Source: Candidatus Woesearchaeota archaeon (lineage in GTDB: Archaea > Nanobdellota > Nanobdellia > SCGC-AAA011-G17 > UBA489). From it: a stretch of 64,000 bases of DNA. Location of the stretch: positions 111,736 to 175,735 of the forward strand of contig JABIKK010000011.1 of assembly GCA_018655015.1 (NCBI GenBank). The letters are read 5' to 3'. Shown piece after piece: positions 1 to 64,000 of this stretch (within the stretch, counting starts at the first letter, position 1; each line of letters begins with the position of its first letter). The notes under the pieces were generated by a model, which saw only the letters and a list, made by a program, of their open reading frames with translations, did not search any database and was not told the origin of the DNA. The translations under genes were made by a program, and so were the position numbers.

Positions 1-1379
1 CCCATATAGGACATGCGTATCAGAAGATTGTAGCTGACGTTTTATCTAGATGGCACAAGCTTTTGGGAGAAGATGTATTTTATTTAACTGGAACCGATGA
101 ACATGGAAAGAAGGTTGCTGATTCTGCTGAAAAGGCTGGGAAAAAACCAAAGGAATTTGTTGATGAGATTTCTTTGAAGTTTAAAGAGGCTTGGAATAAT
201 TTGAATATTCAGCCGGATAGGTTTATTCGAACAACTGATGAAGATCATTTGAAAGTTGTTAAAGATTTTATTACTAAAGTTAATGATAATGGAGATATTT
301 ACAAGGGAGAGTATAGTGGTTTGTATTGTACTGGATGTGAAGCATATTACACTGAGAAAGATGCTCCGAATTTAGTTTGCCCCGTTCATGAGAAACCATT
401 AGAAACTTTGAAAGAAGAGTCCTATTTCTTTAAGTTGTCTAAGTATCAAGATTTTTTATTAGATTTATATGAAAAGAACCCTGAATTTGTTTCACCGAAA
501 GAGAGAAAGAATGAAGTTATTAATAGGGTAAAAGAAGGATTACAAGATTTTAGCATTAGTAGAACTTCTTTTGATTGGGGAGTACCTTTTCCATTGGACG
601 AGAAACATGTTACTTATGTTTGGTTTGATGCCTTGATTAACTATTACACTGCAGTTGTAGATAAGAAATACTGGCCCGCAAATTTACATTTGTTGGGGAA
701 GGATAACTCTTGGTTCCACTGTGTGTATTGGCCTGCTATGTTAAAGTCTGCAGGTATTGATTTGCCTTTGAAGGGTTTTAATCATGGATTTTTAACATTT
801 AATGGACAGAAAATATCTAAATCATTGGGAAACGTGATATCTTCAAATACCCTTGTTGAGAAATATGGTGCAGATGCAATTAGGTATTTTTGTTTGAGAC
901 ACTTTCCATTTGGTGATGATGGGGATTTTTCAGAAGATGCTTTAATTGAGAGACATAATAGTGAGTTGGCAGATAAGCTAGGGAATTTGGTTAGCAGAGT
1001 TTCTGCTTTAGTTGAAAAATATGATTTAAGTGAGACTGATGCGTTGGATGTTAGTGGAACTGTTAAGAAAGTAGAAGATCATTTGGAAAAATTAGAATTT
1101 GACAAAGCATTGAATGTAATTTTTGCTTTCATTGATTTTTGTAACGAATATATTCAAGGTAAGAAGCCTTGGGAGACCAAGGACAATAAGGTTCTTTACC
1201 AATTAAGTAATGCCATAAAGGACATTACCATATTATTGAGTCCTTTTATTCCTGAGACCTGCGGTAAAATTTCAAAGGTATTTAATTTTAAGATTGAATA
1301 TAATGGTCTTAAGGATAAATTGAAAATTAGTAAAATTAAAAAGGCAGAAGTAATGTTCAATAAGATAGAAAATGACTGA
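1..1379 (+). CDS. metG: Methionyl-tRNA synthetase, catalytic core plus anticodon-binding domain; N-terminus lies upstream of the window
   Basis: Frame 3 is open from nt 3 and reads HIGHAYQKIVADVLSRWHKLLGEDVFYLTGTDEHG. This is the class I HIGH motif sitting right at the window edge. Downstream are the MetRS-typical WFDAL, GKDNxWFH and KISKSLGN (KMSKS-like) motifs. Confidence 0.85.
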   Translation, partial: HIGHAYQKIVADVLSRWHKLLGEDVFYLTGTDEHGKKVADSAEKAGKKPKEFVDEISLKFKEAWNNLNIQPDRFIRTTDEDHLKVVKDFITKVNDNGDIYKGEYSGLYCTGCEAYYTEKDAPNLVCPVHEKPLETLKEESYFFKLSKYQDFLLDLYEKNPEFVSPKERKNEVINRVKEGLQDFSISRTSFDWGVPFPLDEKHVTYVWFDALINYYTAVVDKKYWPANLHLLGKDNSWFHCVYWPAMLKSAGIDLPLKGFNHGFLTFNGQKISKSLGNVISSNTLVEKYGADAIRYFCLRHFPFGDDGDFSEDALIERHNSELADKLGNLVSRVSALVEKYDLSETDALDVSGTVKKVEDHLEKLEFDKALNVIFAFIDFCNEYIQGKKPWETKDNKVLYQLSNAIKDITILLSPFIPETCGKISKVFNFKIEYNGLKDKLKISKIKKAEVMFNKIEND

Positions 1380-1701
1380 AGTTAGCTTTGATGATTGGGG
1401 AAAGTTGGATTTAAGAGTTGGGAAAATACTTGAAGTAGAGAATCATCCAAATGCCGATAAGTTATTTGTGCTAAAAGTTGATATTGGTGAAGAAAAACCT
1501 AGAACTGTTGTTTCTGGTTTAATAGGACATTATTCTGCTGAAGATTTAACTGGTAAGGAGGTAGTTGTCTTTACAAATTTAGCACCTATTGATCTTAGAG
1601 GAGTTAAGAGCGAAGGAATGGTTCTTGCAGCATGCAAGGGTGACAAGGTTGTTCTTCTTTCTCCTGAGAATTCAATTGATGCAGGAACTAGAATTAGTTA
1701 G
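1372..1701 (+). CDS. Stand-alone tRNA-binding OB-fold domain (Trbp111 / EMAP-II / Arc1p-C-like), normally the C-terminal appendage of MetRS
   Basis: The 109-aa product reads GKLDLRVGKILEVENHPNADKLFVLKVDIGEE...SEGMVLA, a typical Myf/Trbp111 domain. Its ATG overlaps the metG TGA stop by 8 nt (ATGACTGA). Confidence 0.7.
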   Translation: MTEVSFDDWGKLDLRVGKILEVENHPNADKLFVLKVDIGEEKPRTVVSGLIGHYSAEDLTGKEVVVFTNLAPIDLRGVKSEGMVLAACKGDKVVLLSPENSIDAGTRIS

Positions 1702-2317
1702 ATCCTTGATCGTTTAAGTTTAATGAAAATCCTAATGCAGTGTTTTTTCTTATTGTGAATTCTAAACCTTTTGAATGATACAATAATGATTTAATTACTA
1801 ATGTTGAATCTTGTTTTAGTGGCATTCTAACAACTTCTTCAGGTACACCAAAGATTGCGTAAATTTCAGTTTTTTCTAAGCCTGCTTTAGTACTTCCTAC
1901 TAAAAATTCATTGAATGTGGGTTTCATTGTTATTCTCTTTACAACACCATTATCTAAAAGAACAATCAATCCTGGTTCTTCTAAACCTATTGATTCTGAA
2001 TATTCTAGTGTTGAAGTTCCGCCACGATAATCTGTTTGTAAATCAGGAGATCCCAAAGTTTCTAAAAGAATTTGTGTTCTATCTCCAACCTTAAGTCCCA
2101 TTACAGAAACATCATTTGCATTGAATTCTTCTAATGAAAAAATATCTGTTTTAGTTATTTCATATTTTGCATCGCTTTCGTAATTATTATTTGGAGTAGA
2201 AATTACAAATGCAAAAACAGCAATGATTATTAAAACTAATATTATCGGAAGTAATGTGGTTTTGTTCTTTACCATCTTTTTTGTACTCATTTTTACTTTT
2301 TTAAAGGTTTTCTTCAT
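1694..2317 (-). CDS. Hypothetical membrane-anchored protein (N-terminal basic segment plus a single TM)
   Basis: 207-aa ORF with an N-terminal KKTFKKVK stretch followed by a hydrophobic helix. I see no recognisable catalytic motif. Confidence 0.4.
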   Translation of the reverse strand: MKKTFKKVKMSTKKMVKNKTTLLPIILVLIIIAVFAFVISTPNNNYESDAKYEITKTDIFSLEEFNANDVSVMGLKVGDRTQILLETLGSPDLQTDYRGGTSTLEYSESIGLEEPGLIVLLDNGVVKRITMKPTFNEFLVGSTKAGLEKTEIYAIFGVPEEVVRMPLKQDSTLVIKSLLYHSKGLEFTIRKNTALGFSLNLNDQGSN

Positions 2318-2334
2318 TTTATCATACTCTTGAA

Positions 2335-2408
2335 TGAGCCCGATCGGATTTGAACCGACGACCTCTCGATTATCAGTCGAGTGCTCTACCAGACTAAGCC
2401 ACGGGCTC
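2335..2408 (-). tRNA. tRNA-Ile (anticodon GAU)
   Basis: The reverse complement GAGCCCGTGGCTTAGTCTGGTAGAGCACTCGACTGATAATCGAGAGGTCGTCGGTTCAAATCCGATCGGGCTCA folds as a cloverleaf. Anticodon arm is CTCGA/CTGATAA/TCGAG, and there is a GTTCAAATC T-loop. Confidence 0.85.
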
Positions 2409-2463
2409 TTACTTTTAATTTCTTTTTATACCAATTTATAAGATTTTCTGGCGAGAAAAAAAG

Positions 2464-2536
2464 CGTCCCGGGAAGGATTTGAACCTTCGACCTCACGGTT
2501 AACAGCCGTGTGCTCTAACCACTGAGCTACCGAGAC
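2464..2536 (-). tRNA. tRNA-Asn (anticodon GUU)
   Basis: The reverse complement GTCTCGGTAGCTCAGTGGTTAGAGCACACGGCTGTTAACCGTGAGGTCGAAGGTTCAAATCCTTCCCGGGACG folds as a cloverleaf. Anticodon arm is CACGG/CTGTTAA/CCGTG. Confidence 0.85.
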
Positions 2537-2579
2537 TTGATAATAAACCTGATTTGGTTTGTTTAAAAGATTTTCCACG

Positions 2580-3479
2580 CTATCTTGTGAGAATAAATGC
2601 TAGGAGGATAATGAATCCTACGATTATGAGGGACATTGTGACAATTAAACCTGCAGCTTCGCCTTTTAGGAAAGAATCTATGAAGCTTTCTTTGTCTACT
2701 GTTAATTGCTGAGGAACTTGGATAGGAACACTTTCTTCAGTGGTTTTTGGTTCACAGCAGCAAGACTTTTCTGAAGTACAGTACTGGAATCCTTTGTTTA
2801 CTTCTCCATCCTGGCAGATGTTAACATTTGGGTTTGTTGGAACATCTCTGCAAAATGCTTCTCCAAAACCTTCTTCATTACAAATTTCGAAACAGGATTT
2901 CTTATTACAATCTGGAAAACATAGGAATGTTTCTCCTGGATCACAAACTCCATCTCCGCAAATGAATTCACTTTCTTCTTTTGCTTTTTCTAAATCTAGA
3001 TTAGCCGGTTCTAAAGACATTCCTGAAACTAGGATGAAAGAGTGTTCGTCAAGTAATGGGTAGTCGGGATAATTTTTTAGAATTAGTCCTGCCCTTCTTC
3101 GATCATCAGGTGTTGTTCCGGTCACAATTAAGTTGTTGCCATCTACTTTTATTATTGCTTGACCTTCTTCGTATGGCCAAAGATCACAGTCATACCCAAG
3201 GACTTCTTTCATGTAATCACTTCCACATGGCGGACCGACCAATATTTGAGGGAGGCTAACACTTATTTCCCCTTCAAGAACTGTTTTAACATCTAACAAA
3301 TTATGTTTGAGGAGTCCTAGTACAATCTCAGTTGCTGAAGATATATCTCCACCTAGGGAATTATCACCTAAAACCAAATAATAGTATTCGTCTGTATTTT
3401 CCATAATGTCCATTACGGTAGCTGCACTTGCTGTAGGGACTAGTATTAGAAGGATTAAAAATAAGTACGCTCTTTTCAT
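2580..3479 (-). CDS. Secreted Cys-rich protein with Sec signal peptide and C-terminal TM anchor (surface protein)
   Basis: The N-terminus MKRAYLFLILLILVPTASA looks like a signal peptide. A dense Cys cluster follows (CGDGVCDPGETFLCFPDCNKKSCFEICN...CCCEP). The C-terminus is a hydrophobic helix ending in a basic residue. Confidence 0.45.
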   Translation of the reverse strand: MKRAYLFLILLILVPTASAATVMDIMENTDEYYYLVLGDNSLGGDISSATEIVLGLLKHNLLDVKTVLEGEISVSLPQILVGPPCGSDYMKEVLGYDCDLWPYEEGQAIIKVDGNNLIVTGTTPDDRRRAGLILKNYPDYPLLDEHSFILVSGMSLEPANLDLEKAKEESEFICGDGVCDPGETFLCFPDCNKKSCFEICNEEGFGEAFCRDVPTNPNVNICQDGEVNKGFQYCTSEKSCCCEPKTTEESVPIQVPQQLTVDKESFIDSFLKGEAAGLIVTMSLIIVGFIILLAFILTR

Positions 3480-4381
3480 ATTTTTTTAAATATCATGAAA
3501 CCTTTTAATGTTTTCTCTAGATATTCCTTTGATTTTTTTGTTTGTTCGCCAGTTGTTAGGAATAATGTGGGCATTTTTTTGTTTTGGCCTTTTTGATGTG
3601 CTAACATTATGTCTTGATCTGAGACCTTTTTCTTGTTCTTTGCACATACGAACATTTCTAGGGGCCCTATTTGTGAGGCTATTTTTATTACGAAGTTAGA
3701 TTCTGAATTCTTTCTTACAATTTCTTTTTCTAGGATTTTGATATTACTCTTTGAGAAGAATGTTTCAATGTCTTTAGAGAAAGTGTCTTCTTTTTTTGTT
3801 TTTGGTGAAGGTTTTGTTTCTGGAACTATCTTTGTTTGATTTTCTTCAGGTCGCTTTATTGTTTTAACTTGTACGGGGATTTGTTTAACTTTTGTAATTG
3901 GTTGTTTAATTTGTGTTGGAAGTTCTTTGGATAAGTACCATTGCCATGCTGGCTCCCCATTAACATTTATTGGTTTTGAAAAATCAGGTATACTACTTAA
4001 TGCAACACGCATAACCGGCGTTGTTTCTTTTGCTTTAATTACTTCTTTTTCTTTTAGTAAATCATATGCTTTCTTTTCTGCATCTGGAAGATAATCGTAG
4101 AGTATCTCTAGCTTTTCTTCTTGGCCAGGAACGTAATAAACTCTTGAGCCTCCAACTTTTGCATTGCTTAATTTGATTGTTTTTGATTCTGTTAATTCGG
4201 AGAGTACTGCCCCCACAAAGAATGATTCTCTCCCAACACCTTGTGAAATTTTAACGGGGTATGATGGACCTTCTTTTTGTAAAAATTCTAGAACTTGTGC
4301 CTTAAGATTTTTAGTAGGATTTCTCTCTTCCCCATTTGGTTTGTTTGTAGCCCTCTCTGCTAAGGAATGTGCATCTAACAT
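3476..4381 (-). CDS. Winged-helix domain protein, function unknown (possibly a TFE/Rpc34-like wH)
   Basis: The N-terminal ~90 aa (VLEFLQKEGPSYPVKISQGVGRES...GGSRVYYV) look like a wH fold. The rest is Lys/Pro/Thr-rich low complexity. It overlaps the upstream gene by 4 nt. Confidence 0.35.
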   Translation of the reverse strand: MLDAHSLAERATNKPNGEERNPTKNLKAQVLEFLQKEGPSYPVKISQGVGRESFFVGAVLSELTESKTIKLSNAKVGGSRVYYVPGQEEKLEILYDYLPDAEKKAYDLLKEKEVIKAKETTPVMRVALSSIPDFSKPINVNGEPAWQWYLSKELPTQIKQPITKVKQIPVQVKTIKRPEENQTKIVPETKPSPKTKKEDTFSKDIETFFSKSNIKILEKEIVRKNSESNFVIKIASQIGPLEMFVCAKNKKKVSDQDIMLAHQKGQNKKMPTLFLTTGEQTKKSKEYLEKTLKGFMIFKKI

Positions 4382-4412
4382 AGGCTATTTTTAGTGTCTG
4401 AATATATAAGAA

Positions 4413-4943
4413 TTATGGCTTTTTCCAAGCGATTTCGTAGTAAGTAACATCATCTTCTTCATCTACAACCCCAATTAAAAGGTTCTTTCTTGTTGAATGA
4501 GATACTCTATTTTTAGCTGAAAAATCATGCCACGTTAATGTATTTGATTCGTGTACTGGAAAAACAATCCATTTTGCGTGATCTTCACCAGGTTTGATTC
4601 CTTTGTCATATACTCTAAAGTCTGCTCCAAATTTTAGGGCAGTTTTTACAATGTAACCCTTTGCTCTTAAGTTGGAAAAGACTACGTATTTAACCCAGAA
4701 GTTTTTGTCTATCTTTCTTGCTTTTTTTAGGAAGTCTTCTTTTGAAAGTGATTTATTTTTATCTAAGAGTTCTATTTTCTTATTTTCTAATAGGAATAGT
4801 GCTTCGGATAATGAATACTTGAATTTGCCTGAAACTAGTTCTCCAAAACGACTTTTGTCATAGAGTTCTCTAGGTTGGGGTCCGTCTTCTGCTGTTGCCC
4901 CCTCACCCACAAAATTTGCTTGAAAGGTTTTCTTAGCTGCCAT
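4413..4943 (-). CDS. endA: tRNA-splicing endonuclease (short homotetramer-type EndA)
   Basis: 176 aa. The C-terminal catalytic domain reads LRAKGYIVKTALKFGADFRVYDKG...HAKWIV, matching the archaeal EndA Tyr/His/Lys catalytic-triad region. Confidence 0.75.
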   Translation of the reverse strand: MAAKKTFQANFVGEGATAEDGPQPRELYDKSRFGELVSGKFKYSLSEALFLLENKKIELLDKNKSLSKEDFLKKARKIDKNFWVKYVVFSNLRAKGYIVKTALKFGADFRVYDKGIKPGEDHAKWIVFPVHESNTLTWHDFSAKNRVSHSTRKNLLIGVVDEEDDVTYYEIAWKKP

Positions 4944-4994
4944 ATTTGCCTTAAAAAAGAACCATTTATAAAAGTCTTTGGGTAGAGTTTTTTT

Positions 4995-5897
4995 ATGGAA
5001 GTTACATTTTTGGGAACCTCTTCAATGGTGCCTACAAAGGAACGTGGACAAAGTGGTATATTGATAGACTGTGGTAGAGAGAAAGTTCTAGTTGATTGTG
5101 GAGAAAACATGCAAAGACAATTAAGGATTGCAGGGATTGCTCCTCCAAAAATTACAAGAATATTTATTTCACATTGGCATGGAGACCATATTTTTGGTTT
5201 GCCAGGATTGTTAGAGAACTTAGCTAAAAATTCTTTTGAGAAAAAGATTGAAATTTATGGAACTATTGATGTTAAGAAGAAGTTGATGCAGTTAGTTAGA
5301 ACGTTTGATATTGGGCACAAGATAAAGATTAATTTTACTGTGATTGAGAAAGGTGGAGTTTTTTTAGATACTGACGATTATCAATTTGGTGCTTATTTCT
5401 TGAAGCACACTATCCCTTGTTTAGGTTATTATACTAAGGAAAAGGATAAAGTTTGTGTTGATAAGGTAAAAATGAAGAAATTAAAATTACCTTCTGGACC
5501 AATTATTGCTAAGTTGAAAAATAAAAAAGATGTAGAATTCAATGGAAGGAAGATTAAATGGAAGGATGTTACATATGTTAAGGAAGGTAAGAAGGTTAGT
5601 GTTGTTTTAGATACGGCTATCTGTAGTGCTGCTGTTAGCGTTTGTAAGGATTCTGATCTGTTGATTTGTGAGGCTACATTTTTGAAGGAAATGAAAGTTA
5701 AGGCAAAAAAGTATAATCATTTAACATCTGAAGATGCAGGTGAATTAGCTAAGAAAGGCAAATGTAAGAAACTAGTAATTACTCACTTTAGTCAAAGATA
5801 TGAAAAGAGTGAAATTGAGACTATGGTTAAAGAAGCAAAAAAAGTCTTTAAGAAAGAAGTTATTGATGCTAAAGATTTTATGAAAATTAAAGTTTAA
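4995..5897 (+). CDS. rnz: Ribonuclease Z (tRNA 3' processing, metallo-beta-lactamase fold)
   Basis: Starts MEVTFLGTSSMVPT...GILIDCG and carries the HWHGDH (HxHxDH) zinc motif. At 300 aa it is the size of short-form RNase Z. Confidence 0.8.
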   Translation: MEVTFLGTSSMVPTKERGQSGILIDCGREKVLVDCGENMQRQLRIAGIAPPKITRIFISHWHGDHIFGLPGLLENLAKNSFEKKIEIYGTIDVKKKLMQLVRTFDIGHKIKINFTVIEKGGVFLDTDDYQFGAYFLKHTIPCLGYYTKEKDKVCVDKVKMKKLKLPSGPIIAKLKNKKDVEFNGRKIKWKDVTYVKEGKKVSVVLDTAICSAAVSVCKDSDLLICEATFLKEMKVKAKKYNHLTSEDAGELAKKGKCKKLVITHFSQRYEKSEIETMVKEAKKVFKKEVIDAKDFMKIKV

Positions 5898-6731
5898 TTA
5901 TTTCTTTCTTCTTTTAGTTGTTTTTTTCTTTGCTCTTTTAATTTTTCTAGGAGTTTTTTTAGTTATCCTCTGGTAAACATTAAATGTGAATAGGTTGCCC
6001 CATGCGGAGATTAATAGAACTATCAACAAAAATACTGTTGAAATTATAATGCCCATAGCTCCAGTGGATTCTGGGAAAAGGCCCTCTAATATTGCGGCTG
6101 CAAAGTTTACAATTAATACAATGACTAACAATCCAAATACTAACATTCTATTTTTACTGAATGTTTTGAATGAATTTTTTATTGCATCTGCTGCGTTTAA
6201 GTTCTTTTGGAATAATGCTGCTTCTTTTAGTAATAATGCTAAGACAATATAAATCAGTAATAGAACTGCAAGCACCATTGCTAGAACCTCAAATAAGTTT
6301 CTTAACAATAAATAAATAATTATGGCTGCGACAAATCCAATTAATAGAATTACTAGAGACAAAATCTTTAATCCAATTACTCTCCAATAAAATTTATGGG
6401 AGTCCTGGAATGCTTTCCACATATTGAATTCTTTGCCCTTCATTGCTTCAATGATCATTTTCAGCTTGAATGCTTTTAACCCTGCACCTATGAAAAATGC
6501 AACTAGAACGAATACGAATAATGAACCTACTAAACTACCAAAGTTTGCGGCAACATAGGATTCAAGTCCTGTTTCTAATGCCTCTGGAGCAATGTTTGCA
6601 AGTCCTGTTATTCTTGTAAACATTCCTAATAAAAGTAAACTAACTATGAAGAATAAGATATCTGGAAATATGAGTTTCAGTCTAAGTTGATTCAAACTCT
6701 TTTTTATTTCGTCTTTGTAAATGTTGATCAC
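5898..6731 (-). CDS. Polytopic membrane protein with a Lys/Arg-rich C-terminal tail
   Basis: About 7 predicted hydrophobic helices. The C-terminus reads KKTPRKIKRAKKKTTKRRKK. Confidence 0.4.
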   Translation of the reverse strand: MINIYKDEIKKSLNQLRLKLIFPDILFFIVSLLLLGMFTRITGLANIAPEALETGLESYVAANFGSLVGSLFVFVLVAFFIGAGLKAFKLKMIIEAMKGKEFNMWKAFQDSHKFYWRVIGLKILSLVILLIGFVAAIIIYLLLRNLFEVLAMVLAVLLLIYIVLALLLKEAALFQKNLNAADAIKNSFKTFSKNRMLVFGLLVIVLIVNFAAAILEGLFPESTGAMGIIISTVFLLIVLLISAWGNLFTFNVYQRITKKTPRKIKRAKKKTTKRRKK

Positions 6732-7664
6732 CTATTCCTCTTCTTGTTTTGGTTTGTTTAGCTCTTTTTTAAATTTATCTTTTAGGTTTAATTTGTTAAA
6801 AAGCTCTTTGTACCTGTTCCTGATAGTAACTTCCGTTACTCCGGCTACATCTGCTACTTCTCTTTGGGTCCTTTTTTCATCTTTTGTTAAAGCTGCAACG
6901 TATAATGATGCTGCCGCAATTCCAGTTGGACCTCTTCCTGAAGTTAGATCTGCTGCTTCTGCCATTTCTAGTATTTCTACAGATTTTGATTGTGTTTCTG
7001 CTGAAAGTTTTAATGCTGAAGCAAATCTTGGAATGTAGTCTACAGGATTTGATGGAAGGATTCTAATTCCTAACTCTCTTGTTATGAATCTATATGTTCT
7101 TCCAACTTCTTTCTTTTCTATTCCTGAAGCTTCGCTTAATTCGTCTAAGGTTCTTGGGATTTCATGACGTCTGCAAGCTGCGTATAATGCACCTGCAACA
7201 ACTGATTCCATAGAACGTCCTCTTACTAAGCCTCTTTGTACTGCTAAAGTGTAAATTTTAGCTGCTTCTTCTTCAACTGCTTTTGGTAATTTTAGGTAAG
7301 AAGCTACACGTTTTAATTCTGCTAATGCAAGTTTAAGATTTCTTTCAATTGCTGTTGAAATTCTGTATTGCCATTTTCTAAGTCTTAAGAATTTGTTCAT
7401 ACCTTTTCCATCTAATTGGAAGATATCTCCTCTTTGACCAATATCAGTTCCTAGACCTCTGTCGTATCTTGTGTACGTCATAGGTGCTCCGGTTCTTCTT
7501 CTTTTTTCTTGGTCGTTTTCGAATTCTCTCCATTCTTGGCCGAAATCAACCATTCTTTCTTCTAGAACTAGACCACAGTCTTTACATACTAATTCACCAC
7601 GATCTTTATCTGCAATTAAATTTGTAGAACTGCATTCTGGGCACTTCTTTGTTTTCTGGGGCAT
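6732..7664 (-). CDS. tfb: Transcription initiation factor TFB (TFIIB homologue)
   Basis: N-terminal zinc ribbon CPECSSTNLIADKDRGELVCKDCGLV, then the B-linker/reader region and two cyclin-fold repeats. 310 aa. Confidence 0.9.
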   Translation of the reverse strand: MPQKTKKCPECSSTNLIADKDRGELVCKDCGLVLEERMVDFGQEWREFENDQEKRRRTGAPMTYTRYDRGLGTDIGQRGDIFQLDGKGMNKFLRLRKWQYRISTAIERNLKLALAELKRVASYLKLPKAVEEEAAKIYTLAVQRGLVRGRSMESVVAGALYAACRRHEIPRTLDELSEASGIEKKEVGRTYRFITRELGIRILPSNPVDYIPRFASALKLSAETQSKSVEILEMAEAADLTSGRGPTGIAAASLYVAALTKDEKRTQREVADVAGVTEVTIRNRYKELFNKLNLKDKFKKELNKPKQEEE

Positions 7665-7718
7665 TTTATGCGCCTCCTATGATTCCATAAGAATTTATGG
7701 TTTTGTAAGATAGTAATA

Positions 7719-7726
7719 TTTATAAA
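7719..7726 (-). promoter_or_regulatory. Candidate TATA box (TTTATAAA) upstream of tfb
   Basis: Palindromic AT-rich octamer about 55-62 nt upstream of the tfb start, in an AT-rich intergenic region. No TSS data. Confidence 0.3.
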
Positions 7727-7796
7727 GAAAGTGAAGAGGTTGTATTTAAGTGTTTCTATTTATAAAACTGTGGATGTAAATTAGTGTTTTGACTGT

Positions 7797-8384
7797 TTAT
7801 TCATTTTTTACAAATGGCCTTCTCAATAGGCAAATAAAGAAGATGAGCAAATTTGCCAAGGTTATTGTAATGATATAAGTTAGAGTTAGTACATTATATT
7901 CCCGTAGGGCTAGTATTGCAAAAACATTGGATAATGCAAATAGCGCCCAAGAAGGTAAAGTTTTGCTCCAGGGTTGTTTGTATGTCTTTCTAAAGCTAGG
8001 TATGTATCCTAAAAAATCTATGGATGAAACCATTATTACAGATATTAGGGGCTTGCCCAATTGCCACCAAACTAAAATTGCACAAATTGCAAGTGCTAAA
8101 ACGATTGTATCGCTTTTGGTTATATCTTTAGTACCATATTTTAAAGAAAATAAGAAAACTGCAAAAACAAAAAATAAACCTACTGCTAAGTTCATAGCAC
8201 CAATGCCTCCACCAGCGTATAACATTGCAAACACTGCCGTTCCTTGTGTTAATGCCCAAATCAACCATGTATATGCATGAGGCTTTGTTTTCCTATTTAA
8301 TGTGTCTTTGAGATAAGGGAAAAATGCAACAATGCCAATAAAGGTGGCAATAATTGCAAGAATAATCTTTATATCCCAAATCAT
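7797..8384 (-). CDS. Hypothetical integral membrane protein (about 6 TM)
   Basis: Hydrophobic throughout, with no soluble domain. Confidence 0.4.
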   Translation of the reverse strand: MIWDIKIILAIIATFIGIVAFFPYLKDTLNRKTKPHAYTWLIWALTQGTAVFAMLYAGGGIGAMNLAVGLFFVFAVFLFSLKYGTKDITKSDTIVLALAICAILVWWQLGKPLISVIMVSSIDFLGYIPSFRKTYKQPWSKTLPSWALFALSNVFAILALREYNVLTLTYIITITLANLLIFFICLLRRPFVKNE

Positions 8385-8390
8385 TTCTTC

Positions 8391-9122
8391 TTAAACCAAC
8401 TCATAAACAACGTTAACGACTGCGTTTAGATTTATGTCTCGAACATCTAATGTTGTTGGGATTGCTTGTGCTTCATCCATAGATAATTCAGCTCTTGCAT
8501 ATGCAATTGGAGGCTGATAACCATAATCATTTGTTGTAACAGAAACTAACTTACCGACTTTCATGTTTAGGCCAGAAGCAATAGCCTCAGCCTTACTCTT
8601 TGCATCTGTAGCAGCACTAGCTAATACATCAGATTTAAGTTCATTATTCTTTTCAAAAGATAATTCGGAAGTAATTCTGTTAACTAATCCACCATTATCA
8701 ACAATTGCATCGACAACGTCTCCCATTAAGTCTTGATCTTTAATTGTAATTTTTATTGTATGTGAAGCAACAAATTCTGAATCTTCGTCTTTTTGTTCTT
8801 CAAACCAATTAAACTGTTCATACACATTATAGTTTTCTGTTTTGATATTATCTTCGGGGATATTTAATAGTTTAAGATCTTGTATTATTTTATTTGATAT
8901 AATTGAGTTTGAATCCTTAGCTTCTTTTGCTGTATCTTTTATTGATTGTATTTGTGCATAAACACCAATTTCATCTGGTGCAACTGTTAATTGGGAATTT
9001 CCAGTAACTTGAACTGTTTGTCCTTGCTTTTGTGGTGCAAAGAAAGATAATCCAATTAAGAATGCAATTGCAATAATAACAACTGTGATAATGATTGTCT
9101 TGGAATTAGACTCTTTTTTCAT
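8391..9122 (-). CDS. SIMPL/DUF541-family exported protein (YggE-like)
   Basis: N-terminal TM or signal sequence. The pattern VQVTGNSQLTVAPDEIGVYAQIQS...AKEAKDSN...NIKTENYNVY and the C-terminal AKSKAEAIASGLNMKVGKLVSV parallel E. coli YggE (IVTSGTASVDAVPDIATL...). Confidence 0.5.
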   Translation of the reverse strand: MKKESNSKTIIITVVIIAIAFLIGLSFFAPQKQGQTVQVTGNSQLTVAPDEIGVYAQIQSIKDTAKEAKDSNSIISNKIIQDLKLLNIPEDNIKTENYNVYEQFNWFEEQKDEDSEFVASHTIKITIKDQDLMGDVVDAIVDNGGLVNRITSELSFEKNNELKSDVLASAATDAKSKAEAIASGLNMKVGKLVSVTTNDYGYQPPIAYARAELSMDEAQAIPTTLDVRDINLNAVVNVVYELV

Positions 9123-9156
9123 AAAAATATTAGAGTTAAGGATTATTTAAGCATAT

Positions 9157-9777
9157 CTAAGAGATATAACCTAATCCAGTTTTAGCAATAATCTCTTCTA
9201 CAAGAGGTTTTGCGCCTACTGAAAATTGTTTGTACATTTCTCCATCAATTCTCTCCCACTTGAGATGGGGCTTACGTCTAATACTGAAAATTGTTTCTTC
9301 GGGTTTGGGAAAAGTTTTTCCTGGAACTAATAGAATAGGTGTTTGTTTTTTGATTTGCCAATCCATACTAATCATACCTCTGTGGTTTATGATACCCATA
9401 AGGCTAAGTGAATGGGGTTCGCCTTCATATGTCCAAGTTGGAGCAGCTCTTAGTATTTCCTTTGTTTCATTCGTTATTGCTCTCGCTCTTCTGGAATAGT
9501 CTAAGCAAACTTCTGGATTGGGAGAATTATTTCCTTGTCTAAATCTTGGAAACCATGAATCTTTACCTACAAGTAAATTATCTAATTGTGCACCTATTAC
9601 CAATGTTCTATCTTCAGCTTCGTCAAGTGGTTGATCGGTATTATATAGAATTGTTAAAAATCCGTCTGTTTCAGAAGGAAGTTCTGTTAAATAAGTCCTA
9701 ATATCTTCTTGCGAGAATCCTTCTAGCTGTGCCATTGAGGCACTTTCCATAATTGCCATAACATCGTCTTCTAACAT
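9157..9777 (-). CDS. Hypothetical cytoplasmic protein (206 aa)
   Basis: Clean ORF with no motif I can assign. Confidence 0.35.
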   Translation of the reverse strand: MLEDDVMAIMESASMAQLEGFSQEDIRTYLTELPSETDGFLTILYNTDQPLDEAEDRTLVIGAQLDNLLVGKDSWFPRFRQGNNSPNPEVCLDYSRRARAITNETKEILRAAPTWTYEGEPHSLSLMGIINHRGMISMDWQIKKQTPILLVPGKTFPKPEETIFSIRRKPHLKWERIDGEMYKQFSVGAKPLVEEIIAKTGLGYIS

Positions 9778-9803
9778 TTTATAAATTTAAAAAATCGAAA
9801 AGA

Positions 9804-10184
9804 TTACTTCACAAAGATTGCATTAACTACGCCCTCTTGTCCAGGACGAGAAAGAATCTTTGCATTTCCTTTAGAGGTTTTAATGATTGTTCCCCTTGTA
9901 AGGATGTTTCTTCTAACGAAATGTCTATTAGCAGGGTTTTCTATAACTTGCTCAATTTTTACTTTAGAATATTTCTTTGTTTTTGGATCGAAAATATTTG
10001 CAGTAGTATCTGTGACTGAGATTGTCTTTGTTTTTCCGCCCCTTTTTCTCAGAGTCTTGATTAGTCTCTCTCCAACCCTTGTTAGTGTTGGGAGCCTTGC
10101 TAACTCTCTTAATCTCTTGGTTCTCATAGGAACATATCTGCCACCTGTGGGCTTCCTTTTTGAACGTGATTGTGCTGTTGCCAT
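9804..10184 (-). CDS. rps8e: 30S ribosomal protein S8e
   Basis: MATAQSRSKRKPTGGRYVPMRTKRLRELAR...TRGTIIKTSKGNAKILSRPGQEGVVNAIFVK has the S8e signature. Confidence 0.85.
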   Translation of the reverse strand: MATAQSRSKRKPTGGRYVPMRTKRLRELARLPTLTRVGERLIKTLRKRGGKTKTISVTDTTANIFDPKTKKYSKVKIEQVIENPANRHFVRRNILTRGTIIKTSKGNAKILSRPGQEGVVNAIFVK

Positions 10185-10291
10185 TGAATTCTATTTCTTC
10201 ATTTTCTATTTTTAAGACTTTCTTTTTAAGTTCCATAAGCTTTAAATAGTCTCCTTAGAGGTTTTGTATATTCATACTGGGGGTTAACACT

Positions 10292-10516
10292 ATGGAACAA
10301 AGCAGACCATTAGATTCATTAAATCAAAGCCGAGGTAAAAGAGTACTTATAGAGCTTAAGAACGGAAAGCAATTTGTAGGTATTTTACAAGCGTTTGATA
10401 TTCATATTAACATCGTTCTTGATGAAGTTGAAGAGTTCGAAAATGGAGAACTTAAGAGAAAATTAGGAACTACGTTTATTAGAGGAGACACAATAACAAT
10501 AATCTCCCCACAATAA
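10292..10516 (+). CDS. Sm-like archaeal protein (SmAP/LSm)
   Basis: Sm1/Sm2 motifs in PLDSLNQSRGKRVLIELKNGKQFVGILQAFDIHINIVLDEVEE...FIRGDTITII. It is followed 2 nt later by L37e, a conserved archaeal gene pair. Confidence 0.85.
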   Translation: MEQSRPLDSLNQSRGKRVLIELKNGKQFVGILQAFDIHINIVLDEVEEFENGELKRKLGTTFIRGDTITIISPQ

Positions 10517-10517
10517 T

Positions 10518-10766
10518 ATGTCAAAAGGAACCGCAGCAAAAGGATTAAAGAGAAATAAAGGAAGACTTCACATTAGATGTAGACGATGTGGTAGTGCTTC
10601 TTATCATAAGATTAAAAGTGTGTGTAGCAGCTGTGGTTATGGAAATAGTGCTAAGTTAAGAAGATATAACTGGCATAAGAAAACTGTTAGCAAACTTAGA
10701 ATTGTTTCTAAGATAAAGCAACATATGAATAAAAGAAAGAAGAGTGGCTTCAAGTTAGGTAAATAA
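10518..10766 (+). CDS. rpl37e: 50S ribosomal protein L37e
   Basis: C4 zinc ribbon RCRRCGSASYHKIKSVCSSCGY. The whole protein is very basic. Confidence 0.9.
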   Translation: MSKGTAAKGLKRNKGRLHIRCRRCGSASYHKIKSVCSSCGYGNSAKLRRYNWHKKTVSKLRIVSKIKQHMNKRKKSGFKLGK

Positions 10767-10822
10767 TCGCACTTACTTGGTTCTTAGTGAAAGCTATTGA
10801 ATAAGTCTTCATTTAATTTTTT

Positions 10823-11629
10823 ATGTTTGAATTAGATTGTGATATGGCTTATTTGATTGGAGCTTTAGTTGGAGACGGATATATTAGTGATCGTTGTAAG
10901 TCTAAGAAAGATCTTTCGAAAGATTACCGAATAAGTGTTGAGATTTCGGATCTAGACTATATGGAGAAAGTTTTATTCCCACTTTTTAAAAATATTATTT
11001 CGACTAGAAGCATTCCTAAACGAAGAAAGAGACAAGGTAAAAAAGAAAGTTCTTATTTCATACTTAGGAACAAGAATCTCTATCTTTTTCTTACTAAAGA
11101 AATTGGACTCATTGCAGGGAAGAAAGAAGGTCTTGTTGTACCAAAAAAGATTACTAATTCTAGTCGGCAAATCAAGAGGAGTTTTGTTGCAGGTTTGTTT
11201 GATACGGATGGAGGATTTAGGGGGAGGAGTTTGGGATTTACAATGAAATCCAAAGCCCTTAGAAATGAGATTATTCTTTTATTAAATGAGAGAGGAATAA
11301 GCTCTAAGGGGGATGAATGGGTTGCAAAGTATAATGGTTTGAGTTATTATGGTCTTAGAATTGCTAAAAGAGATATAGTTAATTTTTTAAAGCAATTTCC
11401 TTTGAGAAATCCTGAGAAACTCGAGAATATTAATCAAAGGTTTTTCAACTCATGTGGGAGTGCCGGAGTGGTCAAACGGGCTGGAGAGGACTCTAAGGAG
11501 AAATCGGCCAAGCTTAGGACTACTCAAAGTAAGAAACCCAGTGGCTTAGTGCCTACTAAGGTTCGAACCCTTACTCCCACACTTATTTTTATTTCTCTAG
11601 AAATTGTGGAGGTAAAAATATCTCTTTGA
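10823..11629 (+). CDS. Free-standing double-motif LAGLIDADG homing endonuclease (3' end of ORF uncertain)
   Basis: Two LAGLIDADG motifs: LIGALVGDGYIS and VAGLFDTDGGF. The last ~55 codons read through a tRNA-like sequence and look non-protein-like, so the true C-terminus is probably earlier. Confidence 0.7.
   Translation: MFELDCDMAYLIGALVGDGYISDRCKSKKDLSKDYRISVEISDLDYMEKVLFPLFKNIISTRSIPKRRKRQGKKESSYFILRNKNLYLFLTKEIGLIAGKKEGLVVPKKITNSSRQIKRSFVAGLFDTDGGFRGRSLGFTMKSKALRNEIILLLNERGISSKGDEWVAKYNGLSYYGLRIAKRDIVNFLKQFPLRNPEKLENINQRFFNSCGSAGVVKRAGEDSKEKSAKLRTTQSKKPSGLVPTKVRTLTPTLIFISLEIVEVKISL
11454..11580 (+). ncRNA. tRNA-like element: good acceptor stem, D-arm and T-arm but no canonical anticodon arm. 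Possibly an intron-containing class II tRNA or a tRNA pseudogene/remnant.
   Basis: GTGGGAG at the 5' end pairs perfectly with CTCCCAC at the 3' end. D-arm is CCG-GAGTGGTCAAA-CGG, T-arm is TAAGG-TTCGAAC-CCTTA, and a possible variable hairpin is GGC-TTAGT-GCC. The central ~55 nt contain duplicated AGGACT/CTTAG motifs and I could not fold a 5-bp anticodon stem. Confidence 0.4.
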
Positions 11630-12581
11630 CTTCTTGCATGTTTAATTGAAATTCGTAATCTGTAAGATTTTCACCAAAATAAGTCCTCATATTTGTGAAC
11701 ATCTCTCTGAAGTGCTCTCTACTTTTAGCGTATAGGGAAATTACAAGGTTATACTCTCCTGCGATCCTAGTGCAGTAGCCCACATAAGGATTATCTTGTG
11801 CAAAAAACCTTATTTTAGAAATCATTTCTTTATTCATTTTATCAATCTTTAGATTAATATAATATGATTCCAATCCAAATTTGTTTAAATCTAAAACAGC
11901 AGTATATCCAAAAATAACTTGAAATTTTTCTAATCTTTTTATTCTAAGACGAACAACATCCTCGCTAACAGATAATGTTTTGGCAATCTCTTTATTTTTT
12001 ATTCGGCAGTTTTCAGCTAGAGTGGAAATAATTTTTATATCTATATCGTCTAGTTTTATTTTTAATTTCTTTTTTTCACCAAAACTAATGTTTGGTCTGA
12101 TGCATGCTTGTTTTACGTTATGAATGATAATATCTTTACGATCAAACTTATATTCTGTAACATAAAGAGATAATTTATGGTCTTTTAGATTGTTACCCAT
12201 GTATTCAACTATTTCTGAAATCTTTTCTGCTAAATCTTTTGTGTTTTTGTATAGTAGTGTAATAACTATGTCTGCTGAACCGCATAATTCTGCAATCCAA
12301 TTTATGGAATTGTGATTTTTTAGGAATTCAATAATTTCTTTGAATTTTTTCTCATCTGAACGAGTTAGTTTGAAGAGTACTGTTCCTACACCTTCGCAAA
12401 AGAAGGACATATTTATTTTTGCAATTGTTCCTTTGATTATTCCTGCATCTTGTAATTTGTTGATCCTATATCTGACAGTTTCTCTAGTTAGATTACTTTT
12501 CTTTGCTAATGAACTGATAGAAGCTCTTGCGTTTTCATGTAATGCGTACAAGATCTTTCTATCAATGTTGTCAATCTCCAT
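11589..12581 (-). CDS. Tandem-duplicated Lrp/AsnC-family transcriptional regulator (two HTH plus RAM-like units in one chain)
   Basis: First unit: IDRKILYALHENARASISSLAKKSNLTRETVRYRINKLQDAGIIKG. Second unit: DDIDIKIISTLAENCRIKNKEIAKTLSVSEDVVRLRIKRLEKFQVIFG. Confidence 0.75.
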   Translation of the reverse strand: MEIDNIDRKILYALHENARASISSLAKKSNLTRETVRYRINKLQDAGIIKGTIAKINMSFFCEGVGTVLFKLTRSDEKKFKEIIEFLKNHNSINWIAELCGSADIVITLLYKNTKDLAEKISEIVEYMGNNLKDHKLSLYVTEYKFDRKDIIIHNVKQACIRPNISFGEKKKLKIKLDDIDIKIISTLAENCRIKNKEIAKTLSVSEDVVRLRIKRLEKFQVIFGYTAVLDLNKFGLESYYINLKIDKMNKEMISKIRFFAQDNPYVGYCTRIAGEYNLVISLYAKSREHFREMFTNMRTYFGENLTDYEFQLNMQEVKEIFLPPQFLEK

Positions 12582-12687
12582 TTTAGTTAATTATCTAGTA
12601 TTATATTTAAATTAATCGTTTTTTAGTTGATTATTAAGAGTAAATTATATAAGTCTTGAATAAAAGGACTACTCTAAGGTAATAAAA

Positions 12688-13038
12688 ATGGAAATTAGAA
12701 AAACAATGAATCCACTGGAGTTGAGTACACTGAAGTTTGCTTGGCCAGGTGGAAGGGAAGAAGAAATTGGGGTTGGTGATAATATTGTACCAGGTATTCT
12801 CAAGCAAGCTAACTCCAAAGGTTACTTTTCTTGGACTGATCCAGAAGATTATGATGAATATGAAGGAACTATTATTTCTATGGGATACTTCAGAGATTTT
12901 AGTGGGAAAGATTGGAATGAATGGGAAGATAAATTTGATGGGGGCGGGGCAGCCATTACATATCAGCAATTTCTAGATCTTGGGAGTCCTTTTTTCTTGG
13001 AAGAGGTTAGAACTTACACTTCACTGGGAAAGGATTAG
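12688..13038 (+). CDS. Hypothetical acidic protein (116 aa)
   Basis: ORF with an AT-rich, TATA-containing divergent intergenic region upstream. No motif recognised. Confidence 0.3.
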   Translation: MEIRKTMNPLELSTLKFAWPGGREEEIGVGDNIVPGILKQANSKGYFSWTDPEDYDEYEGTIISMGYFRDFSGKDWNEWEDKFDGGGAAITYQQFLDLGSPFFLEEVRTYTSLGKD

Positions 13039-13054
13039 CCCAAGTTTGTTTAAT

Positions 13055-13858
13055 TTAACACTCTTTATCAACTAATTTCTGTAGGAGAATTTTGTAGAAC
13101 TTTGAAACTGTCAATGCTATTAGAGTTATGACTATTAATTGTATTGATGAGAAATAAACTAACATCTGAGTGTATTCTTGTGTTAATGTAATTGCCAATA
13201 GCCAAAAGATTATTGTAGTTATTATGAATAATGGAATATACAATGGTATGAATTTGTAGAACTTTTTTATTGCTAAGTTATATGTCTGTACTAATGCTCG
13301 TTTTAGTGTTTGGTTGCCTAGTACTAAGTAATACATTGTTAGCAAGTAGAGTCCTATGAACGCAGAAATTATTATTCTAAATATGCTGTCATCAAAGGTG
13401 TTAAAAAAATCAGTTATTTGTTTTGGGAATGCTATTTGTGAAAATAAGATTAAAATGAATATCGATGGTATTGAAAGTCTTACTAAGTAATTCTTTATTG
13501 AACTTATTTTTTGTTCCTTAATTGTTCCCCAGAATAATCCTTGGAATGCTATCCAGATTACTAATAATACTAATGGAACTATTACATACGCGAATAATGT
13601 TGCTTCGTTTGTAACTGCATTAAGTGCTTCAATTACTGTTAGTGAGCTGTCTATTGTTGCTGGATTATTGACATCTACGGTGTTTAGGACCTGTTGTAGT
13701 TGTGGTTGAAACTCTTGAACTTTCCTTAAGTAATCTGCTAGTTTTAGTTTAACGAAGATTAAGAAGAATAATGAAGAGAAGAATAACATTAATTGTGCGA
13801 ATGCTAGTGTGAAGAAGTTTTTCTTGTAAACTTTGAATGTTTGGTTTAATAATTTCAT
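13055..13858 (-). CDS. Polytopic membrane protein (about 7 TM), last gene of the giant-protein operon
   Basis: Hydrophobic helices throughout. Its start lies 3 nt after the stop of the 1966-aa gene. Only one Cys, so it does not look like an archaeosortase. Confidence 0.4.
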   Translation of the reverse strand: MKLLNQTFKVYKKNFFTLAFAQLMLFFSSLFFLIFVKLKLADYLRKVQEFQPQLQQVLNTVDVNNPATIDSSLTVIEALNAVTNEATLFAYVIVPLVLLVIWIAFQGLFWGTIKEQKISSIKNYLVRLSIPSIFILILFSQIAFPKQITDFFNTFDDSIFRIIISAFIGLYLLTMYYLVLGNQTLKRALVQTYNLAIKKFYKFIPLYIPLFIITTIIFWLLAITLTQEYTQMLVYFSSIQLIVITLIALTVSKFYKILLQKLVDKEC

Positions 13859-13860
13859 TG

Positions 13861-16800
13861 TTAAAGGTTGATTGTTAATTTTTCACCTAGTAGTTTACTT
13901 GTGTCGATTTGATCTGTAACTACACTTTCTTTTGCACCCGCATCATCTAAGCCATAAACAAGAATCATTAAACCATAATCTCCGCTAGTCATTCCTTCAT
14001 TTTTCATTTCTGAGGGGGTTATTTCCATGGTAGTGCTTCCCGTATCTGCAGACCTCATAACAATGGCTTGACCATTTTTTTCAATTACTGCTTTTAATTC
14101 TAGGTTGCTAGGGTCAAAGAAAATAAATTTGTAGTCTACTTCTTTATCTCTCAGACGAAGCTCTCTGAAAATCGATTCAATCATTAGATTCTCACTCTGA
14201 GGGTAAGATCTTATTGCAATGACGTTATTTTGAGGATCATATCTTAGATTAAAAGTTATCCTCCCTGGAAAGGAATCATAAATGGAACATTCATTTTCTG
14301 CTCTCAAAAGCTTACAAGTTCCCCTTGCATAAACTATGCATTGAGGGTCTTCACAAAATCCTAAATTTTGATCAACATATTCTGCACATAAAGGATTATC
14401 TGAACAAAATGAAGCCTTGCTTTCTCCCGGATCTTCATTCATGGAAGAATGAGATAATGAAGGTGGTTGTGAAGGGTTGGTCTGTTGATTATTATTTGTG
14501 TCGCTACTAATTTGCTTATTTTCAGTAGATACTGCTAAAGTTCTGTATAAATCTGCAAGTCCAAGTCTGAGCTCTATCTGAACTTTGGGGTCCGCTAATC
14601 CATTGTTATCGATTACATCTATGTAAATGTTAATTGCTTTTTCATATTCATCAGTTGAGATTGCAGATTTAATTCTCTCTTTTGCATCTTTGATATCTTC
14701 TGTTGTTAAGTAAACGGATTTTAATCCAAGTTTTTTTACGTAATCATTAATTCTATCTACGGCCCCTTGCGTTGCATTAGGTAATGTTTTTGTAAAGTTG
14801 TTCCAATCTATATCTTTGTTTACTGAATATTCTGTAACTATGTTTTTTGCTGAAGGTAGGTGTAACCAACAGAATCCTAAATTTCTTCCTTCATTGGGCT
14901 TTGGCCCTTCCCAGCATTCTCCAACTTCTTTCCAATCTGCGTCATCTCCAGGAACGAATGTTGAACATACTCTTGTTATTCCTGTGTCCAATAGCCCTGA
15001 TGAAAATCCACCTGCAACAACAGCTCCAGTTTTTGTAGCAGCATTAGTGTAAGGTCCACTTAAACTTGAGCCTGAAGGATTACATTGTTCTGCAGTTTGT
15101 ATTTCAGCTTGACCTGCTTCTTTTTCCGCCATTTTTTGTGCAACCCAATTTGCTGCAAAGCCAGAAGTTGTCTTACCAAATCCACATTCTTCCCTTACAC
15201 CATATGTTGGACTGCTGTAAGCCATACATACTTGGTTGTAGCCTTCGGGGGCATTGAAGTCAATGTTTTCTGAACTAAATGCATCAGGAGTTAGTCTCTT
15301 ATTTCTTACTAACCAGGCTATTGGAAGTCCACTTTGACCATCGATTGACTGGTGCTTTAGATAAACTGAAAATGAGAGTGGTTCATTTGCTCCAGCATAC
15401 ATTCTGTAGTATACCTTGTATGTTGATTGTGGAGGGAATGGAATATCTGAGTAAGGTACTACATCCATTATTGCTGTGAATTGTGGAGGACTTTCTGGTT
15501 GCATTAATCTATCTGTGAATGATCCGACCCCTGGAACCTTGCCATATACTGCGGACTTACAAACTTCTGCGCCTATCTCGGGTAGAGCTCCACCAGAGAA
15601 TTGTGCGAAAGTGTTTTTTGCATAATCTTGAGTGAAGAATTTTAATCCGTTGATGGATTGGTCCATGCTTGCATCAAAGTCGGTATATTCTGATCCTTCA
15701 TTATCATGAATTTTATTTAATATTGTTCCAACTAATCCACTTTTAATATTGAATATTGCGATTGCTTCTTTCCAAAGGACATCACATATGTAATAACTTC
15801 TTAACATGTCACATATTCCAACAGACTCGTCATCAACTAAAGATCTTTTTAGACAATCAGAATATTCCATTAACACAGTTCTAATGTTTTGTAGACCTGC
15901 ATAAATTCCAGTGATACAAACGGGCATTACAACTTGTCCGCCATCAAATCCTATATCTGTTCCCGGTATACCCCAGTTATGTAATCCTAAAATTGTGCTT
16001 CCAATAATTCCTGTTTCTGCCACATTATCAACTTTCCAGGTTCCACCTAAATCAAATCTACTTGGTGGACAAAGAACTGGATCACATGCGTTGAATAATA
16101 ATTTACATTCTGTTGGACTGTAGAATTCTACACAGGAAGGCCCTTTTGTAATTGGATCGTTTCTAATTGCATAATCAATTCCATTACAAATTACTTGATC
16201 TCTGTTTGAAGCTTTTGCTCTGTTAATTGTGCCAACACATGATTCAACTTTCTTAAGATCTGCAGTATTTTTCCCTTCTTTGTTCCACTTTTCTGTTGTA
16301 GCGCTTAGACTATTTCCTCCAAATTCTGTGTCATCTGCTCTTATTTCCTCATTAGGGTTTATACGACCAAATATTCTTGGTTCAAGCATTCTCCCTCCAG
16401 AAGTGTAGTCTACCTCGGCGTAGTGTGTTGCATCAATAGTCATCCTATGGATTTTGCCTGCATTTGGCCCGTCAGTATAGTAAGTTACCTTGGGGATATG
16501 TTTTACTCTTTGTTCAACTGAAGTTGAGGAGAGGGTGTATGTTTCTCCATCTGGAGAAAGTAATGATGTTGCATCTGGTTCGTTGCTTCCAAAGAGAATT
16601 AGTCCTCCCTTAGGAGAAGGATAGGCATAATTTGTTCTAGAACGTGCTAATAAAACTGCTACATTTGCCTCTTCTTCTATTTTTTGTGGAGCCCAATCTG
16701 GATGTTTTATCTTTAATTCTCCGGTTTTTCTTTCAATCCACATTTCTTCTACGTTTTGTGAAAGTTGTGAATCCCCAGGATCTAATTTGAATTTTGCCAA

Positions 16801-19761
16801 GTTACCCACAAATACTTTGTTATCATTTGGTAAGTAGGCTGACGATTGAGAATTATCTAATGTTGAAAGGTAATCACTATGGTCGGAATAACTTGGATCA
16901 GAGCGAAGTTCCCTAAACATCTCGGCATTTCTCTCTTCTACTGCAATTTGTAAGTTGGCTCTTTCTTCATCGGATAGTACATCACCTGAAGGATTCAATC
17001 TTTTTAATTCTTCATCATAGTTTTTATCTTCTTTTATAGCTACATAGGCATTAAGGTAATCCTTTGTGTTTTGGGAGCTTGAGTTTTGAATCATTCTCTT
17101 TTGAAGATACGCAAGATTTTCTAGTTGTACACTATTTTCTGGAGTTTTTTTAATACCACTCAGATCATCTGCATAACTATCTTTGGAAGCATATTCGTAT
17201 GCATCTTCAGTTTCTTTTAGAATTTGATTATATGCATCTTCGTTTTCAAAAACACATTCGTCCATGGCTAAACCTTGCCTTTTACATAACTCTCCTTGTT
17301 GTTCCCAGAATATCTCTGATGCTCTATCTTTTGCTCTACCTGAACCTGAACCAACCGTTGCCTTAAGGAAATTCCATGCAGCAATTGCAGTAAATACTCC
17401 GAAACAGAATTTCTTCCATGCCTCATGGATCTTTCCAACTTTTTCCAAAGTATCGTCTAACTTTAATAGCAATTTTTCTGTTTTGTCAATTTCTGATTCT
17501 ATTGAAGCTGAGAATAATGGTAGGTCGAATGCTCTTTTTTCAATTGGAATATGTAAATTAAATCTTGCCGCACTAAATGCTTTTTCGATATTTGGACTTA
17601 CAATTATATGTGCTTCATTGTGAAGTTCGACACCTTCAAGGATTACTAGTTGGGTTTTAGATGTGTCTTTGTTTTTTATTGGAATACTTAAACCATTTCT
17701 ATCGTCTCTTAAAATTGTCATATCACTCTTAAAAGTTTTATCTGTGGGAGAGAGAACTAAAGAGTTAGAATTTATCTTTTTAACAATCCAAGGTGAATAT
17801 CCTTCCATGAAAGGCATTGCTTCTCCCTCATGTAATGTATGTTTTTCTTTGGCTATGGATCCATCTGGCTTGTAAACCTTAACTGTTGCAGTTGATTTGC
17901 TCCCTTCTAGTTGATAATCTGTAACGCTTGAACCATCTAAGACTACAGTCACTAGTTCATCATTCTTTTCCTTCAGATCTATTTCGGCCTTAAGACTTTG
18001 TCCAGAAGGGTTTTTTATATATGCAGTTAGTAGGTCTACCCTACTTTGGATTTTAACAGGGGAAATTATTGATTCTGCTTCTGTTTTTTTGTCACCATTA
18101 TATGCTATAATCATTTCAAGTAATCTATTGTATTCTATTATTGCTTGATTATGATTTTTTAATTTCGCATGATAAATAACTGCTTTGTTATATTGTGCGT
18201 AGAACTCGGGGATTAAATTTTTGTCTCCACTTGCTGCACCCTCGTAACTAACTTCCGTGTCTCCATCTACTAAGGAAACTACGCTTGCATATTCGTCGGC
18301 AGATAGTTGGTAAAGTTCATTTGCTTTTTTATCATCGGGGATTGTTCCAAGAGAAAACTCTGCGGTTTGGTAAGTTTTCCAGTAAGTCCCTAGGAATTCA
18401 TTTAATCTTGCCCTTGCTAAATTGTGAATGATTTCAAAACTGCCATCTTTAGTTAACATCGCGGCAGTATCAGATTCTATTTGTGTAAGTAATGATTGCA
18501 TTGCTTTTGCATGTTCTTTTGAAACTGATGTAGGGTTCTCTTGAAATATATCTACACAGGGATTTAATGTTTTTAGTGCTGCATTGTAGTTGTCGGGTGT
18601 TGTTGCTGTACGAAGTTTTTCTTCTACATCTTTAACAGCAAAAGATAATTCACTTCCTTTTGCAATTGGTCCGCATCTCAGGACGAAGGTTCCAGTAATT
18701 CCCATGTTTTCATTTTTGGCAATAGGCAAGTCATCAAATTCAATCTCTCCCGCTGCAGACCTTACAGATATCGGAAATCCTGCAGTTTGTAGTCTGCCAC
18801 TAGGTGTCCTGAAATCTGCATGTAAATTATTGTCCCTTAGTTCTATTCTCTCTAAAGTTATTCCTGATCCAGGGTAGATTGATTCTCCTTCAGCTACAGT
18901 ATGTGTTTCTGGCACTCCGTCTCTAAGAACCATAATGTCTAAAGTTCTCCCACCAGATTTAATATCTTTAAGATAAACATTAAACTTGTCAAAAACCTGA
19001 CCTGGAGAATAAAACCTACTTCTCCTTAACGTTCTTGATTTTTTTCCTTTTTCTATTCTTAGATCATCTTCTATGAGATTACCATTGTTATCATAAATAT
19101 CAAATATTGCATAGTTAGAAGATATTTCTTCAGCTTCAATGTAGATGTTTAAATATTTTTGATTTTCCCTGTTGCTTCTTTCTATAGATTTTTCTCTAAT
19201 AACCATTTTTGTTGGGCTTTTTCCAATTCCTGAAGAAACATCAAACAAAACTCTTGAATCAACTTCGATTATGATTTCATCTGGAACATTAGATTCTTTT
19301 GGAATTCTTGCAATAGGGATTTGTAAGTAACCCATGTTATCATAGGTTAATGGTTGTGTTCTGTCTCTGAAGTATCTCGGTCTTCCAACTCTTACAGGCA
19401 GATCTTCTGGCACAGTTACAACATTGTATGAAAGAATATCTATGTCATGAATTTTTGGGACTGTGATAGCCGGATTACTTGGCGTTCCTGAAAGTATTGC
19501 ATATACTAATGCTCCCTGATCTTCTAAAATGCCTGTTCGGAGTATTGATGGTTGATACTCTTTTACGTTGATTATTATGTCTTCCCCTATTATGTCTGAA
19601 ACTGTTGGAGATTCTGTAAGACGTCTATCTAATTCATCCCCTATACTTCTTGCTTGGTCCCCTATATTTGTTTTAACTATTTGACCTGATGCTATTGGTA
19701 ACGTTAGCACTAGGAAAATCATAAACATTGAAATTAGTTTTTTAAGTTTCATTTTATTCAA
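13861..19761 (-). CDS. Giant secreted/surface protein (1966 aa) with N-terminal signal peptide
   Basis: Uninterrupted 5.9 kb ORF. N-terminus MNKMKLKKLISMFMIFLVLTLPIASGQ. A Cys-rich module lies around CVGTINRAKASNRDQVICNGIDY...CKLLFNACDPVLCPP, and CSDNPLCAEY...CEDPQC near the C-terminus. No TM outside the signal peptide. Confidence 0.6.
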   Translation of the reverse strand: MNKMKLKKLISMFMIFLVLTLPIASGQIVKTNIGDQARSIGDELDRRLTESPTVSDIIGEDIIINVKEYQPSILRTGILEDQGALVYAILSGTPSNPAITVPKIHDIDILSYNVVTVPEDLPVRVGRPRYFRDRTQPLTYDNMGYLQIPIARIPKESNVPDEIIIEVDSRVLFDVSSGIGKSPTKMVIREKSIERSNRENQKYLNIYIEAEEISSNYAIFDIYDNNGNLIEDDLRIEKGKKSRTLRRSRFYSPGQVFDKFNVYLKDIKSGGRTLDIMVLRDGVPETHTVAEGESIYPGSGITLERIELRDNNLHADFRTPSGRLQTAGFPISVRSAAGEIEFDDLPIAKNENMGITGTFVLRCGPIAKGSELSFAVKDVEEKLRTATTPDNYNAALKTLNPCVDIFQENPTSVSKEHAKAMQSLLTQIESDTAAMLTKDGSFEIIHNLARARLNEFLGTYWKTYQTAEFSLGTIPDDKKANELYQLSADEYASVVSLVDGDTEVSYEGAASGDKNLIPEFYAQYNKAVIYHAKLKNHNQAIIEYNRLLEMIIAYNGDKKTEAESIISPVKIQSRVDLLTAYIKNPSGQSLKAEIDLKEKNDELVTVVLDGSSVTDYQLEGSKSTATVKVYKPDGSIAKEKHTLHEGEAMPFMEGYSPWIVKKINSNSLVLSPTDKTFKSDMTILRDDRNGLSIPIKNKDTSKTQLVILEGVELHNEAHIIVSPNIEKAFSAARFNLHIPIEKRAFDLPLFSASIESEIDKTEKLLLKLDDTLEKVGKIHEAWKKFCFGVFTAIAAWNFLKATVGSGSGRAKDRASEIFWEQQGELCKRQGLAMDECVFENEDAYNQILKETEDAYEYASKDSYADDLSGIKKTPENSVQLENLAYLQKRMIQNSSSQNTKDYLNAYVAIKEDKNYDEELKRLNPSGDVLSDEERANLQIAVEERNAEMFRELRSDPSYSDHSDYLSTLDNSQSSAYLPNDNKVFVGNLAKFKLDPGDSQLSQNVEEMWIERKTGELKIKHPDWAPQKIEEEANVAVLLARSRTNYAYPSPKGGLILFGSNEPDATSLLSPDGETYTLSSTSVEQRVKHIPKVTYYTDGPNAGKIHRMTIDATHYAEVDYTSGGRMLEPRIFGRINPNEEIRADDTEFGGNSLSATTEKWNKEGKNTADLKKVESCVGTINRAKASNRDQVICNGIDYAIRNDPITKGPSCVEFYSPTECKLLFNACDPVLCPPSRFDLGGTWKVDNVAETGIIGSTILGLHNWGIPGTDIGFDGGQVVMPVCITGIYAGLQNIRTVLMEYSDCLKRSLVDDESVGICDMLRSYYICDVLWKEAIAIFNIKSGLVGTILNKIHDNEGSEYTDFDASMDQSINGLKFFTQDYAKNTFAQFSGGALPEIGAEVCKSAVYGKVPGVGSFTDRLMQPESPPQFTAIMDVVPYSDIPFPPQSTYKVYYRMYAGANEPLSFSVYLKHQSIDGQSGLPIAWLVRNKRLTPDAFSSENIDFNAPEGYNQVCMAYSSPTYGVREECGFGKTTSGFAANWVAQKMAEKEAGQAEIQTAEQCNPSGSSLSGPYTNAATKTGAVVAGGFSSGLLDTGITRVCSTFVPGDDADWKEVGECWEGPKPNEGRNLGFCWLHLPSAKNIVTEYSVNKDIDWNNFTKTLPNATQGAVDRINDYVKKLGLKSVYLTTEDIKDAKERIKSAISTDEYEKAINIYIDVIDNNGLADPKVQIELRLGLADLYRTLAVSTENKQISSDTNNNQQTNPSQPPSLSHSSMNEDPGESKASFCSDNPLCAEYVDQNLGFCEDPQCIVYARGTCKLLRAENECSIYDSFPGRITFNLRYDPQNNVIAIRSYPQSENLMIESIFRELRLRDKEVDYKFIFFDPSNLELKAVIEKNGQAIVMRSADTGSTTMEITPSEMKNEGMTSGDYGLMILVYGLDDAGAKESVVTDQIDTSKLLGEKLTINL

Positions 19762-21736
19762 ATGTTGGATTCCTCATTTTTTTACTAAATTGTCCTTGAC
19801 TCGTATAAACATTATTTAATTCTTCAAATGATGTCGGTGTTTTCCCCCTATAAGAGTATAGTGCAATTTTATTTGAAGTAGCCAATACTCTTCGATCTAC
19901 ATTCCATGATGTTGATCCCCCTCCAGCTACAACTGAGTCTAATTCAATTGGATCAATTTTTTGTTGCGTACATTTAGTTTCTGTTAATCCAACAATGCCA
20001 CCAATGCCCCTCTTTGGAACTTCTGAACAAATTTCTATTTCTCTTTCTGGGAAATTAAAACCGCCAGATGTTTCAACCATCAATGTTGATGATACTTTGT
20101 AATTACCTGCGACCAATTTTAACTTTTCATTTGAAGGATAGTAGTAAGTAGTAAAATATTCTTTGTCTTCATTCTCAAATTGGAATAGTATGCTTTCTGT
20201 GTCATAAGGAGATCTTAGTATCCCTTCATCATCAATTATTATTTCAACAGGTAATGCGTAATAAGGCTCCAATGGGACGTTAACCATTCCTTCTTGGTTA
20301 GTATCTACTTCAAAACTAGATGTGTGATATCCTTGTTTAGATGCAATCATTTTTCCACCAATACATTGTGGGAATTGGGTTGTTAGTGAGTATGTGCTTC
20401 CTTCTTGCCTGGTTCTACCGGATTCACATTCGGTGAAAACGCACTGTAATGAAATGTCTGCACCATCTAATGGGACAGATGACCCATCTGCAGCTATACC
20501 TAATGCTGTAACTTTTAGAGTTGTGTCCTTTCTTTCACATATTCCAGGATCGTCTTCAAATTGTGGAACTAAGAATTGATTTTTCTTAGCTTGATTATTA
20601 TCAATCACTGCAACGAAAGGAAATTGGAAAGTGTAATCTTCCTCAGTTAAGGTTGCAAGCACTGGGAATTTTAGGTCATACACAAAATGATAATCATTTA
20701 AACAAAATAGAGGGAGTAAAAATCTTGCTGCTTCGTTTTCTGATGTGAAAGGTTTACCCCTTAGTAGTTCTGAATCTGTTCCAATGACGTCCATCATAAA
20801 TGGCCAGGAAGGGGATGAGATTAATGAAACCGTTAGGTCTTTTTCTTTTTTCTTAAATGTGTCATGTATTAATTGTTCATCTTTTCTATCCGTTATCCTA
20901 AAGTCTGTTCCTTCTATCTTTAATGTAGGAATATTTAATGCTAAGATGGATTTTAGGTCTTGAGCTACTTGTGTTTTCAACCAGGTTCTTGGAGTACATT
21001 CAAAGTCTACGCCTGAGAAAGGAATTTCATCGTAAACAACCATTGTTTCTAATGTGAAGTTTTCAACGAAACCAGTTCTAGTTTCATACTCGAAGAGTTC
21101 TAAGGCACGAGAGTATAATCTGCCTAACGGTACATTTGAAATTGTTCTGAACTTTGTGAAGGTTTGTGCAGTTTCCTTATATTTAACTTCTAGAAGCATT
21201 GAAACATCCGCTATTACTGCCTCATTCCCAATTTCAATTTCAATCTCTGGAGAATTGTGTTCTATAATGTAGCCTTCACTTTTGAATATAGTGTAATCAT
21301 TTAAACAAGAATCTAATTCTGACTCCATGAATTGTTCTAACTCAGTTTCCATTTCTTGTTTTGAAGGTACTTGTGTTTTTTCTAGATTATTTTGTGTTAA
21401 GAATGACCAGTAGGGAACAGTTAATCCATCATTACCAAAGATGCTTAATCTATTTGTTAATGGGTTATATGCTGTTGGAGGAAAGTCTCCTTCAGGCGTT
21501 ATTATATGTCCACCCTTTAATCCAAGTTCTGCAGTTCCATCATCTAAGGATTGTTGTAAGCAATCATTTGTAAAAGAATGTACTTTTTCTATTTGACTTA
21601 TTGTTGGTTGCTCTGATAAAGTTTCTTTTTTTAGTGAATCGAAAATTTGTTCTCTAAAGTATACTCCGGTTATTACTGCTGCAAGTATTACTATTCCTGC
21701 AATTATGAAAGCTGTAGCTTGGGCCTTTTTATTCAT
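19754..21736 (-). CDS. Membrane-anchored extracellular protein (660 aa) with an N-terminal signal-anchor
   Basis: N-terminus MNKKAQATAFIIAGIVILAAVITGVYF, then a soluble Cys-containing region. Its stop overlaps the start of the giant gene by 8 nt. Confidence 0.5.
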   Translation of the reverse strand: MNKKAQATAFIIAGIVILAAVITGVYFREQIFDSLKKETLSEQPTISQIEKVHSFTNDCLQQSLDDGTAELGLKGGHIITPEGDFPPTAYNPLTNRLSIFGNDGLTVPYWSFLTQNNLEKTQVPSKQEMETELEQFMESELDSCLNDYTIFKSEGYIIEHNSPEIEIEIGNEAVIADVSMLLEVKYKETAQTFTKFRTISNVPLGRLYSRALELFEYETRTGFVENFTLETMVVYDEIPFSGVDFECTPRTWLKTQVAQDLKSILALNIPTLKIEGTDFRITDRKDEQLIHDTFKKKEKDLTVSLISSPSWPFMMDVIGTDSELLRGKPFTSENEAARFLLPLFCLNDYHFVYDLKFPVLATLTEEDYTFQFPFVAVIDNNQAKKNQFLVPQFEDDPGICERKDTTLKVTALGIAADGSSVPLDGADISLQCVFTECESGRTRQEGSTYSLTTQFPQCIGGKMIASKQGYHTSSFEVDTNQEGMVNVPLEPYYALPVEIIIDDEGILRSPYDTESILFQFENEDKEYFTTYYYPSNEKLKLVAGNYKVSSTLMVETSGGFNFPEREIEICSEVPKRGIGGIVGLTETKCTQQKIDPIELDSVVAGGGSTSWNVDRRVLATSNKIALYSYRGKTPTSFEELNNVYTSQGQFSKKMRNPTFE

Positions 21737-21918
21737 TTTAATAGAACTAACTTAGACCCTCCCAATTTTTTTACCCGAAGAACTTTCTTTGTTTCTAAAG
21801 AAGCGATTAAATCAGAAACTGTAGTGTTTTGTATTTTGAAATGCTTAGCAATCATACTGAAGTTAACTAGGCCTTTTTTCTTAATGAAGGATATTAATTC
21901 TTTTTCCGTTGGAAACAC
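21733..21918 (-). CDS. Small winged-helix DNA-binding protein (61 aa), first gene of the operon
   Basis: LISFIKKKGLVNFSMIAKHFKIQNTTVSDLIASLETKKVLRVKK looks like a wHTH (FeoC/MarR-like). It overlaps the downstream start by 4 nt. Confidence 0.4.
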   Translation of the reverse strand: MFPTEKELISFIKKKGLVNFSMIAKHFKIQNTTVSDLIASLETKKVLRVKKLGGSKLVLLK

Positions 21919-22058
21919 TCTTTAAAACCTCTTTTTAGTCTAAAAAGCTTGAAAACGTCTTTGTTTAATTTTAAAAGCCTTTAAACAAGTATTTTATCTT
22001 AGCGATTCATATATAAATGTTTTGGGGTTTGTCCTACAGATAAAATAGGGAACAAAAA

Positions 22059-23222
22059 ATGTCTTTACCAGATTATAATGGTGGAAATCTCATAAACTTA
22101 ATGAGTTCTTTGGAAAAAGGCATGGGGGGAAGTTCGAAATATCCTCATTTGACTCTGCTTAAACCTTCGGAGATTAGTGGTTACAAGAATGTTATTCTCT
22201 TGATCATAGATGGTCTTGGGTATAATTATATTTTGAAAAAAGGAGGTAGTGGATTTCTTAAGAACAATCTGAGAGGGAAACTAACTACTGTTTTTCCAGC
22301 AGTTACTAGTTCTGCAATCCCTTCCATTCTTAGTGGAAGGTCACCTCAGGAAAATGGCATGGCTGGTTGGCACATTTATCTGGATGAACTTGATGAAATA
22401 ATCATTTCGCTACGTTATATTTATACAAAGAATAAGAAAGCAATTTTGGGCAAAAAAAATAGCATAGACAAGATTTTTAAGTTTGATCCCATGGGAGACA
22501 GGATAAAAAGAGATTCATTTATTGTCCAAAGTAATAAAATTATTAATTCTGATTTTAGTGTTTCTTCAGGAGGAAATTCAAAAAGGATAGGGTTCAAAGA
22601 TATTAAAGGATGTTTTAAGAATCTTGAAAAAGTTATTAAGTCAAGTAGTAAAAAGAAATATATTTATGGGTATTGGATGGATTTTGATTCAATGTGTCAT
22701 GACCATGGCGTCATTAGTAAAGAAGTTCATAATCACTATAGAGATTTGGATGAAAAGATATCTTTGTTTGTCGATTCAATTAAAGGAACCGATAGTCTTG
22801 TGGTAATTACTTCTGACCATGGAATGATAGATGTTCCAAAGAAGAAAGTTATAACTGTTGGAGACCACCCTGAACTTCAAGAGATGTTAGCACTCCCATT
22901 GTGCGGAGATTTTAGATTTGCTTTTTGTTATGTTAAACCTGGAATGCAAAAAAAGTTTAAGAAATATGTTAAAGATAATTTAAAACATTGTTGTGAAATT
23001 TATGAAAGTAAAACTCTTCAGAAAAAGGGAGTTTTTGGTAGTTTTAAACCCCATAAGAAATTCTTAAACAGAATAGGTGACTATACCATTATTATGAATG
23101 AGAATTATGCAATTTACAACTATTCTTTGGAAAAAGGTGAGAGTCATAATCTTGGAGACCATGGGGGCCTTTCAGAAGATGAAATGCATATTCCCCTAAT
23201 AGTTATTGATCCGGATAAATGA
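22059..23222 (+). CDS. Alkaline-phosphatase-superfamily metalloenzyme (apgM/phosphopentomutase/PglZ-like); exact family uncertain
   Basis: A metal-binding DGLG motif (ILLIIDGLGYNY) and the TSDHGM motif. 387 aa. Confidence 0.5.
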   Translation: MSLPDYNGGNLINLMSSLEKGMGGSSKYPHLTLLKPSEISGYKNVILLIIDGLGYNYILKKGGSGFLKNNLRGKLTTVFPAVTSSAIPSILSGRSPQENGMAGWHIYLDELDEIIISLRYIYTKNKKAILGKKNSIDKIFKFDPMGDRIKRDSFIVQSNKIINSDFSVSSGGNSKRIGFKDIKGCFKNLEKVIKSSSKKKYIYGYWMDFDSMCHDHGVISKEVHNHYRDLDEKISLFVDSIKGTDSLVVITSDHGMIDVPKKKVITVGDHPELQEMLALPLCGDFRFAFCYVKPGMQKKFKKYVKDNLKHCCEIYESKTLQKKGVFGSFKPHKKFLNRIGDYTIIMNENYAIYNYSLEKGESHNLGDHGGLSEDEMHIPLIVIDPDK

Positions 23223-23231
23223 GCTAGATGA

Positions 23232-23702
23232 TTATTTGACTATCTTTGATTTTATGTTTATCACAACTGACCAAATAACTGCAATAATTATTGCCCAGTT
23301 AGAAAAACTAGAAACTTCTTGATAGCCTTCTATCCCTCTAAGATATACTTTTGTGATTATTGCGGCAACCAAAATCACAAAAAGAATTTTGTAGGTCTTA
23401 GGGTATCTTTGATTTTTAACATAGGATTTCTGTTTTTTTGCAATCTTCCATTCATTGAATGTTTTCTTTCCACTGATTATGTAGACTACTATAAGCCAAA
23501 TGACTCCGATTAATCCAATTATTAAGCCAAAATTATTTAATAAATAGTCCTTGTCAGACAAATAAGAAAGTTGTGAAGTTTTTGTTAAAATCCCACCACC
23601 AATAAAAATAAATATTAAGGGTAGTATTCCAATTTTTATTAAATGGAGTCTCTTTTTGATAACACTCCAAATGTCAATAGTTATTGGTTTCTTCTTCCCC
23701 AT
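23232..23702 (-). CDS. Hypothetical membrane protein (156 aa, about 4 TM)
   Basis: Hydrophobic ORF with no motif. Confidence 0.35.
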   Translation of the reverse strand: MGKKKPITIDIWSVIKKRLHLIKIGILPLIFIFIGGGILTKTSQLSYLSDKDYLLNNFGLIIGLIGVIWLIVVYIISGKKTFNEWKIAKKQKSYVKNQRYPKTYKILFVILVAAIITKVYLRGIEGYQEVSSFSNWAIIIAVIWSVVINIKSKIVK

Positions 23703-23760
23703 AACCTTAGTAAATAGTTATTCTTTAAAAATTTAACTAGAATTCTAAATGATCTATCGA

Positions 23761-23832
23761 TGAGCCCGGCAGGGATCGAACCTGCGACCTCTTCCAAGTC
23801 AGGGAAACGTCATACCACTAGACCACGGGCTC
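23761..23832 (-). tRNA. tRNA-Val (anticodon GAC)
   Basis: The reverse complement GAGCCCGTGGTCTAGTGGTATGACGTTTCCCTGACTTGGAAGAGGTCGCAGGTTCGATCCCTGCCGGGCTC(A) folds as a cloverleaf. Anticodon arm is TTTCC/CTGACTT/GGAAG, with an unusual U at position 37. Confidence 0.75.
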
Positions 23833-24444
23833 TTTTCTTAAGAATTTTAATATTTCTTCTACTGATTCTTCAACTTCTTTTCCCGTATCAAACTTTGTAA
23901 CTTTATTTCCAAAGAAATCTAAAACCGGTTCGGTTTGTTTTTTGTAAACTTTTAATCTGTCACGAATAACTTCTTCTTTATCGTCTTCTCTTTGAATTAA
24001 ATCTCCTTCGCAACCATCACATTTGTTTTCAACTTTTGGCCTTTGACCTTTTAGATTGTAAATATGTTTACAGTCTTGACACATTAATCTATTTCCTAAA
24101 CGATCAACTAAAGTATTTTCATGACAATCAAAGAATAAAACGTGTTCTGGAATATCCATACCTTTGGCTTGTTCCATTGTTCTTGGAAAGCCATCTAAAA
24201 TAAAACCAATTTTACAATCGTCTTCTTCTAATCTCTTCTTTAGTAATTTAATTGTAAGAGAATCTGGAACTAAGTTTCCAAAATCTATGAAACTTTTAAT
24301 TTCATCTGCATGCTCCGTTTTATTTTCTAGATGATGTCTAAAAATATCGCCCGTACTAATGTGGGGTAAATCTAAGTGCTTAGCCATATGCTTAGCTCTA
24401 GTTCCTTTTCCAGATCCTGGTCCGCCAATTAATACTATTTTCAT
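23818..24444 (-). CDS. adk: Adenylate kinase (archaeal long form with zinc-finger lid)
   Basis: P-loop MKIVLIGGPGSGKGT and a Cys4 lid CQDCKH...CDGCEG. The start was moved to the internal ATG because the track's N-terminal extension runs into the tRNA-Thr gene. Confidence 0.85.
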   Translation of the reverse strand: MKIVLIGGPGSGKGTRAKHMAKHLDLPHISTGDIFRHHLENKTEHADEIKSFIDFGNLVPDSLTIKLLKKRLEEDDCKIGFILDGFPRTMEQAKGMDIPEHVLFFDCHENTLVDRLGNRLMCQDCKHIYNLKGQRPKVENKCDGCEGDLIQREDDKEEVIRDRLKVYKKQTEPVLDFFGNKVTKFDTGKEVEESVEEILKFLRKEPVV

Positions 24445-24449
24445 TATGA

Positions 24450-24522
24450 AAGCCACCGAAGGGACTTGAACCCTCAACCTGTGCTTTACAAGAGCACTGC
24501 TCTACCATTGAGCCACGGTGGC
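24450..24522 (-). tRNA. tRNA-Thr (anticodon UGU)
   Basis: The reverse complement GCCACCGTGGCTCAATGGTAGAGCAGTGCTCTTGTAAAGCACAGGTTGAGGGTTCAAGTCCCTTCGGTGGCT folds as a cloverleaf. Anticodon arm is GTGCT/CTTGTAA/AGCAC. Confidence 0.85.
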
Positions 24523-24569
24523 GATAGCTAGTTGCTGATAAAATCTTTTAAAAACATTTCTAAGTAGAA

Positions 24570-24674
24570 CTATTTGTTAGCTTTACGCTTTCTCTTCTCT
24601 TTATTCATCTTTTTACGTTGCCACTTCCAACGCATTTGGTGTCTTTTTTTCCATCTCGAAGAGCTTCTTTTCAT
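24570..24674 (-). CDS. rpl41e: Ribosomal protein eL41 (L41e) mini-ORF, 34 aa. It is absent from the ORF track because it is under 60 aa.
   Basis: Minus-strand translation MKRSSSRWKKRHQMRWKWQRKKMNKEKRKRKANK. The RWKKK...MRWKW core resembles eukaryotic and archaeal eL41 (MRAKWRKKRMRRLKRKRRK). Confidence 0.55.
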   Translation of the reverse strand: MKRSSSRWKKRHQMRWKWQRKKMNKEKRKRKANK

Positions 24675-24753
24675 GTGTATCGTATAGCTGAATTTCGGCT
24701 TTTAAAGGTTTTGGTGGGGTTTAGAATAGGTTTTTATATTTTGGAGGTATAAT

Positions 24754-25125
24754 GTGTCTATGGACGTTTTAACGTTAGTTTTGATGGGAATAGTTTTGAT
24801 ATTATTATTGCTCCTTTGGTTAAAAAGGAAGGAGCTCATTGTGTTGAGAGGATTGCATGAAGAGTTGAGATTTTCTCATAAATCTAATGTTGTGAAACAT
24901 GGAAAGTCATTTGAACAGTTATTTCCTTTTATGAGTTCATTTCCATACGATGTGAACAATTTTAGATTTATTGGATCTCCAATCGATGGAATCAGTTTTG
25001 AAGATGATGCAATTGTATTTGTCGAGTTTAAAACTGGAAGTTCAAGCCTATCTAAAAAACAGAGAAAGATAAGAGATTTAGTTAATTCTAAGAAAATTAA
25101 ATGGAAAGAAATAAGGGATGAATAA
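24754..25125 (+). CDS. Membrane-anchored Hjc-like PD-(D/E)XK nuclease-fold protein
   Basis: N-terminal TM helix (VLTLVLMGIVLILLLLLWL). Then GSPIDGISFEDDAIVFVEFKTGSSSLSKKQRKIRDL, giving the D ... ExK spacing and the 'S..LS..Q' region typical of archaeal Holliday-junction resolvase Hjc. Confidence 0.45.
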   Translation: MSMDVLTLVLMGIVLILLLLLWLKRKELIVLRGLHEELRFSHKSNVVKHGKSFEQLFPFMSSFPYDVNNFRFIGSPIDGISFEDDAIVFVEFKTGSSSLSKKQRKIRDLVNSKKIKWKEIRDE

Positions 25126-25145
25126 AAAAGGAAAAAGATGAAGAA

Positions 25146-25544
25146 TTATTTCTTCATCATTAAACCCCAAAGACCTAGAATAACTAGTAGAACACCTACT
25201 ACTTTCTGCATCATTGGAGTTGGTCTGGCAAATAGGAGTATAACACCTGCAACACCCACAATTAATATTGATAAGTGCATTGCAGCTAATTCCTGATCCT
25301 TAGAACTTTTCCTAACGGGTGCAGACACTGCTGTTGCCCTTCTAGTTGAAGTTCTTCTAGGAGCCTTTCTCCTTGTTGAAGTTCTCTTTGTAGTAGACCT
25401 CTTTCTAGTTGTGGATCTTCTAGCTGTAGAACGTCTTGTTGTGGATCTTCTAGCCGTAGACCTCTTTCTAGTTGTGGATCTTCTAGCTGTAGAACGTCTT
25501 CTTGTTGCTTTTCTTGTTGCTTTTCTTGCAGCCATGTAATTCAC
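25146..25544 (-). CDS. Arg/Ser/Thr-rich tandem-repeat protein with C-terminal double TM anchor
   Basis: The N-terminal ~90 aa are (RRSTARRSTTRKRSTARRSTT)n. The C-terminus has two hydrophobic helices (LSILIVGVAGVILLF and VGVLLVILGLWGLMM). Confidence 0.45.
   Translation of the reverse strand: MNYMAARKATRKATRRRSTARRSTTRKRSTARRSTTRRSTARRSTTRKRSTTKRTSTRRKAPRRTSTRRATAVSAPVRKSSKDQELAAMHLSILIVGVAGVILLFARPTPMMQKVVGVLLVILGLWGLMMKK
25380..25525. repeat. 63-nt (21-codon) tandem repeat, about 2.3 copies, inside the Arg/Ser/Thr-rich gene
   Basis: agacctctttctagttgtggatcttctagctgtagaacgtctt recurs with a period of 63 nt (25394 and 25457). Confidence 0.6.
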
Positions 25545-25632
25545 CTCTTATAATGAGTATAATAGGTAAGTCTGACCTGTAGGACTATATAAATGTTTTT
25601 TATTTTTTGTAGTGGTTAATATTAGGAAAAAG

Positions 25633-25707
25633 CGCCCCGACTGGGATTCGAACCCAGGTCCCCGGCTCGAAAAGCCGGAATGATTGACCGAACTACACTA
25701 TCGGGGC
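25633..25707 (-). tRNA. tRNA-Glu (anticodon UUC)
   Basis: The reverse complement GCCCCGATAGTGTAGTTCGGTCAATCATTCCGGCTTTTCGAGCCGGGGACCTGGGTTCGAATCCCAGTCGGGGCG has the same architecture as canonical archaeal tRNA-Glu. Confidence 0.85.
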
Positions 25708-25762
25708 AATGAACTGAAATCTCATAAATTTCTTTAAAAAACTTTGGATTTTAAAAAATCAG

Positions 25763-25878
25763 TGAGCCCAGCCGGATTTGAACCGGCGACCTCCAGCTTT
25801 CTTAGAGCTTGTTTCCTTTTCTAAAACGAAAAGGCGTCATATAAGACTGGCGCTCTAACCAGACTAAGCTACGGGCTC
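25763..25878 (-). tRNA. Intron-containing tRNA. Predicted mature anticodon is UAU (tRNA-Ile), with a ~41-nt intron at the canonical 37/38 position.
   Basis: 5' exon is GAGCCCGTAGCTTAGTCTGGTTAGAGCGCCAGTCTTATA. The intron is TGACGCC...CTAAGAA. 3' exon is AGCTGGAGGTCGCCGGTTCAAATCCGGCTGGGCTCA. Anticodon stem CCAGT/GCTGG closes only after removing the 41 nt. Confidence 0.7.
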
Positions 25879-25957
25879 ATAGTGTCTTTGTGTCATTGAG
25901 AGACTTTTAAAACTTTTGATAAGAAGCTTTATTAGGCTTTTATTCTGGAAAAGGAGT

Positions 25958-27151
25958 ATGATAATCGGTGTTGTGGGAAAACCCAATGTGGGGAAAAGTA
26001 CATTTTTCAAGTCTGCGACTTTGGCAGACGTAGAGATAGCTAATTATCCATTTGCAACAATTAAAGCAAATTCTGGAGTTGGGCATGTTAAAGTTGATTG
26101 TGTTGATGTTGAATTCAAAACTCAATGTAATCCTAGAACTGGCTATTGTGTTAATCATAAAAGATTTATTCCTGTCGAATTAATTGATGTTGCCGGATTA
26201 GTTCCTGGTGCACATGAGGGCAAGGGATTAGGTAATGCTTTTTTAGAAGATTTGAGACCTGCCGATGCATTGATACATGTTATTGATGCGAGTGGTGGAA
26301 CAAATGAAAAAGGTGAAACTGTAAATGAAGGAAGTTACGATCCTGTTGAAGATGTACTATTTTTAGAAAACGAATTAGATATGTGGTATCTAGGAATAAT
26401 GAAACGTGGTTGGGAAAAGTTTGCAAGGACAATGCAACAAGAACACTCAAATGTTGTTAAAACTATTGCAAAAAGATTGTCCGGTTTGAGAGTTACTGAA
26501 GAACATGTTGAAAGATGTTTGAAGGAAAATAATTTAGGTGAAAAAACTCCTGAGACTTGGAATGAAGGCGAGATGCTTGGATTTGCAAGTTGGTTGAGGA
26601 AAGAAACAAAACCAATGGTAATTATTGCAAATAAATGTGATAGGAAAGTTGGAAGAGATAATGTTGTTAAGTTAAAAGAGAAGTTTAAAGATTATTTAAT
26701 TATTCCATGTTCAGCCGATAGTGAGTTGGCTTTGAGGGAAGCTGCGAAACATGAAGTCATTGAATACATTCCTGGGGACAAGGATTTTTTGATGAATGAT
26801 TCTAAGTTGAATGATAAACAAAAGGAAGCTTTAGAATTTATTAGGAGGGATGTTCTAAATGAGTTTGAATGTACTGGTGTGCAGAAGGCACTTAATGAGG
26901 CTGTGTTTGAATTGTTGGATTATGTCCATATTTATCCTGGTGGAATGAATAAATTAGAAGATAAAGATGGAAATGTATTGCCTGACTGCTTCTTGATGAA
27001 GAATGGGACTACTGCGTTAGAATTTGCTTTTAGAATTCATACAGATATTGGTAAGGGTTTCATTAAAGCTATGGATGTAAAGAAAAGAATTCCTATTGGT
27101 AAGGAGCATGTCCTTTTAGAAGGGGATGTTGTAGAGATTATGACTAAATAG
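25958..27151 (+). CDS. ychF: YchF/OLA1-family ribosome-binding ATPase (Obg-like, C-terminal TGS domain)
   Basis: MIIGVVGKPNVGKSTFFKSATLADVEIANYPFATIKANSGV matches the YchF G1 region. A C-terminal TGS-like domain follows. Start moved to the internal ATG at 25958. Confidence 0.8.
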   Translation: MIIGVVGKPNVGKSTFFKSATLADVEIANYPFATIKANSGVGHVKVDCVDVEFKTQCNPRTGYCVNHKRFIPVELIDVAGLVPGAHEGKGLGNAFLEDLRPADALIHVIDASGGTNEKGETVNEGSYDPVEDVLFLENELDMWYLGIMKRGWEKFARTMQQEHSNVVKTIAKRLSGLRVTEEHVERCLKENNLGEKTPETWNEGEMLGFASWLRKETKPMVIIANKCDRKVGRDNVVKLKEKFKDYLIIPCSADSELALREAAKHEVIEYIPGDKDFLMNDSKLNDKQKEALEFIRRDVLNEFECTGVQKALNEAVFELLDYVHIYPGGMNKLEDKDGNVLPDCFLMKNGTTALEFAFRIHTDIGKGFIKAMDVKKRIPIGKEHVLLEGDVVEIMTK

Positions 27152-27175
27152 GTAAAAATTTAAATTAGAATTTCT

Positions 27176-27577
27176 ATGAGTTTTTCTATGAGACAAGTAA
27201 TTCTGGAGATAAATGGTCTAGAAATGGTTAATTTTAGTCCCAATAATTATAATGGGGAAATGAATCTTAGCTATACTGTTGACGGTGAGAAGAAGGTACA
27301 GGTTGTAAGATTTGATTTGACCCGTAAAATAGAAATTCTTGTTGGAAGTATTTTGAAGTTTGTTAAGTCGCAAGGAGATCAAGATGTTGATGAAGATGAT
27401 CTGGTAGGGAGTTTGTTTGTAAAAAGGTTAAAGGATGAGGATAAAATTGAAGAGAGATTACTTAATTTTTTTGCTAAACTTTGTGAAAAAGTAAGGTTTA
27501 TGAAGATGGACAAAAATCATGTCAACTATATGAAAATATTTCATGAGGTAAGGGGGAGTAAGGTCGTCCTTAATTAA
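27176..27577 (+). CDS. Hypothetical protein (133 aa) immediately upstream of kae1 (stop/start 1 nt apart)
   Basis: No motif recognised. Position suggests co-transcription with kae1. Confidence 0.3.
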   Translation: MSFSMRQVILEINGLEMVNFSPNNYNGEMNLSYTVDGEKKVQVVRFDLTRKIEILVGSILKFVKSQGDQDVDEDDLVGSLFVKRLKDEDKIEERLLNFFAKLCEKVRFMKMDKNHVNYMKIFHEVRGSKVVLN

Positions 27578-27578
27578 A

Positions 27579-28559
27579 ATGATTGCACTAGGTATTGAAA
27601 GCACGGCACATACATTTGGTGTTGGAATTGTAAGTAAAAAGAATGTTCTTGTTAATTTAAGAGACTCCTACACAACTGAAAAGGGAGGAATAATTCCTAC
27701 GGAAGCTGCTGAGCACCATAAGAAAATAGCAATGGATTTAGTAAGGGAAGCAATTGAAATATTTGAAAAAGAAAGTAAGGGTAAGAAAATAGATTTAGTT
27801 GTTTACTCTCGTGGTCCGGGAATAGGTCCTTGTTTGCATGTAGGGAAGAATACTGCTAGAGAAGTTGGGAAAAACCTTGGCGTCCCTGTTATTGGAATTA
27901 ACCATTGTGTAGCCCATTTATCTGTGGGAAGTTTAGTTACTCCCGTTAAAGACCCTGTTTTATTGTACGCATCCGGGGCAAACACACAGATTATAGCCTA
28001 TGAAGGTAAAAAATACAGAGTTTTTGGTGAAACATTGGATCAAGGTATTGGTAATTTTATAGACTCATTTGCGAGACATATGGGGCTTGGTTTTCCTGGA
28101 GGTCCGAAAATAGAAGTTTTGGCAAAAAAAGGTAGGAAATACATTGAGTTGCCTTATTCAGTTAAGGGAATGGATATATCTCTTTCTGGCATGTTAACTA
28201 ATTTAAAAAATAAATTTGATTCAAAAGAGTTTAGTGAAAAAGATCTAGCTTACTCCTTGCAAGAAACTGCATTTGCAATGTTAGTTGAAGTCGCTGAGAG
28301 AGCAATGGCCCATTGTGGTAAAAAAGAACTTTTGATTGGCGGCGGTGTTGGTTGCAATTCAAGGTTGCAAGAAATGTGCGCAATTATGTGCAAGGAAAGA
28401 GGTGCAAAGTTTTATGCCCCTCCAAAAGGATTATTAGTAGATAATGGTGCGATGATTGCATACCAAGGAATATTAGAACATTGTGCTGGAAGAAAAGAAA
28501 GTAAGGTTGAAGTCAGGCCTTATGAAAGAACTGATGACATTTTGGTTGATTGGAAATAG
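27579..28559 (+). CDS. kae1: tRNA N6-adenosine threonylcarbamoyltransferase Kae1 (KEOPS catalytic subunit)
   Basis: MIALGIESTAHTFGVGIV...GINHCVAHL metal-binding motifs. 326 aa ASKHA fold. Confidence 0.85.
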   Translation: MIALGIESTAHTFGVGIVSKKNVLVNLRDSYTTEKGGIIPTEAAEHHKKIAMDLVREAIEIFEKESKGKKIDLVVYSRGPGIGPCLHVGKNTAREVGKNLGVPVIGINHCVAHLSVGSLVTPVKDPVLLYASGANTQIIAYEGKKYRVFGETLDQGIGNFIDSFARHMGLGFPGGPKIEVLAKKGRKYIELPYSVKGMDISLSGMLTNLKNKFDSKEFSEKDLAYSLQETAFAMLVEVAERAMAHCGKKELLIGGGVGCNSRLQEMCAIMCKERGAKFYAPPKGLLVDNGAMIAYQGILEHCAGRKESKVEVRPYERTDDILVDWK

Positions 28560-29558
28560 TTAAATTGTTTTTTCTAAAATATATTTTGAAGGTAAGCCTT
28601 CCGTTCCAACAGTTATGTGAATTCTGAAACTTTCAAATTCAATATCTAATGTAGTTGTTTCTTCTTTTATTTTCTGTGAAGACTTTTCTGCAAGATAGTT
28701 AACAAAATCGCTGAGTTGCTTCGCATTAATATATTCTAAATTAGAGATTAGTTCCGTGTTGTCCCTTTGAACTTTTATTTTTAAGTTTGGGCCATCACAA
28801 GTTATTTTTGTAACTTTGGGATCATGTAAAATTGGATCAATCAAGCCAAAATTTACTAAATGTTTTATTAAAAAATACCTTAATTTCGAAGGACTAAGCT
28901 CATTAGAAGCTATTTTATTCTTTTTTGCTAATTTATTCATGATTTTTGTGAATTTTTCTTTATCTTGGAATAAGTTCTGCTTTTTTTCCACAAGAGGCTT
29001 TAATGAATTAAGCATAGTGATTTCGCTTTTTTCTAACTTTGATTCATTTACAATGTAAAACATTCCCTTCACTGTTGCAGAAGCCATTTCTTCACCAGTC
29101 ACCTGAGATGTTATTAATGGAACATGTTCTTCAGTTATTTCAAGAGGTTTTGGCTTCTCAATAGGTTTTATTATTTCTTTTTTTGGCTCTTCAATTATTT
29201 TTTGAATTTGAAAATCTCTTGGTTGGACACTTAAACTTTCTTCACTTAAGTTCCTTGTAGGTTCTATTGGAAATGTTGGAATTTCAAATGCTTCTGTTTC
29301 TTGATCGGGAAAGTCAAATTCTGGAGGTAAAAACTCCTCTTCATTAGTTGTTAAAATAAATGCTTCTTGAGATTGGTGCTTTTTTATAGTTCTGCCAGAC
29401 TTTTTAATGTGTGCTTTAATTAATTCTTTTGTGAACTTATTTAGGATATATATTCTTTCTCCAGCCAAAGGTTCTTTCAAACTGTAGAGAACATTCTCAA
29501 TTTCACTATTTAATTCATTTAATTTTTCATCTAGAACGAAATTAATCTCATCTTTCAT
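28560..29558 (-). CDS. Protein whose C-terminal ~110 aa look like the N-terminal domain of FlaI/VirB11/GspE secretion ATPases. The ATPase domain is absent.
   Basis: KVTKITCDGPNLKIKVQRDNTELISNLEYINAKQLSDFVNYLAEKSSQKIKEETTTLDIEFESFRIHITVGTEGLPSKYILEKTI, then a stop. This resembles the '...MVNGp..v.ver.g....s.vda.lpdGsRvn.v.pP' N-domain. The N-terminal 220 aa are acidic low complexity. Confidence 0.4.
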   Translation of the reverse strand: MKDEINFVLDEKLNELNSEIENVLYSLKEPLAGERIYILNKFTKELIKAHIKKSGRTIKKHQSQEAFILTTNEEEFLPPEFDFPDQETEAFEIPTFPIEPTRNLSEESLSVQPRDFQIQKIIEEPKKEIIKPIEKPKPLEITEEHVPLITSQVTGEEMASATVKGMFYIVNESKLEKSEITMLNSLKPLVEKKQNLFQDKEKFTKIMNKLAKKNKIASNELSPSKLRYFLIKHLVNFGLIDPILHDPKVTKITCDGPNLKIKVQRDNTELISNLEYINAKQLSDFVNYLAEKSSQKIKEETTTLDIEFESFRIHITVGTEGLPSKYILEKTI

Positions 29559-29905
29559 TATTCTAACTCTGTTTTTGGAAGGGGTTTTGATTGTAGGTTA
29601 GTTGGATTGAATCCAATAGTCGTTTTATCCCTTACAAAACGTTCAATTAAAATAAGGCCTCTAGCAATAGTTTTATTTTGTTCAACTAGATCAGATATTT
29701 GTTTAGCGAGTGGCTTTTCATCGAGTTTTTCTGCCCTTTCTATGTTTTTTGCCGCTTCTTCAAATAATGAAAGCATCCTATCCATTCTACGAGTCATCTT
29801 ATTCATTGATTCAAGAAGTTCTAATGATACTTTCTCTAAAGCTACATTATGCTTTATTAGTTCATCAATTAATGGCTCCGATGGAGAAATTTTTTTAGCT
29901 GGCAT
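29558..29905 (-). CDS. Hypothetical alpha-helical protein (115 aa)
   Basis: Shares a start/stop junction with the upstream gene. Coiled-coil-like. Confidence 0.3.
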   Translation of the reverse strand: MPAKKISPSEPLIDELIKHNVALEKVSLELLESMNKMTRRMDRMLSLFEEAAKNIERAEKLDEKPLAKQISDLVEQNKTIARGLILIERFVRDKTTIGFNPTNLQSKPLPKTELE

Positions 29906-29964
29906 TTTTCCTCTTTTTTCTTGATTTAGATTGAGCCTATAAACTTTATAAAATTATTGGTAAG

Positions 29965-30486
29965 TTATCTTAGTTTCAAAAGCTGTTCTGAGGTTTTTTT
30001 TGATATTCTTTTTAACATTTCTTCGTCTTCAAATCTTTTCCTTAAGCTTGATTGTTGGTCTGATTTAGTTAGGTACCTCATTAATACATCACTGTTTTTG
30101 TTTCCTATTTTTTCAAACTTCATTTTTTTGAAGAATTTCTCTAGTTGAAGTGGGACTTTTAATTCTATTTCTTTAGATCCCTTCCTTGCCAAGTAATCCA
30201 TGCAATTATTTATTAATTCAAATAAATCTCTCTCCGTTGTTTTTGGAGAAACGATTATATTGTTAATTCTAGACTTTTTATCTTTGTAAAGTATTGTGTG
30301 GGCAAAAGTGTTAATTGATCTATTCCTTTTTTTTATGAAATTTTCTTCTGAAATTATATCTGTAGAATGCCCTTCTTCTAGAAATTTAGAAATATCTTTT
30401 AGCTTATCGCCTTTTCTTTTAAGACCGTTTTTTTTAATAAATCTAGATGATTTACCCATATCCTCTTTTTTCATGCGAAGAACCAT
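29965..30486 (-). CDS. Hypothetical basic protein (possible GNAT-like C-terminal half)
   Basis: Start trimmed to an internal Met to avoid a 41-nt overlap with the thermosome stop. ELKVPLQLEKFFKKMKFEKIG is weakly GNAT-like. Confidence 0.3.
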   Translation of the reverse strand: MVLRMKKEDMGKSSRFIKKNGLKRKGDKLKDISKFLEEGHSTDIISEENFIKKRNRSINTFAHTILYKDKKSRINNIIVSPKTTERDLFELINNCMDYLARKGSKEIELKVPLQLEKFFKKMKFEKIGNKNSDVLMRYLTKSDQQSSLRKRFEDEEMLKRISKKTSEQLLKLR

Positions 30487-30517
30487 GTTTTTTAGTAGTA
30501 TTAGAAATATAAAAAAC

Positions 30518-32134
30518 TTACATTCCCATTCCAGGCATCTGGCCAGGAGATGGGCCACCTTGAGAAGGTGAACAAGATATTACATCATCAATTCTAAGTA
30601 TTAGTTCTGCAACTTCTGAGGCTGATTTAACTGCCTGTGTTTTTATCTTTAAAGGCTCGATTATTCCTTCTTTCCATGAATTAATTACGTTTCCTGTAAA
30701 AACGTCAATACCTGCGAATTTTTCGTCCCTATCATGGCTTGCCTTTAGATTAGTAATAATATCGATTGGATCTAAACCTGCATTTTCTGCTAGAGTTCTT
30801 GGAATAACTTCCATTGCCTCTGCAAATGCTTGGACTGCTAGTTGTTCTCTTCCGGATAAAGTGTTTGCGAAATCTCTTAGGTCCTTTGCTAATTCTATTT
30901 CAGGTGAACCTGCTCCACCAACTGCCTTACCTTCTTTAACAGAAGCGATGACATCACCTATTGCATCTTCAACTGCCCTTTCAACTTCTGCTACAACATG
31001 TTCGGTACCGCCCCTAATTAAGATTGTAACTGCCTTTGGACTTTTGCATTCCCTTACATAAGTCATTTCTTCATCTCCAACCTTAACTTCTTCAATTAAA
31101 CCTGCATGGCCTAATGATTCAGAGGTAATTGTTTCTACATTTGTAATTATAGTTGCACCTGTTGCCCTTGATAACATTTCTATGTCTGATTTTTTTACTC
31201 TTCTTGTAGCATAAATTCCATGCTTTGCTAAATAGTATTGTGCAAGGTCGTCAATTCCTTTTTGGCAGAAAATTACTGTTGCTCCAGATTCCTTAATTTT
31301 ATCAGTCATGTCCTTGATCATTGTTTCTTCTTTCTTTAGGAAAGCGTCCATCTGGTCTGGAGAAGTGATTTGAATTTTTGCATCTGTTTCCGTGTTCTTT
31401 ATTTCAATAGGTGTATCAAGAAGTAATACTTTTGCATCCCTTACTTGTTCGGGCATTGCAGAGTTGACTCTTTCTTTTTCTATTACTAATCCGCTAATTA
31501 ATTCTGATCCTTCGATCCCTGAACCAACTTTCTTTTCAAGCTTGATATCTTTTGATGAAACCTCATTTGAATCATTTGCTACTTGCATAATTGCTTTAAC
31601 AGTTAAATTTGATAAAAGTTCTTTTGAAGATTCAGCACCTTTTCCAGTCATTGCAGTCATTGCTATTTTTTTAAGAACTTCTTCGTCATCTGCACTAATA
31701 TTTTCCGCAATTTTAACAAGAATTTCTTGTGATTTTTTTGCTGCTAAGTTGTATCCTTTTGAAATTATTGTAGGATGTACATTTTTTTCAATTAATGCTT
31801 CTGCATTCTTTAGTAGTTCTCCTGCTAGGACTACTGCTGTTGTGGTTCCATCCCCAACTTCTTCTTCTTGAGTTTTTGCAACTTCAACAATCATTTTAGC
31901 TGCAGGATGCTCAATTTGCATCTCTCTTAGAATTGTGACACCATCATTTGTAACTACAACATCCCCCATTGAGTCAACTAACATTTTATCCATTCCTTTT
32001 GGACCTAAGGTTGTACGAACAGTTTCAGCTACGATTTTAGCTGCTAGAATATTATTTCTTTGAGCGTCTTTTCCCAGAGTTCTTTGATATCCTTCTGGTA
32101 GTATGAATATTGGTTGATTGTTGTCTTGTGTCAT
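30518..32134 (-). CDS. ths: Thermosome subunit (group II chaperonin)
   Basis: [12 protein letters not shown]-binding GDGTTT and VLLAGELL motifs. C-terminal GGM-type tail [13 protein letters not shown]. Confidence 0.9.
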
Positions 32135-32211
32135 TTGATTCCCCCATGAATCACTAATACGTCAGAATATTCTGATGTTAGGTGTGTATCATCTTGTATT
32201 TTGGAGGATTT

Positions 32212-32913
32212 TTAAGGGTTTTGATTAATGGAATGTATGACTCCTAGAAGTTCATTAAAGGCATTTATTTCATAATCTGACTTGCCTTTGTAGCTGTTAT
32301 CTGATAGGACGTTGCCATATTTGGCATGAATTGATATTAGGCCTACTTCATTTGCACCTTTTATGTCTCTTTCTGGCCAATCCCCAACATAAGCTGCCTC
32401 TTCGGGCTTCAAACCCATTTGGTTCAATGCTTTTAGGAATGGTTCTGGAGATGGCTTTCTTGGAAGATTGTCATCAAATTCATTAGGCCCCAGGACTTCT
32501 TCAAAAAAATCAGAAAGACCTAAGGCATTTACTCTTTTTAGAGCTTTTTTCAAGGGTGCATCGGTGACTATTGCAAGTCTAAGTCCTAGAGATTTTAGTT
32601 TAGTTAATGTTTCCTTTACTCCAGGGTATGACTCTGTGTTTTCAACCCACACCTTCCTGTAACCATTTATTCCAGCTTCTAGAATTATTGGATCAAATTG
32701 ATTATTGTTTTTTAGAAAATCTGAAATCACGTTTGAACCATGAAAAACTTTTTTGTACTCCTTCCACAGTAATTTTCCGGCATCTTCTTTTTCCATTTTA
32801 AGACCTGCATCAACCATTGCTTGGGCTGCTAGTTCTACAGACTTTTTTTTATGTGATTCTGCATCAAACAAAGTCATTTCTAGATCAAATAATACTGCTT
32901 TTAGTTTAGGCAT
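32212..32913 (-). CDS. HAD-superfamily phosphatase
   Basis: Motif I is FDLEMTLFD (DxD). Motif IV is near the C-terminus (VGDWPERDIKGA). Confidence 0.7.
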   Translation of the reverse strand: MPKLKAVLFDLEMTLFDAESHKKKSVELAAQAMVDAGLKMEKEDAGKLLWKEYKKVFHGSNVISDFLKNNNQFDPIILEAGINGYRKVWVENTESYPGVKETLTKLKSLGLRLAIVTDAPLKKALKRVNALGLSDFFEEVLGPNEFDDNLPRKPSPEPFLKALNQMGLKPEEAAYVGDWPERDIKGANEVGLISIHAKYGNVLSDNSYKGKSDYEINAFNELLGVIHSINQNP

Positions 32914-32944
32914 AAAATTAAGTTTAGAAAGATGTTTTTAAGAT

Positions 32945-34054
32945 TTAGGGCAACCAAGTTTTGTCATTCTTTAGTTTTTGTGGGAGATACTTATCTATAA
33001 CATAGTTTAATCCCCATTTAGCTAATGCTTGTTGCTCTGCACGTTGTCCAGATTTTACTTGTTGTTTGATTGCATTTTGCCATTCTTTGTGTTGTTTTAC
33101 GAATGGATCGTTCTTTAATGCGTCTTTTGCACGTTTAATATCTACATCTTTTAGTGGATGTGTTGGAAGTTTGTAATCTACTATGTCTTGAGGAGTTATT
33201 CCAATGAATCTTGCTTGAGGTACACAGAAAAACTCGTTTAGATGAGCAGCATTACCGGATCCAACTTTTAGAGTTCTATAAATATTGAAAAATGCATACA
33301 TATCTCCATCGCAGAATGCGTAAACTGGAATCTTCTTTTCATCTGCTAATCTTCTAATGAATCTTCTACAGGCTCTTGTTGGGACCCCCCCCATAGATAT
33401 TAAAATACAGTTAGCCTTTTTCCAATAACCATGTTTGTTTAATCTTTCAAACATACCTGCTGTTTCAATTGCTAAAATAAACTTAGCTTTTGTTTCAAAT
33501 TTTAGATGTTCAACGGAGGTTGGAACAGAATAAGCTCCAGAACCGAACTTAGTACAATCAATCTTAAGTTGAGCACCAGTATTTGGATCTTTATCCACCA
33601 CTACTAGTTCCCCAGCAACAGCTCCACCTTTTTCTTCTGGAATGAAACCTAGTTGTTCACGATTGATACCGAACATTGCCTCTACATCATCCATAACAGT
33701 GTCTGACTCGGGTTGCTCTTTGAATCTCGCATCTCCCCAGTTTTTTGAAACATAGTATGCTTCTCTTTTAGTTGCAATGTCATTAGTTTTCAAAAGGTTT
33801 TTTGAAAGTCCCATCATTTTCAAGGTTTGTGCAAATGCTTTGATTGTTGTTACATTAAGTGCTCTTGTTTTTACTCTTCCTAAAAGTTCAAAGAATCCTC
33901 TTTTAGGGTCGTATTTAACATTGCTAAGCGCCCTTATTGGAAAGTTCATTTCAGGACTTTTTTTCTTTAGGATTTTTTTGTAAACATCTTTTGCAGAATC
34001 ATCTATTGTTTTGATTGTTTCTGTGTTAGTTCTCTTTTGTTTTTTTTGAGTCAT
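32945..34054 (-). CDS. top6A: DNA topoisomerase VI subunit A (Spo11-like)
   Basis: Winged-helix CAP domain with a catalytic Tyr region, then a Toprim domain. It overlaps top6B by 4 nt in the conserved B-A operon order. Confidence 0.9.
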   Translation of the reverse strand: MTQKKQKRTNTETIKTIDDSAKDVYKKILKKKSPEMNFPIRALSNVKYDPKRGFFELLGRVKTRALNVTTIKAFAQTLKMMGLSKNLLKTNDIATKREAYYVSKNWGDARFKEQPESDTVMDDVEAMFGINREQLGFIPEEKGGAVAGELVVVDKDPNTGAQLKIDCTKFGSGAYSVPTSVEHLKFETKAKFILAIETAGMFERLNKHGYWKKANCILISMGGVPTRACRRFIRRLADEKKIPVYAFCDGDMYAFFNIYRTLKVGSGNAAHLNEFFCVPQARFIGITPQDIVDYKLPTHPLKDVDIKRAKDALKNDPFVKQHKEWQNAIKQQVKSGQRAEQQALAKWGLNYVIDKYLPQKLKNDKTWLP

Positions 34055-35631
34055 TTGTTTTCTTTTGGAGATTCTAGTTTTTGTTTGAGCAATTTCTGTA
34101 TTTCAAGTGAATCTTTTTCAGACAATTCTAGTATTTCTTTTAATGCTTCCCCCATGTGAGGAATGTATTTTACAATGTATGATTTCTTTCTTTCTACCTC
34201 TGCTGCTTTCTTTTTTCTTCTTAGATAAACTCCCAATTTTCTTCCACATTCTTGGAGTGCTAACTTAATTTCTTTTACGATTTCTGGGTAGTGTGCTATT
34301 GCTTCCTTTGATTCTGAAGTGAATGGTACCCATACCGAAGCTATGTGTATCATTGCAACCATCGGTGCTGTTGGAAGAGCCCCTCTTGATTGTGATAGCC
34401 CATAGTTTTTCCATGCTGTTTGTTGTGCGGATTTGAATATTGCGCATGCAGATTGCATGTATTGAAGAGGTACACGGTTAGCAAACCTCATTAGTTTGAT
34501 TAATTCGTCTCCTTTTAGATCTCCCCCGTATGCAAATGCACATTCTATTTGGAAAGGCATTCCTCTGTAAACTGTCGGTGGTCTTGTAGTTGCACTGTAG
34601 AATTCAGCATTGATTTCTTTTTTTAATCCTCTAATTAAAACATCTTCTCCAATTGGAGACAAACAATTTGTTGGCGGTGCCATTATTTTTGTTTTACTTA
34701 TTGAATGAAATAATGCATCTGCCTGTTGATGATCTATTTTCTTTGGCTTTGTGTTTAAGGGTATACTTGCTTTGTCGCAAATTTCTTTTGCTGTTTTTGC
34801 AGATACTCTTGAAAATGAAGTGGTGAAAAAGTTTAGAAGCGTTTTTGAAGGAGTAATCTTTAACATCCTAATCAATACCCCCAATTCAATACCGTATGGG
34901 TGTGGTTTGATTTCTTTTGGTTCTTTAGGAAGTTCGGATGTTCCTTTTTTGTATTTTACCACCTTGTTATCTGGTGGAATGTAAGTTATTGTTGCATGAG
35001 GATTTGAGATAGCTGTTTGTTTTATGTATTCATCAACACTTAATCTTCCTTTTTGATATTTTCCTTCAAGATCAATTTCAACTTTTATTCCATGATCTTT
35101 ATTGGTCCATTCTATTTCTTTTTCCTGTACAATTTCTGGTTCATTATGGTTAACGTCAATGTGAAGCTCATAGAAATGTGCAGGTTTTTTTGGATCAATT
35201 TTAGAAGTTATTTTAGACGATTTTCCAGTTGTTAGCTGACCATAGAGTACGGAAGCTGAAACGCCAATTCCTTGCTGCCCCCTGGACTGCCTCATTTTTG
35301 AGAATTTAGAACCGTATAATAGTTTTGCAAAAACCTTTGGAATCTGTTCTTTTACTATTCCAGGGCCATTGTCTTCTACAATAACTGTAAATCTTTTATC
35401 GCCCTTTTGTTTAATTTGAATAATTAATTCTGGCAGAATGTTAATTTCTTGACAGGCGTCTAGTGAGTTGTCAACTAATTCTTTTATTGTTGTGGATAGT
35501 GCCTTTATGGGATTGTCAAAACCAAGTAAGTGTCTGTTACGTTCAAAGAATTGTGATACTGAGATTGCTTTTTGTTCTTGAGCTAATCTTTCTGCATGGT
35601 TTTTGTGTTTGGAAGATTTTTTTGTTGCCAT
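34051..35631 (-). CDS. top6B: DNA topoisomerase VI subunit B (GHKL ATPase)
   Basis: Bergerat fold ELVDNSLDA...EDNGPGI and an H2TH/transducer region. Confidence 0.9.
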   Translation of the reverse strand: MATKKSSKHKNHAERLAQEQKAISVSQFFERNRHLLGFDNPIKALSTTIKELVDNSLDACQEINILPELIIQIKQKGDKRFTVIVEDNGPGIVKEQIPKVFAKLLYGSKFSKMRQSRGQQGIGVSASVLYGQLTTGKSSKITSKIDPKKPAHFYELHIDVNHNEPEIVQEKEIEWTNKDHGIKVEIDLEGKYQKGRLSVDEYIKQTAISNPHATITYIPPDNKVVKYKKGTSELPKEPKEIKPHPYGIELGVLIRMLKITPSKTLLNFFTTSFSRVSAKTAKEICDKASIPLNTKPKKIDHQQADALFHSISKTKIMAPPTNCLSPIGEDVLIRGLKKEINAEFYSATTRPPTVYRGMPFQIECAFAYGGDLKGDELIKLMRFANRVPLQYMQSACAIFKSAQQTAWKNYGLSQSRGALPTAPMVAMIHIASVWVPFTSESKEAIAHYPEIVKEIKLALQECGRKLGVYLRRKKKAAEVERKKSYIVKYIPHMGEALKEILELSEKDSLEIQKLLKQKLESPKENK

Positions 35632-35674
35632 CCGAATCTCTTTTTTTAAAACTATTTATAAAGATTGTTGTGAT

Positions 35675-36214
35675 TTACATTAATTCGCCCTTTTTCTGAA
35701 GCTCTATGTACTTGTAAACATTTCCGTGAGGTGCGCCCTTTAGTAATTTCTCTACTGCGCGTTGTGCTAATGAGATGTCTTCTATTTTACCAATAAGTGC
35801 AACTGTGTTCCCATAAACTGAAACTAGAACGTTTGTTAATTTTTCTAACATAATTCTTGCCTTACCATTAGTTCCAATTATACGTGATCTGAGTCTTATA
35901 ATATCTTTTTCATTTCTAGAAAAATCTTTTATCTTAACTAATTCAAATGTAAATTTCTCATCTAGAAGCATTAAGGCTACTTCGGGGTTGAATCCTCTAC
36001 CTACAGCAGTTATTATTGGGACTGCATTAAAACAATTTATATTTTCTTCTGAAGAAATAAGAACATTTCCTTCTTTAGACACTTGAATTTTTGTTTTGGT
36101 TTTCCTAGCAAGTAGTCTTTTAGTTTCGCCCTTTTTACCAATTAAAACAGCTACCCGTTTTTGAGGTATCTTCAATTCTTGAGAAAACATCTTAGAACTC
36201 TTCGAATTCCTCAA
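35675..36214 (-). CDS. KH-domain RNA-binding protein (aDim2/Pno1-like)
   Basis: Two KH-like units (VLIGKKGETKRLL and IIGTNGKARIML). It overlaps the aIF-1A gene end. Confidence 0.7.
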   Translation of the reverse strand: MRNSKSSKMFSQELKIPQKRVAVLIGKKGETKRLLARKTKTKIQVSKEGNVLISSEENINCFNAVPIITAVGRGFNPEVALMLLDEKFTFELVKIKDFSRNEKDIIRLRSRIIGTNGKARIMLEKLTNVLVSVYGNTVALIGKIEDISLAQRAVEKLLKGAPHGNVYKYIELQKKGELM

Positions 36215-36566
36215 TTTGCTTGAGAATTCCTCTCTTTTTCAACCATTGTACTTGGTTAGGTCGATATTTGTAAACTAAATCTCCTCTTTCATCTCCACCT
36301 AGCTCCCAAGGCTCAACAATTACAACATCTCCTTCTCGAACCCAAAGTCTCCTTTTCATCCTTCCTGGGACTCTACATAGCCTAGTTTTTCCATCTAGAC
36401 ATTTAACTCTCATTTTAGACCCACCTAATCTTTGATCAATAGTCCCCATTACTTCTCTGCCCCTTGGAGTTCTAACTCTAAGTACTTCTTCAGGAGGCGG
36501 ACCTGTTTTGTTTTTACTTGATTTGTTTTTGAACTGTTTTTTGAACGTCCTTTTTTTTGGAGGCAT
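36192..36566 (-). CDS. eif1a: Translation initiation factor aIF-1A
   Basis: VLRVRTPRGREVMGTIDQRLGGSKMRVKCLDGKTRLCRVPGRMKRRLWVREGDVVIVEPW matches the S1-like eIF1A OB fold. Confidence 0.85.
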   Translation of the reverse strand: MPPKKRTFKKQFKNKSSKNKTGPPPEEVLRVRTPRGREVMGTIDQRLGGSKMRVKCLDGKTRLCRVPGRMKRRLWVREGDVVIVEPWELGGDERGDLVYKYRPNQVQWLKKRGILKQIEEFEEF

Positions 36567-36604
36567 ATAGGCATACCCCTCATTGCTGTTTATAAAGTTT
36601 GGGA

Positions 36605-38977
36605 CTAAAGGGGCGGTTTCTTTACTCTAATGAGAGAATGAACCTTGAAAACTACAAATATGAGTAATAGGATTAAGAGAATATTAACGGCAGCTATTGA
36701 AGGTTTAGTGTCCATACCGCACTTGCTTTCTTCGCATTTATTTGATAGGCATTCTGTAGATAAGCTACAAGTTTCTCCGTTTTTCTTTTGAGATACTAAG
36801 TTGCTAGGTGAACTGCAATATTTCTTTTCTATTATTTCTCCCACCTTCAAACAAATAGTTTTTTCTTCACTGTCTGTGAAAAGGCATCCGAATGGACATT
36901 GTGAAGATTCTACAGGCGTAGTAGTTGTAGTTTCTTTTGTTTCATTTTGTTCTTGTTCGCATGAGTTACATGAACCGCCACAGTCTAATCCAGTTTCATC
37001 ACCATCTTGCACGCCGTTGTTACATGTTAATGCTTCACATGAATCACATGAACCTCCGCAATCTAATCCAGTTTCATCACCGTTTTGTAATCCATCTGAG
37101 CAAGTAGTTGTTATTTCTTCTTTTGATGAAGATTTTGAAGAAGTTTGGAGTAATTCAATATTAATATCTGCAAATCTTTGTTCCAAAGGATAGTTAATTA
37201 CTAAATTTCCTTCGTTACTACTACTGACAACATCGCTTAAGACATATTCTGCTCCGTAATCAGACATACCAGAATAAGTATCATCAACGCCACTCATAGC
37301 TATGTTTGAAAATCCTGCCGTTGGAATTCCTGCAGTTGTTCCTCCAGTTAGTTGGAATGTAACGGTTTCATCTGAAGTTGCTTCCTCAAATGAAGATGCT
37401 TTCGTGGTTACTTGTATACTATAAGTTGTTCCGGGAGTGTTTGATGTTCCGGGATCAATTATTCCTCCACCATTAATTATTATATCTACTGAGTCGGCCT
37501 CAATAGTTCCATCTTTATCTAAATCTACTGATAAATTATTTCCGGTGGAATCTTCAATGTAGAAATTGAATTGGTTTCCGCCTACATCAATTGTTCCTTC
37601 TCCAAGAGTTCCCTCGGTTGTTGATGCAGTATAGGTGGATGTTAATTGGACGATTCCACTTTCTAACATTTCATTGAGAGTGATCTTATTATTGTTTGTA
37701 TCTATGGAGTTATATTGTAAGACGAATGTTTTATCATTTTTTGATGATCCTGTTGAAAGAAAAAAGTAATCATCTGTAGAAATACTGAATGTTGATGAGC
37801 TAGCGCTTTCCTTGATATGTGTATCGTCCGTTCCGTCTCCTAAACTTCCGGACTCATAATAAAACGGAACACTATAGGTTTTTTTGTTTTGGTTTTCAAA
37901 AACTAAGTTGTAAGTTTCCTTGTTTGTAGTTGCAAATTCAACTGTTGTTTCTGTTACAGTTTTAAACCCATGATAGAGGATGTCCCAATTGCCTAAGAGG
38001 GCTTCAGCATTACTCATTTCGAGAGATAATTTTGATCCTTGTGGGATGTAGATTTTTGAAGGGTTTGTTCCCCGATACTTAATGTTTGTAAGTTTAAAGA
38101 CGTCTGAAAGGTATGTCCCTTTAATCAAAACAAAACCTTCTTGAATATTTGATCCATCAATTGATAATCCTTGTTCAAATGTATCATCATTGTAAGAATC
38201 TTCTAGTTCTATGGTTTTTGCACCTATGTAAATATTTGCTAAATCTTTTGCTATACCATCGGAGGTTACAATGTCTCTTACTCCGATAACTGTGTTGTCA
38301 GCTAGTTGGAGATATTCATCTTCTTCTAATTTGCCTATATCTTCCCCATTAACAGTCATTATTATTGTTTGTGGGGATGATGAAATTGATGAAACCATAA
38401 CTTCGTATTTGTTTGAACCAAGAGTATAGATTTTTGAGTCCCCTTCGAATACCGTGTCCGATATTGAACTTGTTGCGAGTAAAAGTGTTACTTTTGAAAG
38501 CCCTGTGTCTATGTTTGAGTCTATTATTACATACTCATCTGCAAAGAGTTTAATCTTTACATCTTCTATATCTTCTAAATTGTTTGAAGTAGACTTTGTA
38601 CTTTCTAATCCCTTATCGAAAACAGCCTCGTATTCGAAGAACGCTTCTGTTGTAGAAGTTCCTCCTAAAATTTCAATGAAAGATCCTAAATCCCCATTAT
38701 CAGATTTTAGATATCTTACTTTAGGGGCTTGGATTGTATCCACCGAATTGCCAAAATGAATATACTGGTGTTGGGTTGCTGATCCAGAGTCGGTTGTTAT
38801 TGTAAAAGATTCTAGTAGGGGCATTTCTGCTGAAGTTATTATTGGAAGGATATCTCCAAAGCTTTCTTCAATCTCTACTTTGTCTCCTGAGCCCCCATAG
38901 TCGAATTTTTCTGCTAAAACTAAGATTGAGCTAATTAGGACTAATACTATTAAAATTATACATCTAGATATGCGCAT
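36605..38977 (-). CDS. Large surface-anchored protein (790 aa): signal peptide, Thr/Ser-rich extracellular region, duplicated Cys module, C-terminal TM anchor
   Basis: N-terminus MRISRCIILIVLVLISSILVLA. Two copies of a CxxGxQxGDETGLDCGGSCxSC module. C-terminus ...SIAAVNILLILLLIFVVFKVHSLIRVKKPPL. Confidence 0.5.
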   Translation of the reverse strand: MRISRCIILIVLVLISSILVLAEKFDYGGSGDKVEIEESFGDILPIITSAEMPLLESFTITTDSGSATQHQYIHFGNSVDTIQAPKVRYLKSDNGDLGSFIEILGGTSTTEAFFEYEAVFDKGLESTKSTSNNLEDIEDVKIKLFADEYVIIDSNIDTGLSKVTLLLATSSISDTVFEGDSKIYTLGSNKYEVMVSSISSSPQTIIMTVNGEDIGKLEEDEYLQLADNTVIGVRDIVTSDGIAKDLANIYIGAKTIELEDSYNDDTFEQGLSIDGSNIQEGFVLIKGTYLSDVFKLTNIKYRGTNPSKIYIPQGSKLSLEMSNAEALLGNWDILYHGFKTVTETTVEFATTNKETYNLVFENQNKKTYSVPFYYESGSLGDGTDDTHIKESASSSTFSISTDDYFFLSTGSSKNDKTFVLQYNSIDTNNNKITLNEMLESGIVQLTSTYTASTTEGTLGEGTIDVGGNQFNFYIEDSTGNNLSVDLDKDGTIEADSVDIIINGGGIIDPGTSNTPGTTYSIQVTTKASSFEEATSDETVTFQLTGGTTAGIPTAGFSNIAMSGVDDTYSGMSDYGAEYVLSDVVSSSNEGNLVINYPLEQRFADINIELLQTSSKSSSKEEITTTCSDGLQNGDETGLDCGGSCDSCEALTCNNGVQDGDETGLDCGGSCNSCEQEQNETKETTTTTPVESSQCPFGCLFTDSEEKTICLKVGEIIEKKYCSSPSNLVSQKKNGETCSLSTECLSNKCEESKCGMDTKPSIAAVNILLILLLIFVVFKVHSLIRVKKPPL
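36960..37093. repeat. Two diverged 78-nt direct repeats encoding the duplicated Cys module
   Basis: catgagttacatgaaccgccacagtctaatccagtttcatcacc versus catgaatcacatgaacctccgcaatctaatccagtttcatcacc. Confidence 0.55.
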
Positions 38978-38989
38978 TGTTTCCCTCTT

Positions 38990-39346
38990 TTAATTAAGTC
39001 TAAATAAGACTGTAACCCTATAAATATTTTTGCTTGCCTGTCTGTTCCTTGAAAATAGTGTTTTTGTGACTACTAATTTCCCTCCTTTGAATTTCATTTT
39101 TAATTTTTTACCTAATGAAGTGGCAAATCTTCTTGATGAAACGTAAATATCTACGCCAGTTTTTATTTGGGCAGTCTTAGAGATTCTCACCCTACCACTA
39201 TTGTCTATTTGGTCAATTACGAATCTAATTAATGATTCATCAAAAGGCCTTAATTGTATTTTGGCTTCGTAATACTGTTCGTGTTTATCTCCAGGAGGTT
39301 TGTACTTGTAGGACAAAACTTTACTCGAGCGAGTAGAACTGCGCAT
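38990..39346 (-). CDS. Hypothetical basic protein (118 aa), possibly RNA-binding
   Basis: ORF sits between translation-factor genes. No confident motif. Confidence 0.3.
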   Translation of the reverse strand: MRSSTRSSKVLSYKYKPPGDKHEQYYEAKIQLRPFDESLIRFVIDQIDNSGRVRISKTAQIKTGVDIYVSSRRFATSLGKKLKMKFKGGKLVVTKTLFSRNRQASKNIYRVTVLFRLN

Positions 39347-39617
39347 GTTTTACGCCTCCAATGGTTATTACTATCCCTTCTTGGATTAAACCACTTTTTA
39401 TGCCGCAAGCAACTGCCTCATCACCCGTGAAGTTAGCGTTGGAAGCATCTTTTAGTAACTCTAGTACTTGTTCTTCTTTCAATAAATCCCCTTTGTAGAA
39501 GTCTTCAGAGATGTTTATTTCTTTATCTCCTTCAGAGATTGTTTTTCCAATAAGTCCCTCATCACAAATCGCAATTACCTTTTGGTGTTCTGATTTGTGG
39601 ATTTTGACATACATCAT
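39321..39617 (-). CDS. Small conserved archaeal protein (DUF424-like)
   Basis: Start trimmed to MMYVKIHK, which gives an ATGA overlap with the aIF-2beta stop. Confidence 0.35.
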   Translation of the reverse strand: MMYVKIHKSEHQKVIAICDEGLIGKTISEGDKEINISEDFYKGDLLKEEQVLELLKDASNANFTGDEAVACGIKSGLIQEGIVITIGGVKHAQFYSLE

Positions 39618-40021
39618 ATTTTTGATTTGATTGGGTGTTTTGCTCCACATGCTGTGCATTTTAGAGACATAACCCTATCTTCTTTGATTATTTTTGTGTC
39701 TGGTTTACCGCACTCTTTGCAGATCACAAAGTCCTTGCAATAAAGATCTATTTTTTTGTTAATTAAACCAGAAGGAATTTTTCTACCTAGGACTAATCTT
39801 TGATCCTCTAAAATTGCAGGCGTTGCTAATTCTCTTTGTAAGAATTTTAGTAATTGTTCTTTTGGCCTTCCCAATTTATCTACTATTTGTTGGAAATTTG
39901 TGATTATAGTTTTATTTCCTTGAACATGACCCCTTACTACGGGAATCTCGAACCTGCTACCTGTATCCTGTACATCTGGTAGCTTTTCTTTTGCTTCTTT
40001 GAGTAGTTTTGAATAATCCAT
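39614..40021 (-). CDS. eif2b: Translation initiation factor aIF-2 beta subunit
   Basis: C-terminal zinc ribbon CKECGKPDTKIIKEDRVMSLKCTACGA and a central helical domain. Confidence 0.85.
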   Translation of the reverse strand: MDYSKLLKEAKEKLPDVQDTGSRFEIPVVRGHVQGNKTIITNFQQIVDKLGRPKEQLLKFLQRELATPAILEDQRLVLGRKIPSGLINKKIDLYCKDFVICKECGKPDTKIIKEDRVMSLKCTACGAKHPIKSKI

Positions 40022-40058
40022 AGAATGGACTTAGAAATACGCTTTTTAATGGTTTTGG

Positions 40059-40775
40059 CTAGATTGCTTTGTAATGACCTGGCTTATTTTCATATATTTC
40101 GCCTTCAGTTAAGAGTTCTTTTACCACTGTTTCTGTTGTTGTATCGTCCTTGTTTATTATTCCAGATAGTGCCGATAACTCTACGCCCGATTCATCATTG
40201 GCCATTAAGTGGGTGATTATTTTTTGTCTAAGTTCTTCGTGTGAAGAGTCTTGAGCAATTGGAGCCTCTTTTGTAGATCCATTATTTTGGTTTTGAGCTT
40301 GAACAAATTGGGTTCTTGATGATTGTTCTTCAGCTTCTGGTTTCCCTAAAATGTTTAGAAGTTCTGCTTTTCTTATTAATTCCATGTTAGGATCAGTTAT
40401 TTTTTTTGTTATTTCTGGGGAGATGTATAGTTCTTCTTGATACTCCCTTACCCTTCCCACTACAAGAACTCTGTCTCCTTTGTTGAAATTAAGAAGACTA
40501 TTTGTATCTTCATTAAATGCTTTTATCCTAATTGTTCCGCTACCATCGTCTAAAGTGAATGAAAAATAGTTGCCATCTTCACTTTTGAAAACGTCTACAA
40601 TTGTTGCGAGTATATTTACTCTTGAGATCTTTTTGTTATTTAGTTCTACGCAACTGGGAATAAAACTATCTCCGGTTTTGGAACCTTTTACGAAATTGCC
40701 ATTATTTAAATTAGATATCCATGTTTTGAATGCTACTTGTCTTTGCATTGGTTTATTCTGTTGAAAGCTTTCCAT
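40059..40775 (-). CDS. RPA32-like ssDNA-binding protein (OB fold plus C-terminal winged helix)
   Basis: OB-fold-like core ISRVNILATIVDVFKSEDGNYFSFTLDDGSGTIRIKAF...GDRVLVVGRVREY. The C-terminal ~60 aa are wH-like. It sits directly upstream of mcm. Confidence 0.4.
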   Translation of the reverse strand: MESFQQNKPMQRQVAFKTWISNLNNGNFVKGSKTGDSFIPSCVELNNKKISRVNILATIVDVFKSEDGNYFSFTLDDGSGTIRIKAFNEDTNSLLNFNKGDRVLVVGRVREYQEELYISPEITKKITDPNMELIRKAELLNILGKPEAEEQSSRTQFVQAQNQNNGSTKEAPIAQDSSHEELRQKIITHLMANDESGVELSALSGIINKDDTTTETVVKELLTEGEIYENKPGHYKAI

Positions 40776-40776
40776 T

Positions 40777-42798
40777 TTAGATCTTACTTATGAAACCTCT
40801 TCTTGGCTCATATACTTCTCCTTCCCTTTTAAGTTTTTCAATAATTTCTTCTACTTGTGATTCTGAAATCTTTTTATCCGTTGCTTCAGCCATAATATCT
40901 TCCATTGGAATGGATTTCTTACCTTTTGATTCAAAGAAGCTTAATATTTCTCTGACTATGTGGATTTTGTTTCTTGTTGAAGCTGTAACTCCTGAAGAGA
41001 TTCTATCAATGTCTATTTGTCCTGTTTCTGGATCAAGACCTACCTGCATTAAGCAGTATCTCATTATAGAAATTGATTTTCTTGCGTCACTTCTTGTAAC
41101 TTTTTTTGATAATCTTATTCTAGCCGAACCTTCTGCAAGTCTTACTAATGATTCTAATTGTCTTGCTGAGATTGGAATTGGTTTAACTGCATCTACATCT
41201 CCTACTGTTGTTGAATTTCTTAAATTAACATAAAAATTCTTTATTTCTTCAATTGCTCCAGGAGTTAGGACTGGACGGATTGATTGTTTTGCATGTGCAA
41301 TGTACTTCCTCATTAAACTTAGTTCAATTGGAGGTTCTTTTGATTGAGGGCTATGTTGAAGCTCTAAAACATGTGTTGCGATTAGATTATCTTTTTCTCT
41401 ATTAGGTAAATCTCTTACTGGAAATATTAAATCAAACCTGTTGATTAATGCGGGAGGTAAATCTATTTGTGCTGCAATTGGTTGGTATGGATCAAAACGA
41501 CCAAACTTGGGATTTGCTGCTGCAAGAACTGATGTTTGTGCAGTAAGTGTTGCTTGAATATTTGCTTTACTAATTGTAACTGTTTGTTGTGCCATTGCTT
41601 CGTGCATCGCAGATGTGTCTTCTTCAGACATTTTATCCATCTCATCCAGTAACAAGAAACCGCCACTTGCAAGAACAATTGCTCCTGCCTCTAATGCCCA
41701 ACCACGAATGAATTCATCACGCACTACACTTGCAGTAATTCCTGCGGAAGTTGCTGCACGTCCAACAACATATCTTGCCCTTGGTGCTGCATTTTCTATG
41801 AATTTAATTAATGAGGATTTAGCTGCTCCTGGATCTCCAACAAGTAAGATGTGTATGTCTCCCCTTATCTTTTGTCCATCCCCGGTTTGCTTTTTTACTC
41901 CCCCCATTAGTTGAAGGATTAGTGCCCCTTTGATGTCTTCATGCCCTAAAATTGAAGGTGCAATTGATGAAAGGAACTTTTCATAAATTTTTGGATCCTT
42001 TGAAAGTTGAGCTATGTCTTCCATATCTTCTTCATTAAGAATTATTTCTTCATAAGACTCATCTGAAGGATCTACGTAATTTGTTTCTAAACATAAGTCA
42101 AACCTTGTAGACTGTCCACCTGTTTTAGACTGTATTGGGACTTCTCGAATTAGACCATAAACTGTAACTCTTGAACCTGGAGTTGTTTTTTTCTCCATTT
42201 TAGGTTCTACTAAATCTTCCCTTAAATAAACTGGAAGTCTTTTTGCTTGTTCCCCGCCGTCTAAATTATCAGAAGGTTCTTCCAATACTAATCTTTGAGA
42301 GTCAACTAATGTTTTGTCAATTAATTTGAATTTTCCGACTCTGCCGCATGAACATCTACTCGGTTCTTTGAATTTTTCTTCAATTTGGGGCATTGTAATT
42401 GTATTTCCACATGCAGGACATTCGAATCTTGCTGAAACTACCTGTGGCCTTACATCTGAAGATTGTCTTACAATTCCTTCGAAGCAAATGAATTTGTCTA
42501 TGTGTTCACTTCTGATATTTTTTATTAGTAATTTTTGTGATTCTGGAATGTTGAAGAATCTTACTTTGATGTATTTGTTTGGAATGTCAAATTGTGAAAG
42601 TGCAACTTCTGCTGCCTTGAAAGATTCTTCTGGTTCATTGAGAACTTCTTCAGCAAGAATTGGATCAAACATAGATAGGTTATTGAAATCTACTAAAAGT
42701 GCTCTTGCGCCTTGTTTAACTAAAGAATGTATTTCTTTCTGATAATTTAATTCCAAAAATTCCTGAAACTTTTCAATTTGTTCTTGTGCATTAACCAC
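40777..42798 (-). CDS. mcm: MCM replicative helicase
   Basis: C4 zinc finger (CPACGN...CSCG), Walker A GDPGAAKS, Walker B LLDEMDKM and an arginine finger SRFDL. 673 aa with no intein. Confidence 0.9.
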   Translation of the reverse strand: MVNAQEQIEKFQEFLELNYQKEIHSLVKQGARALLVDFNNLSMFDPILAEEVLNEPEESFKAAEVALSQFDIPNKYIKVRFFNIPESQKLLIKNIRSEHIDKFICFEGIVRQSSDVRPQVVSARFECPACGNTITMPQIEEKFKEPSRCSCGRVGKFKLIDKTLVDSQRLVLEEPSDNLDGGEQAKRLPVYLREDLVEPKMEKKTTPGSRVTVYGLIREVPIQSKTGGQSTRFDLCLETNYVDPSDESYEEIILNEEDMEDIAQLSKDPKIYEKFLSSIAPSILGHEDIKGALILQLMGGVKKQTGDGQKIRGDIHILLVGDPGAAKSSLIKFIENAAPRARYVVGRAATSAGITASVVRDEFIRGWALEAGAIVLASGGFLLLDEMDKMSEEDTSAMHEAMAQQTVTISKANIQATLTAQTSVLAAANPKFGRFDPYQPIAAQIDLPPALINRFDLIFPVRDLPNREKDNLIATHVLELQHSPQSKEPPIELSLMRKYIAHAKQSIRPVLTPGAIEEIKNFYVNLRNSTTVGDVDAVKPIPISARQLESLVRLAEGSARIRLSKKVTRSDARKSISIMRYCLMQVGLDPETGQIDIDRISSGVTASTRNKIHIVREILSFFESKGKKSIPMEDIMAEATDKKISESQVEEIIEKLKREGEVYEPRRGFISKI

Positions 42799-42903
42799 AG
42801 ACTTGCGCCCCCAAAAGTAAGTCTTAATGAGATATGGAGGATATTTAAGGAGTTATAGGTTGCAGTCTATATGTGCGGTAAATAATATATTTTGAAAAAG
42901 TAG

Positions 42904-42922
42904 AATGGGGATTTACCCCATT
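42904..42922 (-). terminator. Hairpin (AATGGGG-ATTTA-CCCCATT) followed by a T5 tract, immediately after the tbp stop
   Basis: Perfect 7-bp inverted repeat. On the minus strand it is followed by CTACTTTTTC. Archaeal terminators are oligo-T dependent. Confidence 0.4.
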
Positions 42923-43505
42923 ATTTCTTTTTCTTTAAAACTTCGATTAGTTCTGTAACAGCTTCTTTTAATTTCTTTTCAGAACGAGTACCTGTACAAA
43001 CTATTTTACCATTGCTGAAAAGCAAGAATGTTGCTCTTGTTCCCGCTAGTTTATAAACTAAACCTGGGAATTGCTCCGGTTCGTATTCTGTATTTTCTAG
43101 TTCCATTGCTAAAGAATTTAGATTTAAATCCATTCCAATGCTTCCAGAACCTACCATGTTCTGAACTTCAATTTTTGGTTGAATTTTGATCTTAACGTTA
43201 ACCTTAGCTAGGTTTTCGATTATTTTGTCAATTGACTCTCTTACTTTAGAGAGAGATCTTGCACCAGTATTAACGATCTTTCCTGAAGAAAAGATAAGTG
43301 CGGAAGTTTTTGGTTCTTTGATTCTCATGATTAACCCAGGGAATTGCTCTGGATTATATTCTGTGTTTGGCAATGTCTCTGCCAACCTGATCAAAGGTAT
43401 GTCCTGCCCAAGGGATGAGGAGCATACTATGTTTACGATTCTGATATCTAGCTTCTTTTTCTTAGAACTTGTTTTTTTTGTTGTTTTTTTTGTTGTTTTT
43501 GGCAT
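42921..43505 (-). CDS. tbp: TATA-box binding protein
   Basis: Two TBP direct repeats (IVNIVCSSSLGQDI... and IGMDLNLNSLAMEL...). N-terminal Lys/Thr-rich extension. Confidence 0.9.
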   Translation of the reverse strand: MPKTTKKTTKKTSSKKKKLDIRIVNIVCSSSLGQDIPLIRLAETLPNTEYNPEQFPGLIMRIKEPKTSALIFSSGKIVNTGARSLSKVRESIDKIIENLAKVNVKIKIQPKIEVQNMVGSGSIGMDLNLNSLAMELENTEYEPEQFPGLVYKLAGTRATFLLFSNGKIVCTGTRSEKKLKEAVTELIEVLKKKK

Positions 43506-43603
43506 TTTATCCCCCGTATTCCAATGCCCTCTTTTTGATTTATATATGGGAGAAGTTGAGTATATAAAGGTATTTAAATGGATATTGTCTCTTTTTAGAG
43601 ACG

Positions 43604-46450
43604 CTAGAGCTTGTTAAATGCTATTTTGAATGTGTAGTCTTTGATTTTCTCTTCTTTTTGGACATTATACTGGCCATCTAGTGCTCCAAATGCTAGATTT
43701 ACTGCTCCAACTCTTTCCATTAGTTGTTCTTTGAAGGCCATTAAGTCGTAGTCTGAATCAATAACTAATGAGATTCTATCTCTTGGCACTAGGTTTGCTT
43801 TTTTTCTTAAAGCTTGAACTTTTCTTGAAACTTCTCGGAAGTATCCTTCTAGTTCTAGCTCTTTTGTTATTTTAGTATCTAATTTTGCTGATACTTCATT
43901 ACCTTCTACCTTGGTGATATCTAATTTTTTTAGATTTACTTCATCAAGTATTAATTCTATGAATTCTTTGTTTAACTTGTCTGGTGAGATGATACTTGCA
44001 CTAGACAATGGTTGTCTAACTGAGATTTTTGCTTTTTCTCTTTCTTCTAGTATCCTACTTACTATTTCTCTTGTTATTGTCATTTGTTCATTTAGTTTTT
44101 TATTAATTGATTTCTCATTAACTCTTGGCCATGATTCTAAGTGAACTGATTCTTCAATTTTATTATTCTTTTTGAACATTAGTTGTATTTCTTCAGAAAT
44201 GAATGGTGTTATCGGAGCCATTACTTTTGATAGGGAATGTAATGCGAATGCTAAAGTTTGAATCGCGTTTGCTTTATCTTCCTTATCTTCTGATTTGAAT
44301 CTATCTCTACTTCTTCTTACATACCATTTTGAAAGAGTTTCGATGTATGATGCTATTTCTCTACAAGTTTGAGGAGTATCGTATCCCTCTAGTGATTCAG
44401 TTACGTTTTTGATTAATGAATTAGTTTGACTTATGCACCATTTGTCGAGTATGTTTTTGGAGTTGGGTTCTTTTAATGAAACTTTTTCATTTCCAGACAA
44501 TTCATAGAAACTTTTTATGTTTGATAGAAGCATTACTACTTTTCTGTAAACTTCTTTTACTTCGTCTTCGTGGAAGTTTAGATCTTGTGCCTTCATTAAT
44601 TGTGTAGACATTAAGTAGAACCTTAACGAGTCTGCACCGTACTTTTCAAAGATTTCATTTGGATCTGGATAGTTCTTCTTTGATTTTGACATTTTAGATC
44701 CGTCTGAAGCTAGAATGTTTCCAGATACAACTACGTTTTTGAAGGGAGCTTTATCGAATAGTAATACAGAGATTACATGCATATAATAGAACCAAGCCCT
44801 TACTTGGCCCACATATTCTGATACGAAATCGCAAGGGAAATTCTTTTCAAACAATTCCTTGTTTTCGAAAGGATAATGCTTTGCAGCGAAGGGCATTGCG
44901 CCTGATTCAAACCAACAGTCTAGTACTTCTGGAATTCTTTCCATCTCTTTCCCACATTTGCAATTTAGTTTAATATCGTCTACTATGTGTTTGTGGAGGT
45001 CTACATTGTCATTAAGCTTCTTTGTAGAATTTTCTTGTAATTCTTTTATTGAGCCAATTACCTTGACTTCCTCACAATCATTGCATTTCCAAACTGGTAT
45101 TGATGTCGCCCAGAATCTATTTCTTGATATGCTCCAATCTGGGGCGGTTTCTACTATGTGTTTGAATTGACCTTCTTTAATGTTTTTAGGATACCAATTA
45201 ATTTGTTTGTTTTTCTTTAGTAATTGTGCTTTTATTTTTTGTATATCGACGAACCAAGAGTTAACTGCATTGTAAAATAATGGAGTTTCACATCTGTAAC
45301 AGAAAGGATATTCATGTGAATAATCTAATTTATCATAGAGTAAATTTCTTTCTTCCAAATCATTTAGTACTTTTTCATCTGCTTTTTTGAACCAAGTGTC
45401 GATCCATTCTTTTGGACCAAGATGTAATTTACCATGATGCCCTAGATGTTGGATAACTGGAAGGTCATATTTTTTAACCATTTCATAATCAAACTCCCCA
45501 TAGAGTGCCATGTGAACAATTCCAGTTCCATCTTCAGAAGTTACTTCATCCCCTCCATTAATTACATAATGTCCTTTTTTGTCTGAAGGAATGTGGTATA
45601 GTGGTTCGTACTCTTTGTGAATTAGTTTTTCGCCTTTTAGTGTATCTACAACCTTATAATCTCCATTTAGAGTTTCTAATCTGTCTTTGACTAAGATTAA
45701 GAGTTCTCCGTTGTGCTCAACTTTTACGTAATCTAGTTTTGCGTTGATTGCTAATGCAACATTACCAATTAGTGTCCAAGGAGTTGTTGTCCATGCTAAA
45801 AAATAAGTGTTTTCTTCACCTTTTAGTTTGAATTTTGCTGTTGCTGTTTTTTCTGTTATTGTTTTGTAACTCTTATCCATTGCAATTTCTGTGTTTGATA
45901 AAGGTGTTTGGCATCTTGGGCAAAATAACAATACTTTTTTTCCTTCGTAGATGTATCCTTTATCATAAAGTTTTTTGAAAATATTCCATACTGATTCCAT
46001 GTAGGAATTATCCATTGTTTTGTAAGAATTATCAAAATCTATCCATTTCCCCATACGTCTAACTGTTTTTTTCCATTCTCCTGCAAAGTCTAGAACCTTT
46101 GAGCGACAGAATTCATTAAACTTCTTTATGCCCATCTCTTCTATTTCTTTTTTTTGTTTGATTTTTAGATCTTTTTCTGCAATGTTCTCAATTGGAAGTC
46201 CGTGGCAATCCCATCCCCATCTACGTTCTACTCTATGTCCTTTCATAGTCCAGAATCTAGGGAATAAATCTTTGGAAGTAAGGCCTAAGATATGTCCGTA
46301 ATGTGGGGTTCCTGTTGCAAATGGAGGTCCATCATAGAATAGGTATTGCTTATCTTTGGGTTTGGAGTCTACTGACTTTTCAAATATTTTGTTTTTTTCC
46401 CAAAACTCAACTAATTTGTTCTCCTTCTCAGTTATGTTGGAACCAGCCAT
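43604..46450 (-). CDS. ileS: Isoleucyl-tRNA synthetase
   Basis: HIGH region PFATGTPHYGH, KMSKS motif and a CP1 editing-domain region. 948 aa, which is compact. Confidence 0.9.
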   Translation of the reverse strand: MAGSNITEKENKLVEFWEKNKIFEKSVDSKPKDKQYLFYDGPPFATGTPHYGHILGLTSKDLFPRFWTMKGHRVERRWGWDCHGLPIENIAEKDLKIKQKKEIEEMGIKKFNEFCRSKVLDFAGEWKKTVRRMGKWIDFDNSYKTMDNSYMESVWNIFKKLYDKGYIYEGKKVLLFCPRCQTPLSNTEIAMDKSYKTITEKTATAKFKLKGEENTYFLAWTTTPWTLIGNVALAINAKLDYVKVEHNGELLILVKDRLETLNGDYKVVDTLKGEKLIHKEYEPLYHIPSDKKGHYVINGGDEVTSEDGTGIVHMALYGEFDYEMVKKYDLPVIQHLGHHGKLHLGPKEWIDTWFKKADEKVLNDLEERNLLYDKLDYSHEYPFCYRCETPLFYNAVNSWFVDIQKIKAQLLKKNKQINWYPKNIKEGQFKHIVETAPDWSISRNRFWATSIPVWKCNDCEEVKVIGSIKELQENSTKKLNDNVDLHKHIVDDIKLNCKCGKEMERIPEVLDCWFESGAMPFAAKHYPFENKELFEKNFPCDFVSEYVGQVRAWFYYMHVISVLLFDKAPFKNVVVSGNILASDGSKMSKSKKNYPDPNEIFEKYGADSLRFYLMSTQLMKAQDLNFHEDEVKEVYRKVVMLLSNIKSFYELSGNEKVSLKEPNSKNILDKWCISQTNSLIKNVTESLEGYDTPQTCREIASYIETLSKWYVRRSRDRFKSEDKEDKANAIQTLAFALHSLSKVMAPITPFISEEIQLMFKKNNKIEESVHLESWPRVNEKSINKKLNEQMTITREIVSRILEEREKAKISVRQPLSSASIISPDKLNKEFIELILDEVNLKKLDITKVEGNEVSAKLDTKITKELELEGYFREVSRKVQALRKKANLVPRDRISLVIDSDYDLMAFKEQLMERVGAVNLAFGALDGQYNVQKEEKIKDYTFKIAFNKL

Positions 46451-46578
46451 AGATTTTTCTATCTTGGAGGGGATTTAAATAGGTTATGCTATCAATTTTG
46501 GAGTATTTACTCTCTAACCCAACAAAACTTATAAATTGGATTTGATATTTTTGTGTGATGAGCACAAATTCTTTACAA

Positions 46579-47517
46579 ATGTGGACTGAGAAGTATAGAC
46601 CTTCTAAGTTTTCAGAAGTTTATGGCCAGAAAGATGTGGTTGAAAAGGTTAAGGCATTTGTTAGTAAAGGAAATATGCCTCATTTATTATTTGCTGGTCC
46701 TGCAGGAATAGGCAAAACTACTTTGTCTTTGGTTATTGCTAAAGAATTATTTGGTGATAATTGGAGAGGAAATTTTTTAGAAACTAATGCTTCTGATGAG
46801 AGGGGTATCGATGTTGTTAGGAATAAAGTTAAAGATTTTGCTAGAACTAAAGCAATTGGAACTGAGTTTCCAAAGATTGTTTATTTGGATGAATGTGATA
46901 GTTTGACCAAAGAAGCACAGCAGGCATTGAGAAGAACAATGGAAAGTTATTCTGGAACTGCTAGATTCATTTTAAGTTGTAATTATCCTACTAAAATAAT
47001 TGATCCCATACAGAGTAGATGTGCAGTGTTCAAGTTTAAACCTTTGAATAAGGAAGATATCTCTGAGTTGATGGGTAAAATTGCTGCTGATGAAGGGATT
47101 AGTTTAGATGATGCTGCAAAAGGAGCATTGTTTGATGTTAGTGGTGGAGATGTTAGAAGGGCGATCAACACATTACATAGTTCTTCTGCAGTAAATAAAA
47201 CTGTTAGCGCAGATACAATTTATGAAATTGCTAATTTTGCTAAGCCTAAAGAGATTGATACTGTTTTGATGATGGCTTTGGATGGTGCTTTTGAAAAAGC
47301 TAAAAATAAATTATTAGACATTATGTTAAATAATGGTCTTAGTGGGATGGATATGATTAAACAAATACAGGCTGAAGCTGGAAAATTAGACATTGATGGC
47401 TCAATTAAGATGAAGATGATTGAGAAATGTGGAGAAATCGAATTTAGAATGGTTGAAGGTAGTGATGAGTTTATTCAGTTGGAGGCACTTCTTGCTAGTT
47501 TTGGAATCTTAAAATGA
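46579..47517 (+). CDS. rfcS: Replication factor C small subunit
   Basis: MWTEKYRP...LLFAGPAGIGKTT Walker A, DEAD-like YLDECD and SRC motif (QSRCAVF). Start trimmed to the internal Met. Confidence 0.85.
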   Translation: MWTEKYRPSKFSEVYGQKDVVEKVKAFVSKGNMPHLLFAGPAGIGKTTLSLVIAKELFGDNWRGNFLETNASDERGIDVVRNKVKDFARTKAIGTEFPKIVYLDECDSLTKEAQQALRRTMESYSGTARFILSCNYPTKIIDPIQSRCAVFKFKPLNKEDISELMGKIAADEGISLDDAAKGALFDVSGGDVRRAINTLHSSSAVNKTVSADTIYEIANFAKPKEIDTVLMMALDGAFEKAKNKLLDIMLNNGLSGMDMIKQIQAEAGKLDIDGSIKMKMIEKCGEIEFRMVEGSDEFIQLEALLASFGILK

Positions 47518-48683
47518 AGCCATGGTGCGAAAAATATAAACCGAAAGATGTTAATGAGCTTGCCGTTGGTAGCTCTTCTATTTCTAAGTTAAAAGATATT
47601 ATTGAGAGAAAAGGAATCGCAATGATTTCTGGTCCAACTGGTTGTGGAAAGACAACTGCTGTTGAAACAATTGCTAAAGAAGGCGATTATGAGTTAGTTG
47701 AAATGAATGCTTCGGATTTTAGAAATACTGAGGGGGTTAATTCCGTTGTTGGTGGAAGTTTGCAGCAGCAAAGCTTGTTTGCAAAAGAGAAAATAGTTTT
47801 AGTTGATGAGATAAATGGTATTGCTGGGCGTGAGGATCGTGGAGGAGTGCAGGCATTATCTAAATTAATGAAAGATAATAAACATGCCCTAGTTTTATGT
47901 GCTGAAGACCCTTGGCATAAAAAAATTAATTCTATCCGTAAAAAATCTGAAGTTGTTAAATTTGATGCTATGAACTATCTTAGTATTGTTAAAGTTCTTG
48001 AAAGAATTTGTAATGCTGAAAATGTTGAATATGACAAAGAAGATTTGAAAGTTATTGGTAGAAGAGTTGGAGGAGACTTGAGAGCTGCAATAAATGATTT
48101 ACAAATACATTCTTGTTTTGGTAAGGTTGAATTAGGTGAAGATAATGAGGACAATGAACGTGGGAAAGAAAGCAATATTACTGATGCATTGAGAATTGTG
48201 TTGAAAAGCACTAAATGGGATAATGTTAATGGAGTGTATGATAGAGTTCCAGAGAATCACAAGGATATTATGCTATGGTTGGAACAAAATATTCCTTACG
48301 AGTATAAAGGTGAAGAGTTATCTAAGGCCTTTGATTCGTTGAGTAGGGCAGATATTTTTAATAGGAGAATAATGAGGTGGCAACATTGGAGGTATTTAGT
48401 TTACATCTATCAGTTGTTGAGTAATGGTGTTGCCTTTTCTAAAGAAGAAAGTAAGAAAGGTTTTGTTATGTATAAGCGTGGTAGTAGGCCCTTGAAGATT
48501 TGGATGAATAATCAAAAGAACTTTAAGAGGAAAACTATTTCTGAAAAGTTATCTGGGAAATTCCATACTTCTAAGAAAGGTTTTATCCAAGAAGATTTAC
48601 CACATTTGAAAATATTAGCTAAACATGGGAAGTTGCCTGAATTAGGATTAGATGAAGAAGAAATTGAATGGTTGAAGAAGTGA
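47514..48683 (+). CDS. rfcL: Replication factor C large subunit (short form)
   Basis: WCEKYKPKDVNELAVG...ISGPTGCGKTT. ATGA overlap with rfcS. Confidence 0.8.
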   Translation: MKPWCEKYKPKDVNELAVGSSSISKLKDIIERKGIAMISGPTGCGKTTAVETIAKEGDYELVEMNASDFRNTEGVNSVVGGSLQQQSLFAKEKIVLVDEINGIAGREDRGGVQALSKLMKDNKHALVLCAEDPWHKKINSIRKKSEVVKFDAMNYLSIVKVLERICNAENVEYDKEDLKVIGRRVGGDLRAAINDLQIHSCFGKVELGEDNEDNERGKESNITDALRIVLKSTKWDNVNGVYDRVPENHKDIMLWLEQNIPYEYKGEELSKAFDSLSRADIFNRRIMRWQHWRYLVYIYQLLSNGVAFSKEESKKGFVMYKRGSRPLKIWMNNQKNFKRKTISEKLSGKFHTSKKGFIQEDLPHLKILAKHGKLPELGLDEEEIEWLKK

Positions 48684-48755
48684 TTTAAAAGCAAATATTT
48701 GTTTTTATAAATCAAAACAAGAAGACTTAAATTCTGAATAATTTTTTTGTGATTA

Positions 48756-49172
48756 ATGGCTAAAGACAAGGCAAAGATAACTAGTAAGAATATTCTAGAT
48801 ACAAGAAGAGATGTTTTACCTGCGAAGAAAAGATTAGATGGATTAGTTTTACAATTAGTTAATCAGAGATCACTTGCCAGGGAAATAGCCCACGCTGAAG
48901 TTCTTATTGCATTGGCTGAAAAAAGATTTGAAGATGCTTTGCCCATGATAGTGTTGTATAATATGAGTATCCCTCCTGGGGATCTTAAAAAAGTAGCAGA
49001 TGCATATTGTAGGGATGGATTCAATAATGATAGTGAATACTTAACATTTGTAAGAAACGCATATAGGTCATTAGGTATGGAAAATGAGGCTAGAGAACTT
49101 CATGGATCAATTGTTGACGCAGTGGAACAAGAGAATTATGAGAAGGAAGCAAGTGTTGAACCTGCTCAATAA
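48756..49172 (+). CDS. Hypothetical protein (138 aa)
   Basis: ORF with no motif. Confidence 0.3.
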   Translation: MAKDKAKITSKNILDTRRDVLPAKKRLDGLVLQLVNQRSLAREIAHAEVLIALAEKRFEDALPMIVLYNMSIPPGDLKKVADAYCRDGFNNDSEYLTFVRNAYRSLGMENEARELHGSIVDAVEQENYEKEASVEPAQ

Positions 49173-50332
49173 TTACTAGGATCTACTTCTTCATAAGATC
49201 CGCCAATTCTAATTTCATCATAGTAAATTGTGTTTTCTGAAAGAACATTTGGACCTCTGTAAAGTCCTAATTTCAGATTCTTTGGTGTTGATGTATACAT
49301 GTTCTTTGCAGTATGTTTTCCATCAGTAAACGAACCTCCATTTAACCATGCTTGAATGTAGCCATCATTTTCCATTGACCATTTTACTTCAAATATTATG
49401 TCGTTCCATTCCCCTAATTGTATTGCTCTTTCTCCAATAAGTGTTGATTGTGAGTTGACATTTGGTCTTGTAAGGACTCCTAGTCCTGTAGTGCCATCTG
49501 CTAATTCTTCATATCTTATTGAGACTGAAGGGCTTCCTTTCTTTCCGCCGTGATTATTTTCCCATTCTTCCCATGATTGATTTGCCTCGGGTCGGTGGAA
49601 CCATTGTCCAACTATATTGAATCCATCATGTTCTACACTATGATTATAGTAAAAATCTTCTGGGAAATAAACACTCCACCCATAGAAGACTGGACGGCCA
49701 TCCATAGGATATTCATCTGCGTAAGGTAGTTTCAAACTTAGTTCTACTCTGCTTTTACCATATATTAAATCATGTTGAACTGCTACGTCTCCATGCCTTA
49801 CGTTCATCTTGAGTGCGTAGTTTCCATTTCTCGTAATGTCTGAAACTATGATTCCTGAATCGGCCCTTGCAAATTGTGCATTCCAATGTTCCGAAAGAGA
49901 TCCACTTTCGAAATCTGTGGTTATTGAGAAAATGTCTTCTCCGAAGTTTCCTGATTCGTTGTTTCCTGATTCGTTATTATTACTTTCATTGTTTCCTGAT
50001 TCGTTGTTTCCGGATTCGTTGTTGGATCCTTCGTCTTCGCCTTCTTCATCCTCCTCTTCCTCGTTTTGGTCATCCCCATTATCTGGAGGTGGGTCATCTA
50101 CGTCTCCTGAATCTGAAGCTCCAGAATTGTCAGGGGTTTTTTCTAGAACGGGATTGTTTTCATCTGTGAGTCCATCTGGACTTGTTGATTGTGTAACAAA
50201 TGTGCTTTTGATCGTTTTAATTGTACTTTTTGCTAAAGGATTTTTCATTAAGAATGGAATGTACATTATTAATACAAATACTAAAATTACACTAGATACC
50301 TTTAGAAAGTTCTTAAAATCTCCATCACCCAT
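49166..50332 (-). CDS. Membrane-anchored extracellular protein: acidic SGNNE-repeat linker plus C-terminal ConA-like/polysaccharide-lyase-like beta-sandwich domain
   Basis: N-terminal TM. Linker (ESGNN)n. C-terminal domain ...HWNAQFARADSGIIV...GQWFHRPE...LGLYRG, which reads as beta-rich and lectin/glucanase-fold-like. Confidence 0.4.
   Translation of the reverse strand: MGDGDFKNFLKVSSVILVFVLIMYIPFLMKNPLAKSTIKTIKSTFVTQSTSPDGLTDENNPVLEKTPDNSGASDSGDVDDPPPDNGDDQNEEEEDEEGEDEGSNNESGNNESGNNESNNNESGNNESGNFGEDIFSITTDFESGSLSEHWNAQFARADSGIIVSDITRNGNYALKMNVRHGDVAVQHDLIYGKSRVELSLKLPYADEYPMDGRPVFYGWSVYFPEDFYYNHSVEHDGFNIVGQWFHRPEANQSWEEWENNHGGKKGSPSVSIRYEELADGTTGLGVLTRPNVNSQSTLIGERAIQLGEWNDIIFEVKWSMENDGYIQAWLNGGSFTDGKHTAKNMYTSTPKNLKLGLYRGPNVLSENTIYYDEIRIGGSYEEVDPSNY
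49946..50035. repeat. 15-nt tandem repeat (gtttcctgattcgtt) x about 6, encoding the NESGN repeats
   Basis: Perfect copies at 49946, 49961, 49991 and 50006 (the last with 1 mismatch), with degenerate copies between. Confidence 0.6.
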
Positions 50333-50380
50333 GGTATATTGTTTATAAGGATCATTTAAAAATTGTTCGTTAGAGGTTGA

Positions 50381-51412
50381 TCATTCCGAACTATTGGTAT
50401 CAACTGTAGTCGTGTTAACTGTTTTATTGATTAAACTGTTAACTCCGAATTTCCTTAATGCTCCCGGTGCCCTGAACTGTCCATTGTCTCCACCAAAACT
50501 TCCAAACATATTTAGCAGAGTTCCATTTGTAGAATAAACTTTAATTCTATTGTTTAATGTATCTGCAATGTAAATTACACCATTAATTTGCCACATCTTA
50601 CTGTTAAACATAAACTGCTCGTCTCCTCTGCCGTATTCTCCGAATGAGTTCTTTTCAGTTCCATTGGTAAAATACATCTTAATTCTTCCATTGATTGAAT
50701 CTGAAATGTAGATTGTTTGATTATACAACTCTATCCCCATTGGGAACCTTAGGCCAGATTCATTTAAGGAATAACTTCCCCATTCAAATTTGAAAGTTTC
50801 ATTATGATAAAATACTTTTATTTTGTTGTTATCGGTATCTAATACGTAAATGAAATTGTCGTCTAATACTACATCTGAGATATATCTAAACTGTCCTTGA
50901 CCCATTCCCCTTTTACCGAATGAAGATTTATTTGTTCCATTCAAGTAGAATGATGTAATTTTAGATTTGTAAGTGTTAGCTACGTAGATTGTTCCATTGT
51001 ATTCTTCAAATCCAAGTGGCCAAAGAAGGAACGTTTTTCCAAATGAAAACAAAAATGTTAAATTTTTATCAAAAACTTGAATTCGGTTATTTCCTTTGTC
51101 CAATACATATATTTTTTCGTCAATTTCTATTACATCAGAAGGCATTTTGAAAGAATAGTTGCCACTACCAAAATTACCGAAAGAAGTGATGTTGTTTCCC
51201 TGTAAATCAAATACTTGAACTCTGCTGTTGTAAGAATCAGGAATATATATTCTATTTTGGATAAGTTCTGGTTTAGATTCATTGACTAAGGTTAAAGGTT
51301 CTACAGATAGGGTAGGTGTCTCTTCTATTGTTGTTTCTTGAGAGGGCAGTATTAGAATAATAATTAACGCAAGAAGGATTGGAACTAATTTTGAAAGAGA
51401 TATTTTATTCAT
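50381..51412 (-). CDS. Secreted NHL-repeat beta-propeller protein
   Basis: Signal peptide, then at least 5 NHL-like repeats (YIPDSYNSRVQVFD, YVLDKGNNRIQVFD, YVLDTDNNKIKVF, YISDSINGRIKMY, YIADTLNNRIKVY). Confidence 0.65.
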   Translation of the reverse strand: MNKISLSKLVPILLALIIILILPSQETTIEETPTLSVEPLTLVNESKPELIQNRIYIPDSYNSRVQVFDLQGNNITSFGNFGSGNYSFKMPSDVIEIDEKIYVLDKGNNRIQVFDKNLTFLFSFGKTFLLWPLGFEEYNGTIYVANTYKSKITSFYLNGTNKSSFGKRGMGQGQFRYISDVVLDDNFIYVLDTDNNKIKVFYHNETFKFEWGSYSLNESGLRFPMGIELYNQTIYISDSINGRIKMYFTNGTEKNSFGEYGRGDEQFMFNSKMWQINGVIYIADTLNNRIKVYSTNGTLLNMFGSFGGDNGQFRAPGALRKFGVNSLINKTVNTTTVDTNSSE

Positions 51413-51413
51413 C

Positions 51414-51947
51414 TTAAAATTCCGTTAATTTTCTGATTTCTTTTATCAACTCCTTCTCCAATAGTTTCCTTCTTGTTTTTTGAACAGTTGAAACAATCTG
51501 GAGATGCTCTATTTCAAGCTTTTTTTGTGCTTCAGTAGTTAACTCTGAAAAACTTTGTCGAAATATTGCAAGAGCCCTATCCAAGTTTACTACAATCTCA
51601 TGCTGTTTAACAAACTCTTCATTCCACCCCTCTTTAGATAAATCCTTGGAAAAATCTTTGGGGTAGGTATCAACAGTTTTTCTAACCTTGACCATTAATC
51701 TTTCATAAAAATCTGTATCATATGTTTCGAGAGTTTCTGCAATAATTATCATTTGGTTTTCTAAATTTATTGTTGATTTTTTGTATGCTTCCGTTTCCTT
51801 ATTTCCATATGGAAGTATAGACTCTATTAATGGAATATTTCTAAGGGTCACCCCAAATGGCTGGAAAATCTCCACAGTAGAGACTCCAATGAGAAGACCA
51901 AGGACTACCATCTTTTTTTTAGTAAACTTAAATAGATTTTTAAACAT
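51414..51947 (-). CDS. Hypothetical membrane-anchored protein (177 aa)
   Basis: N-terminal TM. Its start is 2 nt after the NHL gene stop. Confidence 0.3.
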   Translation of the reverse strand: MFKNLFKFTKKKMVVLGLLIGVSTVEIFQPFGVTLRNIPLIESILPYGNKETEAYKKSTINLENQMIIIAETLETYDTDFYERLMVKVRKTVDTYPKDFSKDLSKEGWNEEFVKQHEIVVNLDRALAIFRQSFSELTTEAQKKLEIEHLQIVSTVQKTRRKLLEKELIKEIRKLTEF

Positions 51948-52096
51948 AATTCCATTGTGTGAGCATTCCTATAAAAACATTACTACATGATCAAATTCAT
52001 TAAAGGATTGCATGTAATGGAAAATTTCAAATAATTGTTGGTAAGAAAGGTTTTTATAAATAGCTTGCAAGGAATCTATGAAGGTGAGCATTCTGT

Positions 52097-53407
52097 ATGG
52101 CCCATAAGATAATTGTAGGAAGAAATGAAGGTGATTTTGCTAGATTTGGTGATCTAGGTACTGTTTATCTTGGGAAATCCTATGTTAGGATGGGACATAC
52201 TACTTCTTTGAGTAATGAAGTCTATTTGGATGTTGCTAGAACTCACGTTGTTATGATATGTGGTAAAAGGGGTAGTGGTAAATCTTATTCTGCATCGGTT
52301 TTGGCTGAAGAGATTTCAAGAATGGAAGATGCAATTAAGAAAAATATTGCAGTATTATTTTTTGATACAATGGGTGTTTTTTGGACTATGAAGTTTCCAA
52401 ATAAAAGACAGGAAAAATTATTAGAAGCGTGGCAGTTGAGACCTGAAGGATTGAATATTAATGTTTTTACACCAGAAGGGTATTATGACGAGTATAAGAA
52501 AAAAGGAATTCCAACAGATCACAAGTTTACAATAAGGACTAGCGAACTTAGTGCAGGTGATTGGGGAGACGTTTTTGGAATTAAACTGAATGATCCGATT
52601 GGAATATTAATTGAAAGGACTCTTGGTAAATTAGATGGAGATTATTCTATTAGAGATATTGTTGCAGAATTAAAAAAAGATAAAAAAACCACTGTGAGTA
52701 TTAAGGATGCAGCAGAAAATAGATTTTTAGCTGCAGATGAATGGGGATTGTTTGCTAAATATGGAACGACTGTTGAAGAATTAATGCAACCCGGTAGTGT
52801 TAATGTTTTAGACATAAGTTGTTATACACATACTTCGGGAGACTGGAGCATTAAGGGGTTAGTTATTGGATTAGTTAGTAAGAAGTTGTTGGCTGAAAGA
52901 ATGAATGCTCGTAAAGAAGAAGAGTTGCAAGATATTCAAAGACAGCATAGTTATTTTTACGAAGAACAAAAACAAGATAAGCCAATGGTTTGGATAATGA
53001 TTGATGAGGCACATGAGTTCTTGCCTAAAGAAGGTAAAACCCCTGCTACAGATGCTTTGGTGCAGTTATTACGTGAGGGACGGCAACCAGGAATTAGCTT
53101 AGTTTTAGTTACACAGCAACCGGGGGAGATTCATAGAGATGTCTTAACCCAAAGTGATATTGTTTTGAGCCATAAGTTAACGAGTAGTATGGATATTAAT
53201 GCGTTGAATAGCATGATGCAGTCTTATTTGACTAGTGATTTAGCAAACCATTTGAATAATTTACCTAGACTAAGAGGGAGTGCTATAATTTTAGATGATA
53301 ATAGTGAACGAATTTATCCGATGAGGGTTCATCCTAAAAGAAGTTGGCATGGTGGTGAAGCACCGAGTGCAATTAAGTTGAAAAGAGAAGTTGAGTTTGA
53401 TTTTTAA
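52097..53407 (+). CDS. HerA/FtsK-superfamily ATPase (DUF87-like), stand-alone
   Basis: Walker A VVMICGKRGSGKSY, Walker B WIMIDEAHEFL and an arginine-finger region LLREGRQPGISLVLVTQQP. Confidence 0.6.
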   Translation: MAHKIIVGRNEGDFARFGDLGTVYLGKSYVRMGHTTSLSNEVYLDVARTHVVMICGKRGSGKSYSASVLAEEISRMEDAIKKNIAVLFFDTMGVFWTMKFPNKRQEKLLEAWQLRPEGLNINVFTPEGYYDEYKKKGIPTDHKFTIRTSELSAGDWGDVFGIKLNDPIGILIERTLGKLDGDYSIRDIVAELKKDKKTTVSIKDAAENRFLAADEWGLFAKYGTTVEELMQPGSVNVLDISCYTHTSGDWSIKGLVIGLVSKKLLAERMNARKEEELQDIQRQHSYFYEEQKQDKPMVWIMIDEAHEFLPKEGKTPATDALVQLLREGRQPGISLVLVTQQPGEIHRDVLTQSDIVLSHKLTSSMDINALNSMMQSYLTSDLANHLNNLPRLRGSAIILDDNSERIYPMRVHPKRSWHGGEAPSAIKLKREVEFDF

Positions 53408-54213
53408 TTCTTTAAATCTAAACAAATTCTAAAAACGCCCGGAGAGTAATGTCCTGCTTTTGTAATTTTAACATGTTTGAATTGTTTTTTGTATTCTTTC
53501 TTAATATCTTTGAAATCATCTTCATTTGCAAAGGAGTATAAGTGAATTGTGCCCTTAGGTTTTAACTTCTTTTTTGCAAGTTCTAAAAACTCTTCTGCAT
53601 TCTTGGGTAGGGGCATTACTACTCTATCAAACTTCTTTTTTATTGTAGGCAATACTTTCTTAACATCTCCTTGAAATAAGACTACATTGTCTAGTTTGTT
53701 TAGTTGAATGTTTTCTTCTGCATATTTGTGTGCAGTTTTGCTTAGTTCTATTGCGTAAATTTCTTTTGGCTTTGATCTTTTTGCAATGACACATGGGAAT
53801 GGTGCAACACCAGAGAATAGAACTAATACTGATTCATTTTTCTTTACTTTTTTTGCTATCCTTAATCTTTCTGAACCCGATCTTGAGGAAAAATAACAAG
53901 TTTCTATGTTTAGGTTTAATCTACAACCTGACTCGATATGCATCGTTTCCTTTCTTTTATCTCCTGCTAGAATGGTTATTTTTGGGGTTCTAAGACGCCC
54001 AGAGTACTTTTTTGATTTCTTAGCAACTACATAAATATTATTGTGAGTTTCTATAATCTTACCTGCAATTTTTTTCTCTTTTTTTACTAACTCTTTTGGA
54101 AAGTCATTGAAGATTGCTATATCTCCCACTACATCAAATGAGTTTGGAACTAATTGAGATTCTTTTTTAGTGATTATCTTAGAATTTAATAAAATTGAAC
54201 TCAGTTTTGCCAT
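53404..54213 (-). CDS. Trm5/Taw2-family tRNA methyltransferase (class I SAM MTase, Met-10+ like)
   Basis: SFDVVGDIAIFNDFP N-terminal signature. Rossmann SAM site VLVLFSGVAPFP...AIELS. Confidence 0.65.
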   Translation of the reverse strand: MAKLSSILLNSKIITKKESQLVPNSFDVVGDIAIFNDFPKELVKKEKKIAGKIIETHNNIYVVAKKSKKYSGRLRTPKITILAGDKRKETMHIESGCRLNLNIETCYFSSRSGSERLRIAKKVKKNESVLVLFSGVAPFPCVIAKRSKPKEIYAIELSKTAHKYAEENIQLNKLDNVVLFQGDVKKVLPTIKKKFDRVVMPLPKNAEEFLELAKKKLKPKGTIHLYSFANEDDFKDIKKEYKKQFKHVKITKAGHYSPGVFRICLDLKN

Positions 54214-54214
54214 T

Positions 54215-55114
54215 TTAAAGTATCATGATTATTGTTCCAAGAACCATGACTAGAGATGAGAGGGTTCTTTGCTTTAAATGTTTGTCGTGGAATATTCCTC
54301 CTCCAAAGAAAGTTGTAAGAACTGTAGATCCCCTTTTCATTGCTATTACCATTGCTATTTTTGCTGCTGGTAGAGTTATTACATAAACTTGCATGGACCT
54401 ACTTGCCAGCATAGCCAAAGCCATTATGAATATCCAACCTCCTGCTGATTTAAAACCATGTTTTACTCCCTTAATTCCGTCATGGAATATGGTAATCATA
54501 ATTAAGAAATTAATTGCTGCAAAGAAATGAACAATTAGTAAATAGGTAAATGGTGTGATTGTGCCTGTTGGTGCCGAGTGTAAAATATATCTATCGATTA
54601 ATGCTGTAAGTGCATAAAGAAATACTGCAAACAACATGAAATGAACATACTTTGATTTGACTATTACTTTGAAAGGAGTTAATAATTCTTTTTTGAAGGA
54701 CTTCTTTGGTTTCATTTCAAGGAAGTAGGATCCTAAGAAGATTATTCCAATCCCTACTATTTGATTTAGGACTAAACCTTCACTCAATAATAACCATGCT
54801 AGTATTGCAACAATAATTGGGTTGAAGGTAAATAATGGAGATGATAAAGATAACTCCATATGTCTTGTTGCTTTGGCTACAAATAGGAAGGCTGTTGCAG
54901 CAACAATTGAAGCTATGTAAAGAATTGGCCAGTAAAAAAATGGAAAGTTGAAATTGGCAAAAGGTATGAATATTACAGACAGAAGTGCTATTATGATTGA
55001 AAAGACTGTTGCAAACTCCATTGCATGTTCTTTGTAAAGAGTTTTCTTTTCTACAATTGAAGCTACTGTTGCAAAGACTACAGGAACTAACATTAGTATG
55101 TACCATTGAACCAT
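54215..55114 (-). CDS. EamA/DMT-superfamily transporter (10 TM)
   Basis: Two EamA-like 5-TM halves. Confidence 0.65.
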   Translation of the reverse strand: MVQWYILMLVPVVFATVASIVEKKTLYKEHAMEFATVFSIIIALLSVIFIPFANFNFPFFYWPILYIASIVAATAFLFVAKATRHMELSLSSPLFTFNPIIVAILAWLLLSEGLVLNQIVGIGIIFLGSYFLEMKPKKSFKKELLTPFKVIVKSKYVHFMLFAVFLYALTALIDRYILHSAPTGTITPFTYLLIVHFFAAINFLIMITIFHDGIKGVKHGFKSAGGWIFIMALAMLASRSMQVYVITLPAAKIAMVIAMKRGSTVLTTFFGGGIFHDKHLKQRTLSSLVMVLGTIIMIL

Positions 55115-55115
55115 T

Positions 55116-56135
55116 TTACATCCAAGAACCGAGGCCTTTTTGATCTACTGTGACCTTCACGTTCCCTCCTGTTAATTTGTTTAATGTTGACATAATTCTA
55201 TCTTCTGAGAATTCATGTTTCTTTACTAGTATTTCTATTAGTCTTTCTTTATTTGGAGTTTTCCATTCTAAGTTGTAATCCTTTTTTACTTCCATGTTTT
55301 TGAATAGTTCGAATACTTCCTTCCAATCTTGGTTTTCTAATGGATATTCTTTGAATATTTTTTCTGGAGTTTTTAGTTCTTTAACAATCTTAATTGCTTT
55401 TTTAGGACCAATGCCTTTTATTCCTGCGTGATAATCTGTTCCGACTAACATTCCTAGAGATATTAGTTGATCTTGATTTATTTCTAAATTCTTTAAAGCT
55501 TCATCTAATAGAATTAAGTCTGGATTTGTTTTAATGAATCCCGTAGCAGTTTTTCTTTTTTGTGAAACAGTTAAATTTGTAACCATTCTTGGTGAACCGT
55601 GAAGTAATGTATCAAAGTCCGTAGTTGCTGCTGCCCAAACATCACCTTGTTTACAGCAATACGCAATTTGTGCGTCTGCTTCTGAAGGGGCGTGGATGAT
55701 TGGAATCCCCAATGCTTCTATTAGTTCTTTTGATTCTTCAACCATTTCTTTTGTTAATCTTGTAAATTGTTTTGAGTACTTTAACATTAATTCTTCATCG
55801 CCTTCTTCTTTTGCTGCTTCGAATTTCTCTTGTGCAATATTTTTTGAGGCATATCTTTGTTCTTGGGTTTTTAGTTTTAGTTCTGGGGGTTTTCCATCCA
55901 TTACATAAACAAGCTTTATGCCCTGTGCAATTAAATTTGCAGATCTTGATAGAATTCCTTGTAAGTGTGAAGTGATGTTTCCCTTTGAATCCATTAGTGG
56001 AGTTCCATCTCTTTGCCTTATAGATGTTAGGAACTGATATGCTGCGTTTGAAAAGTCTACTGCTACTTTTTTATTCTTTAATTCGTCGAAAGAAATCTTT
56101 CTTTTTTCCACGATGTCCGTGATTTTTACACCCAT
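55116..56135 (-). CDS. fen1: Flap endonuclease 1
   Basis: MGVKITDIV...KVAVDFSNAAYQFL N domain, I domain with acidic cluster, H3TH GIGPKKA and a C-terminal PIP-like QKGLGSWM. Confidence 0.9.
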   Translation of the reverse strand: MGVKITDIVEKRKISFDELKNKKVAVDFSNAAYQFLTSIRQRDGTPLMDSKGNITSHLQGILSRSANLIAQGIKLVYVMDGKPPELKLKTQEQRYASKNIAQEKFEAAKEEGDEELMLKYSKQFTRLTKEMVEESKELIEALGIPIIHAPSEADAQIAYCCKQGDVWAAATTDFDTLLHGSPRMVTNLTVSQKRKTATGFIKTNPDLILLDEALKNLEINQDQLISLGMLVGTDYHAGIKGIGPKKAIKIVKELKTPEKIFKEYPLENQDWKEVFELFKNMEVKKDYNLEWKTPNKERLIEILVKKHEFSEDRIMSTLNKLTGGNVKVTVDQKGLGSWM

Positions 56136-56214
56136 ATTTAGAAATGGGAATTGTTAATTTATATACCTTATTATGTAAATTCTTTTAAAACTAGTTATGA
56201 TTTAGAGAGTAAAA

Positions 56215-56868
56215 GTGGTGGTTAAGTATACTAAATTGGAGCATCCTGGCGGAATTTATATTTACAGGGTTCATAATAAGAAGTTAGACAAGTTCTGTAG
56301 TGGTGAATTGGGTGGTTTGAAGAGTTTTTTGACTGATATGTTTGAATCTTGTCCAGATGATTATTTTGGTAGAGGGCCTAGGGGAAGTGCTTTGAAGTTT
56401 AGTTCTAATCACGAGATGGTTGAATTAAGTGGCCATAGAGTTTGTAGTTTAGCAGAGAATGGATTGAAGGTTAATGCTGATAGGTTCAAATGCAACCATA
56501 GTAAAGTTCAATTGTTTATGTTGGAAAATGATTATGAGACTGTTGCAATTGAAGTTCCTATTTGGTTAAATTCTGATGAGATACCTAGATATGAAGAAAT
56601 ATTTGGAAGTACTGAACCCTTGACTGGACATATTGATTTGTTAACTATTGAAGATGGTAAGATTTGGGTCTGGGATTATAAGCCTAATGCGCATAAAGAG
56701 AAATATGCCGATACGCAAGTTTATTTTTATTCTTTGATGTTAAGTAAGAGAACTGGAATTCCTTTGGAAAAGTTTAGATGTGGTTACTTTGATTGGGATA
56801 GGGCCTATATGTTTAAGCCTGGAGAAATTGAAAGTAAAGAACTTAATTCTAGTTTGAAGAATTACTAA
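56215..56868 (+). CDS. RecB-family PD-(D/E)XK nuclease (Cas4/NucS-C-like core without a C-terminal Cys cluster)
   Basis: Motif II GHIDLL, motif III WDYK (DxK) and the family-specific QVYFY (QhxxY) motif, all in order. Confidence 0.55.
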   Translation: MVVKYTKLEHPGGIYIYRVHNKKLDKFCSGELGGLKSFLTDMFESCPDDYFGRGPRGSALKFSSNHEMVELSGHRVCSLAENGLKVNADRFKCNHSKVQLFMLENDYETVAIEVPIWLNSDEIPRYEEIFGSTEPLTGHIDLLTIEDGKIWVWDYKPNAHKEKYADTQVYFYSLMLSKRTGIPLEKFRCGYFDWDRAYMFKPGEIESKELNSSLKNY

Positions 56869-57716
56869 TCTTTTTTGAGACCTTGTAAAGTTTTTCTAGT
56901 TAGAATATCTTGGGAATAGCCTTCAGTTCCGCCACCATTGTAGCGACTAAGAGTATCTTCCCATGAACGGCAATTGTGAGGTTGTGAAATTTTATGTGCA
57001 GATTGAACCCTAACTTTGTCTCCTAATCCTAATTTGTCAGGTGAGATTTCTGGGTTTAACTCTTTTATGAATTCTAAGTATGAATTGTTGTCTTGTGCTA
57101 TTGCACCTAATGAGTCTCCACTTTCTACAGTATGGTAAAATGGTTGGCCATCTGGAACTGTTTCTGTATGGTAATCTTCAAAGTGCTTGCCGAATAAGAA
57201 AATTAAACCGCCCTTAATACTTGCTTCGGATGTCATGGAATTATTACTTGAGTAATCTAATTTCCCATCTTTCCAATGGGTGTGATCGAATTCATTAAAC
57301 TGTTCAGACATATCTTCAAGCCCTAACTTCCAAAAGAATTTTGGATCTTGTAATTCATTTAAACCATAATCTCCATTATTGGCTATTTGAGCAGGGTCAT
57401 GTGTGAAAGCATTTCTATGATTCGGTGAACCTGTTTCTTGAATTATCCATGATTTTGCAACAATTGGGTCTAATCCCTCGCATCCACTTAAACTTTTGAA
57501 GTGTGCGTTAAGTTCTCCTACATAAGTCAATATTGCTTGATCATGTTGATGGTATGCTTCTGAATCATAATTTTCGAAGTTAGGGATTGTTTTGGGAACC
57601 TCTACTTTTTGTTCTAATGTTTGTTCGGGATTAATTGGAAGTGGTTCTTCTGGTTTGCTACAAGCAGTGCTAGCGAGTAATGCTGTTCCTACCAATAATT
57701 TGTTTAATAGTCCCAT
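56865..57716 (-). CDS. Secreted lipoprotein-like protein with lysozyme-like (SLT-like) region and C-terminal LysM domain
   Basis: N-terminal signal with Cys (LLASTAC). IIQETGSPNHRNAFTHDPAQIANNGDYGLNEL resembles the SLT catalytic Glu-Ser plus GxxGLMQ region. HTVESGDSLGAIAQDNNSYLEFIKELNPEISPDKLGLGDKVRV is a LysM. Confidence 0.5.
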   Translation of the reverse strand: MGLLNKLLVGTALLASTACSKPEEPLPINPEQTLEQKVEVPKTIPNFENYDSEAYHQHDQAILTYVGELNAHFKSLSGCEGLDPIVAKSWIIQETGSPNHRNAFTHDPAQIANNGDYGLNELQDPKFFWKLGLEDMSEQFNEFDHTHWKDGKLDYSSNNSMTSEASIKGGLIFLFGKHFEDYHTETVPDGQPFYHTVESGDSLGAIAQDNNSYLEFIKELNPEISPDKLGLGDKVRVQSAHKISQPHNCRSWEDTLSRYNGGGTEGYSQDILTRKTLQGLKKD

Positions 57717-57800
57717 TTTTCGTCCTCATTTGAGTACACCAACCTATAGTTTACAGTATATAAGTCTATTGATTTGTAGCCTTAGAGCTTTAAGGGAAGG

Positions 57801-57808
57801 TTTATAAG
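57801..57808 (+). promoter_or_regulatory. Candidate TATA box (TTTATAAG) 22-29 nt upstream of the polB ATG (leaderless-type spacing)
   Basis: AT-rich octamer. A second TATATAA lies at 57757. Confidence 0.3.
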
Positions 57809-57829
57809 ATTTCTGAGCTTTGGTAGTGG

Positions 57830-60301
57830 ATGGCAAAATTAGACTTTTATCCCTTAACTGTGGACTATATTGACGAGCCAAATGGGGCACACAGAGGGAT
57901 GGTTAGACTATTTGGTAGATGTCCTGATGGGAAAAGGATTTGTGTATTGGATAGTAATTTTTCTGCTTATTTTTGGGTTATTTTGGATAAGAAAGAACAT
58001 GCTGAGAAGATTAAAAATAAATTACTTGCTTTGAAGATTGAAGAAGTAAGGAGAAATGCATATGTCACTAATGTTGAGATTAAAAATAAAAAACATTTGT
58101 CTAAAGATGTCTGTGCTTTGAAAGTTGAAGTTAATAATCCTAAAGATGTTTCAATTATTCGTGAAGAAATAAAGAAATGGAAAGAGATTGATGATTTGTT
58201 AGAGTTGGATATTCCGTTTGTTAGAAGATATTTGATGGATTCTAAAATTGAACCTTTGAGTTTGTGTACTGTTGAAGGTGAAGAAGTTGAAAGTAGTTAT
58301 ACTGTTGATTCGGTGATTAATGCAAAGAAAGTTGTTTCTAAAGAAAATGGTTATTTGGACAAACCTAAAGTTCTTGGTTTTGATATTGAAGTTTATAGTA
58401 AACATAGATTCCCCAATGATCAAATAGATCCAATATTGATGGTTGCTCTTTATGGTAATGATGGCTATAAGAAAACAATTGTATGGAAGAAATTCAATAA
58501 TCCTACTGATGATGTTGAATTTGTTAAAGATGAGAAGGAACTGATTGTAAGATTTAATGATTTGGTTAATGAGTATGGTCCGGATTTCATAGTTGGCTAT
58601 TTTTCAGATGGTTTTGACTTCCCTTACCTTCAAGCTAGAGCAGATAAGCTAAAAGTTAAATTGAAATTGGGTTTGGATGGAAGTGCCTTGAAGCAAAACA
58701 GGCGAAATAACACTTCTACTACCAAAATAAAGGGTGTTGCGCATGTTGATGTGTTTAAGTTCATTAGACGTATTATGAGTGGTGAAATTAATTTACCTGC
58801 CTATGATTTGAATACTGTTGCAAGTAATTTTTTAGGTTCTGGTAAAGTTGGCGTTGATATTAACAAATTGTGGAAGGCATGGGACGAAGGAAGCGATGAA
58901 CTTGGTGAATATTGTAAATATAATTTAGTTGATTCAAAATTAGCATGTGAACTATTTGAAAAGATCTATCCTAATTTAAATGAGTTTGTGAAGTTATGTG
59001 GTTTGCCTGCAGATGATATTTCTAGAATGGGCTTCAGTCAATTAGTTGAAAGTTTTGTTATGAAGAATTTAGATGAGTTTAATGAAATTGCTCCGAATAG
59101 ACCTTATAGGAATGTTGTTGGCGCGAGAGAAGGAGTTAAAGTTGAAGGGGCTTTTGTGTTTAAGCCAGATCCTGGAATGTATAAGGATATAGTTGTTTTT
59201 GATTTTAAATCTCTGTATCCAACCATAATTAGTGCACACAATATTTGTTCTAGTACAATAACGGATAGTAAGAAAGAAGTTAATGTCTCTCCTAAGATCG
59301 ATGTTGATGGAAAAGAAGTGCAATACAATTTTAATTTTAAGTATGACGGGATCTTTCCTAAATTAATTAGAGAAATATTGGTTAGAAGGAATAGAGTTAA
59401 GGAATTATTGAAGAAAAATAAGAAAGATGCTACCTTGAATGCTAGGCAATATAGTCTAAAGACTCTTGCTAACAGTTCCTATGGCTATTTGGGCTTCTCT
59501 GGTGCAAGGTGGTATTGTAAGGAATGTGCTGCGTCTACAACTGCTTATGCAAGAGATTATATTCGAAAGGCAATGGATGAAGCTGAAAAAGAAGGTTTGA
59601 AAGTCATTTACGGAGATACTGATTCGGTTTTTATTGCATTGGGAGATAAAACAAAAAAAGATGCTGAGAATTTTTTGAAAAAAGTTAATGAAACCTTGCC
59701 TAGTTTGATGGAGTTAGAAATGGATGGCTATTACCCTCGTGGTATTTTTGTAATGAAGAAGGGTGAAGATGAAGGTGCTAAGAAAAAATATGCACTACTT
59801 GATGAAAAAGGCGAAATTAAAATTGCAGGATTTGAAACTGTTCGTGGAGATTGGAGTGCAATTGCAAAAGAAACACAGAAAGAAGTTCTTAAGATAATTT
59901 TAGTTGAAGATGATGTGGAGAAGGCAGTTAAATATGTTAAAAAAGTTTTAGATGATGTTAGGGATGGAAAGATCGACATTAGTAGGATGGTTTTGAAGAA
60001 AAGGTTGACTAAAGATATTGAAGACTATAGTGCAATTGGTCCACATGTTAATGTTGCTAAGAAAATGGTTAAACGAGGAGATGCTGTTGGAGCTGGAAGT
60101 GACATTAGATATGTTGTTCAAGAAGGAAAGGGAAACATAGGAGATAGATCTGTTCCAAGTGATGAAGCTGAAAGTTATGATCCTGAATATTATACTGACA
60201 ATCAAATAATTCCTGCGGTAGAAAGGATATTCTTGGCGGTAGGATATGATAAAGAAGATTTAACAAAGCTTCATAAACAGAAAAGTTTAGGTGATTTCTA
60301 A
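57830..60301 (+). CDS. polB: Family B DNA polymerase
   Basis: Exo I FDIEV, Exo II/III, Pol motif A DFKSLYPTII, motif C YGDTDS and KKKY. 823 aa, no intein. Confidence 0.9.
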   Translation: MAKLDFYPLTVDYIDEPNGAHRGMVRLFGRCPDGKRICVLDSNFSAYFWVILDKKEHAEKIKNKLLALKIEEVRRNAYVTNVEIKNKKHLSKDVCALKVEVNNPKDVSIIREEIKKWKEIDDLLELDIPFVRRYLMDSKIEPLSLCTVEGEEVESSYTVDSVINAKKVVSKENGYLDKPKVLGFDIEVYSKHRFPNDQIDPILMVALYGNDGYKKTIVWKKFNNPTDDVEFVKDEKELIVRFNDLVNEYGPDFIVGYFSDGFDFPYLQARADKLKVKLKLGLDGSALKQNRRNNTSTTKIKGVAHVDVFKFIRRIMSGEINLPAYDLNTVASNFLGSGKVGVDINKLWKAWDEGSDELGEYCKYNLVDSKLACELFEKIYPNLNEFVKLCGLPADDISRMGFSQLVESFVMKNLDEFNEIAPNRPYRNVVGAREGVKVEGAFVFKPDPGMYKDIVVFDFKSLYPTIISAHNICSSTITDSKKEVNVSPKIDVDGKEVQYNFNFKYDGIFPKLIREILVRRNRVKELLKKNKKDATLNARQYSLKTLANSSYGYLGFSGARWYCKECAASTTAYARDYIRKAMDEAEKEGLKVIYGDTDSVFIALGDKTKKDAENFLKKVNETLPSLMELEMDGYYPRGIFVMKKGEDEGAKKKYALLDEKGEIKIAGFETVRGDWSAIAKETQKEVLKIILVEDDVEKAVKYVKKVLDDVRDGKIDISRMVLKKRLTKDIEDYSAIGPHVNVAKKMVKRGDAVGAGSDIRYVVQEGKGNIGDRSVPSDEAESYDPEYYTDNQIIPAVERIFLAVGYDKEDLTKLHKQKSLGDF

Positions 60302-61167
60302 TGAGTGATTGGTTAAAAGCTGGAAAGCTTGCTGCAGAAGCAAGAGAATATGCTGTTGATATTTGTAAGGCTGGTAAGACCTATACTGAAGTAGTAGACA
60401 AAACTGAAGATTTTATTATTAAACGTGGAGGGTTTCCTGCGTTTCCAATGGATATTTCTGTGAATCATGTTGCTGCACATTATTGCCCTTATATTGAAGA
60501 TGACAATGTTTTAGAAAAAGGAGATGTTGTTAAGTTAGATATCGGTGTTCATATTAATGGTGCTGTTGCAGATAATGCCGTGACTGTTGAGTTGGGCACT
60601 AATAAATATAGAGATTTAATATTAGCTTCTAAAGATGCTTGCTTAGCTGCTTGTGAAATTGCAGTTCCTGGTTGTGAGATTGGAAAGATTGGAAAGATTG
60701 TAGAAGAGACAATTGGTTCTGCAGGTTTTAGTCCAATTACAAATCTGAGTGGACATGGTGTTGATATGTGGACCGTTCATACTGAGCCTACAATTCCTAA
60801 TTATGATAATGGTAATCCTAAAACACTATTTGAAGGCCAACATATTGCAATTGAACCTTTTGCAACAGATGGGGTTGGAAGTATTAAGGAAGGTAAACCT
60901 TGTGGAGTTTATGCTTTTTTAGAGAAGAAACCTGTTCGTTTGGATGGTGCTAGAAAGCTGATGGCTCAAATTGAGAGGGACTATAAGACGTTACCTTTTA
61001 CTGAAAGATGGTTGAAGGATGTTAAAAATATAAAATTCTTGTTATCCATTTTAGAAAAATCCGGAGTTGTTAAACAATATACAGTGTTACCTGAGAAAAA
61101 TAAAGGAATGGTTTCTCAACATGAAAATACTGTAGAAGTTGGTTATGGTATAACTACCAAGATTTAA
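60301..61167 (+). CDS. map: Methionine aminopeptidase (type 2, archaeal)
   Basis: Pita-bread fold motifs DIGVHINGAVADNA and HGVD. TAATG overlap with polB. Confidence 0.85.
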   Translation: MSDWLKAGKLAAEAREYAVDICKAGKTYTEVVDKTEDFIIKRGGFPAFPMDISVNHVAAHYCPYIEDDNVLEKGDVVKLDIGVHINGAVADNAVTVELGTNKYRDLILASKDACLAACEIAVPGCEIGKIGKIVEETIGSAGFSPITNLSGHGVDMWTVHTEPTIPNYDNGNPKTLFEGQHIAIEPFATDGVGSIKEGKPCGVYAFLEKKPVRLDGARKLMAQIERDYKTLPFTERWLKDVKNIKFLLSILEKSGVVKQYTVLPEKNKGMVSQHENTVEVGYGITTKI

Positions 61168-61168
61168 G

Positions 61169-61666
61169 ATGATTAATAGAGTAAGAATTATTGGGACTTC
61201 TGGAACTGGTAAAACTTATGTGGCAAAAAAACTTTCTAAAATTTTGAACATATCTCACTACGATTTAGATGAAATATTTTGGAAAAGAAAATATGACCAA
61301 AAAAGGACTGTTCCTGAAAGGGAGAAGCTTTGTTTAGAACTAACTAAAAAAAGAAAATGGGTTCTTGAAGGAGTTTATGGTTCCTGGTCGGAATCGTCTA
61401 TCCAAAAAGCAGACCTAGTTGTATTACTAGACGTAAACCTATTTCTTGCTATTTGGAGGATAATTAAACGGTATTTTAAGAGAAAGGGAACCTGTAGAGA
61501 GTCAATTGGTAATATGATTTATCTTGTGAATTATGTAAGAAAATATAAAAAACGAAGTGATACGGCTAGCCATAAAACTCATGTTGAGTTGATAAATAAA
61601 CATAAAGTTGAAGTCATTGTGTTGAAAAATAAAAAAGATGTTAAAGAATTCTTGAAAGATTTTTAA
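61169..61666 (+). CDS. P-loop NTPase / small kinase-like protein (adenylate-kinase/topology-modulation-like)
   Basis: Walker A IIGTSGTGKTYVAKKL. 165 aa. Confidence 0.55.
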   Translation: MINRVRIIGTSGTGKTYVAKKLSKILNISHYDLDEIFWKRKYDQKRTVPEREKLCLELTKKRKWVLEGVYGSWSESSIQKADLVVLLDVNLFLAIWRIIKRYFKRKGTCRESIGNMIYLVNYVRKYKKRSDTASHKTHVELINKHKVEVIVLKNKKDVKEFLKDF

Positions 61667-61740
61667 TTTTTCCGAATAATTTTGAACAGTTGTTATTAAG
61701 CTTTGATTTATTGTTTCATTGGAGGTAGCTTTAGAAATGC

Positions 61741-61748
61741 TTATATAT
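61741..61748 (+). promoter_or_regulatory. Candidate TATA box (TTATATAT) 22-29 nt upstream of the antitoxin ATG at 61770
   Basis: Spacing fits a leaderless archaeal transcript starting at the second in-frame ATG. Confidence 0.35.
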
Positions 61749-61769
61749 TGAATGGTATCTATTGGTAGG

Positions 61770-62012
61770 ATGAATACTCAAATAAATTTAAGATTGCCTG
61801 AGAAGATATTGATTTCTGCTAAAAAAAGGGCGGATAAAGAAGGTTTTGGGACCGTACAAGAATATATTAAGGAAGTTTTGAGAACTGAACTATTTGAAAA
61901 TGTATCTTCTAAAGAGATTAAACTTGTTAGAAACTTAATTTCCCTTAGTGAAAAAAATAAACTTTATGGCACTGAAAAAGATCTTTTTGATAAGCTAAAG
62001 AGTAATGTATGA
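61770..62012 (+). CDS. Ribbon-helix-helix (CopG/RHH-like) antitoxin candidate
   Basis: MNTQINLRLPEKILISAKKRADKEGFGTVQEYIKEVL has the RHH beta-strand plus helix pattern. It overlaps the downstream ORF by 8 nt. Confidence 0.55.
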   Translation: MNTQINLRLPEKILISAKKRADKEGFGTVQEYIKEVLRTELFENVSSKEIKLVRNLISLSEKNKLYGTEKDLFDKLKSNV

Positions 62013-62292
62013 ATTAATTCCCAGTAAGTTTTTTCTTGAGCAAGTAAACTCCTTAAGTGCTAAATCTAAAAATATTGTTTTTGATAAATTGATGTTGGTT
62101 AAGGTTAATCCGTTTAGATATAAAAGAATCTACGGATATAATTTGTTTTTGTTCAGGATAAGATTTAGTGATAAAGGGAAGGCATTGAGAATTGTTTATT
62201 TCATAGAGGGGAATTTTGTGAAGATTGTTTGCATTCTAGACAGGTCCAAAAATTATAAGGATTTAAAGAAATATTTAAAATTTGATAGTTAG
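62005..62292 (+). CDS. RelE/ParE-family toxin candidate
   Basis: 95 aa. ...YRIRFSDKGKALRIVYFIEGNFVKIVCILDRSKNY has a RelE/ParE-like beta-sheet core. Confidence 0.55.
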   Translation: MYELIPSKFFLEQVNSLSAKSKNIVFDKLMLVKVNPFRYKRIYGYNLFLFRIRFSDKGKALRIVYFIEGNFVKIVCILDRSKNYKDLKKYLKFDS

Positions 62293-62879
62293 TTAACTCT
62301 TAGAATAGGTAGTTCGCCGTAACCAAGTTCTAGTCTAATGTTGTCTAATTCTTTTAGAACCTTTTTTTTATTTTCATCGAAGCCATCGGGGTTAGGAACA
62401 ACTTCCACCTTTACGTCCCCATGACAGTATAGCAATCTCTTGGCTGGTGAAACCATCATTCCGATGAACCTTTTATTTTTTCTTAGTTGCAGTGTATAAG
62501 ACTCAATGTCTCCTGAAGTAAACCTTGGGAAAAGAGTATTTGCAGAAGTACAATGAGTATGTAATTCTACAGTTTGATAAATTAGATTTCTTCCGAGGAA
62601 TGTGCGTAATATTTCCTCGCTTTGTGGATCATTAGGATGGGATGTAAGTCCAGTTGCATTAGCAAATAATGCTTCGGCCATAAAATCTATACTTGTTCCA
62701 CCTAAATTAGATATTGGAGTGTACAAAAGACTGCCCCTAGTTTCAAAGGGGGCCGTTGGAAGATCCTTAAGTTGATCATCTAAGTATTCGGGTAAAAGAA
62801 TCCTTCTAGGCTTCGGGACAGGCGGCATCTTATCCCATATAGGTTTGTCTAGCCGGCTGATGTTGAGAAATTCTCGCAT
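62289..62879 (-). CDS. Hypothetical protein downstream of cdc48 (the true start is probably the internal Met at about 62831)
   Basis: The track ORF overlaps the cdc48 3' end by 50 nt. The internal ATG removes the overlap. No motif assigned. Confidence 0.3.
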   Translation of the reverse strand: MREFLNISRLDKPIWDKMPPVPKPRRILLPEYLDDQLKDLPTAPFETRGSLLYTPISNLGGTSIDFMAEALFANATGLTSHPNDPQSEEILRTFLGRNLIYQTVELHTHCTSANTLFPRFTSGDIESYTLQLRKNKRFIGMMVSPAKRLLYCHGDVKVEVVPNPDGFDENKKKVLKELDNIRLELGYGELPILRVN

Positions 62880-64000
62880 CCCTTAAGTACTTCTCTTCTA
62901 TTGTTCTGTACTTCTTTATTTCTTCTTGTTTAAGGGAAGGCATAATCTTCTTCAATGCTTCTTCAAAGTCTGATGAAGAAACTTCTTTTGAAGCTCTGTC
63001 CTTTCTTAATGCAACCATTGCGGCTTCCCTACAAAGCGCTTGAATGTCTGCACCATTGAATTCCTCTAATTTTTCGTTTATTGCTTCTAAGTTTACGTCT
63101 TTTGCTAAAGGCATATCTTTGGAATGTATTTTTAATATTTCAATTCTTGAATCTTTTTCAGGTAATTGTGTTGCGATTATTCTGTCAAATCTTCCAGGTC
63201 TTAATAATGCTGGATCAACTAAGTCCGGTCTGTTGGTTGCAGCTAAAACTACAACGTCAGCTAATTCTTCTAATCCGTCCATCTCTGCTAGTAATGCGTT
63301 GACAACACGTTCTGTAACTTGTGAACCACTATCTAATCCACGTCTAGTTGCTAGTGCATCTATTTCATCGAAGAAGATAATTGTTGGAGCTGTTTGTCTT
63401 GCTCTTTCGAATATTTTTCTAACTCCTTTTTCTGATTCACCAACCCATTTGGTTAGTAATTCTGGACCTTTAACTAATATGAAATTTGATTCTGATTCGT
63501 TTGCAACTGCTTTTGCTAAAAGTGTTTTTCCTGTTCCCGGAGGTCCGTACATTAAGATACCTCGTGCAGGTTTGATTCCTAATCTTTTGAATGATTGTGG
63601 ATCTTTTAGAGGCCATTCAATTGCTTCTTTTAGTTCGCCCTTTAATTGTTCTAAACCACCGATGTCTGACCACTTAACGTCTGGAGCTTCTACTAAAACT
63701 TCTCTTAAAGATGAAGGTCTTACTATTCTCCTTGCTGCATGGAAGTCTTCAGCAGTAACTACTAATTTTAATTTTGATAAATCTTTATCTTCCTTGCTTA
63801 AGTTTGGAAGTTCTCTTCTAATAACATTCATTGCAGCTTCCTTACATAATGATTCTAAGTCTGCGCCTACAAAACCGTGAGTTTTAGATGCTATTGCAAC
63901 TAAGTCAACATCTTTTGTTAATGGCATGTTTCTTGTGTGAATTTGCATAATCTTTAATCTGCCTTCTTTATTTGGAACGCCGATGTTAATTTCTCTGTCA
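62830..64000 (-). CDS. cdc48: Cdc48/VCP-like AAA+ ATPase; the C-terminal D2 region lies in the window and the gene continues beyond the window end
   Basis: Walker A GPPGTGKT, Walker B IIFFDEIDA and the second-region-of-homology arginines. The end of the preceding D1 module (...AIASKTHGFVGADLESLCKEAAM) is visible at the window edge. Confidence 0.85.
   Translation of the reverse strand, partial: DREINIGVPNKEGRLKIMQIHTRNMPLTKDVDLVAIASKTHGFVGADLESLCKEAAMNVIRRELPNLSKEDKDLSKLKLVVTAEDFHAARRIVRPSSLREVLVEAPDVKWSDIGGLEQLKGELKEAIEWPLKDPQSFKRLGIKPARGILMYGPPGTGKTLLAKAVANESESNFILVKGPELLTKWVGESEKGVRKIFERARQTAPTIIFFDEIDALATRRGLDSGSQVTERVVNALLAEMDGLEELADVVVLAATNRPDLVDPALLRPGRFDRIIATQLPEKDSRIEILKIHSKDMPLAKDVNLEAINEKLEEFNGADIQALCREAAMVALRKDRASKEVSSSDFEEALKKIMPSLKQEEIKKYRTIEEKYLRDARISQHQPARQTYMG

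Follow-up and report, generated by a model that had tools for sequence, protein, structure and literature searches.

Two overlapping genes for a probable two-gene methionyl-tRNA synthetase in a Candidatus Woesearchaeota archaeon

The stretch of 64,000 nucleotides from a Candidatus Woesearchaeota archaeon analyzed here (the window) begins with two overlapping genes that very probably represent a genuine and evolutionarily maintained two-gene methionyl-tRNA synthetase (MetRS), a reading that includes the coupling of the two genes and a beta dimer binding tRNA in trans. We consider the split real because the junction is identical in separate assemblies, diverged relatives are split as well, the second gene (ORF2) is under purifying selection, and the split falls at a domain boundary. 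According to this conservation, two separate polypeptides (alpha and beta) would be produced. The division of MetRS into a catalytic ORF and a separate tRNA-binding ORF, proposed from the letters alone (hereafter, the sequence-only reading), was borne out by the ORFs and by the PF09334/TIGR00398 and PF01588/TIGR00399 profiles, whose matches are far beyond chance. The DPANN affiliation that this reading assumed was right as well, since NCBI gives the source as a Candidatus Woesearchaeota archaeon. The arrangement in this organism is already known, in that both exact proteins are named in NCBI and the two-gene form is conserved and common in relatives.

The gene for the alpha chain, metG, occupies positions 1 to 1379 of the forward strand, its 5' end lying beyond the window edge; the sequence, the ORF list and the translation agree on a frame open from base 3 (HIGHAY) to the TGA at 1377–1379. 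The gene is shortened only by this edge: on a longer contig (L001, 4575–6008) the same gene encodes 477 amino acids, of which the window lacks the first 19 codons. The product is identified as a class Ia MetRS by its TIGR00398 metG score (461 bits, cut-off 336; 5.5e-138), by the HIGH motif typical of class I synthetases (3–14, + strand; ...NAEPHIGHAY in the L001 context), by a KMSKS-type signature motif, KISKS (810–824, + strand; ...FNGQKISKSLGN... in translation), and by the anticodon-binding domain. Among the Pfam profiles, PF09334 was matched at 1.1e-96, together with Anticodon_1 and Anticodon_3. A single zinc knuckle, CTGC...CPVH (Cys-x2-Cys ... Cys-x2-His), was read from the translation at positions 327–389 (+ strand); we take it to be the single knuckle of the Thermus/Aquifex type, and the best PDB matches are 2CSX and 1A8H, the first being the Aquifex aeolicus MetRS (5.5e-135). 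The product, deposited in NCBI as the exact protein MBT3866005.1, ends at the anticodon-binding domain and lacks the C-terminal tRNA-binding domain. Thus, metG encodes the whole catalytic core together with the anticodon-binding domain, of a bacterial-like, Aquifex/Thermus type; by homology, the chain would work as a monomeric enzyme.

ORF2 (1372–1701, + strand) has its own ATG (1372–1374) and its own stop codon (TAG, 1699–1701), and encodes 109 residues; it was correctly described beforehand as a 109-aa ORF whose ATG lies inside the last metG codons, with an 8-nt overlap (1372–1379). It matches PF01588 (tRNA_bind) over profile positions 1–96 of 96 (2e-32; 111.6 bits, cut-off 27) and, over residues 3–108, passes TIGR00399 (metG_C_term, "methionine--tRNA ligase subunit beta"; 127.1 bits, cut-off 116.65). 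NCBI lists its exact protein, MBT3866006.1, under this very name. The best solved sequence relatives are the MetRS C-domains of Pyrococcus abyssi (1MKH, 5.8e-32) and Nanoarchaeum equitans. Furthermore, its AF2 model (pLDDT 92.1) was matched by Foldseek to 5H34 (TM 0.92–0.93), 1MKH (0.91) and the Trbp111 structure 8VTZ (0.90) over 108–109 of the 109 residues, the two terminal segments, which in the solved homologs build the dimer interface, being covered as well. ORF2 is therefore a full-length OB-fold domain of the Trbp111/MetRS-C type. A dN/dS of 0.13–0.21 at a dS of about 0.8 indicates that purifying selection acts on it, and the same values rule out a pseudogene. Two other identities were tried and rejected: the export-related chaperone CsaA (TIGR02222, 67.5 bits, below the cut-off of 119.65; NF007496, 58 against 171) and a YgjH-type tRNA-binding protein, for which the best of NF007492 and the related PRK10089 models was NF007492 (104.1 bits, below 150).

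The pocket that holds the tRNA 3'-CA in the Trbp111–tRNA co-crystal is formed by K33, R75, I77, F78, S82 and M85 (PMC11286949); the equivalent of P74 was also compared. K33, P74, I77, S82 and M85 are kept in ORF2 as K30, P72, L75, S80 and M83, respectively; an alignment of 24 homologs shows no variation at S80 and M83 and hardly any at K30 and P72. The two remaining positions are changed. R75, whose alanine mutant nearly abolishes binding in Trbp111 (PMC11286949), is replaced by I73, hydrophobic across the family, and F78 by R76, an invariant arginine found also in the P. abyssi MetRS C-domain (LRG). These two replacements suggest that the binding mode of ORF2 may differ in detail from that of Trbp111.

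A Trbp111-, YgjH- or CsaA-like protein could in principle bind tRNA in general, or be a chaperone, as a free-standing protein that merely adjoins metG, with no tie to MetRS. Close homologs of ORF2 are indeed found apart from metG in several DPANN genomes and in many bacteria. Two relatives (L009 and L010) and several GTDB loci have no metG within the 2.5–3 kb flanks of the beta gene, and in L009 and L010 its other neighbors are conserved. Moreover, what Trbp111 binds is the 3'-CCA end common to all tRNAs, and not tRNA-Met specifically (PMC11286949). Because the gene stands away from metG in several lineages, the beta chain may be a general tRNA-binding factor instead of a dedicated MetRS subunit. 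Nevertheless, only the MetRS C-terminal model is passed by ORF2, the CsaA and YgjH-type models being failed; the solved structures closest to it are MetRS C-domains; the adjacent metG lacks exactly the domain that ORF2 provides; and at least 11 diverged loci of DPANN archaea show the same tight stop/start linkage of the two genes, with independent geometries. We thus regard a protein unconnected with MetRS as improbable.

At the junction, the start of ORF2 and the stop of metG lie within an 8-nt overlap, ATGACTGA (1372–1379, + strand), and the frame of ORF2 is +1 relative to metG. A TAG (1366–1368, + strand) lies in the ORF2 frame two codons 5' of the ATG, so that a switch from metG into ORF2 would be possible only within bases 1369–1379. 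No Shine-Dalgarno-like motif was seen 5–10 nt upstream of the ORF2 ATG, which fits reinitiation without proving it. At its other end, ORF2 overlaps the next gene 3' to 3' by 8 nt (1694–1701, convergent, from the ORF list), and this represents tight gene packing. The latter gene (1694–2317, - strand; 207 aa) has no Pfam match and a hydrophobic N-terminal stretch which, judged by eye, is probably a membrane anchor; it is called at the same place in L001, L007, L008 and L009. Short same-strand overlaps are routine in the window (e.g., 4 nt at 3476–3479, 34051–34054 and 47514–47517).

The exact ORF2 was found on 17 contigs, and the junction DNA, overlap included, is 100% identical in six other, independent assemblies (from ENA, JGI and Logan, built with MEGAHIT and SPAdes from separate samples). 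The split is kept in relatives with 19–23% nucleotide divergence and, more widely, at 83–50% identity, with a junction geometry that varies. In L007 (83% identity) the two genes overlap by 8 nt as in the window, in L008 (71%) by 14 nt, and in CP070794.1 (L012, a 648-kb contig) by 4 nt. The scan of GTDB representative genomes, whose best match was 62% identical, retrieved representatives of Woese-, Pace-, Nano- and Iainarchaeota with overlaps of 4 and 11 nt, gaps of 1 nt and gaps of 48–51 nt. Frame offsets are not conserved among the 13 junctions considered (+1, +2 and 0): the +1 offset of the window also occurs in L007, L008, L015, L020, L040 and L041, four relatives have an ATGA overlap (+2), and in two the beta gene follows the stop in frame 0, after a gap of about 50 nt. 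The alpha sequence stops with ...LFxKIE, the final motif conserved in the core, and the beta sequence opens with the first conserved residues of the C-domain; at this point the fused relatives carry a low-complexity linker of about 10–65 residues (usually 20–65). The split thus falls exactly between the two domains.

These comparisons also bear on a programmed +1 ribosomal frameshift at the metG stop, similar to those of prfB and antizyme (GAC-U-GAA), that would yield some fused alpha–beta chain. The geometry permits it, since skipping T1377 of the TGA would let translation continue in the frame of ORF2 from GAA 1378, and the six relatives just listed share the same offset. However, there is no slippery site, as a +1 move would set the GAC (Asp) pairing of the P site against ACU, where it could not form again, and the search for a slippery heptamer suggested by the sequence-only reading ended likewise, bases 1369–1379 holding no re-pairing codon; no Shine-Dalgarno-like stimulator was seen; the frame relation differs among relatives, in some of which the beta gene is unlinked from metG; and the product would lack the linker present in all natural fusions. 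A frameshift, programmed or accidental, had been offered as an explanation from the letters alone; with relatives down to about 50% identity keeping two genes behind varied junctions and offsets, we consider the programmed one very unlikely. The weakest reading, an assembly or sequencing error or a recent inactivating frameshift in which a single-base indel near 1369–1379 split one fused metG, could appeal to the +1 offset, which one missing base would close, and to the short A-run at the junction (AAAA, 1369–1372), but is hardly credible given the base-for-base identity of the junction across samples and assemblers, the quite different junctions of the diverged split relatives (one on the 648-kb contig), the position of the ORF2 ATG exactly at the domain start with an in-frame stop two codons upstream, and the linker-less protein that the joined frames would encode, every fused relative having a linker of at least about 10 residues.

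For the two-gene MetRS, the following expression can be depicted. The two genes are probably co-transcribed, and a ribosome terminating at the metG TGA would probably reinitiate, via ATGACTGA, at the ATG five bases upstream. The beta chain would form a Trbp111-like homodimer, as suggested by its homology to 1MKH, 5H34 and 1PYB, and this dimer, again by homology, would grip the 3'-CCA end of the tRNA and act in trans as a tRNA-capturing cofactor. For this locus, we infer the coupling, the dimerization, the tRNA binding and any contact between alpha and beta.

The comparison with metG of other DPANN genomes, fused versus split, proposed in the sequence-only reading, revealed that the split is conserved: of the 120 nearest metG relatives, 86 carry no fused C-domain, and all those at 79% identity or more belong to these 86. 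The fused DPANN enzymes are 599–697 residues long (e.g., P0137, P0149 and P0140), with a core 67–73% identical to the alpha chain, to which the C-domain is joined by the linker in a single polypeptide. Of 34 fused relatives, seven have a C-domain like ORF2 and 23 one with IEGADKL (Trbp111/E. coli-like), and 16 have a Met at the start of the C-domain; inside fused proteins, a Met is seen in the context M(A/S)D(L/M)IKY. A neighbor-joining tree of the MetRS relatives (Kimura distances, no support values, sequences nearly equidistant) gives about 12 changes between the split and the fused state, to be read only as a rough sign of more than one change. The tree thus sketches an interleaving of split and fused forms among close DPANN relatives (67–73% identity). 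One might go further and suppose, tentatively and with rather low probability, a labile state in Woese-, Pace- and Nanoarchaeota, with repeated fissions, re-fusions and, over a near-constant core, exchange of C-domain subtypes (P. abyssi-like HPNADKL versus Trbp111-like IEGADKL); the two-gene form with overlapping start and stop would then be an intermediate, the linkers of the fused relatives would be translated former spacers, and the Met found in 16 of the 34 would be a relic start codon. The suggestion that a gene fission gave rise to an archaeal free-standing Trbp111 stands insofar as the two-gene form is genuine, but a fission is only one possible direction of the change, the two forms being interleaved. 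Similarly, the C-domain had been taken as normally fused; fused forms do exist, but free-standing ones are common, the best 120 homologs of ORF2 all having 105–127 residues (several are named "methionine--tRNA ligase subunit beta") and further cases being known from Aquifex, Aeropyrum pernix and Pyrococcus horikoshii.

The closest precedent is that of A. aeolicus, with its MetRS (497 aa, 2CSX) and Trbp111 (1PYB, 8VTZ): in both systems the core is unfused and of the same subtype, and the OB-fold protein, homodimeric in the case of Trbp111, is a separate chain of about 110 residues (1PYB, 1.2e-20; TM 0.90 to 8VTZ). The alpha/beta naming is also shared, Trbp111 being deposited as "methionyl-tRNA synthetase beta subunit". 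However, the genes of the window are adjacent, with their 8-nt overlap, whereas those of Aquifex are presumably unlinked, and the host is an archaeon while Aquifex is a bacterium. In sequence, ORF2 scores higher with the MetRS C-domains of archaea (113 bits) than with Trbp111 (77 bits), whose R75 and F78 are Ile and Arg in ORF2.

The MetRS C-domains of P. abyssi (1MKH, 1RQG) and N. equitans (5H34) are the best matches of ORF2, with a full-length identity of about 50%, TM values of 0.91–0.93 and the HPNADKL and LRG motifs in common. They are dimeric tRNA-binding OB folds whose binding needs the 3' NCCA tail (PMC7175363, PMC11286949), and they are covalently joined to the synthetase, whereas ORF2 is separate; N. 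equitans has no independent copy of the domain (PMC7175363). The P. abyssi MetRS core is only distantly related to the alpha chain (181 bits).

Independent Trbp-fold proteins of about 110 residues, like ORF2, are found in A. pernix and in P. horikoshii, the latter having a fused MetRS as well; the free-standing archaeal Trbp-type protein described here is not, therefore, the first. They are more distant from ORF2 in sequence, 2CWP matching it at 2.4e-12. Unlike these proteins as described, ORF2 stands in for a missing MetRS C-domain and has a start/stop overlap with metG. The A. pernix protein binds RNA with a 3' CA overhang (PMC7175363).

The AlaRS alpha/beta of N. equitans is also a DPANN synthetase in two pieces (PMC11392972, PMC6349945), but there the enzyme proper is cut and both halves are needed, whereas here the catalytic chain is complete and the accessory domain alone is separate. 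Our literature search found no specific account of a split MetRS in DPANN; the DPANN reviews name split AlaRS, reverse gyrase and Dph1/2 but no split MetRS.

According to these data, the locus should be annotated as a MetRS gene and a separate gene for MetRS subunit beta, and not mended as a frameshift; pipelines that flag adjacent ORFs matching the same fused reference as a frameshift would wrongly flag it. Beyond correct annotation its significance is small, the only mildly notable aspect being that split and fused enzymes are interleaved among close DPANN relatives. The locus adds one further natural example of a Trbp/EMAPII-type tRNA-binding module used in cis or in trans and, in compact DPANN genomes, of two MetRS pieces that a stop/start overlap would keep stoichiometrically linked. 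The interleaving among enzymes 67–73% identical could, in turn, represent a small natural experiment on fission and fusion.

The metG frame, which encodes the catalytic (alpha) chain of methionyl-tRNA synthetase (MetRS), is open from base 3 to a TGA at 1377-1379 on the forward strand; its first residues, HIGHAY, include the HIGH motif of class I synthetases. The gene is partial only because the window starts inside it; on L001, a longer contig with the same sequence, the full metG codes for 477 residues with the N-terminus MTKNTFYV. The second gene, ORF2, lies in the +1 frame, running from an ATG at 1372 to a TAG stop at 1699-1701 (109 amino acids), and shares bases 1372-1379 (ATGACTGA) with metG; its frame is closed by a TAG at 1366-1368, two codons 5' of the ATG. 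When re-read, the coordinates, the 109-residue length and the overlap all agreed with the description given by the sequence-only reading.

The catalytic chain (1-1379) matches the Pfam profiles tRNA-synt_1g (1e-96), Anticodon_1 and Anticodon_3, scores 461 bits with TIGR00398 metG (cut-off 336), and its translation shows the HIGH and KISKS motifs together with one CTGC...CPVH knuckle. Among solved structures it is closest to the enzymes of Aquifex aeolicus (2CSX, 5.5e-135) and Thermus thermophilus; the core (P0121) is far nearer to bacterial enzymes of this type (454 and 426 bits) than to that of the archaeon P. abyssi (only 181 bits).

ORF2 covers the PF01588 tRNA_bind profile in full (2e-32) and scores 127.1 with TIGR00399, "methionine--tRNA ligase subunit beta", above the curated threshold of 116.65. 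Assignments to CsaA and to the YgjH-type proteins were rejected, as ORF2 fails the respective models. The solved structures nearest to ORF2 are the C-terminal domains of the P. abyssi (1MKH, 5.8e-32) and N. equitans (5H34) MetRSs, followed by A. aeolicus Trbp111 (1PYB, 1.2e-20), for which there is also a deposition titled "MetRS beta subunit" (8VTZ). An AlphaFold model built from 24 homologues (pLDDT 92) superposes over its full length on these C-domains and on Trbp111 (TM 0.90-0.93). According to the alignment, ORF2 keeps the counterparts of Trbp111 K33, P74, I77, S82 and M85, and its S80 and M83 are invariant across the family. Two positions differ: Ile stands in place of R75, and F78 has given way to an invariant Arg, which the P. 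abyssi C-domain shares. With five pocket positions kept and these two changed, the tRNA pocket is therefore likely functional, though not identical to that of Trbp111. Unlike the MetRS core, ORF2 is nearest to archaeal MetRS C-domains; a bacterial-like core combined with an archaeal-like ORF2 suggests that the alpha and beta chains may have different evolutionary origins.

An assembly error, one of the explanations offered from the sequence, is contradicted by the identical junction in six independent assemblies (different samples; ENA MEGAHIT and SPAdes, JGI, Logan), with at most one mismatch to the window across the compared 1.3-1.8 kb; the exact ORF2 protein is present on 17 contigs. A programmed or accidental frameshift would have to act within bases 1369-1379, to which any switch into the ORF2 frame is confined; the search for a slippery sequence there found none, and the pre-stop codon, GAC, is unable to re-pair in +1. 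Moreover, the offset of the beta-gene frame is +1, +2 or 0 depending on the lineage, and therefore no conserved recoding mechanism is involved. Simply joining the two frames would yield a linker-less protein, a form that none of the examined relatives has; the fused ones carry at this point a variable low-complexity linker, usually of 20-65 residues and of about 10 in the shortest case. A frameshift is also contradicted by the diverged relatives, which keep two genes.

The remaining interpretation, a genuine split, is supported both by this conservation and by the dN/dS of ORF2 (0.13-0.21 at dS of about 0.8); purifying selection acts on this gene. In the amino acid sequences the break falls exactly on the domain boundary, the alpha chain ending with the last conserved core motif (...KAEVMFNKIEND) and the beta chain starting with the first conserved C-domain residues (MTEVSFDDWGKLDLRVGK). 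The same 8-nt overlap occurs in the related contig L007 (83% protein and 81% nucleotide identity), the overlap is of 14 nt in L008 (71%) and of 4 nt (ATGA) in the 648-kb contig CP070794.1, and a 51-nt gap separates the two genes in L011; in GTDB representative genomes of other Woese-, Pace-, Nano- and Iainarchaeota, the junctions include overlaps of 4 and 11 nt, gaps of 1 nt and one gap of 48 nt. The best 120 ORF2 homologues are all 105-127 residues long. The comparison with DPANN metG genes that the sequence-only reading had proposed gave a twofold answer: the split is kept in diverged relatives, and 86 of the 120 closest metG relatives are unfused (468-545 residues), including every one at least 79% identical to the window gene, while 34 are fused.

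The fused relatives, at 67-73% identity, are interleaved with unfused ones, with about 12 state changes on a crude neighbor-joining tree without support values. Two C-domain subtypes occur on very similar cores (P0137-P0240): HPNADKL, as in ORF2 and P. abyssi, in seven fused relatives, and IEGADKL, as in Trbp111 and E. coli, in 23. Interleaving and subtypes together hint that fission, fusion or swaps of domains have happened more than once. In 16 of the 34, the C-domain opens precisely with a Met (motif IEGIxTM...); this residue may be left over from a start codon that the domain once had as a separate gene.

Concerning function, metG and ORF2 are probably co-transcribed, and ORF2 translation would probably be coupled to that of metG through termination-reinitiation at the overlapping stop and start; no Shine-Dalgarno-like motif was seen at the usual distance from the ORF2 start. 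An overlap or a 1-nt gap is found in nine of the 13 junctions compared (11 if L020, L040 and L041 are counted as 1-nt gaps); genes of this genome commonly overlap by a few nucleotides (e.g., 4 nt at 3476-3479, 34051-34054 and 47514-47517). By homology with Trbp111, known from a tRNA co-crystal and mutagenesis (PMC11286949), and with N. equitans MetRS-C and A. pernix Trbp (PMC7175363), the beta chain would form a homodimer holding the tRNA 3'-CCA end, and might either contact alpha or just raise the local tRNA concentration. There is also room for a general tRNA-binding role of beta, its gene being unlinked from metG in some relatives. In the loci L009 and L010 it is flanked by the genes that surround it in the window (L4, L3, histone ... 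204-aa gene), and metG was not found within 3 kb. There (2686-3330), the beta protein is 62% identical; two small genes lie upstream of its gene and the 204-aa gene lies downstream, while the locus lacks both metG and the sigma-like genes, so that alpha and beta are unlinked.

The sigma-like gene lies about 330 nt upstream of metG, divergently and just beyond the 5' end of the window (minus strand: L001, 3749-4243; L007, 749-1222; L008, 774-1190). It encodes an ECF-like protein of 138-164 residues with Sigma70 regions 2 and 4 (Pfam cut-offs passed), and a weaker paralogue adjoins it (L001, 3188-3709). The contigs are archaeal and also carry genes for a histone, TFIIB and a tRNA-splicing endonuclease; one would not expect a Woesearchaeota genome to encode a sigma factor of bacterial type. 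Downstream of ORF2, three conserved minus-strand genes without Pfam match (1694-4381) encode a 207-residue protein whose N-terminal part includes a hydrophobic stretch, a Cys-rich one of 299 residues with hydrophobic termini, and one of 301 residues; these three genes also come after the beta gene in L001, L007, L008 and L009. A tRNA-splicing endonuclease gene (4413-4943) is present, and a 116-nt tRNA match at 25763-25878 (minus strand; Rfam, 56.8 bits; no ARAGORN call) is probably an intron-containing archaeal tRNA. Also on the minus strand are two consecutive very large ORFs (1966 and 660 residues; 13861-21736) with an apparent 8-nt overlap and no Pfam match, and a single unsplit gene for a 948-residue class Ia synthetase (43604-46450; tRNA-synt_1, Anticodon_1, DUF5915).

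The closest precedent is A. aeolicus, with an unfused MetRS of the same subtype and a free-standing Trbp111, whose deposited name is MetRS beta subunit. Free-standing archaeal Trbps have already been described in A. pernix (PMC7175363) and P. horikoshii (2CWP), whereas in N. equitans, the classical representative of DPANN, the MetRS is fused and there is no separate copy of the domain. In the literature searched, no paper specific to split MetRS in DPANN was found. The exact window proteins are in NCBI, from Candidatus Woesearchaeota archaeon, as "methionine--tRNA ligase" (MBT3866005.1) and "methionine--tRNA ligase subunit beta" (MBT3866006.1/MBT6044668.1), and the two-gene arrangement is already covered by the curated family model and routine annotation. 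The locus shown here consists of two conserved, separately delimited genes, one for a complete catalytic chain and the other for a complete OB-fold chain; its split MetRS is an ordinary case of a known arrangement and has already been annotated.

Follow-up and report, generated by a model that had tools for sequence, protein, structure and literature searches.

Gene content of the locus

The window analysed here, a 64,000-nt stretch of DNA from a Woesearchaeota-type DPANN archaeon, contains a free-standing open reading frame (ORF) for a LAGLIDADG homing endonuclease whose 3' end runs into a tRNA-Leu(UAG) gene with two predicted BHB introns (Table 1). The ORF is flanked by genes for LSm and ribosomal protein L37e on one side and by a convergent Lrp/AsnC regulator gene on the other, in agreement with an earlier note on this DNA, which had placed it between ribosomal and regulatory genes and outside any intein or rRNA context. 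The synteny S8e / LSm-L37e-(endonuclease)-tRNA-Leu recurs in loci L001-L008 and at many others. A search of the 64,000-nt window for further LAGLIDADG genes found none besides the 10823-11629 ORF.

Table 1 Features of the endonuclease-tRNA locus, in window positions
Feature	Position	Strand	Details	Basis or remark
LSm gene	10292-10516	+		Pfam; conserved upstream neighbour
Ribosomal protein L37e gene	10518-10766	+		Pfam; conserved upstream neighbour
LAGLIDADG homing-endonuclease ORF, free-standing	10823-11629	+	268 aa	ORF list, Pfam, homologues, AF2 model
Conserved enzyme core	10823-11452	+	residues 1-210
LAGLIDADG motif 1, AYLIGALVGDG	10847-10879	+	A9-G19	putative catalytic Asp18
LAGLIDADG motif 2, SFVAGLFDTDGG	11180-11215	+	S120-G131	putative catalytic Asp129
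Read-through part of ORF			residues 211-268	crosses tRNA gene and 48 nt past its end
A/T-rich box AATATTAAT	11426-11434	+	-28 to -20 from tRNA +1
tRNA-Leu(UAG) gene	11454-11581	+	128 nt, class II, discriminator A73	two BHB introns
Exon 1	11454-11484	+	acceptor 5' strand, D-arm, anticodon-stem 27-30 (CTGG)	manual parse against intron-free orthologues
Intron 1	11485-11511	+	27 nt	non-canonical position 30/31
Exon 2	11512-11518	+	G31 and CTTAGG (positions 32-37)	anticodon TAG at 11515-11517
Intron 2	11519-11535	+	17 nt	canonical position 37/38
Exon 3	11536-11581	+	A38, CCCAG, variable arm GGCTTAGTGCC, T-arm, acceptor 3' strand, A73
Lrp/AsnC regulator gene	11589-12581	-		convergent to endonuclease ORF

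The two LAGLIDADG motifs that had been read in the ORF are borne out: YLIGALVGDG occupies residues 10-19 and FVAGLFDTDGG residues 121-131 of the product, and the profile search suggested at the time returned Pfam LAGLIDADG_3 (PF14528) at 56.6 bits (E 3e-15; cut-off 22.5). We found 25 homologues of the protein. Across a comparison of 15, with identities down to 27%, G17 and D18 of motif 1 and F121, G124, T128, G130 and G131 of motif 2 do not vary; residue 129 is D in 14 of the 15 sequences and E in L128. The AF2 model (pLDDT 93.5, pTM 0.90) comprises two alpha-beta-beta-alpha-beta-beta-alpha repeats in a pseudo-dimeric fold, for which chains of I-DmoI are the top Foldseek ranks and best PDB match (E 1e-11, TM 0.7-0.8); the WhiA transcription factor and the bI3 maturase are also among its structural matches. 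Motifs and model together mark the product as a single-chain homing endonuclease of the LAGLIDADG family, similar to I-DmoI, in which both catalytic motifs are intact and for which DNA cleavage is predicted.

A tRNA-Leu(UAG) gene with two predicted introns

The earlier note had described a tRNA-like element at 11454-11580 that lacked an anticodon stem and could not be folded canonically. Its start is correct and its true end is 11581, including A73. The reported perfect 7-bp acceptor stem (GTGGGAG/CTCCCAC), D-arm (3-bp stem, class II type) and T-arm (TAAGG-TTCGAAC-CCTTA) are all present, and so is an anticodon stem, CTGGG/CCCAG, the 5' strand of which is interrupted by an intron. The MFE fold of the unspliced element is not a cloverleaf, default ARAGORN called no tRNA on 11454-11581, and Rfam at E<=10 gave no tRNA match there. 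The tRNA search that the note had proposed thus came up empty at default settings, returned tRNA-Phe(aaa) with a 46-nt intron at 34/35 when introns were allowed, and gave tRNA-Leu(tag) after manual splicing: with 11485-11511 and 11519-11535 removed in silico, ARAGORN reports an 84-nt tRNA with U33, G37 and A73, which folds as a class II cloverleaf. The tRNA-Phe(AAA) parse was rejected, having G33 instead of U33, an implausible anticodon and a structure contradicted by the orthologues. Intron-free orthologues (L035, L098, L118, L122) read GGGCTGGGCTTAGGACCCAGT, base for base the predicted spliced sequence. Dozens of independent contigs also conserve the element beside this ORF, and it is therefore more than a chance resemblance. 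These comparisons show 11454-11581 to be a tRNA-Leu(UAG) gene that is predicted to be functional, with both introns predicted to be spliceable; the suggestion that it is what is left of a tRNA at an old homing site fails for this intact element, and a pseudogene class was likewise rejected for a complete gene that folds once spliced. A further tRNA candidate at 56361-56505 folds poorly and is probably false.

Intron 1 has a BHB motif with H = GGCT/GGCC, bulges GG-A and AA-G, and an inner helix of GA/TC plus CTC/GAG; it is classed as a relaxed form because the outer helix is weak. The same architecture is seen in 21 distinct sequences; in 19 of them H is fully paired (4/4) and the inner helix, 2-10 bp long, varies in sequence. 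L006 carries a compensatory A29/T41 pair within the split anticodon stem. The motif of intron 2 consists of H = CTTA/TAAG, 3-nt bulges GG-A and AA-A, and inner helix CT/AG. Among 22 genuine sequences with this intron, H is fully paired (4/4) in 13 and has 3/4 pairs in seven, and inner helices of different sequence are found; four loci naturally without the intron (L004, L005, L038, L057) read GCTTAGGACCCAG, the predicted junction. Covariation of the intron helices across more than 20 genomes supports both predicted introns, and the archaeal splicing endonuclease would excise the two. The earlier idea of a tRNA with a large non-canonical intron was correct in placing an intron in the tRNA and wrong about size and number, there being two small BHB introns instead. 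The note's view that each of its explanations would be unusual for archaea was an overstatement, as non-canonical intron positions, 30/31 among them, and multi-intron tRNAs are well known there (PMC4090602).

The heptamer CTAAGGA (11493-11499) lies within intron 1 and is, judged by relatives with two intact cassettes (L039, L113), a putative vestige of another anticodon cassette, with AAG. As anticodon loops of the window gene, CTAAGGA (AAG) and CTCAAAG (CAA) were both rejected, for they would require introns of 6-7 nt with no BHB. CTCAAAG, like CTTAAGA in relatives, is largely dictated by the conserved H' TAAG.

Overlap of the endonuclease ORF with the tRNA gene

The endonuclease core ends at 11452, and tRNA +1 is at 11454. 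Because it lacks a stop codon of its own, the endonuclease frame runs on through the tRNA gene until a stop happens to occur, 48 nt beyond the tRNA and within the convergent Lrp gene. The overlap of C-terminal codons with the tRNA-like element, put at about 55 codons previously, is confirmed and amounts to the last 58, and the stop codon of the endonuclease mRNA lies downstream of the tRNA's RNase P site. AATATTAAT, within the endonuclease coding region, may serve the tRNA as an archaeal TATA box. Endonuclease-free orthologues have CTTTTTAAA at about -38 to -28, and this box is retained inside the ORF in several endonuclease-bearing loci, where it encodes IPLKN.

Association of the endonuclease family with tRNA genes

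Homologues at 37-90% identity (~40 distinct Woese- and Pacearchaeota loci) adjoin tRNA-Leu(UAG) in all cases inspected and lack their own stop, and relatives at 26-31% identity adjoin tRNA-Leu, tRNA-Thr(GGU), tRNA-Met and other tRNA genes. The C-terminal tails of the 15 homologue proteins examined are all encoded by the tRNA, in three different reading frames. At ~70 of ~75 assessable metagenome loci a tRNA lies within a few tens of nucleotides of the ORF end, and the right end of the endonuclease cassette falls consistently at -2/-3 of the tRNA; the upstream context varies (L37e, TK, GTPase, or none). In total, 39 distinct endonuclease-bearing tRNA-Leu(UAG) genes were counted. Shared across these loci, the tRNA-edge position is shown to be a trait of the whole family of predicted endonucleases in tiny DPANN archaea. 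The last of the three explanations offered in the earlier note, insertion of the endonuclease into or beside a tRNA gene, thus gains support as a feature common to the family. Searches of the open-access literature turned up no description of free-standing LAGLIDADG genes sited at tRNA genes in archaea, nor of a family of them devoted to tRNA genes.

Signs of mobility, decayed copies and footprints

Comparison of related loci, as had been proposed, reveals cases in which the endonuclease gene is absent and the tRNA intact. The clearest pair is L004 and L057, with flanks 98% and 92.5% identical, identical tRNAs and the endonuclease only in L004, where a 682-nt cassette replaces the 54-nt spacer of L057 and homology resumes 2 nt before tRNA +1. 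L128 differs from L082 by an insertion of ~727 nt and has tRNA positions 1-33 (33 nt) in duplicate. Several lineages have such a duplicated 5' tRNA fragment, with the original promoter, upstream of the endonuclease gene, and further 5' remnants were seen in L130, L161, L138, L140, L150, L152 and L164. True remnants of the kind once suspected in the window element itself are accordingly found in related loci upstream of the endonuclease gene (L128, L130, L138, L140, L152); the window's own spacer (10767-10822) was examined for a 5' tRNA remnant and has none. The duplicated fragment is the footprint that would be expected if a cassette of endonuclease and new tRNA 5' part had been copied into a broken tRNA gene. 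The break point remains imprecise because most remnants are recognisable only up to about tRNA position 21. A reading of the upstream fragment and ORF as one giant D-loop BHB intron was discarded: the flanks of the would-be splice sites are identical, not complementary, and the downstream tRNA is complete on its own.

Pseudogenes and partial copies, frameshifted and truncated ones among them, occur in L066, L181, L182, L188 and L198, and the gene is absent altogether from L030, L035, L039, L060, L103, L105, L114 and L118. Endonuclease identity to the window declines in parallel with LSm/L37e identity, and long vertical inheritance with occasional loss therefore fits most of the distribution, which frequent horizontal homing would appear to fit less well. 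Presence or absence of the gene between close relatives, the decayed copies and the duplicated 5' tRNA fragments show indirectly that the endonuclease gene is probably a selfish, at least intermittently mobile element.

Anticodon-arm interruption in carrier genes

The remnants in L128 and L138 are uninterrupted through 30/31 and end at ~33/34, and of the corresponding carrier copies that of L138 has intron 1 and that of L128 an altered stem, CTACG/CGTAG. The anticodon arm is interrupted in 37 of 39 endonuclease-bearing versus 10 of 21 endonuclease-free genes (Fisher p = 5e-5; pooled, kinship ignored), and the same association is not significant in the endonuclease-agnostic genome scan alone (p = 0.33). 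Intron 1 without endonuclease is common (L030, L039, L057, L103, L114), and endonuclease without intron 1 is found in L129-L132, L174 and L185. These exceptions in both directions rule out strict collaborative homing, in which the endonuclease would always accompany intron 1.

Proposed mechanism and alternative explanations

We consider it likely that an intron-split tRNA-Leu(UAG) gene, an abutting selfish LAGLIDADG family and a cut-and-repair mechanism together form one explanation of the locus. Judging from the footprints, the enzyme would cut endonuclease-free tRNA-Leu(UAG) genes between the D-loop and the anticodon loop, and repair from a carrier allele would copy the endonuclease gene and the adjoining tRNA segment, with LSm/L37e providing the left homology for gene conversion in the window's lineage. 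Carrier alleles would escape cutting through intron 1 and/or intron 2 or through altered stem pairs, and the tRNA would then be transcribed from a promoter embedded in the endonuclease 3' coding region. The more specific proposal that tRNA genes are the homing sites of this DPANN LAGLIDADG family, and that BHB introns and stem variants are kept as site-breakers or spread by co-conversion, is tentative and on balance doubtful.

An improbable alternative is a domesticated, vertically inherited host LAGLIDADG protein that has lost homing and has a cellular role tied to tRNA-Leu, for instance as a DNA-binding regulator of the overlapped tRNA promoter or a pre-tRNA-Leu maturation helper. Domestication would suit a location conserved in homologues of 26 to 90% identity, an endonuclease identity that tracks the neighbouring LSm and L37e, conserved residues suggestive of purifying selection, and a C-terminal IPLKN motif overlapping the tRNA BRE/TATA-like box, and it has precedents in WhiA and the bI3 maturase, both among the structural matches. 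It sits poorly, however, with the near-identical L004 and L057, which differ in gene presence with the tRNA unchanged, and with the many related genomes without the gene, the frameshifted or truncated copies (L066, L181, L182, L188) and the duplicated tRNA 5' fragments flanking the endonuclease gene. Both catalytic acidic residues are also kept, whereas domesticated WhiA-type proteins are not known to retain the two.

There is a slim chance that the homing site is instead the upstream spacer plus the first tRNA nucleotides, such that insertion destroys the site and introns or stem variants are irrelevant to immunity. The invariable cassette end at -2/-3 of the tRNA, the occurrence of intron 1 and endonuclease without each other, and the identical tRNA sequences of L004 and L057 are all in keeping with a junction site, but upstream spacers are not conserved between genomes and the anticodon arm is interrupted in 37 of the 39 carrier alleles. 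Such a site also leaves unexplained the upstream duplicates of tRNA positions 1-21 or 1-33 (L128, L130, L138), which place the break inside the tRNA gene. A reading of the element as a dead relic or as a tRNA split by a single large intron, which takes in the first two explanations of the earlier note, has a negligible probability. The intron-permitting ARAGORN call and the lack of an Rfam tRNA match speak for it, yet that parse yields G33 and anticodon AAA, and the two-intron parse is a clean tRNA-Leu(UAG). The base-for-base match of that parse to natural intron-free orthologues and the covariation in both introns and the split stem refute this reading.

Comparison with known systems

The best structural match, I-DmoI from the 23S rRNA intron of Desulfurococcus mobilis, shares the single-chain two-motif LAGLIDADG fold, and with I-PorI-type enzymes it is likewise archaeal and tied to a stable-RNA gene with BHB-type introns. 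I-DmoI is however encoded within the intron that it mobilises, whereas in the window the ORF is external to the RNA gene, on its upstream side; the host gene of I-DmoI is an rRNA rather than a tRNA gene, sequence identity is only ~20%, and the introns here (27 and 17 nt) are ORF-less, unlike its coding intron. Assignment to the intron-encoded class was rejected, the ORF core ending before tRNA +1.

T4 SegB is a free-standing GIY-YIG homing endonuclease in a phage tRNA gene cluster. It is reported to cut a related genome in the region of the tRNA genes and thereby to have its own region inherited preferentially (PMC2330249). The window gene resembles it in being free-standing next to a tRNA gene, and the same behaviour is inferred for its product, but the present family is LAGLIDADG on a cellular archaeal chromosome rather than GIY-YIG in a phage, and it has the ORF-tRNA overlap, tRNA introns and duplicated tRNA fragments that SegB lacks. 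F-CphI adjoins the intron-containing psbA in cyanophage S-PM2 (PMC6083498), and T4 mobE is paired with the I-TevIII intron (PMC2790892). As at these loci, a free-standing endonuclease gene lies beside a gene with an ORF-less intron in the presumed cut region, an arrangement in which the two could spread jointly. The phage cases involve group I introns of protein-coding genes and experimentally shown cleavage sites; here the sites are inferred, the introns are of the protein-spliced BHB type, and intron 1 and the endonuclease need not be inherited together.

Multi-intron and non-canonical-intron tRNA genes are known from Thermoproteales and Nanoarchaeota (PMC4090602). The window gene shares with them the presence of two BHB/HBh' introns in one gene, here at the known non-canonical position 30/31 and at 37/38, and standard finders miss such genes. 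It differs in its Woesearchaeota-type DPANN host, the protein ORF overlapping the tRNA gene and the putative second-anticodon-cassette relic in intron 1.

Implications for DPANN archaea

For genome annotation, the tRNA-Leu(UAG) gene is missed by default ARAGORN and Rfam, and the endonuclease ORF set by gene callers is too long by up to 58 spurious codons; DPANN genomes may for this reason appear to lack tRNA-Leu(UAG). The family might be mined for compact meganucleases whose targets are long, conserved and predictable. If the more specific homing-site proposal is true, it would provide a DNA-level route for the gain and transposition of archaeal tRNA introns. A family that sits on tRNA genes, leaves tRNA duplicates and hardly ever occurs beside an uninterrupted anticodon arm is a directly testable system. 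Introns have been proposed to shield tRNA genes from integrating elements. The disruption of tRNA genes is likewise said, in an idea attributed to Randau and Soll, to protect against DNA parasites, and a tRNA-homing family would, if true, be a concrete and testable instance of that idea.

Structure of the tRNA-like element

The tRNA-like element at the 3' end of the LAGLIDADG ORF was described in the earlier note as having an acceptor stem, a D-arm and a T-arm, as lacking an anticodon stem, and as impossible to fold canonically. The description is accurate except for the anticodon stem, the halves of which (CTGG and CCAG) are present 53 nt apart. Default ARAGORN called no tRNA in this interval, Rfam gave no tRNA match even at E ≤ 10, and a cloverleaf was not obtained in the MFE fold. 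The body resembles an archaeal class II tRNA-Leu, with a 3-bp D-stem, G26, a long variable arm (GGCTTAGTGCC) and A73. A one-intron parse was rejected, as a single intron never yields a U33 loop (ARAGORN, when forced, returned tRNA-Phe(AAA) with G33). Excision in silico of two bulge-helix-bulge (BHB) introns leaves 84 nt, called by ARAGORN as tRNA-Leu(tag).

Features of the endonuclease–tRNA locus, its surroundings and related tRNA-Leu genes (window positions unless a locus is named)
Feature	Coordinates	Strand	Description
LAGLIDADG ORF	10823-11629	+	268 aa; ORF list
ATACCTTTAAAAAA counterpart	11402-11416		within ORF
tRNA-like element	11454-11581		perfect 7-bp acceptor stem, class II D-arm, T-arm, discriminator A
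Intron 1	11485-11511		position 30/31; H GGCT/GGCC, bulges GG↓A and AA↓G, inner hairpin
Cassette relic	11493-11499		
Intron 2	11519-11535		ACTACTCAAAGTAAGAA; canonical 37/38; textbook BHB, H CTTA/TAAG, bulges GG↓A and AA↓A
Lrp/AsnC gene	11589-12581	-	3' end overlapped by ORF at 11589-11629
Large ORF	13861-19761	-	1966 aa, no Pfam hit on record
Second intron-containing tRNA	25762-25878	-	41-nt intron
Two-cassette tRNA-Leu genes	L039:3948-4090; L113:3086-3230		G-CTAAGGA then G-CTTAGG

Comparative data from homologous or related loci of other genomes and metagenomes (given as L numbers) confirm the two-intron reading. Four loci without intron 2 (L004, L005, L038, L057) read GCTTAGGACCCAG, exactly the predicted junction, four others contain neither intron (L035, L098, L118, L122), and the split stem of L006 has a compensatory A29/T41. 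In 21 distinct intron 1 sequences, H is paired 4/4 with bulges RG↓A and AW↓G (AA↓C or AA↓A in non-UAG genes), and 19 of the 21 have an inner helix of 2-10 bp whose sequences are unrelated. Intron 2 covaries in the same way across 22 genuine sequences, with H paired 4/4 in 13 and 3/4 in seven. Archaeal tRNAs with an intron at position 30/31, or with several introns, are well known (PMC4090602). Judged from these alignments, the element is an ordinary, hard-to-detect tRNA-Leu(UAG) with two predicted introns.

The internal duplication reported earlier (CTAAGG/CTTAGG) stands, as a relic: relatives L039 and L113 have two intact anticodon cassettes in tandem, GCTAAGGA then GCTTAGG, and CTAAGGAGAAATCGGCC of the window aligns to CTAAGGAATCGGCC of L113. 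Each intact cassette is preceded by an H'-plus-bulge signal able to pair with the same upstream GGCT, and in L113 the helices ATCGG/CCGAT and GGCC/GGCT cannot form together; alternative BHB splicing of one such gene might thus give either tRNA-Leu(AAG) or tRNA-Leu(UAG). An A34 anticodon (AAG; loops TTAAGGC and CTAAGGA), where archaea usually have GAG, occurs in many Woese- and Pacearchaeota tRNA-Leu genes (among L013-L127), and the near-identical introns of L023 and L103 accompany genes differing solely in A34 versus T34. The tRNA genes of these genomes are heavily fragmented. Their tRNA-Leu genes also include T-loop or T-arm insertions (L042, L091, L147, L150, L164), variable-arm insertions (L040, L188) and 37/38 introns of at least 55 nt (L061, L070, L072; 55-66 nt in the latter two). 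The second intron-containing tRNA of the window was seen only with introns allowed in ARAGORN; its call as tRNA-Ser(tga) looks wrong, given a short variable loop, and the intron position or isotype is doubtful.

Endonuclease family and its tRNA association

Profile (Pfam LAGLIDADG_3, 56.6 bits, threshold 22.5), motifs and fold all place the ORF in the LAGLIDADG family. Residues 1-210, including G17, D18, K101 and the FDTDGG motif, are conserved in an alignment of homologues, 25 of which were obtained by database search. The AlphaFold model (pLDDT 93.5) has two alpha-beta-beta-alpha-beta-beta-alpha repeats, and the PDB structures that it matches best are chains of I-DmoI (E 1e-11, TM 0.7-0.8, 20% identity), with intein endonucleases ranked lower. 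On these grounds, the protein is predicted to be an I-DmoI-like single-chain enzyme with an intact active site. An intron-encoded enzyme was rejected, since the endonuclease core ends at 11452 and so lies outside the intron.

All 15 homologue proteins examined end in the translated 5' region of tRNA-Leu, and none of their genes has its own stop codon. Their tails mostly read ...GSAGVVKRAG..., with another frame (VPERSNG) in homologue P0011 and L110 and a third in L128, and the tail is therefore not under selection as protein. The window frame is open by chance across the entire tRNA and stops 48 nt beyond it, inside the convergent Lrp gene; the resulting 41-nt overlap is a further indication of a fortuitous tail.

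The window ORF lies downstream of S8e (-), LSm (+) and L37e (+), with the Lrp/AsnC gene downstream, and homologue-encoding contigs share the order S8e / LSm-L37e-(TK)-endonuclease-tRNA-Leu. Counterparts of the large window ORF (1700-2600 aa in L001, L006 and L129) are conserved just downstream of the locus. A tRNA-Leu D-arm pattern picked out 120 loci in species-representative genomes, most of them from Woese- and Pacearchaeota, and an endonuclease profile picked out 80 in metagenomes. Of the ~75 metagenome loci with downstream sequence, ~70 have a tRNA gene no more than a few tens of nt from where the ORF ends. Homologues at 37-90% identity adjoin tRNA-Leu(UAG) without exception. Relatives at 26-31% identity adjoin tRNAs of various identities in both orientations: tRNA-Leu (L194), tRNA-Thr(GGU) with the stop codon within the tRNA (L189-L193, L204, L205), convergent tRNA-Met(CAT) (L200, L202), or other tRNAs, including intron-bearing ones, in or beside which the ORF ends (L197, L199, L201, L203, L206, L207, L210, L211). 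The association would thus be older than the tRNA-Leu-specific clade. The upstream gene differs (L37e, TK, GTPase, or none within 2.5 kb), and the constant partner is the tRNA rather than the ribosomal-protein operon.

Where the endonuclease is missing, tRNA-Leu genes are preceded by a CTTTTTAAA box from about -38 to -28. Several loci that do bear the endonuclease have this box as ATACCTTTAAAAAA, equally far from the tRNA but within the ORF, where it encodes a conserved C-terminal IPLKN/FPLRN motif (L006, L049, L131, L174, L185; ~45-30 nt upstream of tRNA +1). The stretch is probably dual-use, both protein-coding and a putative BRE/TATA-like promoter, because it matches the CTTTTTAAA box at the same distance. 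The window counterpart encodes PLRN (CCTTTGAGAAAT), with an alternative box, AATATTAAT, at -28 to -20. With boxes inside the ORF at promoter distance, we infer that the tRNA promoter must lie within the C-terminal coding region. An endonuclease mRNA running into the tRNA would lose its stop codon by RNase P cleavage. AT at -2/-1, reading ATG with +1, is found at most loci with or without the endonuclease gene and at every closely examined locus bearing it (exceptions elsewhere are AC, GT, TT and AA).

Mobility of the endonuclease gene and proposed protection of the tRNA gene

L004 and L057, with identical tRNA genes and flanks 98% and 92.5% identical, differ in that a 54-nt spacer in L057 is replaced in L004 by a 682-nt cassette containing the endonuclease gene, homology resuming 2 nt before tRNA +1. 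Many syntenic L37e-tRNA-Leu loci have no endonuclease (L030, L035, L039, L060, L103, L105, L114, L118), and some copies are truncated or frameshifted (L066, L181, L182, L188, L198). Relative to the endonuclease-free L082, L128 contains a ~727-nt insertion comprising the endonuclease gene and a duplicate of tRNA positions 1-33, with the old 5' tRNA fragment remaining upstream. Such fragments are also found in L130/L161, L138, L140, L152 and L150/L164, all of them with a CTTTTTAAA-type promoter box still in front; in L138 and L150 the duplication takes in the AT dinucleotide. Such a footprint would be left if the tRNA gene were broken internally and then repaired from one side with an endonuclease-tRNA donor, and the repeat could then act as a left homology arm. 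These comparisons are evidence for a probably selfish gene, at least intermittently mobile; a domesticated role seems improbable. Endonuclease identity to the window falls in parallel with that of LSm and L37e (endonuclease/L37e/LSm 90/93/93, 56/73/77, 46/67/71 and 39/53/68%), which counts against frequent horizontal movement. The best fit appears to be a gene that persisted vertically for long, was lost now and then, and homed locally.

The longest remnants, in L128 (to position 33) and L138 (to ~34), have no interruption at 30/31, versus intron 1 in the carrier copy (the tRNA allele adjoining the endonuclease) of L138 and a rewritten stem, CTACG/CGTAG, in that of L128. Among close homologues, L129 alone adjoins a tRNA without introns, and the stem there is flipped to CAGGG/CCCTG. 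Counting distinct tRNA-Leu(UAG) genes, the anticodon arm is interrupted in 37/39 endonuclease-adjoining versus 10/21 endonuclease-free genes (Fisher p = 5e-5, with two sampling frames pooled and kinship ignored; p = 0.33 in the endonuclease-agnostic genome scan alone). Strict co-inheritance of intron 1 and endonuclease was rejected because intron 1 is dispensable in carriers (intron 2 only in L130-L132, L174, L185) and common without the endonuclease. We infer, more weakly, that the carrier may be protected whenever its anticodon arm is interrupted or altered. That tRNA genes are the homing sites, with introns and stem variants breaking the recognition site or spreading by co-conversion, is a tentative and rather unlikely extension.

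The nearest functional parallels of the endonuclease may be phage endonucleases of the free-standing kind. One is SegB, encoded in the tRNA cluster of T4, which cleaves a related phage in its tRNA gene region (PMC2330249); F-CphI and mobE form 'collaborative homing' pairs, whose target is interrupted by a neighbouring intron without an ORF (PMC6083498, PMC2790892). The present gene is likewise free-standing but differs in catalytic family and in its cellular archaeal host, and only here are there protein-spliced BHB introns, an ORF-tRNA overlap and a duplicated 5' tRNA fragment. The searchable literature yielded no description of a free-standing tRNA-gene-associated LAGLIDADG family. The endonuclease belongs to a known enzyme family, within which it represents a new branch associated with tRNA genes; with it, a connection between the disruption of tRNA genes and DNA parasites becomes open to experiment.

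What the first reader, a model, noticed from the sequence alone, without database searches (positions are those of the whole stretch)
24754..25544. Membrane-anchored Hjc-like nuclease convergent with an Arg/Ser/Thr 21-aa tandem-repeat membrane protein
- 24754-25125 has the Hjc-like PD-(D/E)XK arrangement (IDGI ... VEFK ... LSKKQ), but it is preceded by a TM helix. Holliday-junction resolvases are normally soluble.
- The convergent neighbour (25146-25544) is an extremely basic (RRSTARRSTTRKRSTARRSTT)n repeat protein anchored by two C-terminal TM helices.
- Its DNA shows 63-nt tandem repeats, which suggests repeat-number variation.
- A membrane-tethered nuclease next to a membrane-tethered polycationic and possibly nucleic-acid-binding protein is an odd pair.
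- One possibility is DNA uptake or degradation at the membrane. Another is defence against incoming DNA.
Basis: partly seen in the sequence, partly recalled or inferred. Interest (0 to 1): 0.5.

Follow-up and report, generated by a model that had tools for sequence, protein, structure and literature searches.

The report
Known membrane nuclease, orphan polycationic neighbour
A marine Woesearchaeota genome carries an ordinary member of a long-known family of membrane-anchored mini-nucleases, back to back with a small, previously undescribed membrane protein that has a protamine-like arginine-rich tail; the pairing is real and conserved in one narrow clade, but nothing shows that the two work together.

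Summary
Gene A (24754-25125, +) has an N-terminal membrane helix and a PD-(D/E)XK core. Gene B (25146-25535, -) has an 81-residue tail with 33 Arg/Lys, a 63-nt tandem duplication and two C-terminal membrane helices.

Gene A is not odd. It matches Pfam PF10107 (COG4741) at 75 bits. The membrane helix of that family, its predicted cytosolic nuclease domain and the same "guard against foreign DNA" speculation were published in 2005. It is Hjc-like only at superfamily level, and its predicted fold is closest to VRR-NUC.

Gene B is a real gene with a conserved TATA box and Shine-Dalgarno site. Five independent assemblies give an identical sequence. Its family is tiny and unnamed: 4 clusters among 1.84 billion representatives. 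The hairpin is nearly invariant and the tail runs from about 30 to 115 residues.

B always lies tail to tail with A, inside a housekeeping block flanked by tRNA genes. Only 7 of 80 species-level PF10107 loci have it. Charge distribution puts both the nuclease domain and the tail on the cytoplasmic face, which argues against extracellular DNA capture. No defence or viral context was found.

A joint role on nucleic acid at the inner membrane face is plausible but untested. Interest is modest.

The parts
24754..25125 (+). Gene A: a PF10107 (Endonuc_Holl, COG4741) membrane-anchored minimal PD-(D/E)XK nuclease. It is 123 aa from the GTG at 24754, and more likely 121 aa from the ATG at 24760.
   Evidence: Pfam PF10107 scores E 7.5e-21 and 75 bits against a cut-off of 23.8. 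All 120 listed of the 135 homologues (E <= 0.001) carry PF10107. The gene caller on the identical NCBI contig aa.
24766..24822 (+). N-terminal membrane anchor helix of A (residues about 5-23). It has no basic n-region in front and is followed by KRK.
   Evidence: Hydropathy is 3.1. In 108 of 111 homologues more K+R lie after the helix than before it (means 3.9 and 0.17). Sequence conservation is low: 39% mean pairwise identity against 77% for the core.
24883..25122 (+). Nuclease core of A (residues 44-123). The catalytic candidates are E54 (24913-24915), D78 (24985-24987), E91 (25024-25026) and K93 (25030-25032).
25146..25535 (-). Gene B: a 129-aa protein with a polycationic tail and a two-helix membrane hairpin (ATG at 25535, stop codon at 25146-25148).
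   Evidence: Protein P0121 is 100% identical. There are 14 distinct homologues. B has no Pfam, NCBIfam or PADLOC family.
25293..25535 (-). Cytoplasmic tail of B (residues 1-81), rich in Arg/Lys, Ser/Thr and Ala and built from RRSTA-like pentapeptides.
   Evidence: The tail has 33 K/R, 30 S/T and 1 D/E. Its length varies from about 30 to 115 residues between species. It has only sub-threshold compositional matches to the H1-like protein Hc2 (19 bits against a cut-off of 40).
25372..25504 (.). 63-nt (21-aa) tandem duplication inside the tail-coding region, 2.1 copies.
   Evidence: TRF score 203 with 87% matches. The best 60-nt identity at a shift of 63 is 0.92, and a 50-nt stretch is repeated at 98%.
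25149..25292 (-). Nearly invariant two-helix hairpin of B (residues 82-129). TM1 is 25227-25289 and TM2 is 25155-25214, with the loop ARPTPMMQK and the C-terminus GLWGLMMKK.
   Evidence: 32 of 57 columns are invariant and 35 columns are invariant in A2. Only 4 clusters match among 1.84 billion representatives.
25541..25547 (-). Shine-Dalgarno sequence GAGGTGA of B.
   Evidence: GAGGTGA, or GGGGTGA in one lineage, is conserved 5 to 9 nt upstream of the ATG in all 15 distinct upstream sequences.
25586..25601 (-). Archaeal promoter of B: AAAAAACATTTATATA (a BRE-like A-run plus a TATA box).
   Evidence: TTTATATA, preceded by an A-rich run, is conserved 52-70 nt upstream of the ATG in 15 distinct loci. 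That it acts as a promoter is inferred from the archaeal consensus (own knowledge).
25137..25158 (.). 9-bp perfect inverted repeat spanning the 20-bp gap between A and B and the last codons of B (MMKK). On the B strand a T-run follows it.
   Evidence: The stem is GAUGAAGAA / UUCUUCAUC. The fold z-score is only -1.6. The sequence after the stop codon is similar in the other loci.
25632..25707 (-). tRNA-Glu(UUC) immediately upstream of B on the same strand; part of the conserved block.
   Evidence: The same tRNA lies upstream of B in L001, L005, L010 and L091.
24451..24522 (-). tRNA-Thr(UGU) on the far side of A, co-oriented with B; part of the conserved block.
   Evidence: It is found in the same position in L001, L005, L010, L091, L097 and L098.

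Best explanation
**What is shown**
- Gene A is an ordinary member of the PF10107/COG4741 family. This is a minimal PD-(D/E)XK nuclease (E54, D78, E91, K93) joined by a long helix to a single N-terminal hydrophobic helix.
- Gene B is a real gene with its own conserved TATA box and strong ribosome-binding site. It is restricted to one subclade of Woesearchaeota.
- B consists of a nearly invariant two-helix hairpin and a protamine-like tail of variable length.
- In that clade B always lies tail to tail with A, 6-32 bp apart. The pair sits in a block made of tRNA-Glu, B, A (reversed) and tRNA-Thr, among housekeeping genes.

**What is inferred**
- The helix of A is an uncleaved anchor with its N-terminus outside, so the nuclease sits on the cytoplasmic face. 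The tail of B (net charge about +32) also stays in the cytoplasm.
- The most likely mechanism is that the tail of B binds a polyanion, most plausibly DNA, and holds it against the inner face of the membrane. That is the surface where the tethered nuclease A works.
- B would then be a clade-specific accessory that raises the local substrate concentration for A, or organises that substrate. It is not an obligate partner, because A is found without B in most lineages.
- The housekeeping context points to a cellular role in handling the cell's own or internalised DNA, not to a defence system.
For: **Family of A**
- Pfam PF10107 at 75 bits against a cut-off of 23.8.
- 135 homologues (E <= 0.001); all 120 listed carry PF10107.
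- Invariant E, D, E and K.
- AlphaFold2 pLDDT of 88.5 (full length) and 84 (domain) with the secondary-structure order helix, three strands, helix.
- The family, its membrane helix and its cytosolic orientation were already described in PMC1189080.

**Topology**
- K+R after the helix against before it average 3.9 and 0.17, with 108 of 111 homologues showing the excess after the helix.
- The tail of B has 33 K/R and 1 D/E.

**B is real**
- Conserved hairpin.
- Conserved Shine-Dalgarno site and TATA box.
- Identical gene in independent assemblies.

**Linkage**
- A is convergent and adjacent in 26 of 27 loci with B; the 27th contig ends right after B.
- The pair persists where the GTPase-Kae1 synteny on the B side is absent (L010/L091, L098, L099).
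- B was never found away from A.

**Housekeeping context**.
Against: - The genes are convergent, so they are not co-transcribed.
- 73 of the 80 best-matching species-representative PF10107 loci have no B-like or other basic membrane neighbour.
- The whole block, including the tRNA genes, is syntenic in this narrow clade. A 20-bp gap is a very small target for rearrangement, so adjacency could be inherited rather than selected.
- The anchor helix of A is poorly conserved (39% identity) while the hairpin of B is nearly invariant. This argues against a specific helix-helix complex between them.
- No activity, binding, expression or topology has been measured for either protein. There is no solved structure of any PF10107 member.
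- Basic low-complexity tails also bind RNA, ribosomes, acidic lipids and polyphosphate.
Confidence: 0.45

Rival explanations
1. The two genes are independent neighbours, and their adjacency is inherited synteny within a narrow clade. A does whatever PF10107 proteins do in all other lineages. B has an unrelated job. It could tether ribosomes or mRNA to the membrane, as the basic decapeptide repeats of the eukaryotic ribosome receptor p180 do. It could tether the nucleoid. It could bind acidic lipids or polyphosphate.
For: - The genes are convergent and B has its own conserved promoter.
- A occurs without B in 73 of 80 species-level loci.
- The flanking tRNA genes are conserved with the pair.
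- The neighbourhood is related to translation: tRNA genes, a YchF-like GTPase and Kae1.
- The anchor of A is not conserved while the hairpin of B is. This suggests B interacts with itself or with something other than A.
Against: - B has never been found apart from A in any collection searched.
- The pair survives at least two changes of context on the B side.
- Both products are predicted to lie at the same membrane face, and both are of a kind that binds nucleic acid.
Confidence: 0.35
2. The pair captures and degrades incoming or extracellular DNA at the membrane, either as a DNA-uptake and nucleotide-scavenging device or as a defence against foreign DNA.
For: [quoted passage not shown]
- The best-matching PF10107 loci come largely from DPANN archaea and CPR/Patescibacteria. 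These organisms are generally thought to depend on external nucleotides (own knowledge). The search was seeded with a DPANN sequence, so this distribution is biased.
- In this window only, a type I phosphodiesterase/nucleotide pyrophosphatase and adenylate kinase lie nearby.
Against: - There is no basic n-region and no signal-peptide-like short h-region. The charge bias puts the nuclease inside (PMC1189080 reached the same prediction).
- A tail with a net charge of about +32 cannot plausibly be exported.
- PADLOC gives no significant hit.
- The context is housekeeping genes, not a defence island.
- B is absent from 2.9 million viral contigs and A has only 4 relatives there.
- The phosphodiesterase gene is found near the pair only in a contig identical to the window (L093), and adenylate kinase only in the closest relatives L008, L088 and L093.
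Confidence: 0.1
3. Gene B, or its repeat, is an artefact: a spurious ORF on low-complexity DNA or a collapsed or mis-assembled repeat.
For: One JGI contig that is 100% identical to the window ends exactly at the start of the repeat region (L093). The repeat therefore does break some short-read assemblies.
Against: - The gene is identical in four other independent assemblies, and a fifth differs at one base; their flanks differ by a few SNPs.
- There are 14 distinct orthologues with an invariant hairpin, a conserved Shine-Dalgarno site and a conserved TATA box.
Confidence: 0.02

Closest known systems
[quoted passage not shown]
   Same: Gene A is a member. It scores above the Pfam cut-off, has the same length, the same N-terminal membrane helix, the same E...D...ExK motif and the same minimal core.
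   Different: Nothing material. It is one of many DPANN copies. The family itself has no biochemically characterised member and no solved structure that I could find.
Archaeal Holliday junction resolvase Hjc/Hje (PF01870)
   Different: There is no sequence-level match to Hjc. Gene A is membrane-anchored rather than soluble, and its core is smaller. Structurally it is nearer to VRR-NUC.
VRR-NUC domain (stand-alone bacterial and viral proteins 4qbn/4qbo; FAN1 nuclease domain)
Histone H1-like and protamine-like basic proteins (chlamydial Hc2, PF07382)
   Same: The B tail has the same kind of composition: runs rich in R/K, S/T and A, almost no acidic residues, and repeat-driven length variation. 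It gives weak compositional hits.
   Different: The scores are far below the cut-offs (19 bits against 40, and 14.5 bits against 135). B is membrane-anchored by a conserved hairpin, and Hc2 is soluble.
Membrane proteins with basic, repeat-rich cytoplasmic tails that tether nucleic acid or ribosomes: the RS domain of the lamin B receptor, the ribosome receptor p180/RRBP1, and the actinobacterial cell division protein CrgA (own knowledge, analogy only)
   Same: The architecture is the same: a membrane anchor plus a cytoplasmic polybasic and S/T-rich segment, partly tandemly repeated.
   Different: There is no homology. These proteins come from different domains of life, and the comparison is functional analogy that was not tested here.

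Membership tests
PF10107 / COG4741 (Endonuc_Holl) | Match to the family profile above the curated gathering score | tested here: met
   75 bits against 23.8, E 7.5e-21, profile positions 72-158 of 159. All 120 listed homologues carry PF10107.
PF10107 / COG4741 (Endonuc_Holl) | Conserved E-(V/I)D-E(V/I)K catalytic motif (PMC1189080) | tested here: met
   E54, I77-D78 and E91-F92-K93 are present. E, D, E and K are invariant in 37 sequences. The middle residue of ExK is F here and across this branch.
PF10107 / COG4741 (Endonuc_Holl) | Strongly hydrophobic N-terminal helix in front of the nuclease domain | tested here: met
   Residues 5-23 have hydropathy 3.1. The mean across 111 homologues is 2.9. 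In the model the helix is continuous with the linker.
PF10107 / COG4741 (Endonuc_Holl) | Minimal PD-(D/E)XK core (4 strands, 2 helices) | tested here: inconclusive
PF10107 / COG4741 (Endonuc_Holl) | Nuclease activity | not testable with these tools
   No member appears to have been characterised in the searched literature, and no PDB relative exists.
Hjc/Hje archaeal Holliday junction resolvase | Sequence membership in the Hjc family | tested here: not met
   There is no Hjc hit in Pfam at E <= 1 and none among PDB sequences.
Hjc/Hje archaeal Holliday junction resolvase | Close structural match to the Hjc fold | tested here: inconclusive
Hjc/Hje archaeal Holliday junction resolvase | Soluble homodimer that cleaves four-way junctions | not testable with these tools
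   Gene A carries a membrane anchor. Oligomeric state and substrate are unknown.
VRR-NUC (PF08774) | Sequence membership | tested here: not met
   There is no PF08774 hit. The resemblance is structural only.
Histone H1-like Hc2 (PF07382 / NF038052) | Profile match above the cut-off for gene B | tested here: not met
   19 bits against 40 and 14.5 bits against 135. The match is compositional only.
Known anti-phage defence systems (PADLOC) | Match of A or B to a defence-system component, and location in a defence island | tested here: not met
   The best hit for A is Aga_Cas4-like_Nuc at E 0.0014 and 16.5 bits over 45 residues. B gives nothing. The neighbours are tRNA genes, adenylate kinase, a GTPase and Kae1.
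Sec-type secreted protein (the 'secreted endonuclease' annotation) | Basic n-region, a short h-region and a cleavage site | tested here: not met
   The N-terminal flank has a median length of 0 residues with a mean of 0.17 K/R. The uncharged stretch has a median length of 21 residues. Positive charges follow the helix. No dedicated signal-peptide predictor was available.

The most novel reading that the evidence does not exclude
B and A together would form a previously unrecognised module for handling nucleic acid at the membrane surface in a subclade of DPANN archaea. An invariant, probably oligomeric, hairpin protein would display a protamine-like tail of adjustable length. The tail would capture DNA at the inner face of the membrane: either the cell's own chromosome during division, or DNA just imported from a host. 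It would present that DNA to the tethered PF10107 nuclease. This would also give the first functional handle on the uncharacterised PF10107 family.
Probability: 0.12. Interest if true: 0.6.

Novelty: new member of a known kind. Interest (0 to 1): 0.3.

Why it matters
PF10107/COG4741 is widespread in archaea and in small-genome bacteria. It has been predicted to be a membrane-tethered nuclease since 2005, yet it has no known function or structure. A fixed partner could give a clue to its substrate, even though that partner exists in only one clade.

Gene B is also a clean example of a core-like orphan gene. Its membrane part is frozen while its charged tail grows and shrinks by repeat slippage.

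As it stands, the nuclease is an ordinary family member. The partnership rests on gene order alone, so the practical value is modest.

Tried and rejected
- **Sequence and profile searches of the PDB.** No relative of A has a solved structure.
- **Family searches for B and for its hairpin alone.** Pfam, NCBIfam and PADLOC gave only sub-threshold hydrophobic or compositional matches.
- **Search for analogous partners.** I looked for any protein with a net basic patch plus a membrane helix within 900 bp of the nuclease in 80 species-level PF10107 loci. Outside the B clade nothing convincing was found.
- **Clustering of all neighbours of PF10107 in those loci.** Only lineage-specific housekeeping synteny emerged (Elp3-like, Pelota-like, ABCE1-like genes and a GTPase). 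There is no universal partner.
- **Profile search with the hairpin against 1.84 billion representatives.** Only 4 clusters matched and no wider family appeared.
- **Viral contig scans.** B is absent and A is rare.
- **Literature searches** for PF10107, COG4741, Endonuc_Holl and DPANN nuclease salvage. These returned only the 2005, 2010 and 2012 superfamily surveys and incidental mentions.
- **ATP-synthase c-subunit idea, rejected.** The hairpin has an ARPT loop, but the second helix has no carboxylate (sequence).

Full report
**Observation**

The window is from a marine Candidatus Woesearchaeota (DPANN) genome, judged by the source names of identical and near-identical proteins and contigs.

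Gene A (24754-25125, +, 123 aa) has a very hydrophobic stretch at residues 5-23, followed by KRK and then the motifs PIDG, VEFK and LSKKQ. Most homologues, and the gene call on an identical NCBI contig, start two codons later at the ATG at 24760, giving 121 aa.

Gene B is listed mechanically as 25146-25544. That GTG lies inside a Shine-Dalgarno sequence (GAGGTGA, 25541-25547). The real start is the ATG at 25535, giving the 129-aa protein P0121. Its first 81 residues hold 33 Arg/Lys, 30 Ser/Thr and one acidic residue. Residues 83-103 and 108-127 are hydrophobic.

Tandem Repeats Finder reports a 63-nt unit in 2.1 copies with 87% matches at 25372-25504, with 15, 30 and 33-nt sub-periods that reflect an RRSTA-like pentapeptide. 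A 50-nt stretch is duplicated at 98% identity.

**The repeat is not an assembly artefact**

The identical 129-aa protein is encoded on nine contigs. Five were read, from an NCBI MAG and four ENA assemblies. In four of them the 390-nt gene is base-for-base identical, and in the fifth it differs at one base. Three of these contigs differ from the window at a few flanking positions (99.3-99.6% identity), so they come from different populations.

One JGI contig that is 100% identical to the window does end at the repeat boundary (L093). The repeat therefore can break short-read assemblies. No copy-number difference is seen among these near-identical strains. Between species the whole protein ranges from 81 to 167 aa, and all of the difference is in the tail.

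**What gene A is**

Gene A matches Pfam PF10107 (Endonuc_Holl) at 75 bits against a gathering score of 23.8. All 120 listed of its 135 database homologues carry PF10107. In a 37-sequence alignment spanning DPANN archaea and a SAR202 bacterium, E54, D78, E91 and K93 are invariant and Q103 is nearly so.

No member of the family has a solved structure detectable by sequence.

**The membrane helix is a family trait**

Feder and Bujnicki (2005, PMC1189080) described COG4741 as follows:
- a roughly 120-residue minimal PD-(D/E)XK core with an E-(V/I)D-E(V/I)K motif;
- a strongly hydrophobic N-terminal helix;
- a nuclease domain predicted to be cytosolic by three topology programs.

They speculated about toxins, guarding against foreign DNA, and nucleotide scavenging. 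The gene is Hjc-like only at superfamily level, because no Hjc profile matches it.

**Topology**

Across 111 homologues the segment before the helix has a median length of 0 residues and a mean of 0.17 Lys/Arg. The 15 residues after the helix carry a mean of 3.9, and 108 of 111 have more positive charge after than before. The uncharged stretch has a median length of 21 residues.

This is the signature of an uncleaved anchor with its N-terminus outside, not of a Sec signal peptide. By the positive-inside rule the nuclease domain is cytoplasmic. For B, a tail with a net charge of about +32 and a C-terminal KK place both ends in the cytoplasm. These are inferences; no dedicated predictor or experiment was available. 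They make action on DNA outside the cell unlikely.

**What gene B is**

B has no Pfam, NCBIfam or PADLOC family. The only hits are sub-threshold compositional matches to H1-like proteins, or hydrophobic matches.

Sixteen database homologues and further loci give 14 distinct sequences. All share the same plan:
- the N-terminus MA(A/R)(R/K);
- a tail rich in R/K, S/T and A, of about 30 to 115 residues, with 0-2 acidic residues;
- the hairpin DLAAMYLSILIVGVAGIILLFARPTxMMQKVIGILLVILGLWGLMMKK, in which 32-35 columns are invariant.

A profile of the hairpin, run against 1.84 billion cluster representatives, finds only four clusters. All have the same architecture.

Every locus has TTTATATA preceded by an A-rich run 52-70 nt upstream of the ATG, and GAGGTGA (GGGGTGA in one lineage) 5 to 9 nt upstream. 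B is therefore a real gene, and probably well expressed, although expression is an inference.

The hairpin contains small-residue motifs (GVAG, GLWG). It is far more conserved than A's anchor helix, which has 39% mean pairwise identity in the same genomes, against 77% for A's core. This suggests that the hairpin packs against itself or against some conserved partner. It does not suggest a specific contact with A's anchor helix.

**Is the pair linked?**

In 26 of 27 loci that contain B, A lies convergent and 6-32 bp away. The 27th contig ends just after B. These loci represent 13 distinct A/B sequence pairs.

Most loci share the order Kae1, a 133-aa ORF, a YchF-like GTPase, tRNA-Glu, B, A (reversed), tRNA-Thr. 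The pair persists where the GTPase and Kae1 genes are absent from the B side (L010/L091, L098, L099). It also persists where the A side differs: adenylate kinase is found there only in the closest relatives.

B was never found away from A in the genome, metagenome or protein collections. That is positive evidence for linkage, but it is limited in three ways:
- The clade is narrow.
- The flanking tRNA genes are conserved too.
- A 20-bp gap between two 3' ends is a very small target for rearrangement.

Conversely, only 7 of the 80 best-matching species-representative PF10107 loci (L008-L014, the closest relatives) have B. A generic search for any basic membrane protein next to the other 73 found nothing convincing. 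A therefore functions without B in most lineages.

**Context and the defence idea**

The window's neighbours are a type I phosphodiesterase, a small membrane protein, tRNA-Val, adenylate kinase, tRNA-Thr, tRNA-Glu, a further tRNA, a YchF-like GTPase and Kae1. In other DPANN lineages PF10107 sits among ORFs that look, from their sequences, like Elp3, Pelota and ABCE1. PADLOC gives no significant hit. B is absent from 2.9 million viral contigs and A has four weak relatives there. This is housekeeping context, not a defence island or a mobile element.

**Most likely mechanism**

Steps that are shown:
- A belongs to PF10107 and has an intact catalytic tetrad.
- B is a real protein with a hairpin and a polycationic tail.
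- The two genes are fixed neighbours in one clade.

Steps that are inferred:
- Both the nuclease domain and the tail face the cytoplasm.
- The tail binds a polyanion, most plausibly DNA, at the inner membrane surface.
- The tethered nuclease acts on that DNA.
- B is a clade-specific accessory, not an obligate partner.

I give this joint mechanism about 0.45. The main rival, at about 0.35, is that the genes are simply inherited neighbours and B has another job, such as tethering ribosomes, mRNA or the nucleoid, or binding lipid or polyphosphate.

**Comparison and novelty**

A is a new member of a known kind: PF10107/COG4741, whose membrane anchor has been known since 2005. It is not a member of the Hjc or VRR-NUC families by sequence.

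B is an undescribed and very narrow orphan family. Its architecture recalls membrane proteins with basic tethering tails: the RS domain of the lamin B receptor, the ribosome receptor p180 and the actinobacterial cell division protein CrgA. These comparisons rest on my own knowledge and are analogy only.

The pairing is a reasonable lead for anyone studying PF10107, but it rests on gene order alone. Interest is 0.3.

Noticed in passing
window 25763-25878 (-): Rfam finds a sixth tRNA of 116 nt (56.8 bits) that ARAGORN missed. Its length and sequence suggest an intron-containing archaeal tRNA lying between tRNA-Glu and the GTPase gene.
   Followed up: partly
window 25586-25601 (-) and the equivalent positions in L001-L014 and L088-L101: A sequence close to AAAAAACATTTATATA lies upstream of gene B in 15 distinct loci. 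It looks like a textbook archaeal BRE/TATA promoter. A conserved TTAACCACT motif lies further upstream.
   Followed up: partly
window 25137-25158: A perfect 9-bp inverted repeat is formed by the intergenic GATGAAGAA and the invariant last codons of B (MMKK), with a T-run after it on the B strand. It may act as a terminator and may add nucleotide-level constraint on B's C-terminus. The fold z-score is only -1.6.
   Followed up: partly
window 13861-21736 (-): Two large adjacent ORFs (1966 aa and 660 aa) have no Pfam match at E <= 0.001. ORFs of about 660 aa lie next to the nuclease gene in L005, L006 and L010, so they may belong to the wider syntenic block; their homology to the window ORF was not tested.
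   Followed up: no
L020-L081 (Iainarchaeum and other DPANN loci): In other DPANN lineages the PF10107 gene sits in a conserved block with an Elp3-like radical SAM gene, a Pelota-like gene and an ABCE1-like gene. These identifications are by eye from the sequences. A membrane nuclease thus keeps company with genes related to translation.
   Followed up: no
L017 3711-3917 (+): In a freshwater Woesearchaeota genome (RIFCSPLOWO2_01_FULL_32_21) that lacks B, a 69-aa very basic soluble ORF ends exactly where the PF10107 gene starts, on the same strand. It could be a different basic partner or a coincidence.
   Followed up: no
L093 (JGI contig Ga0257127_1014253): This contig is 100% identical to the window and ends at residue 81 of B, exactly at the edge of the repeat-coding region. 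It shows that the repeat fragments some short-read assemblies.
   Followed up: yes
P0138 (149 aa): This B homologue diverges after the middle of the second membrane helix into unrelated sequence. It is probably a frameshift or an assembly error in that record.
   Followed up: no
window 27176-27577 (+): A 133-aa ORF with no Pfam family lies between the YchF-like GTPase and Kae1 genes. It is conserved at 42-77% identity in all syntenic loci.
   Followed up: no
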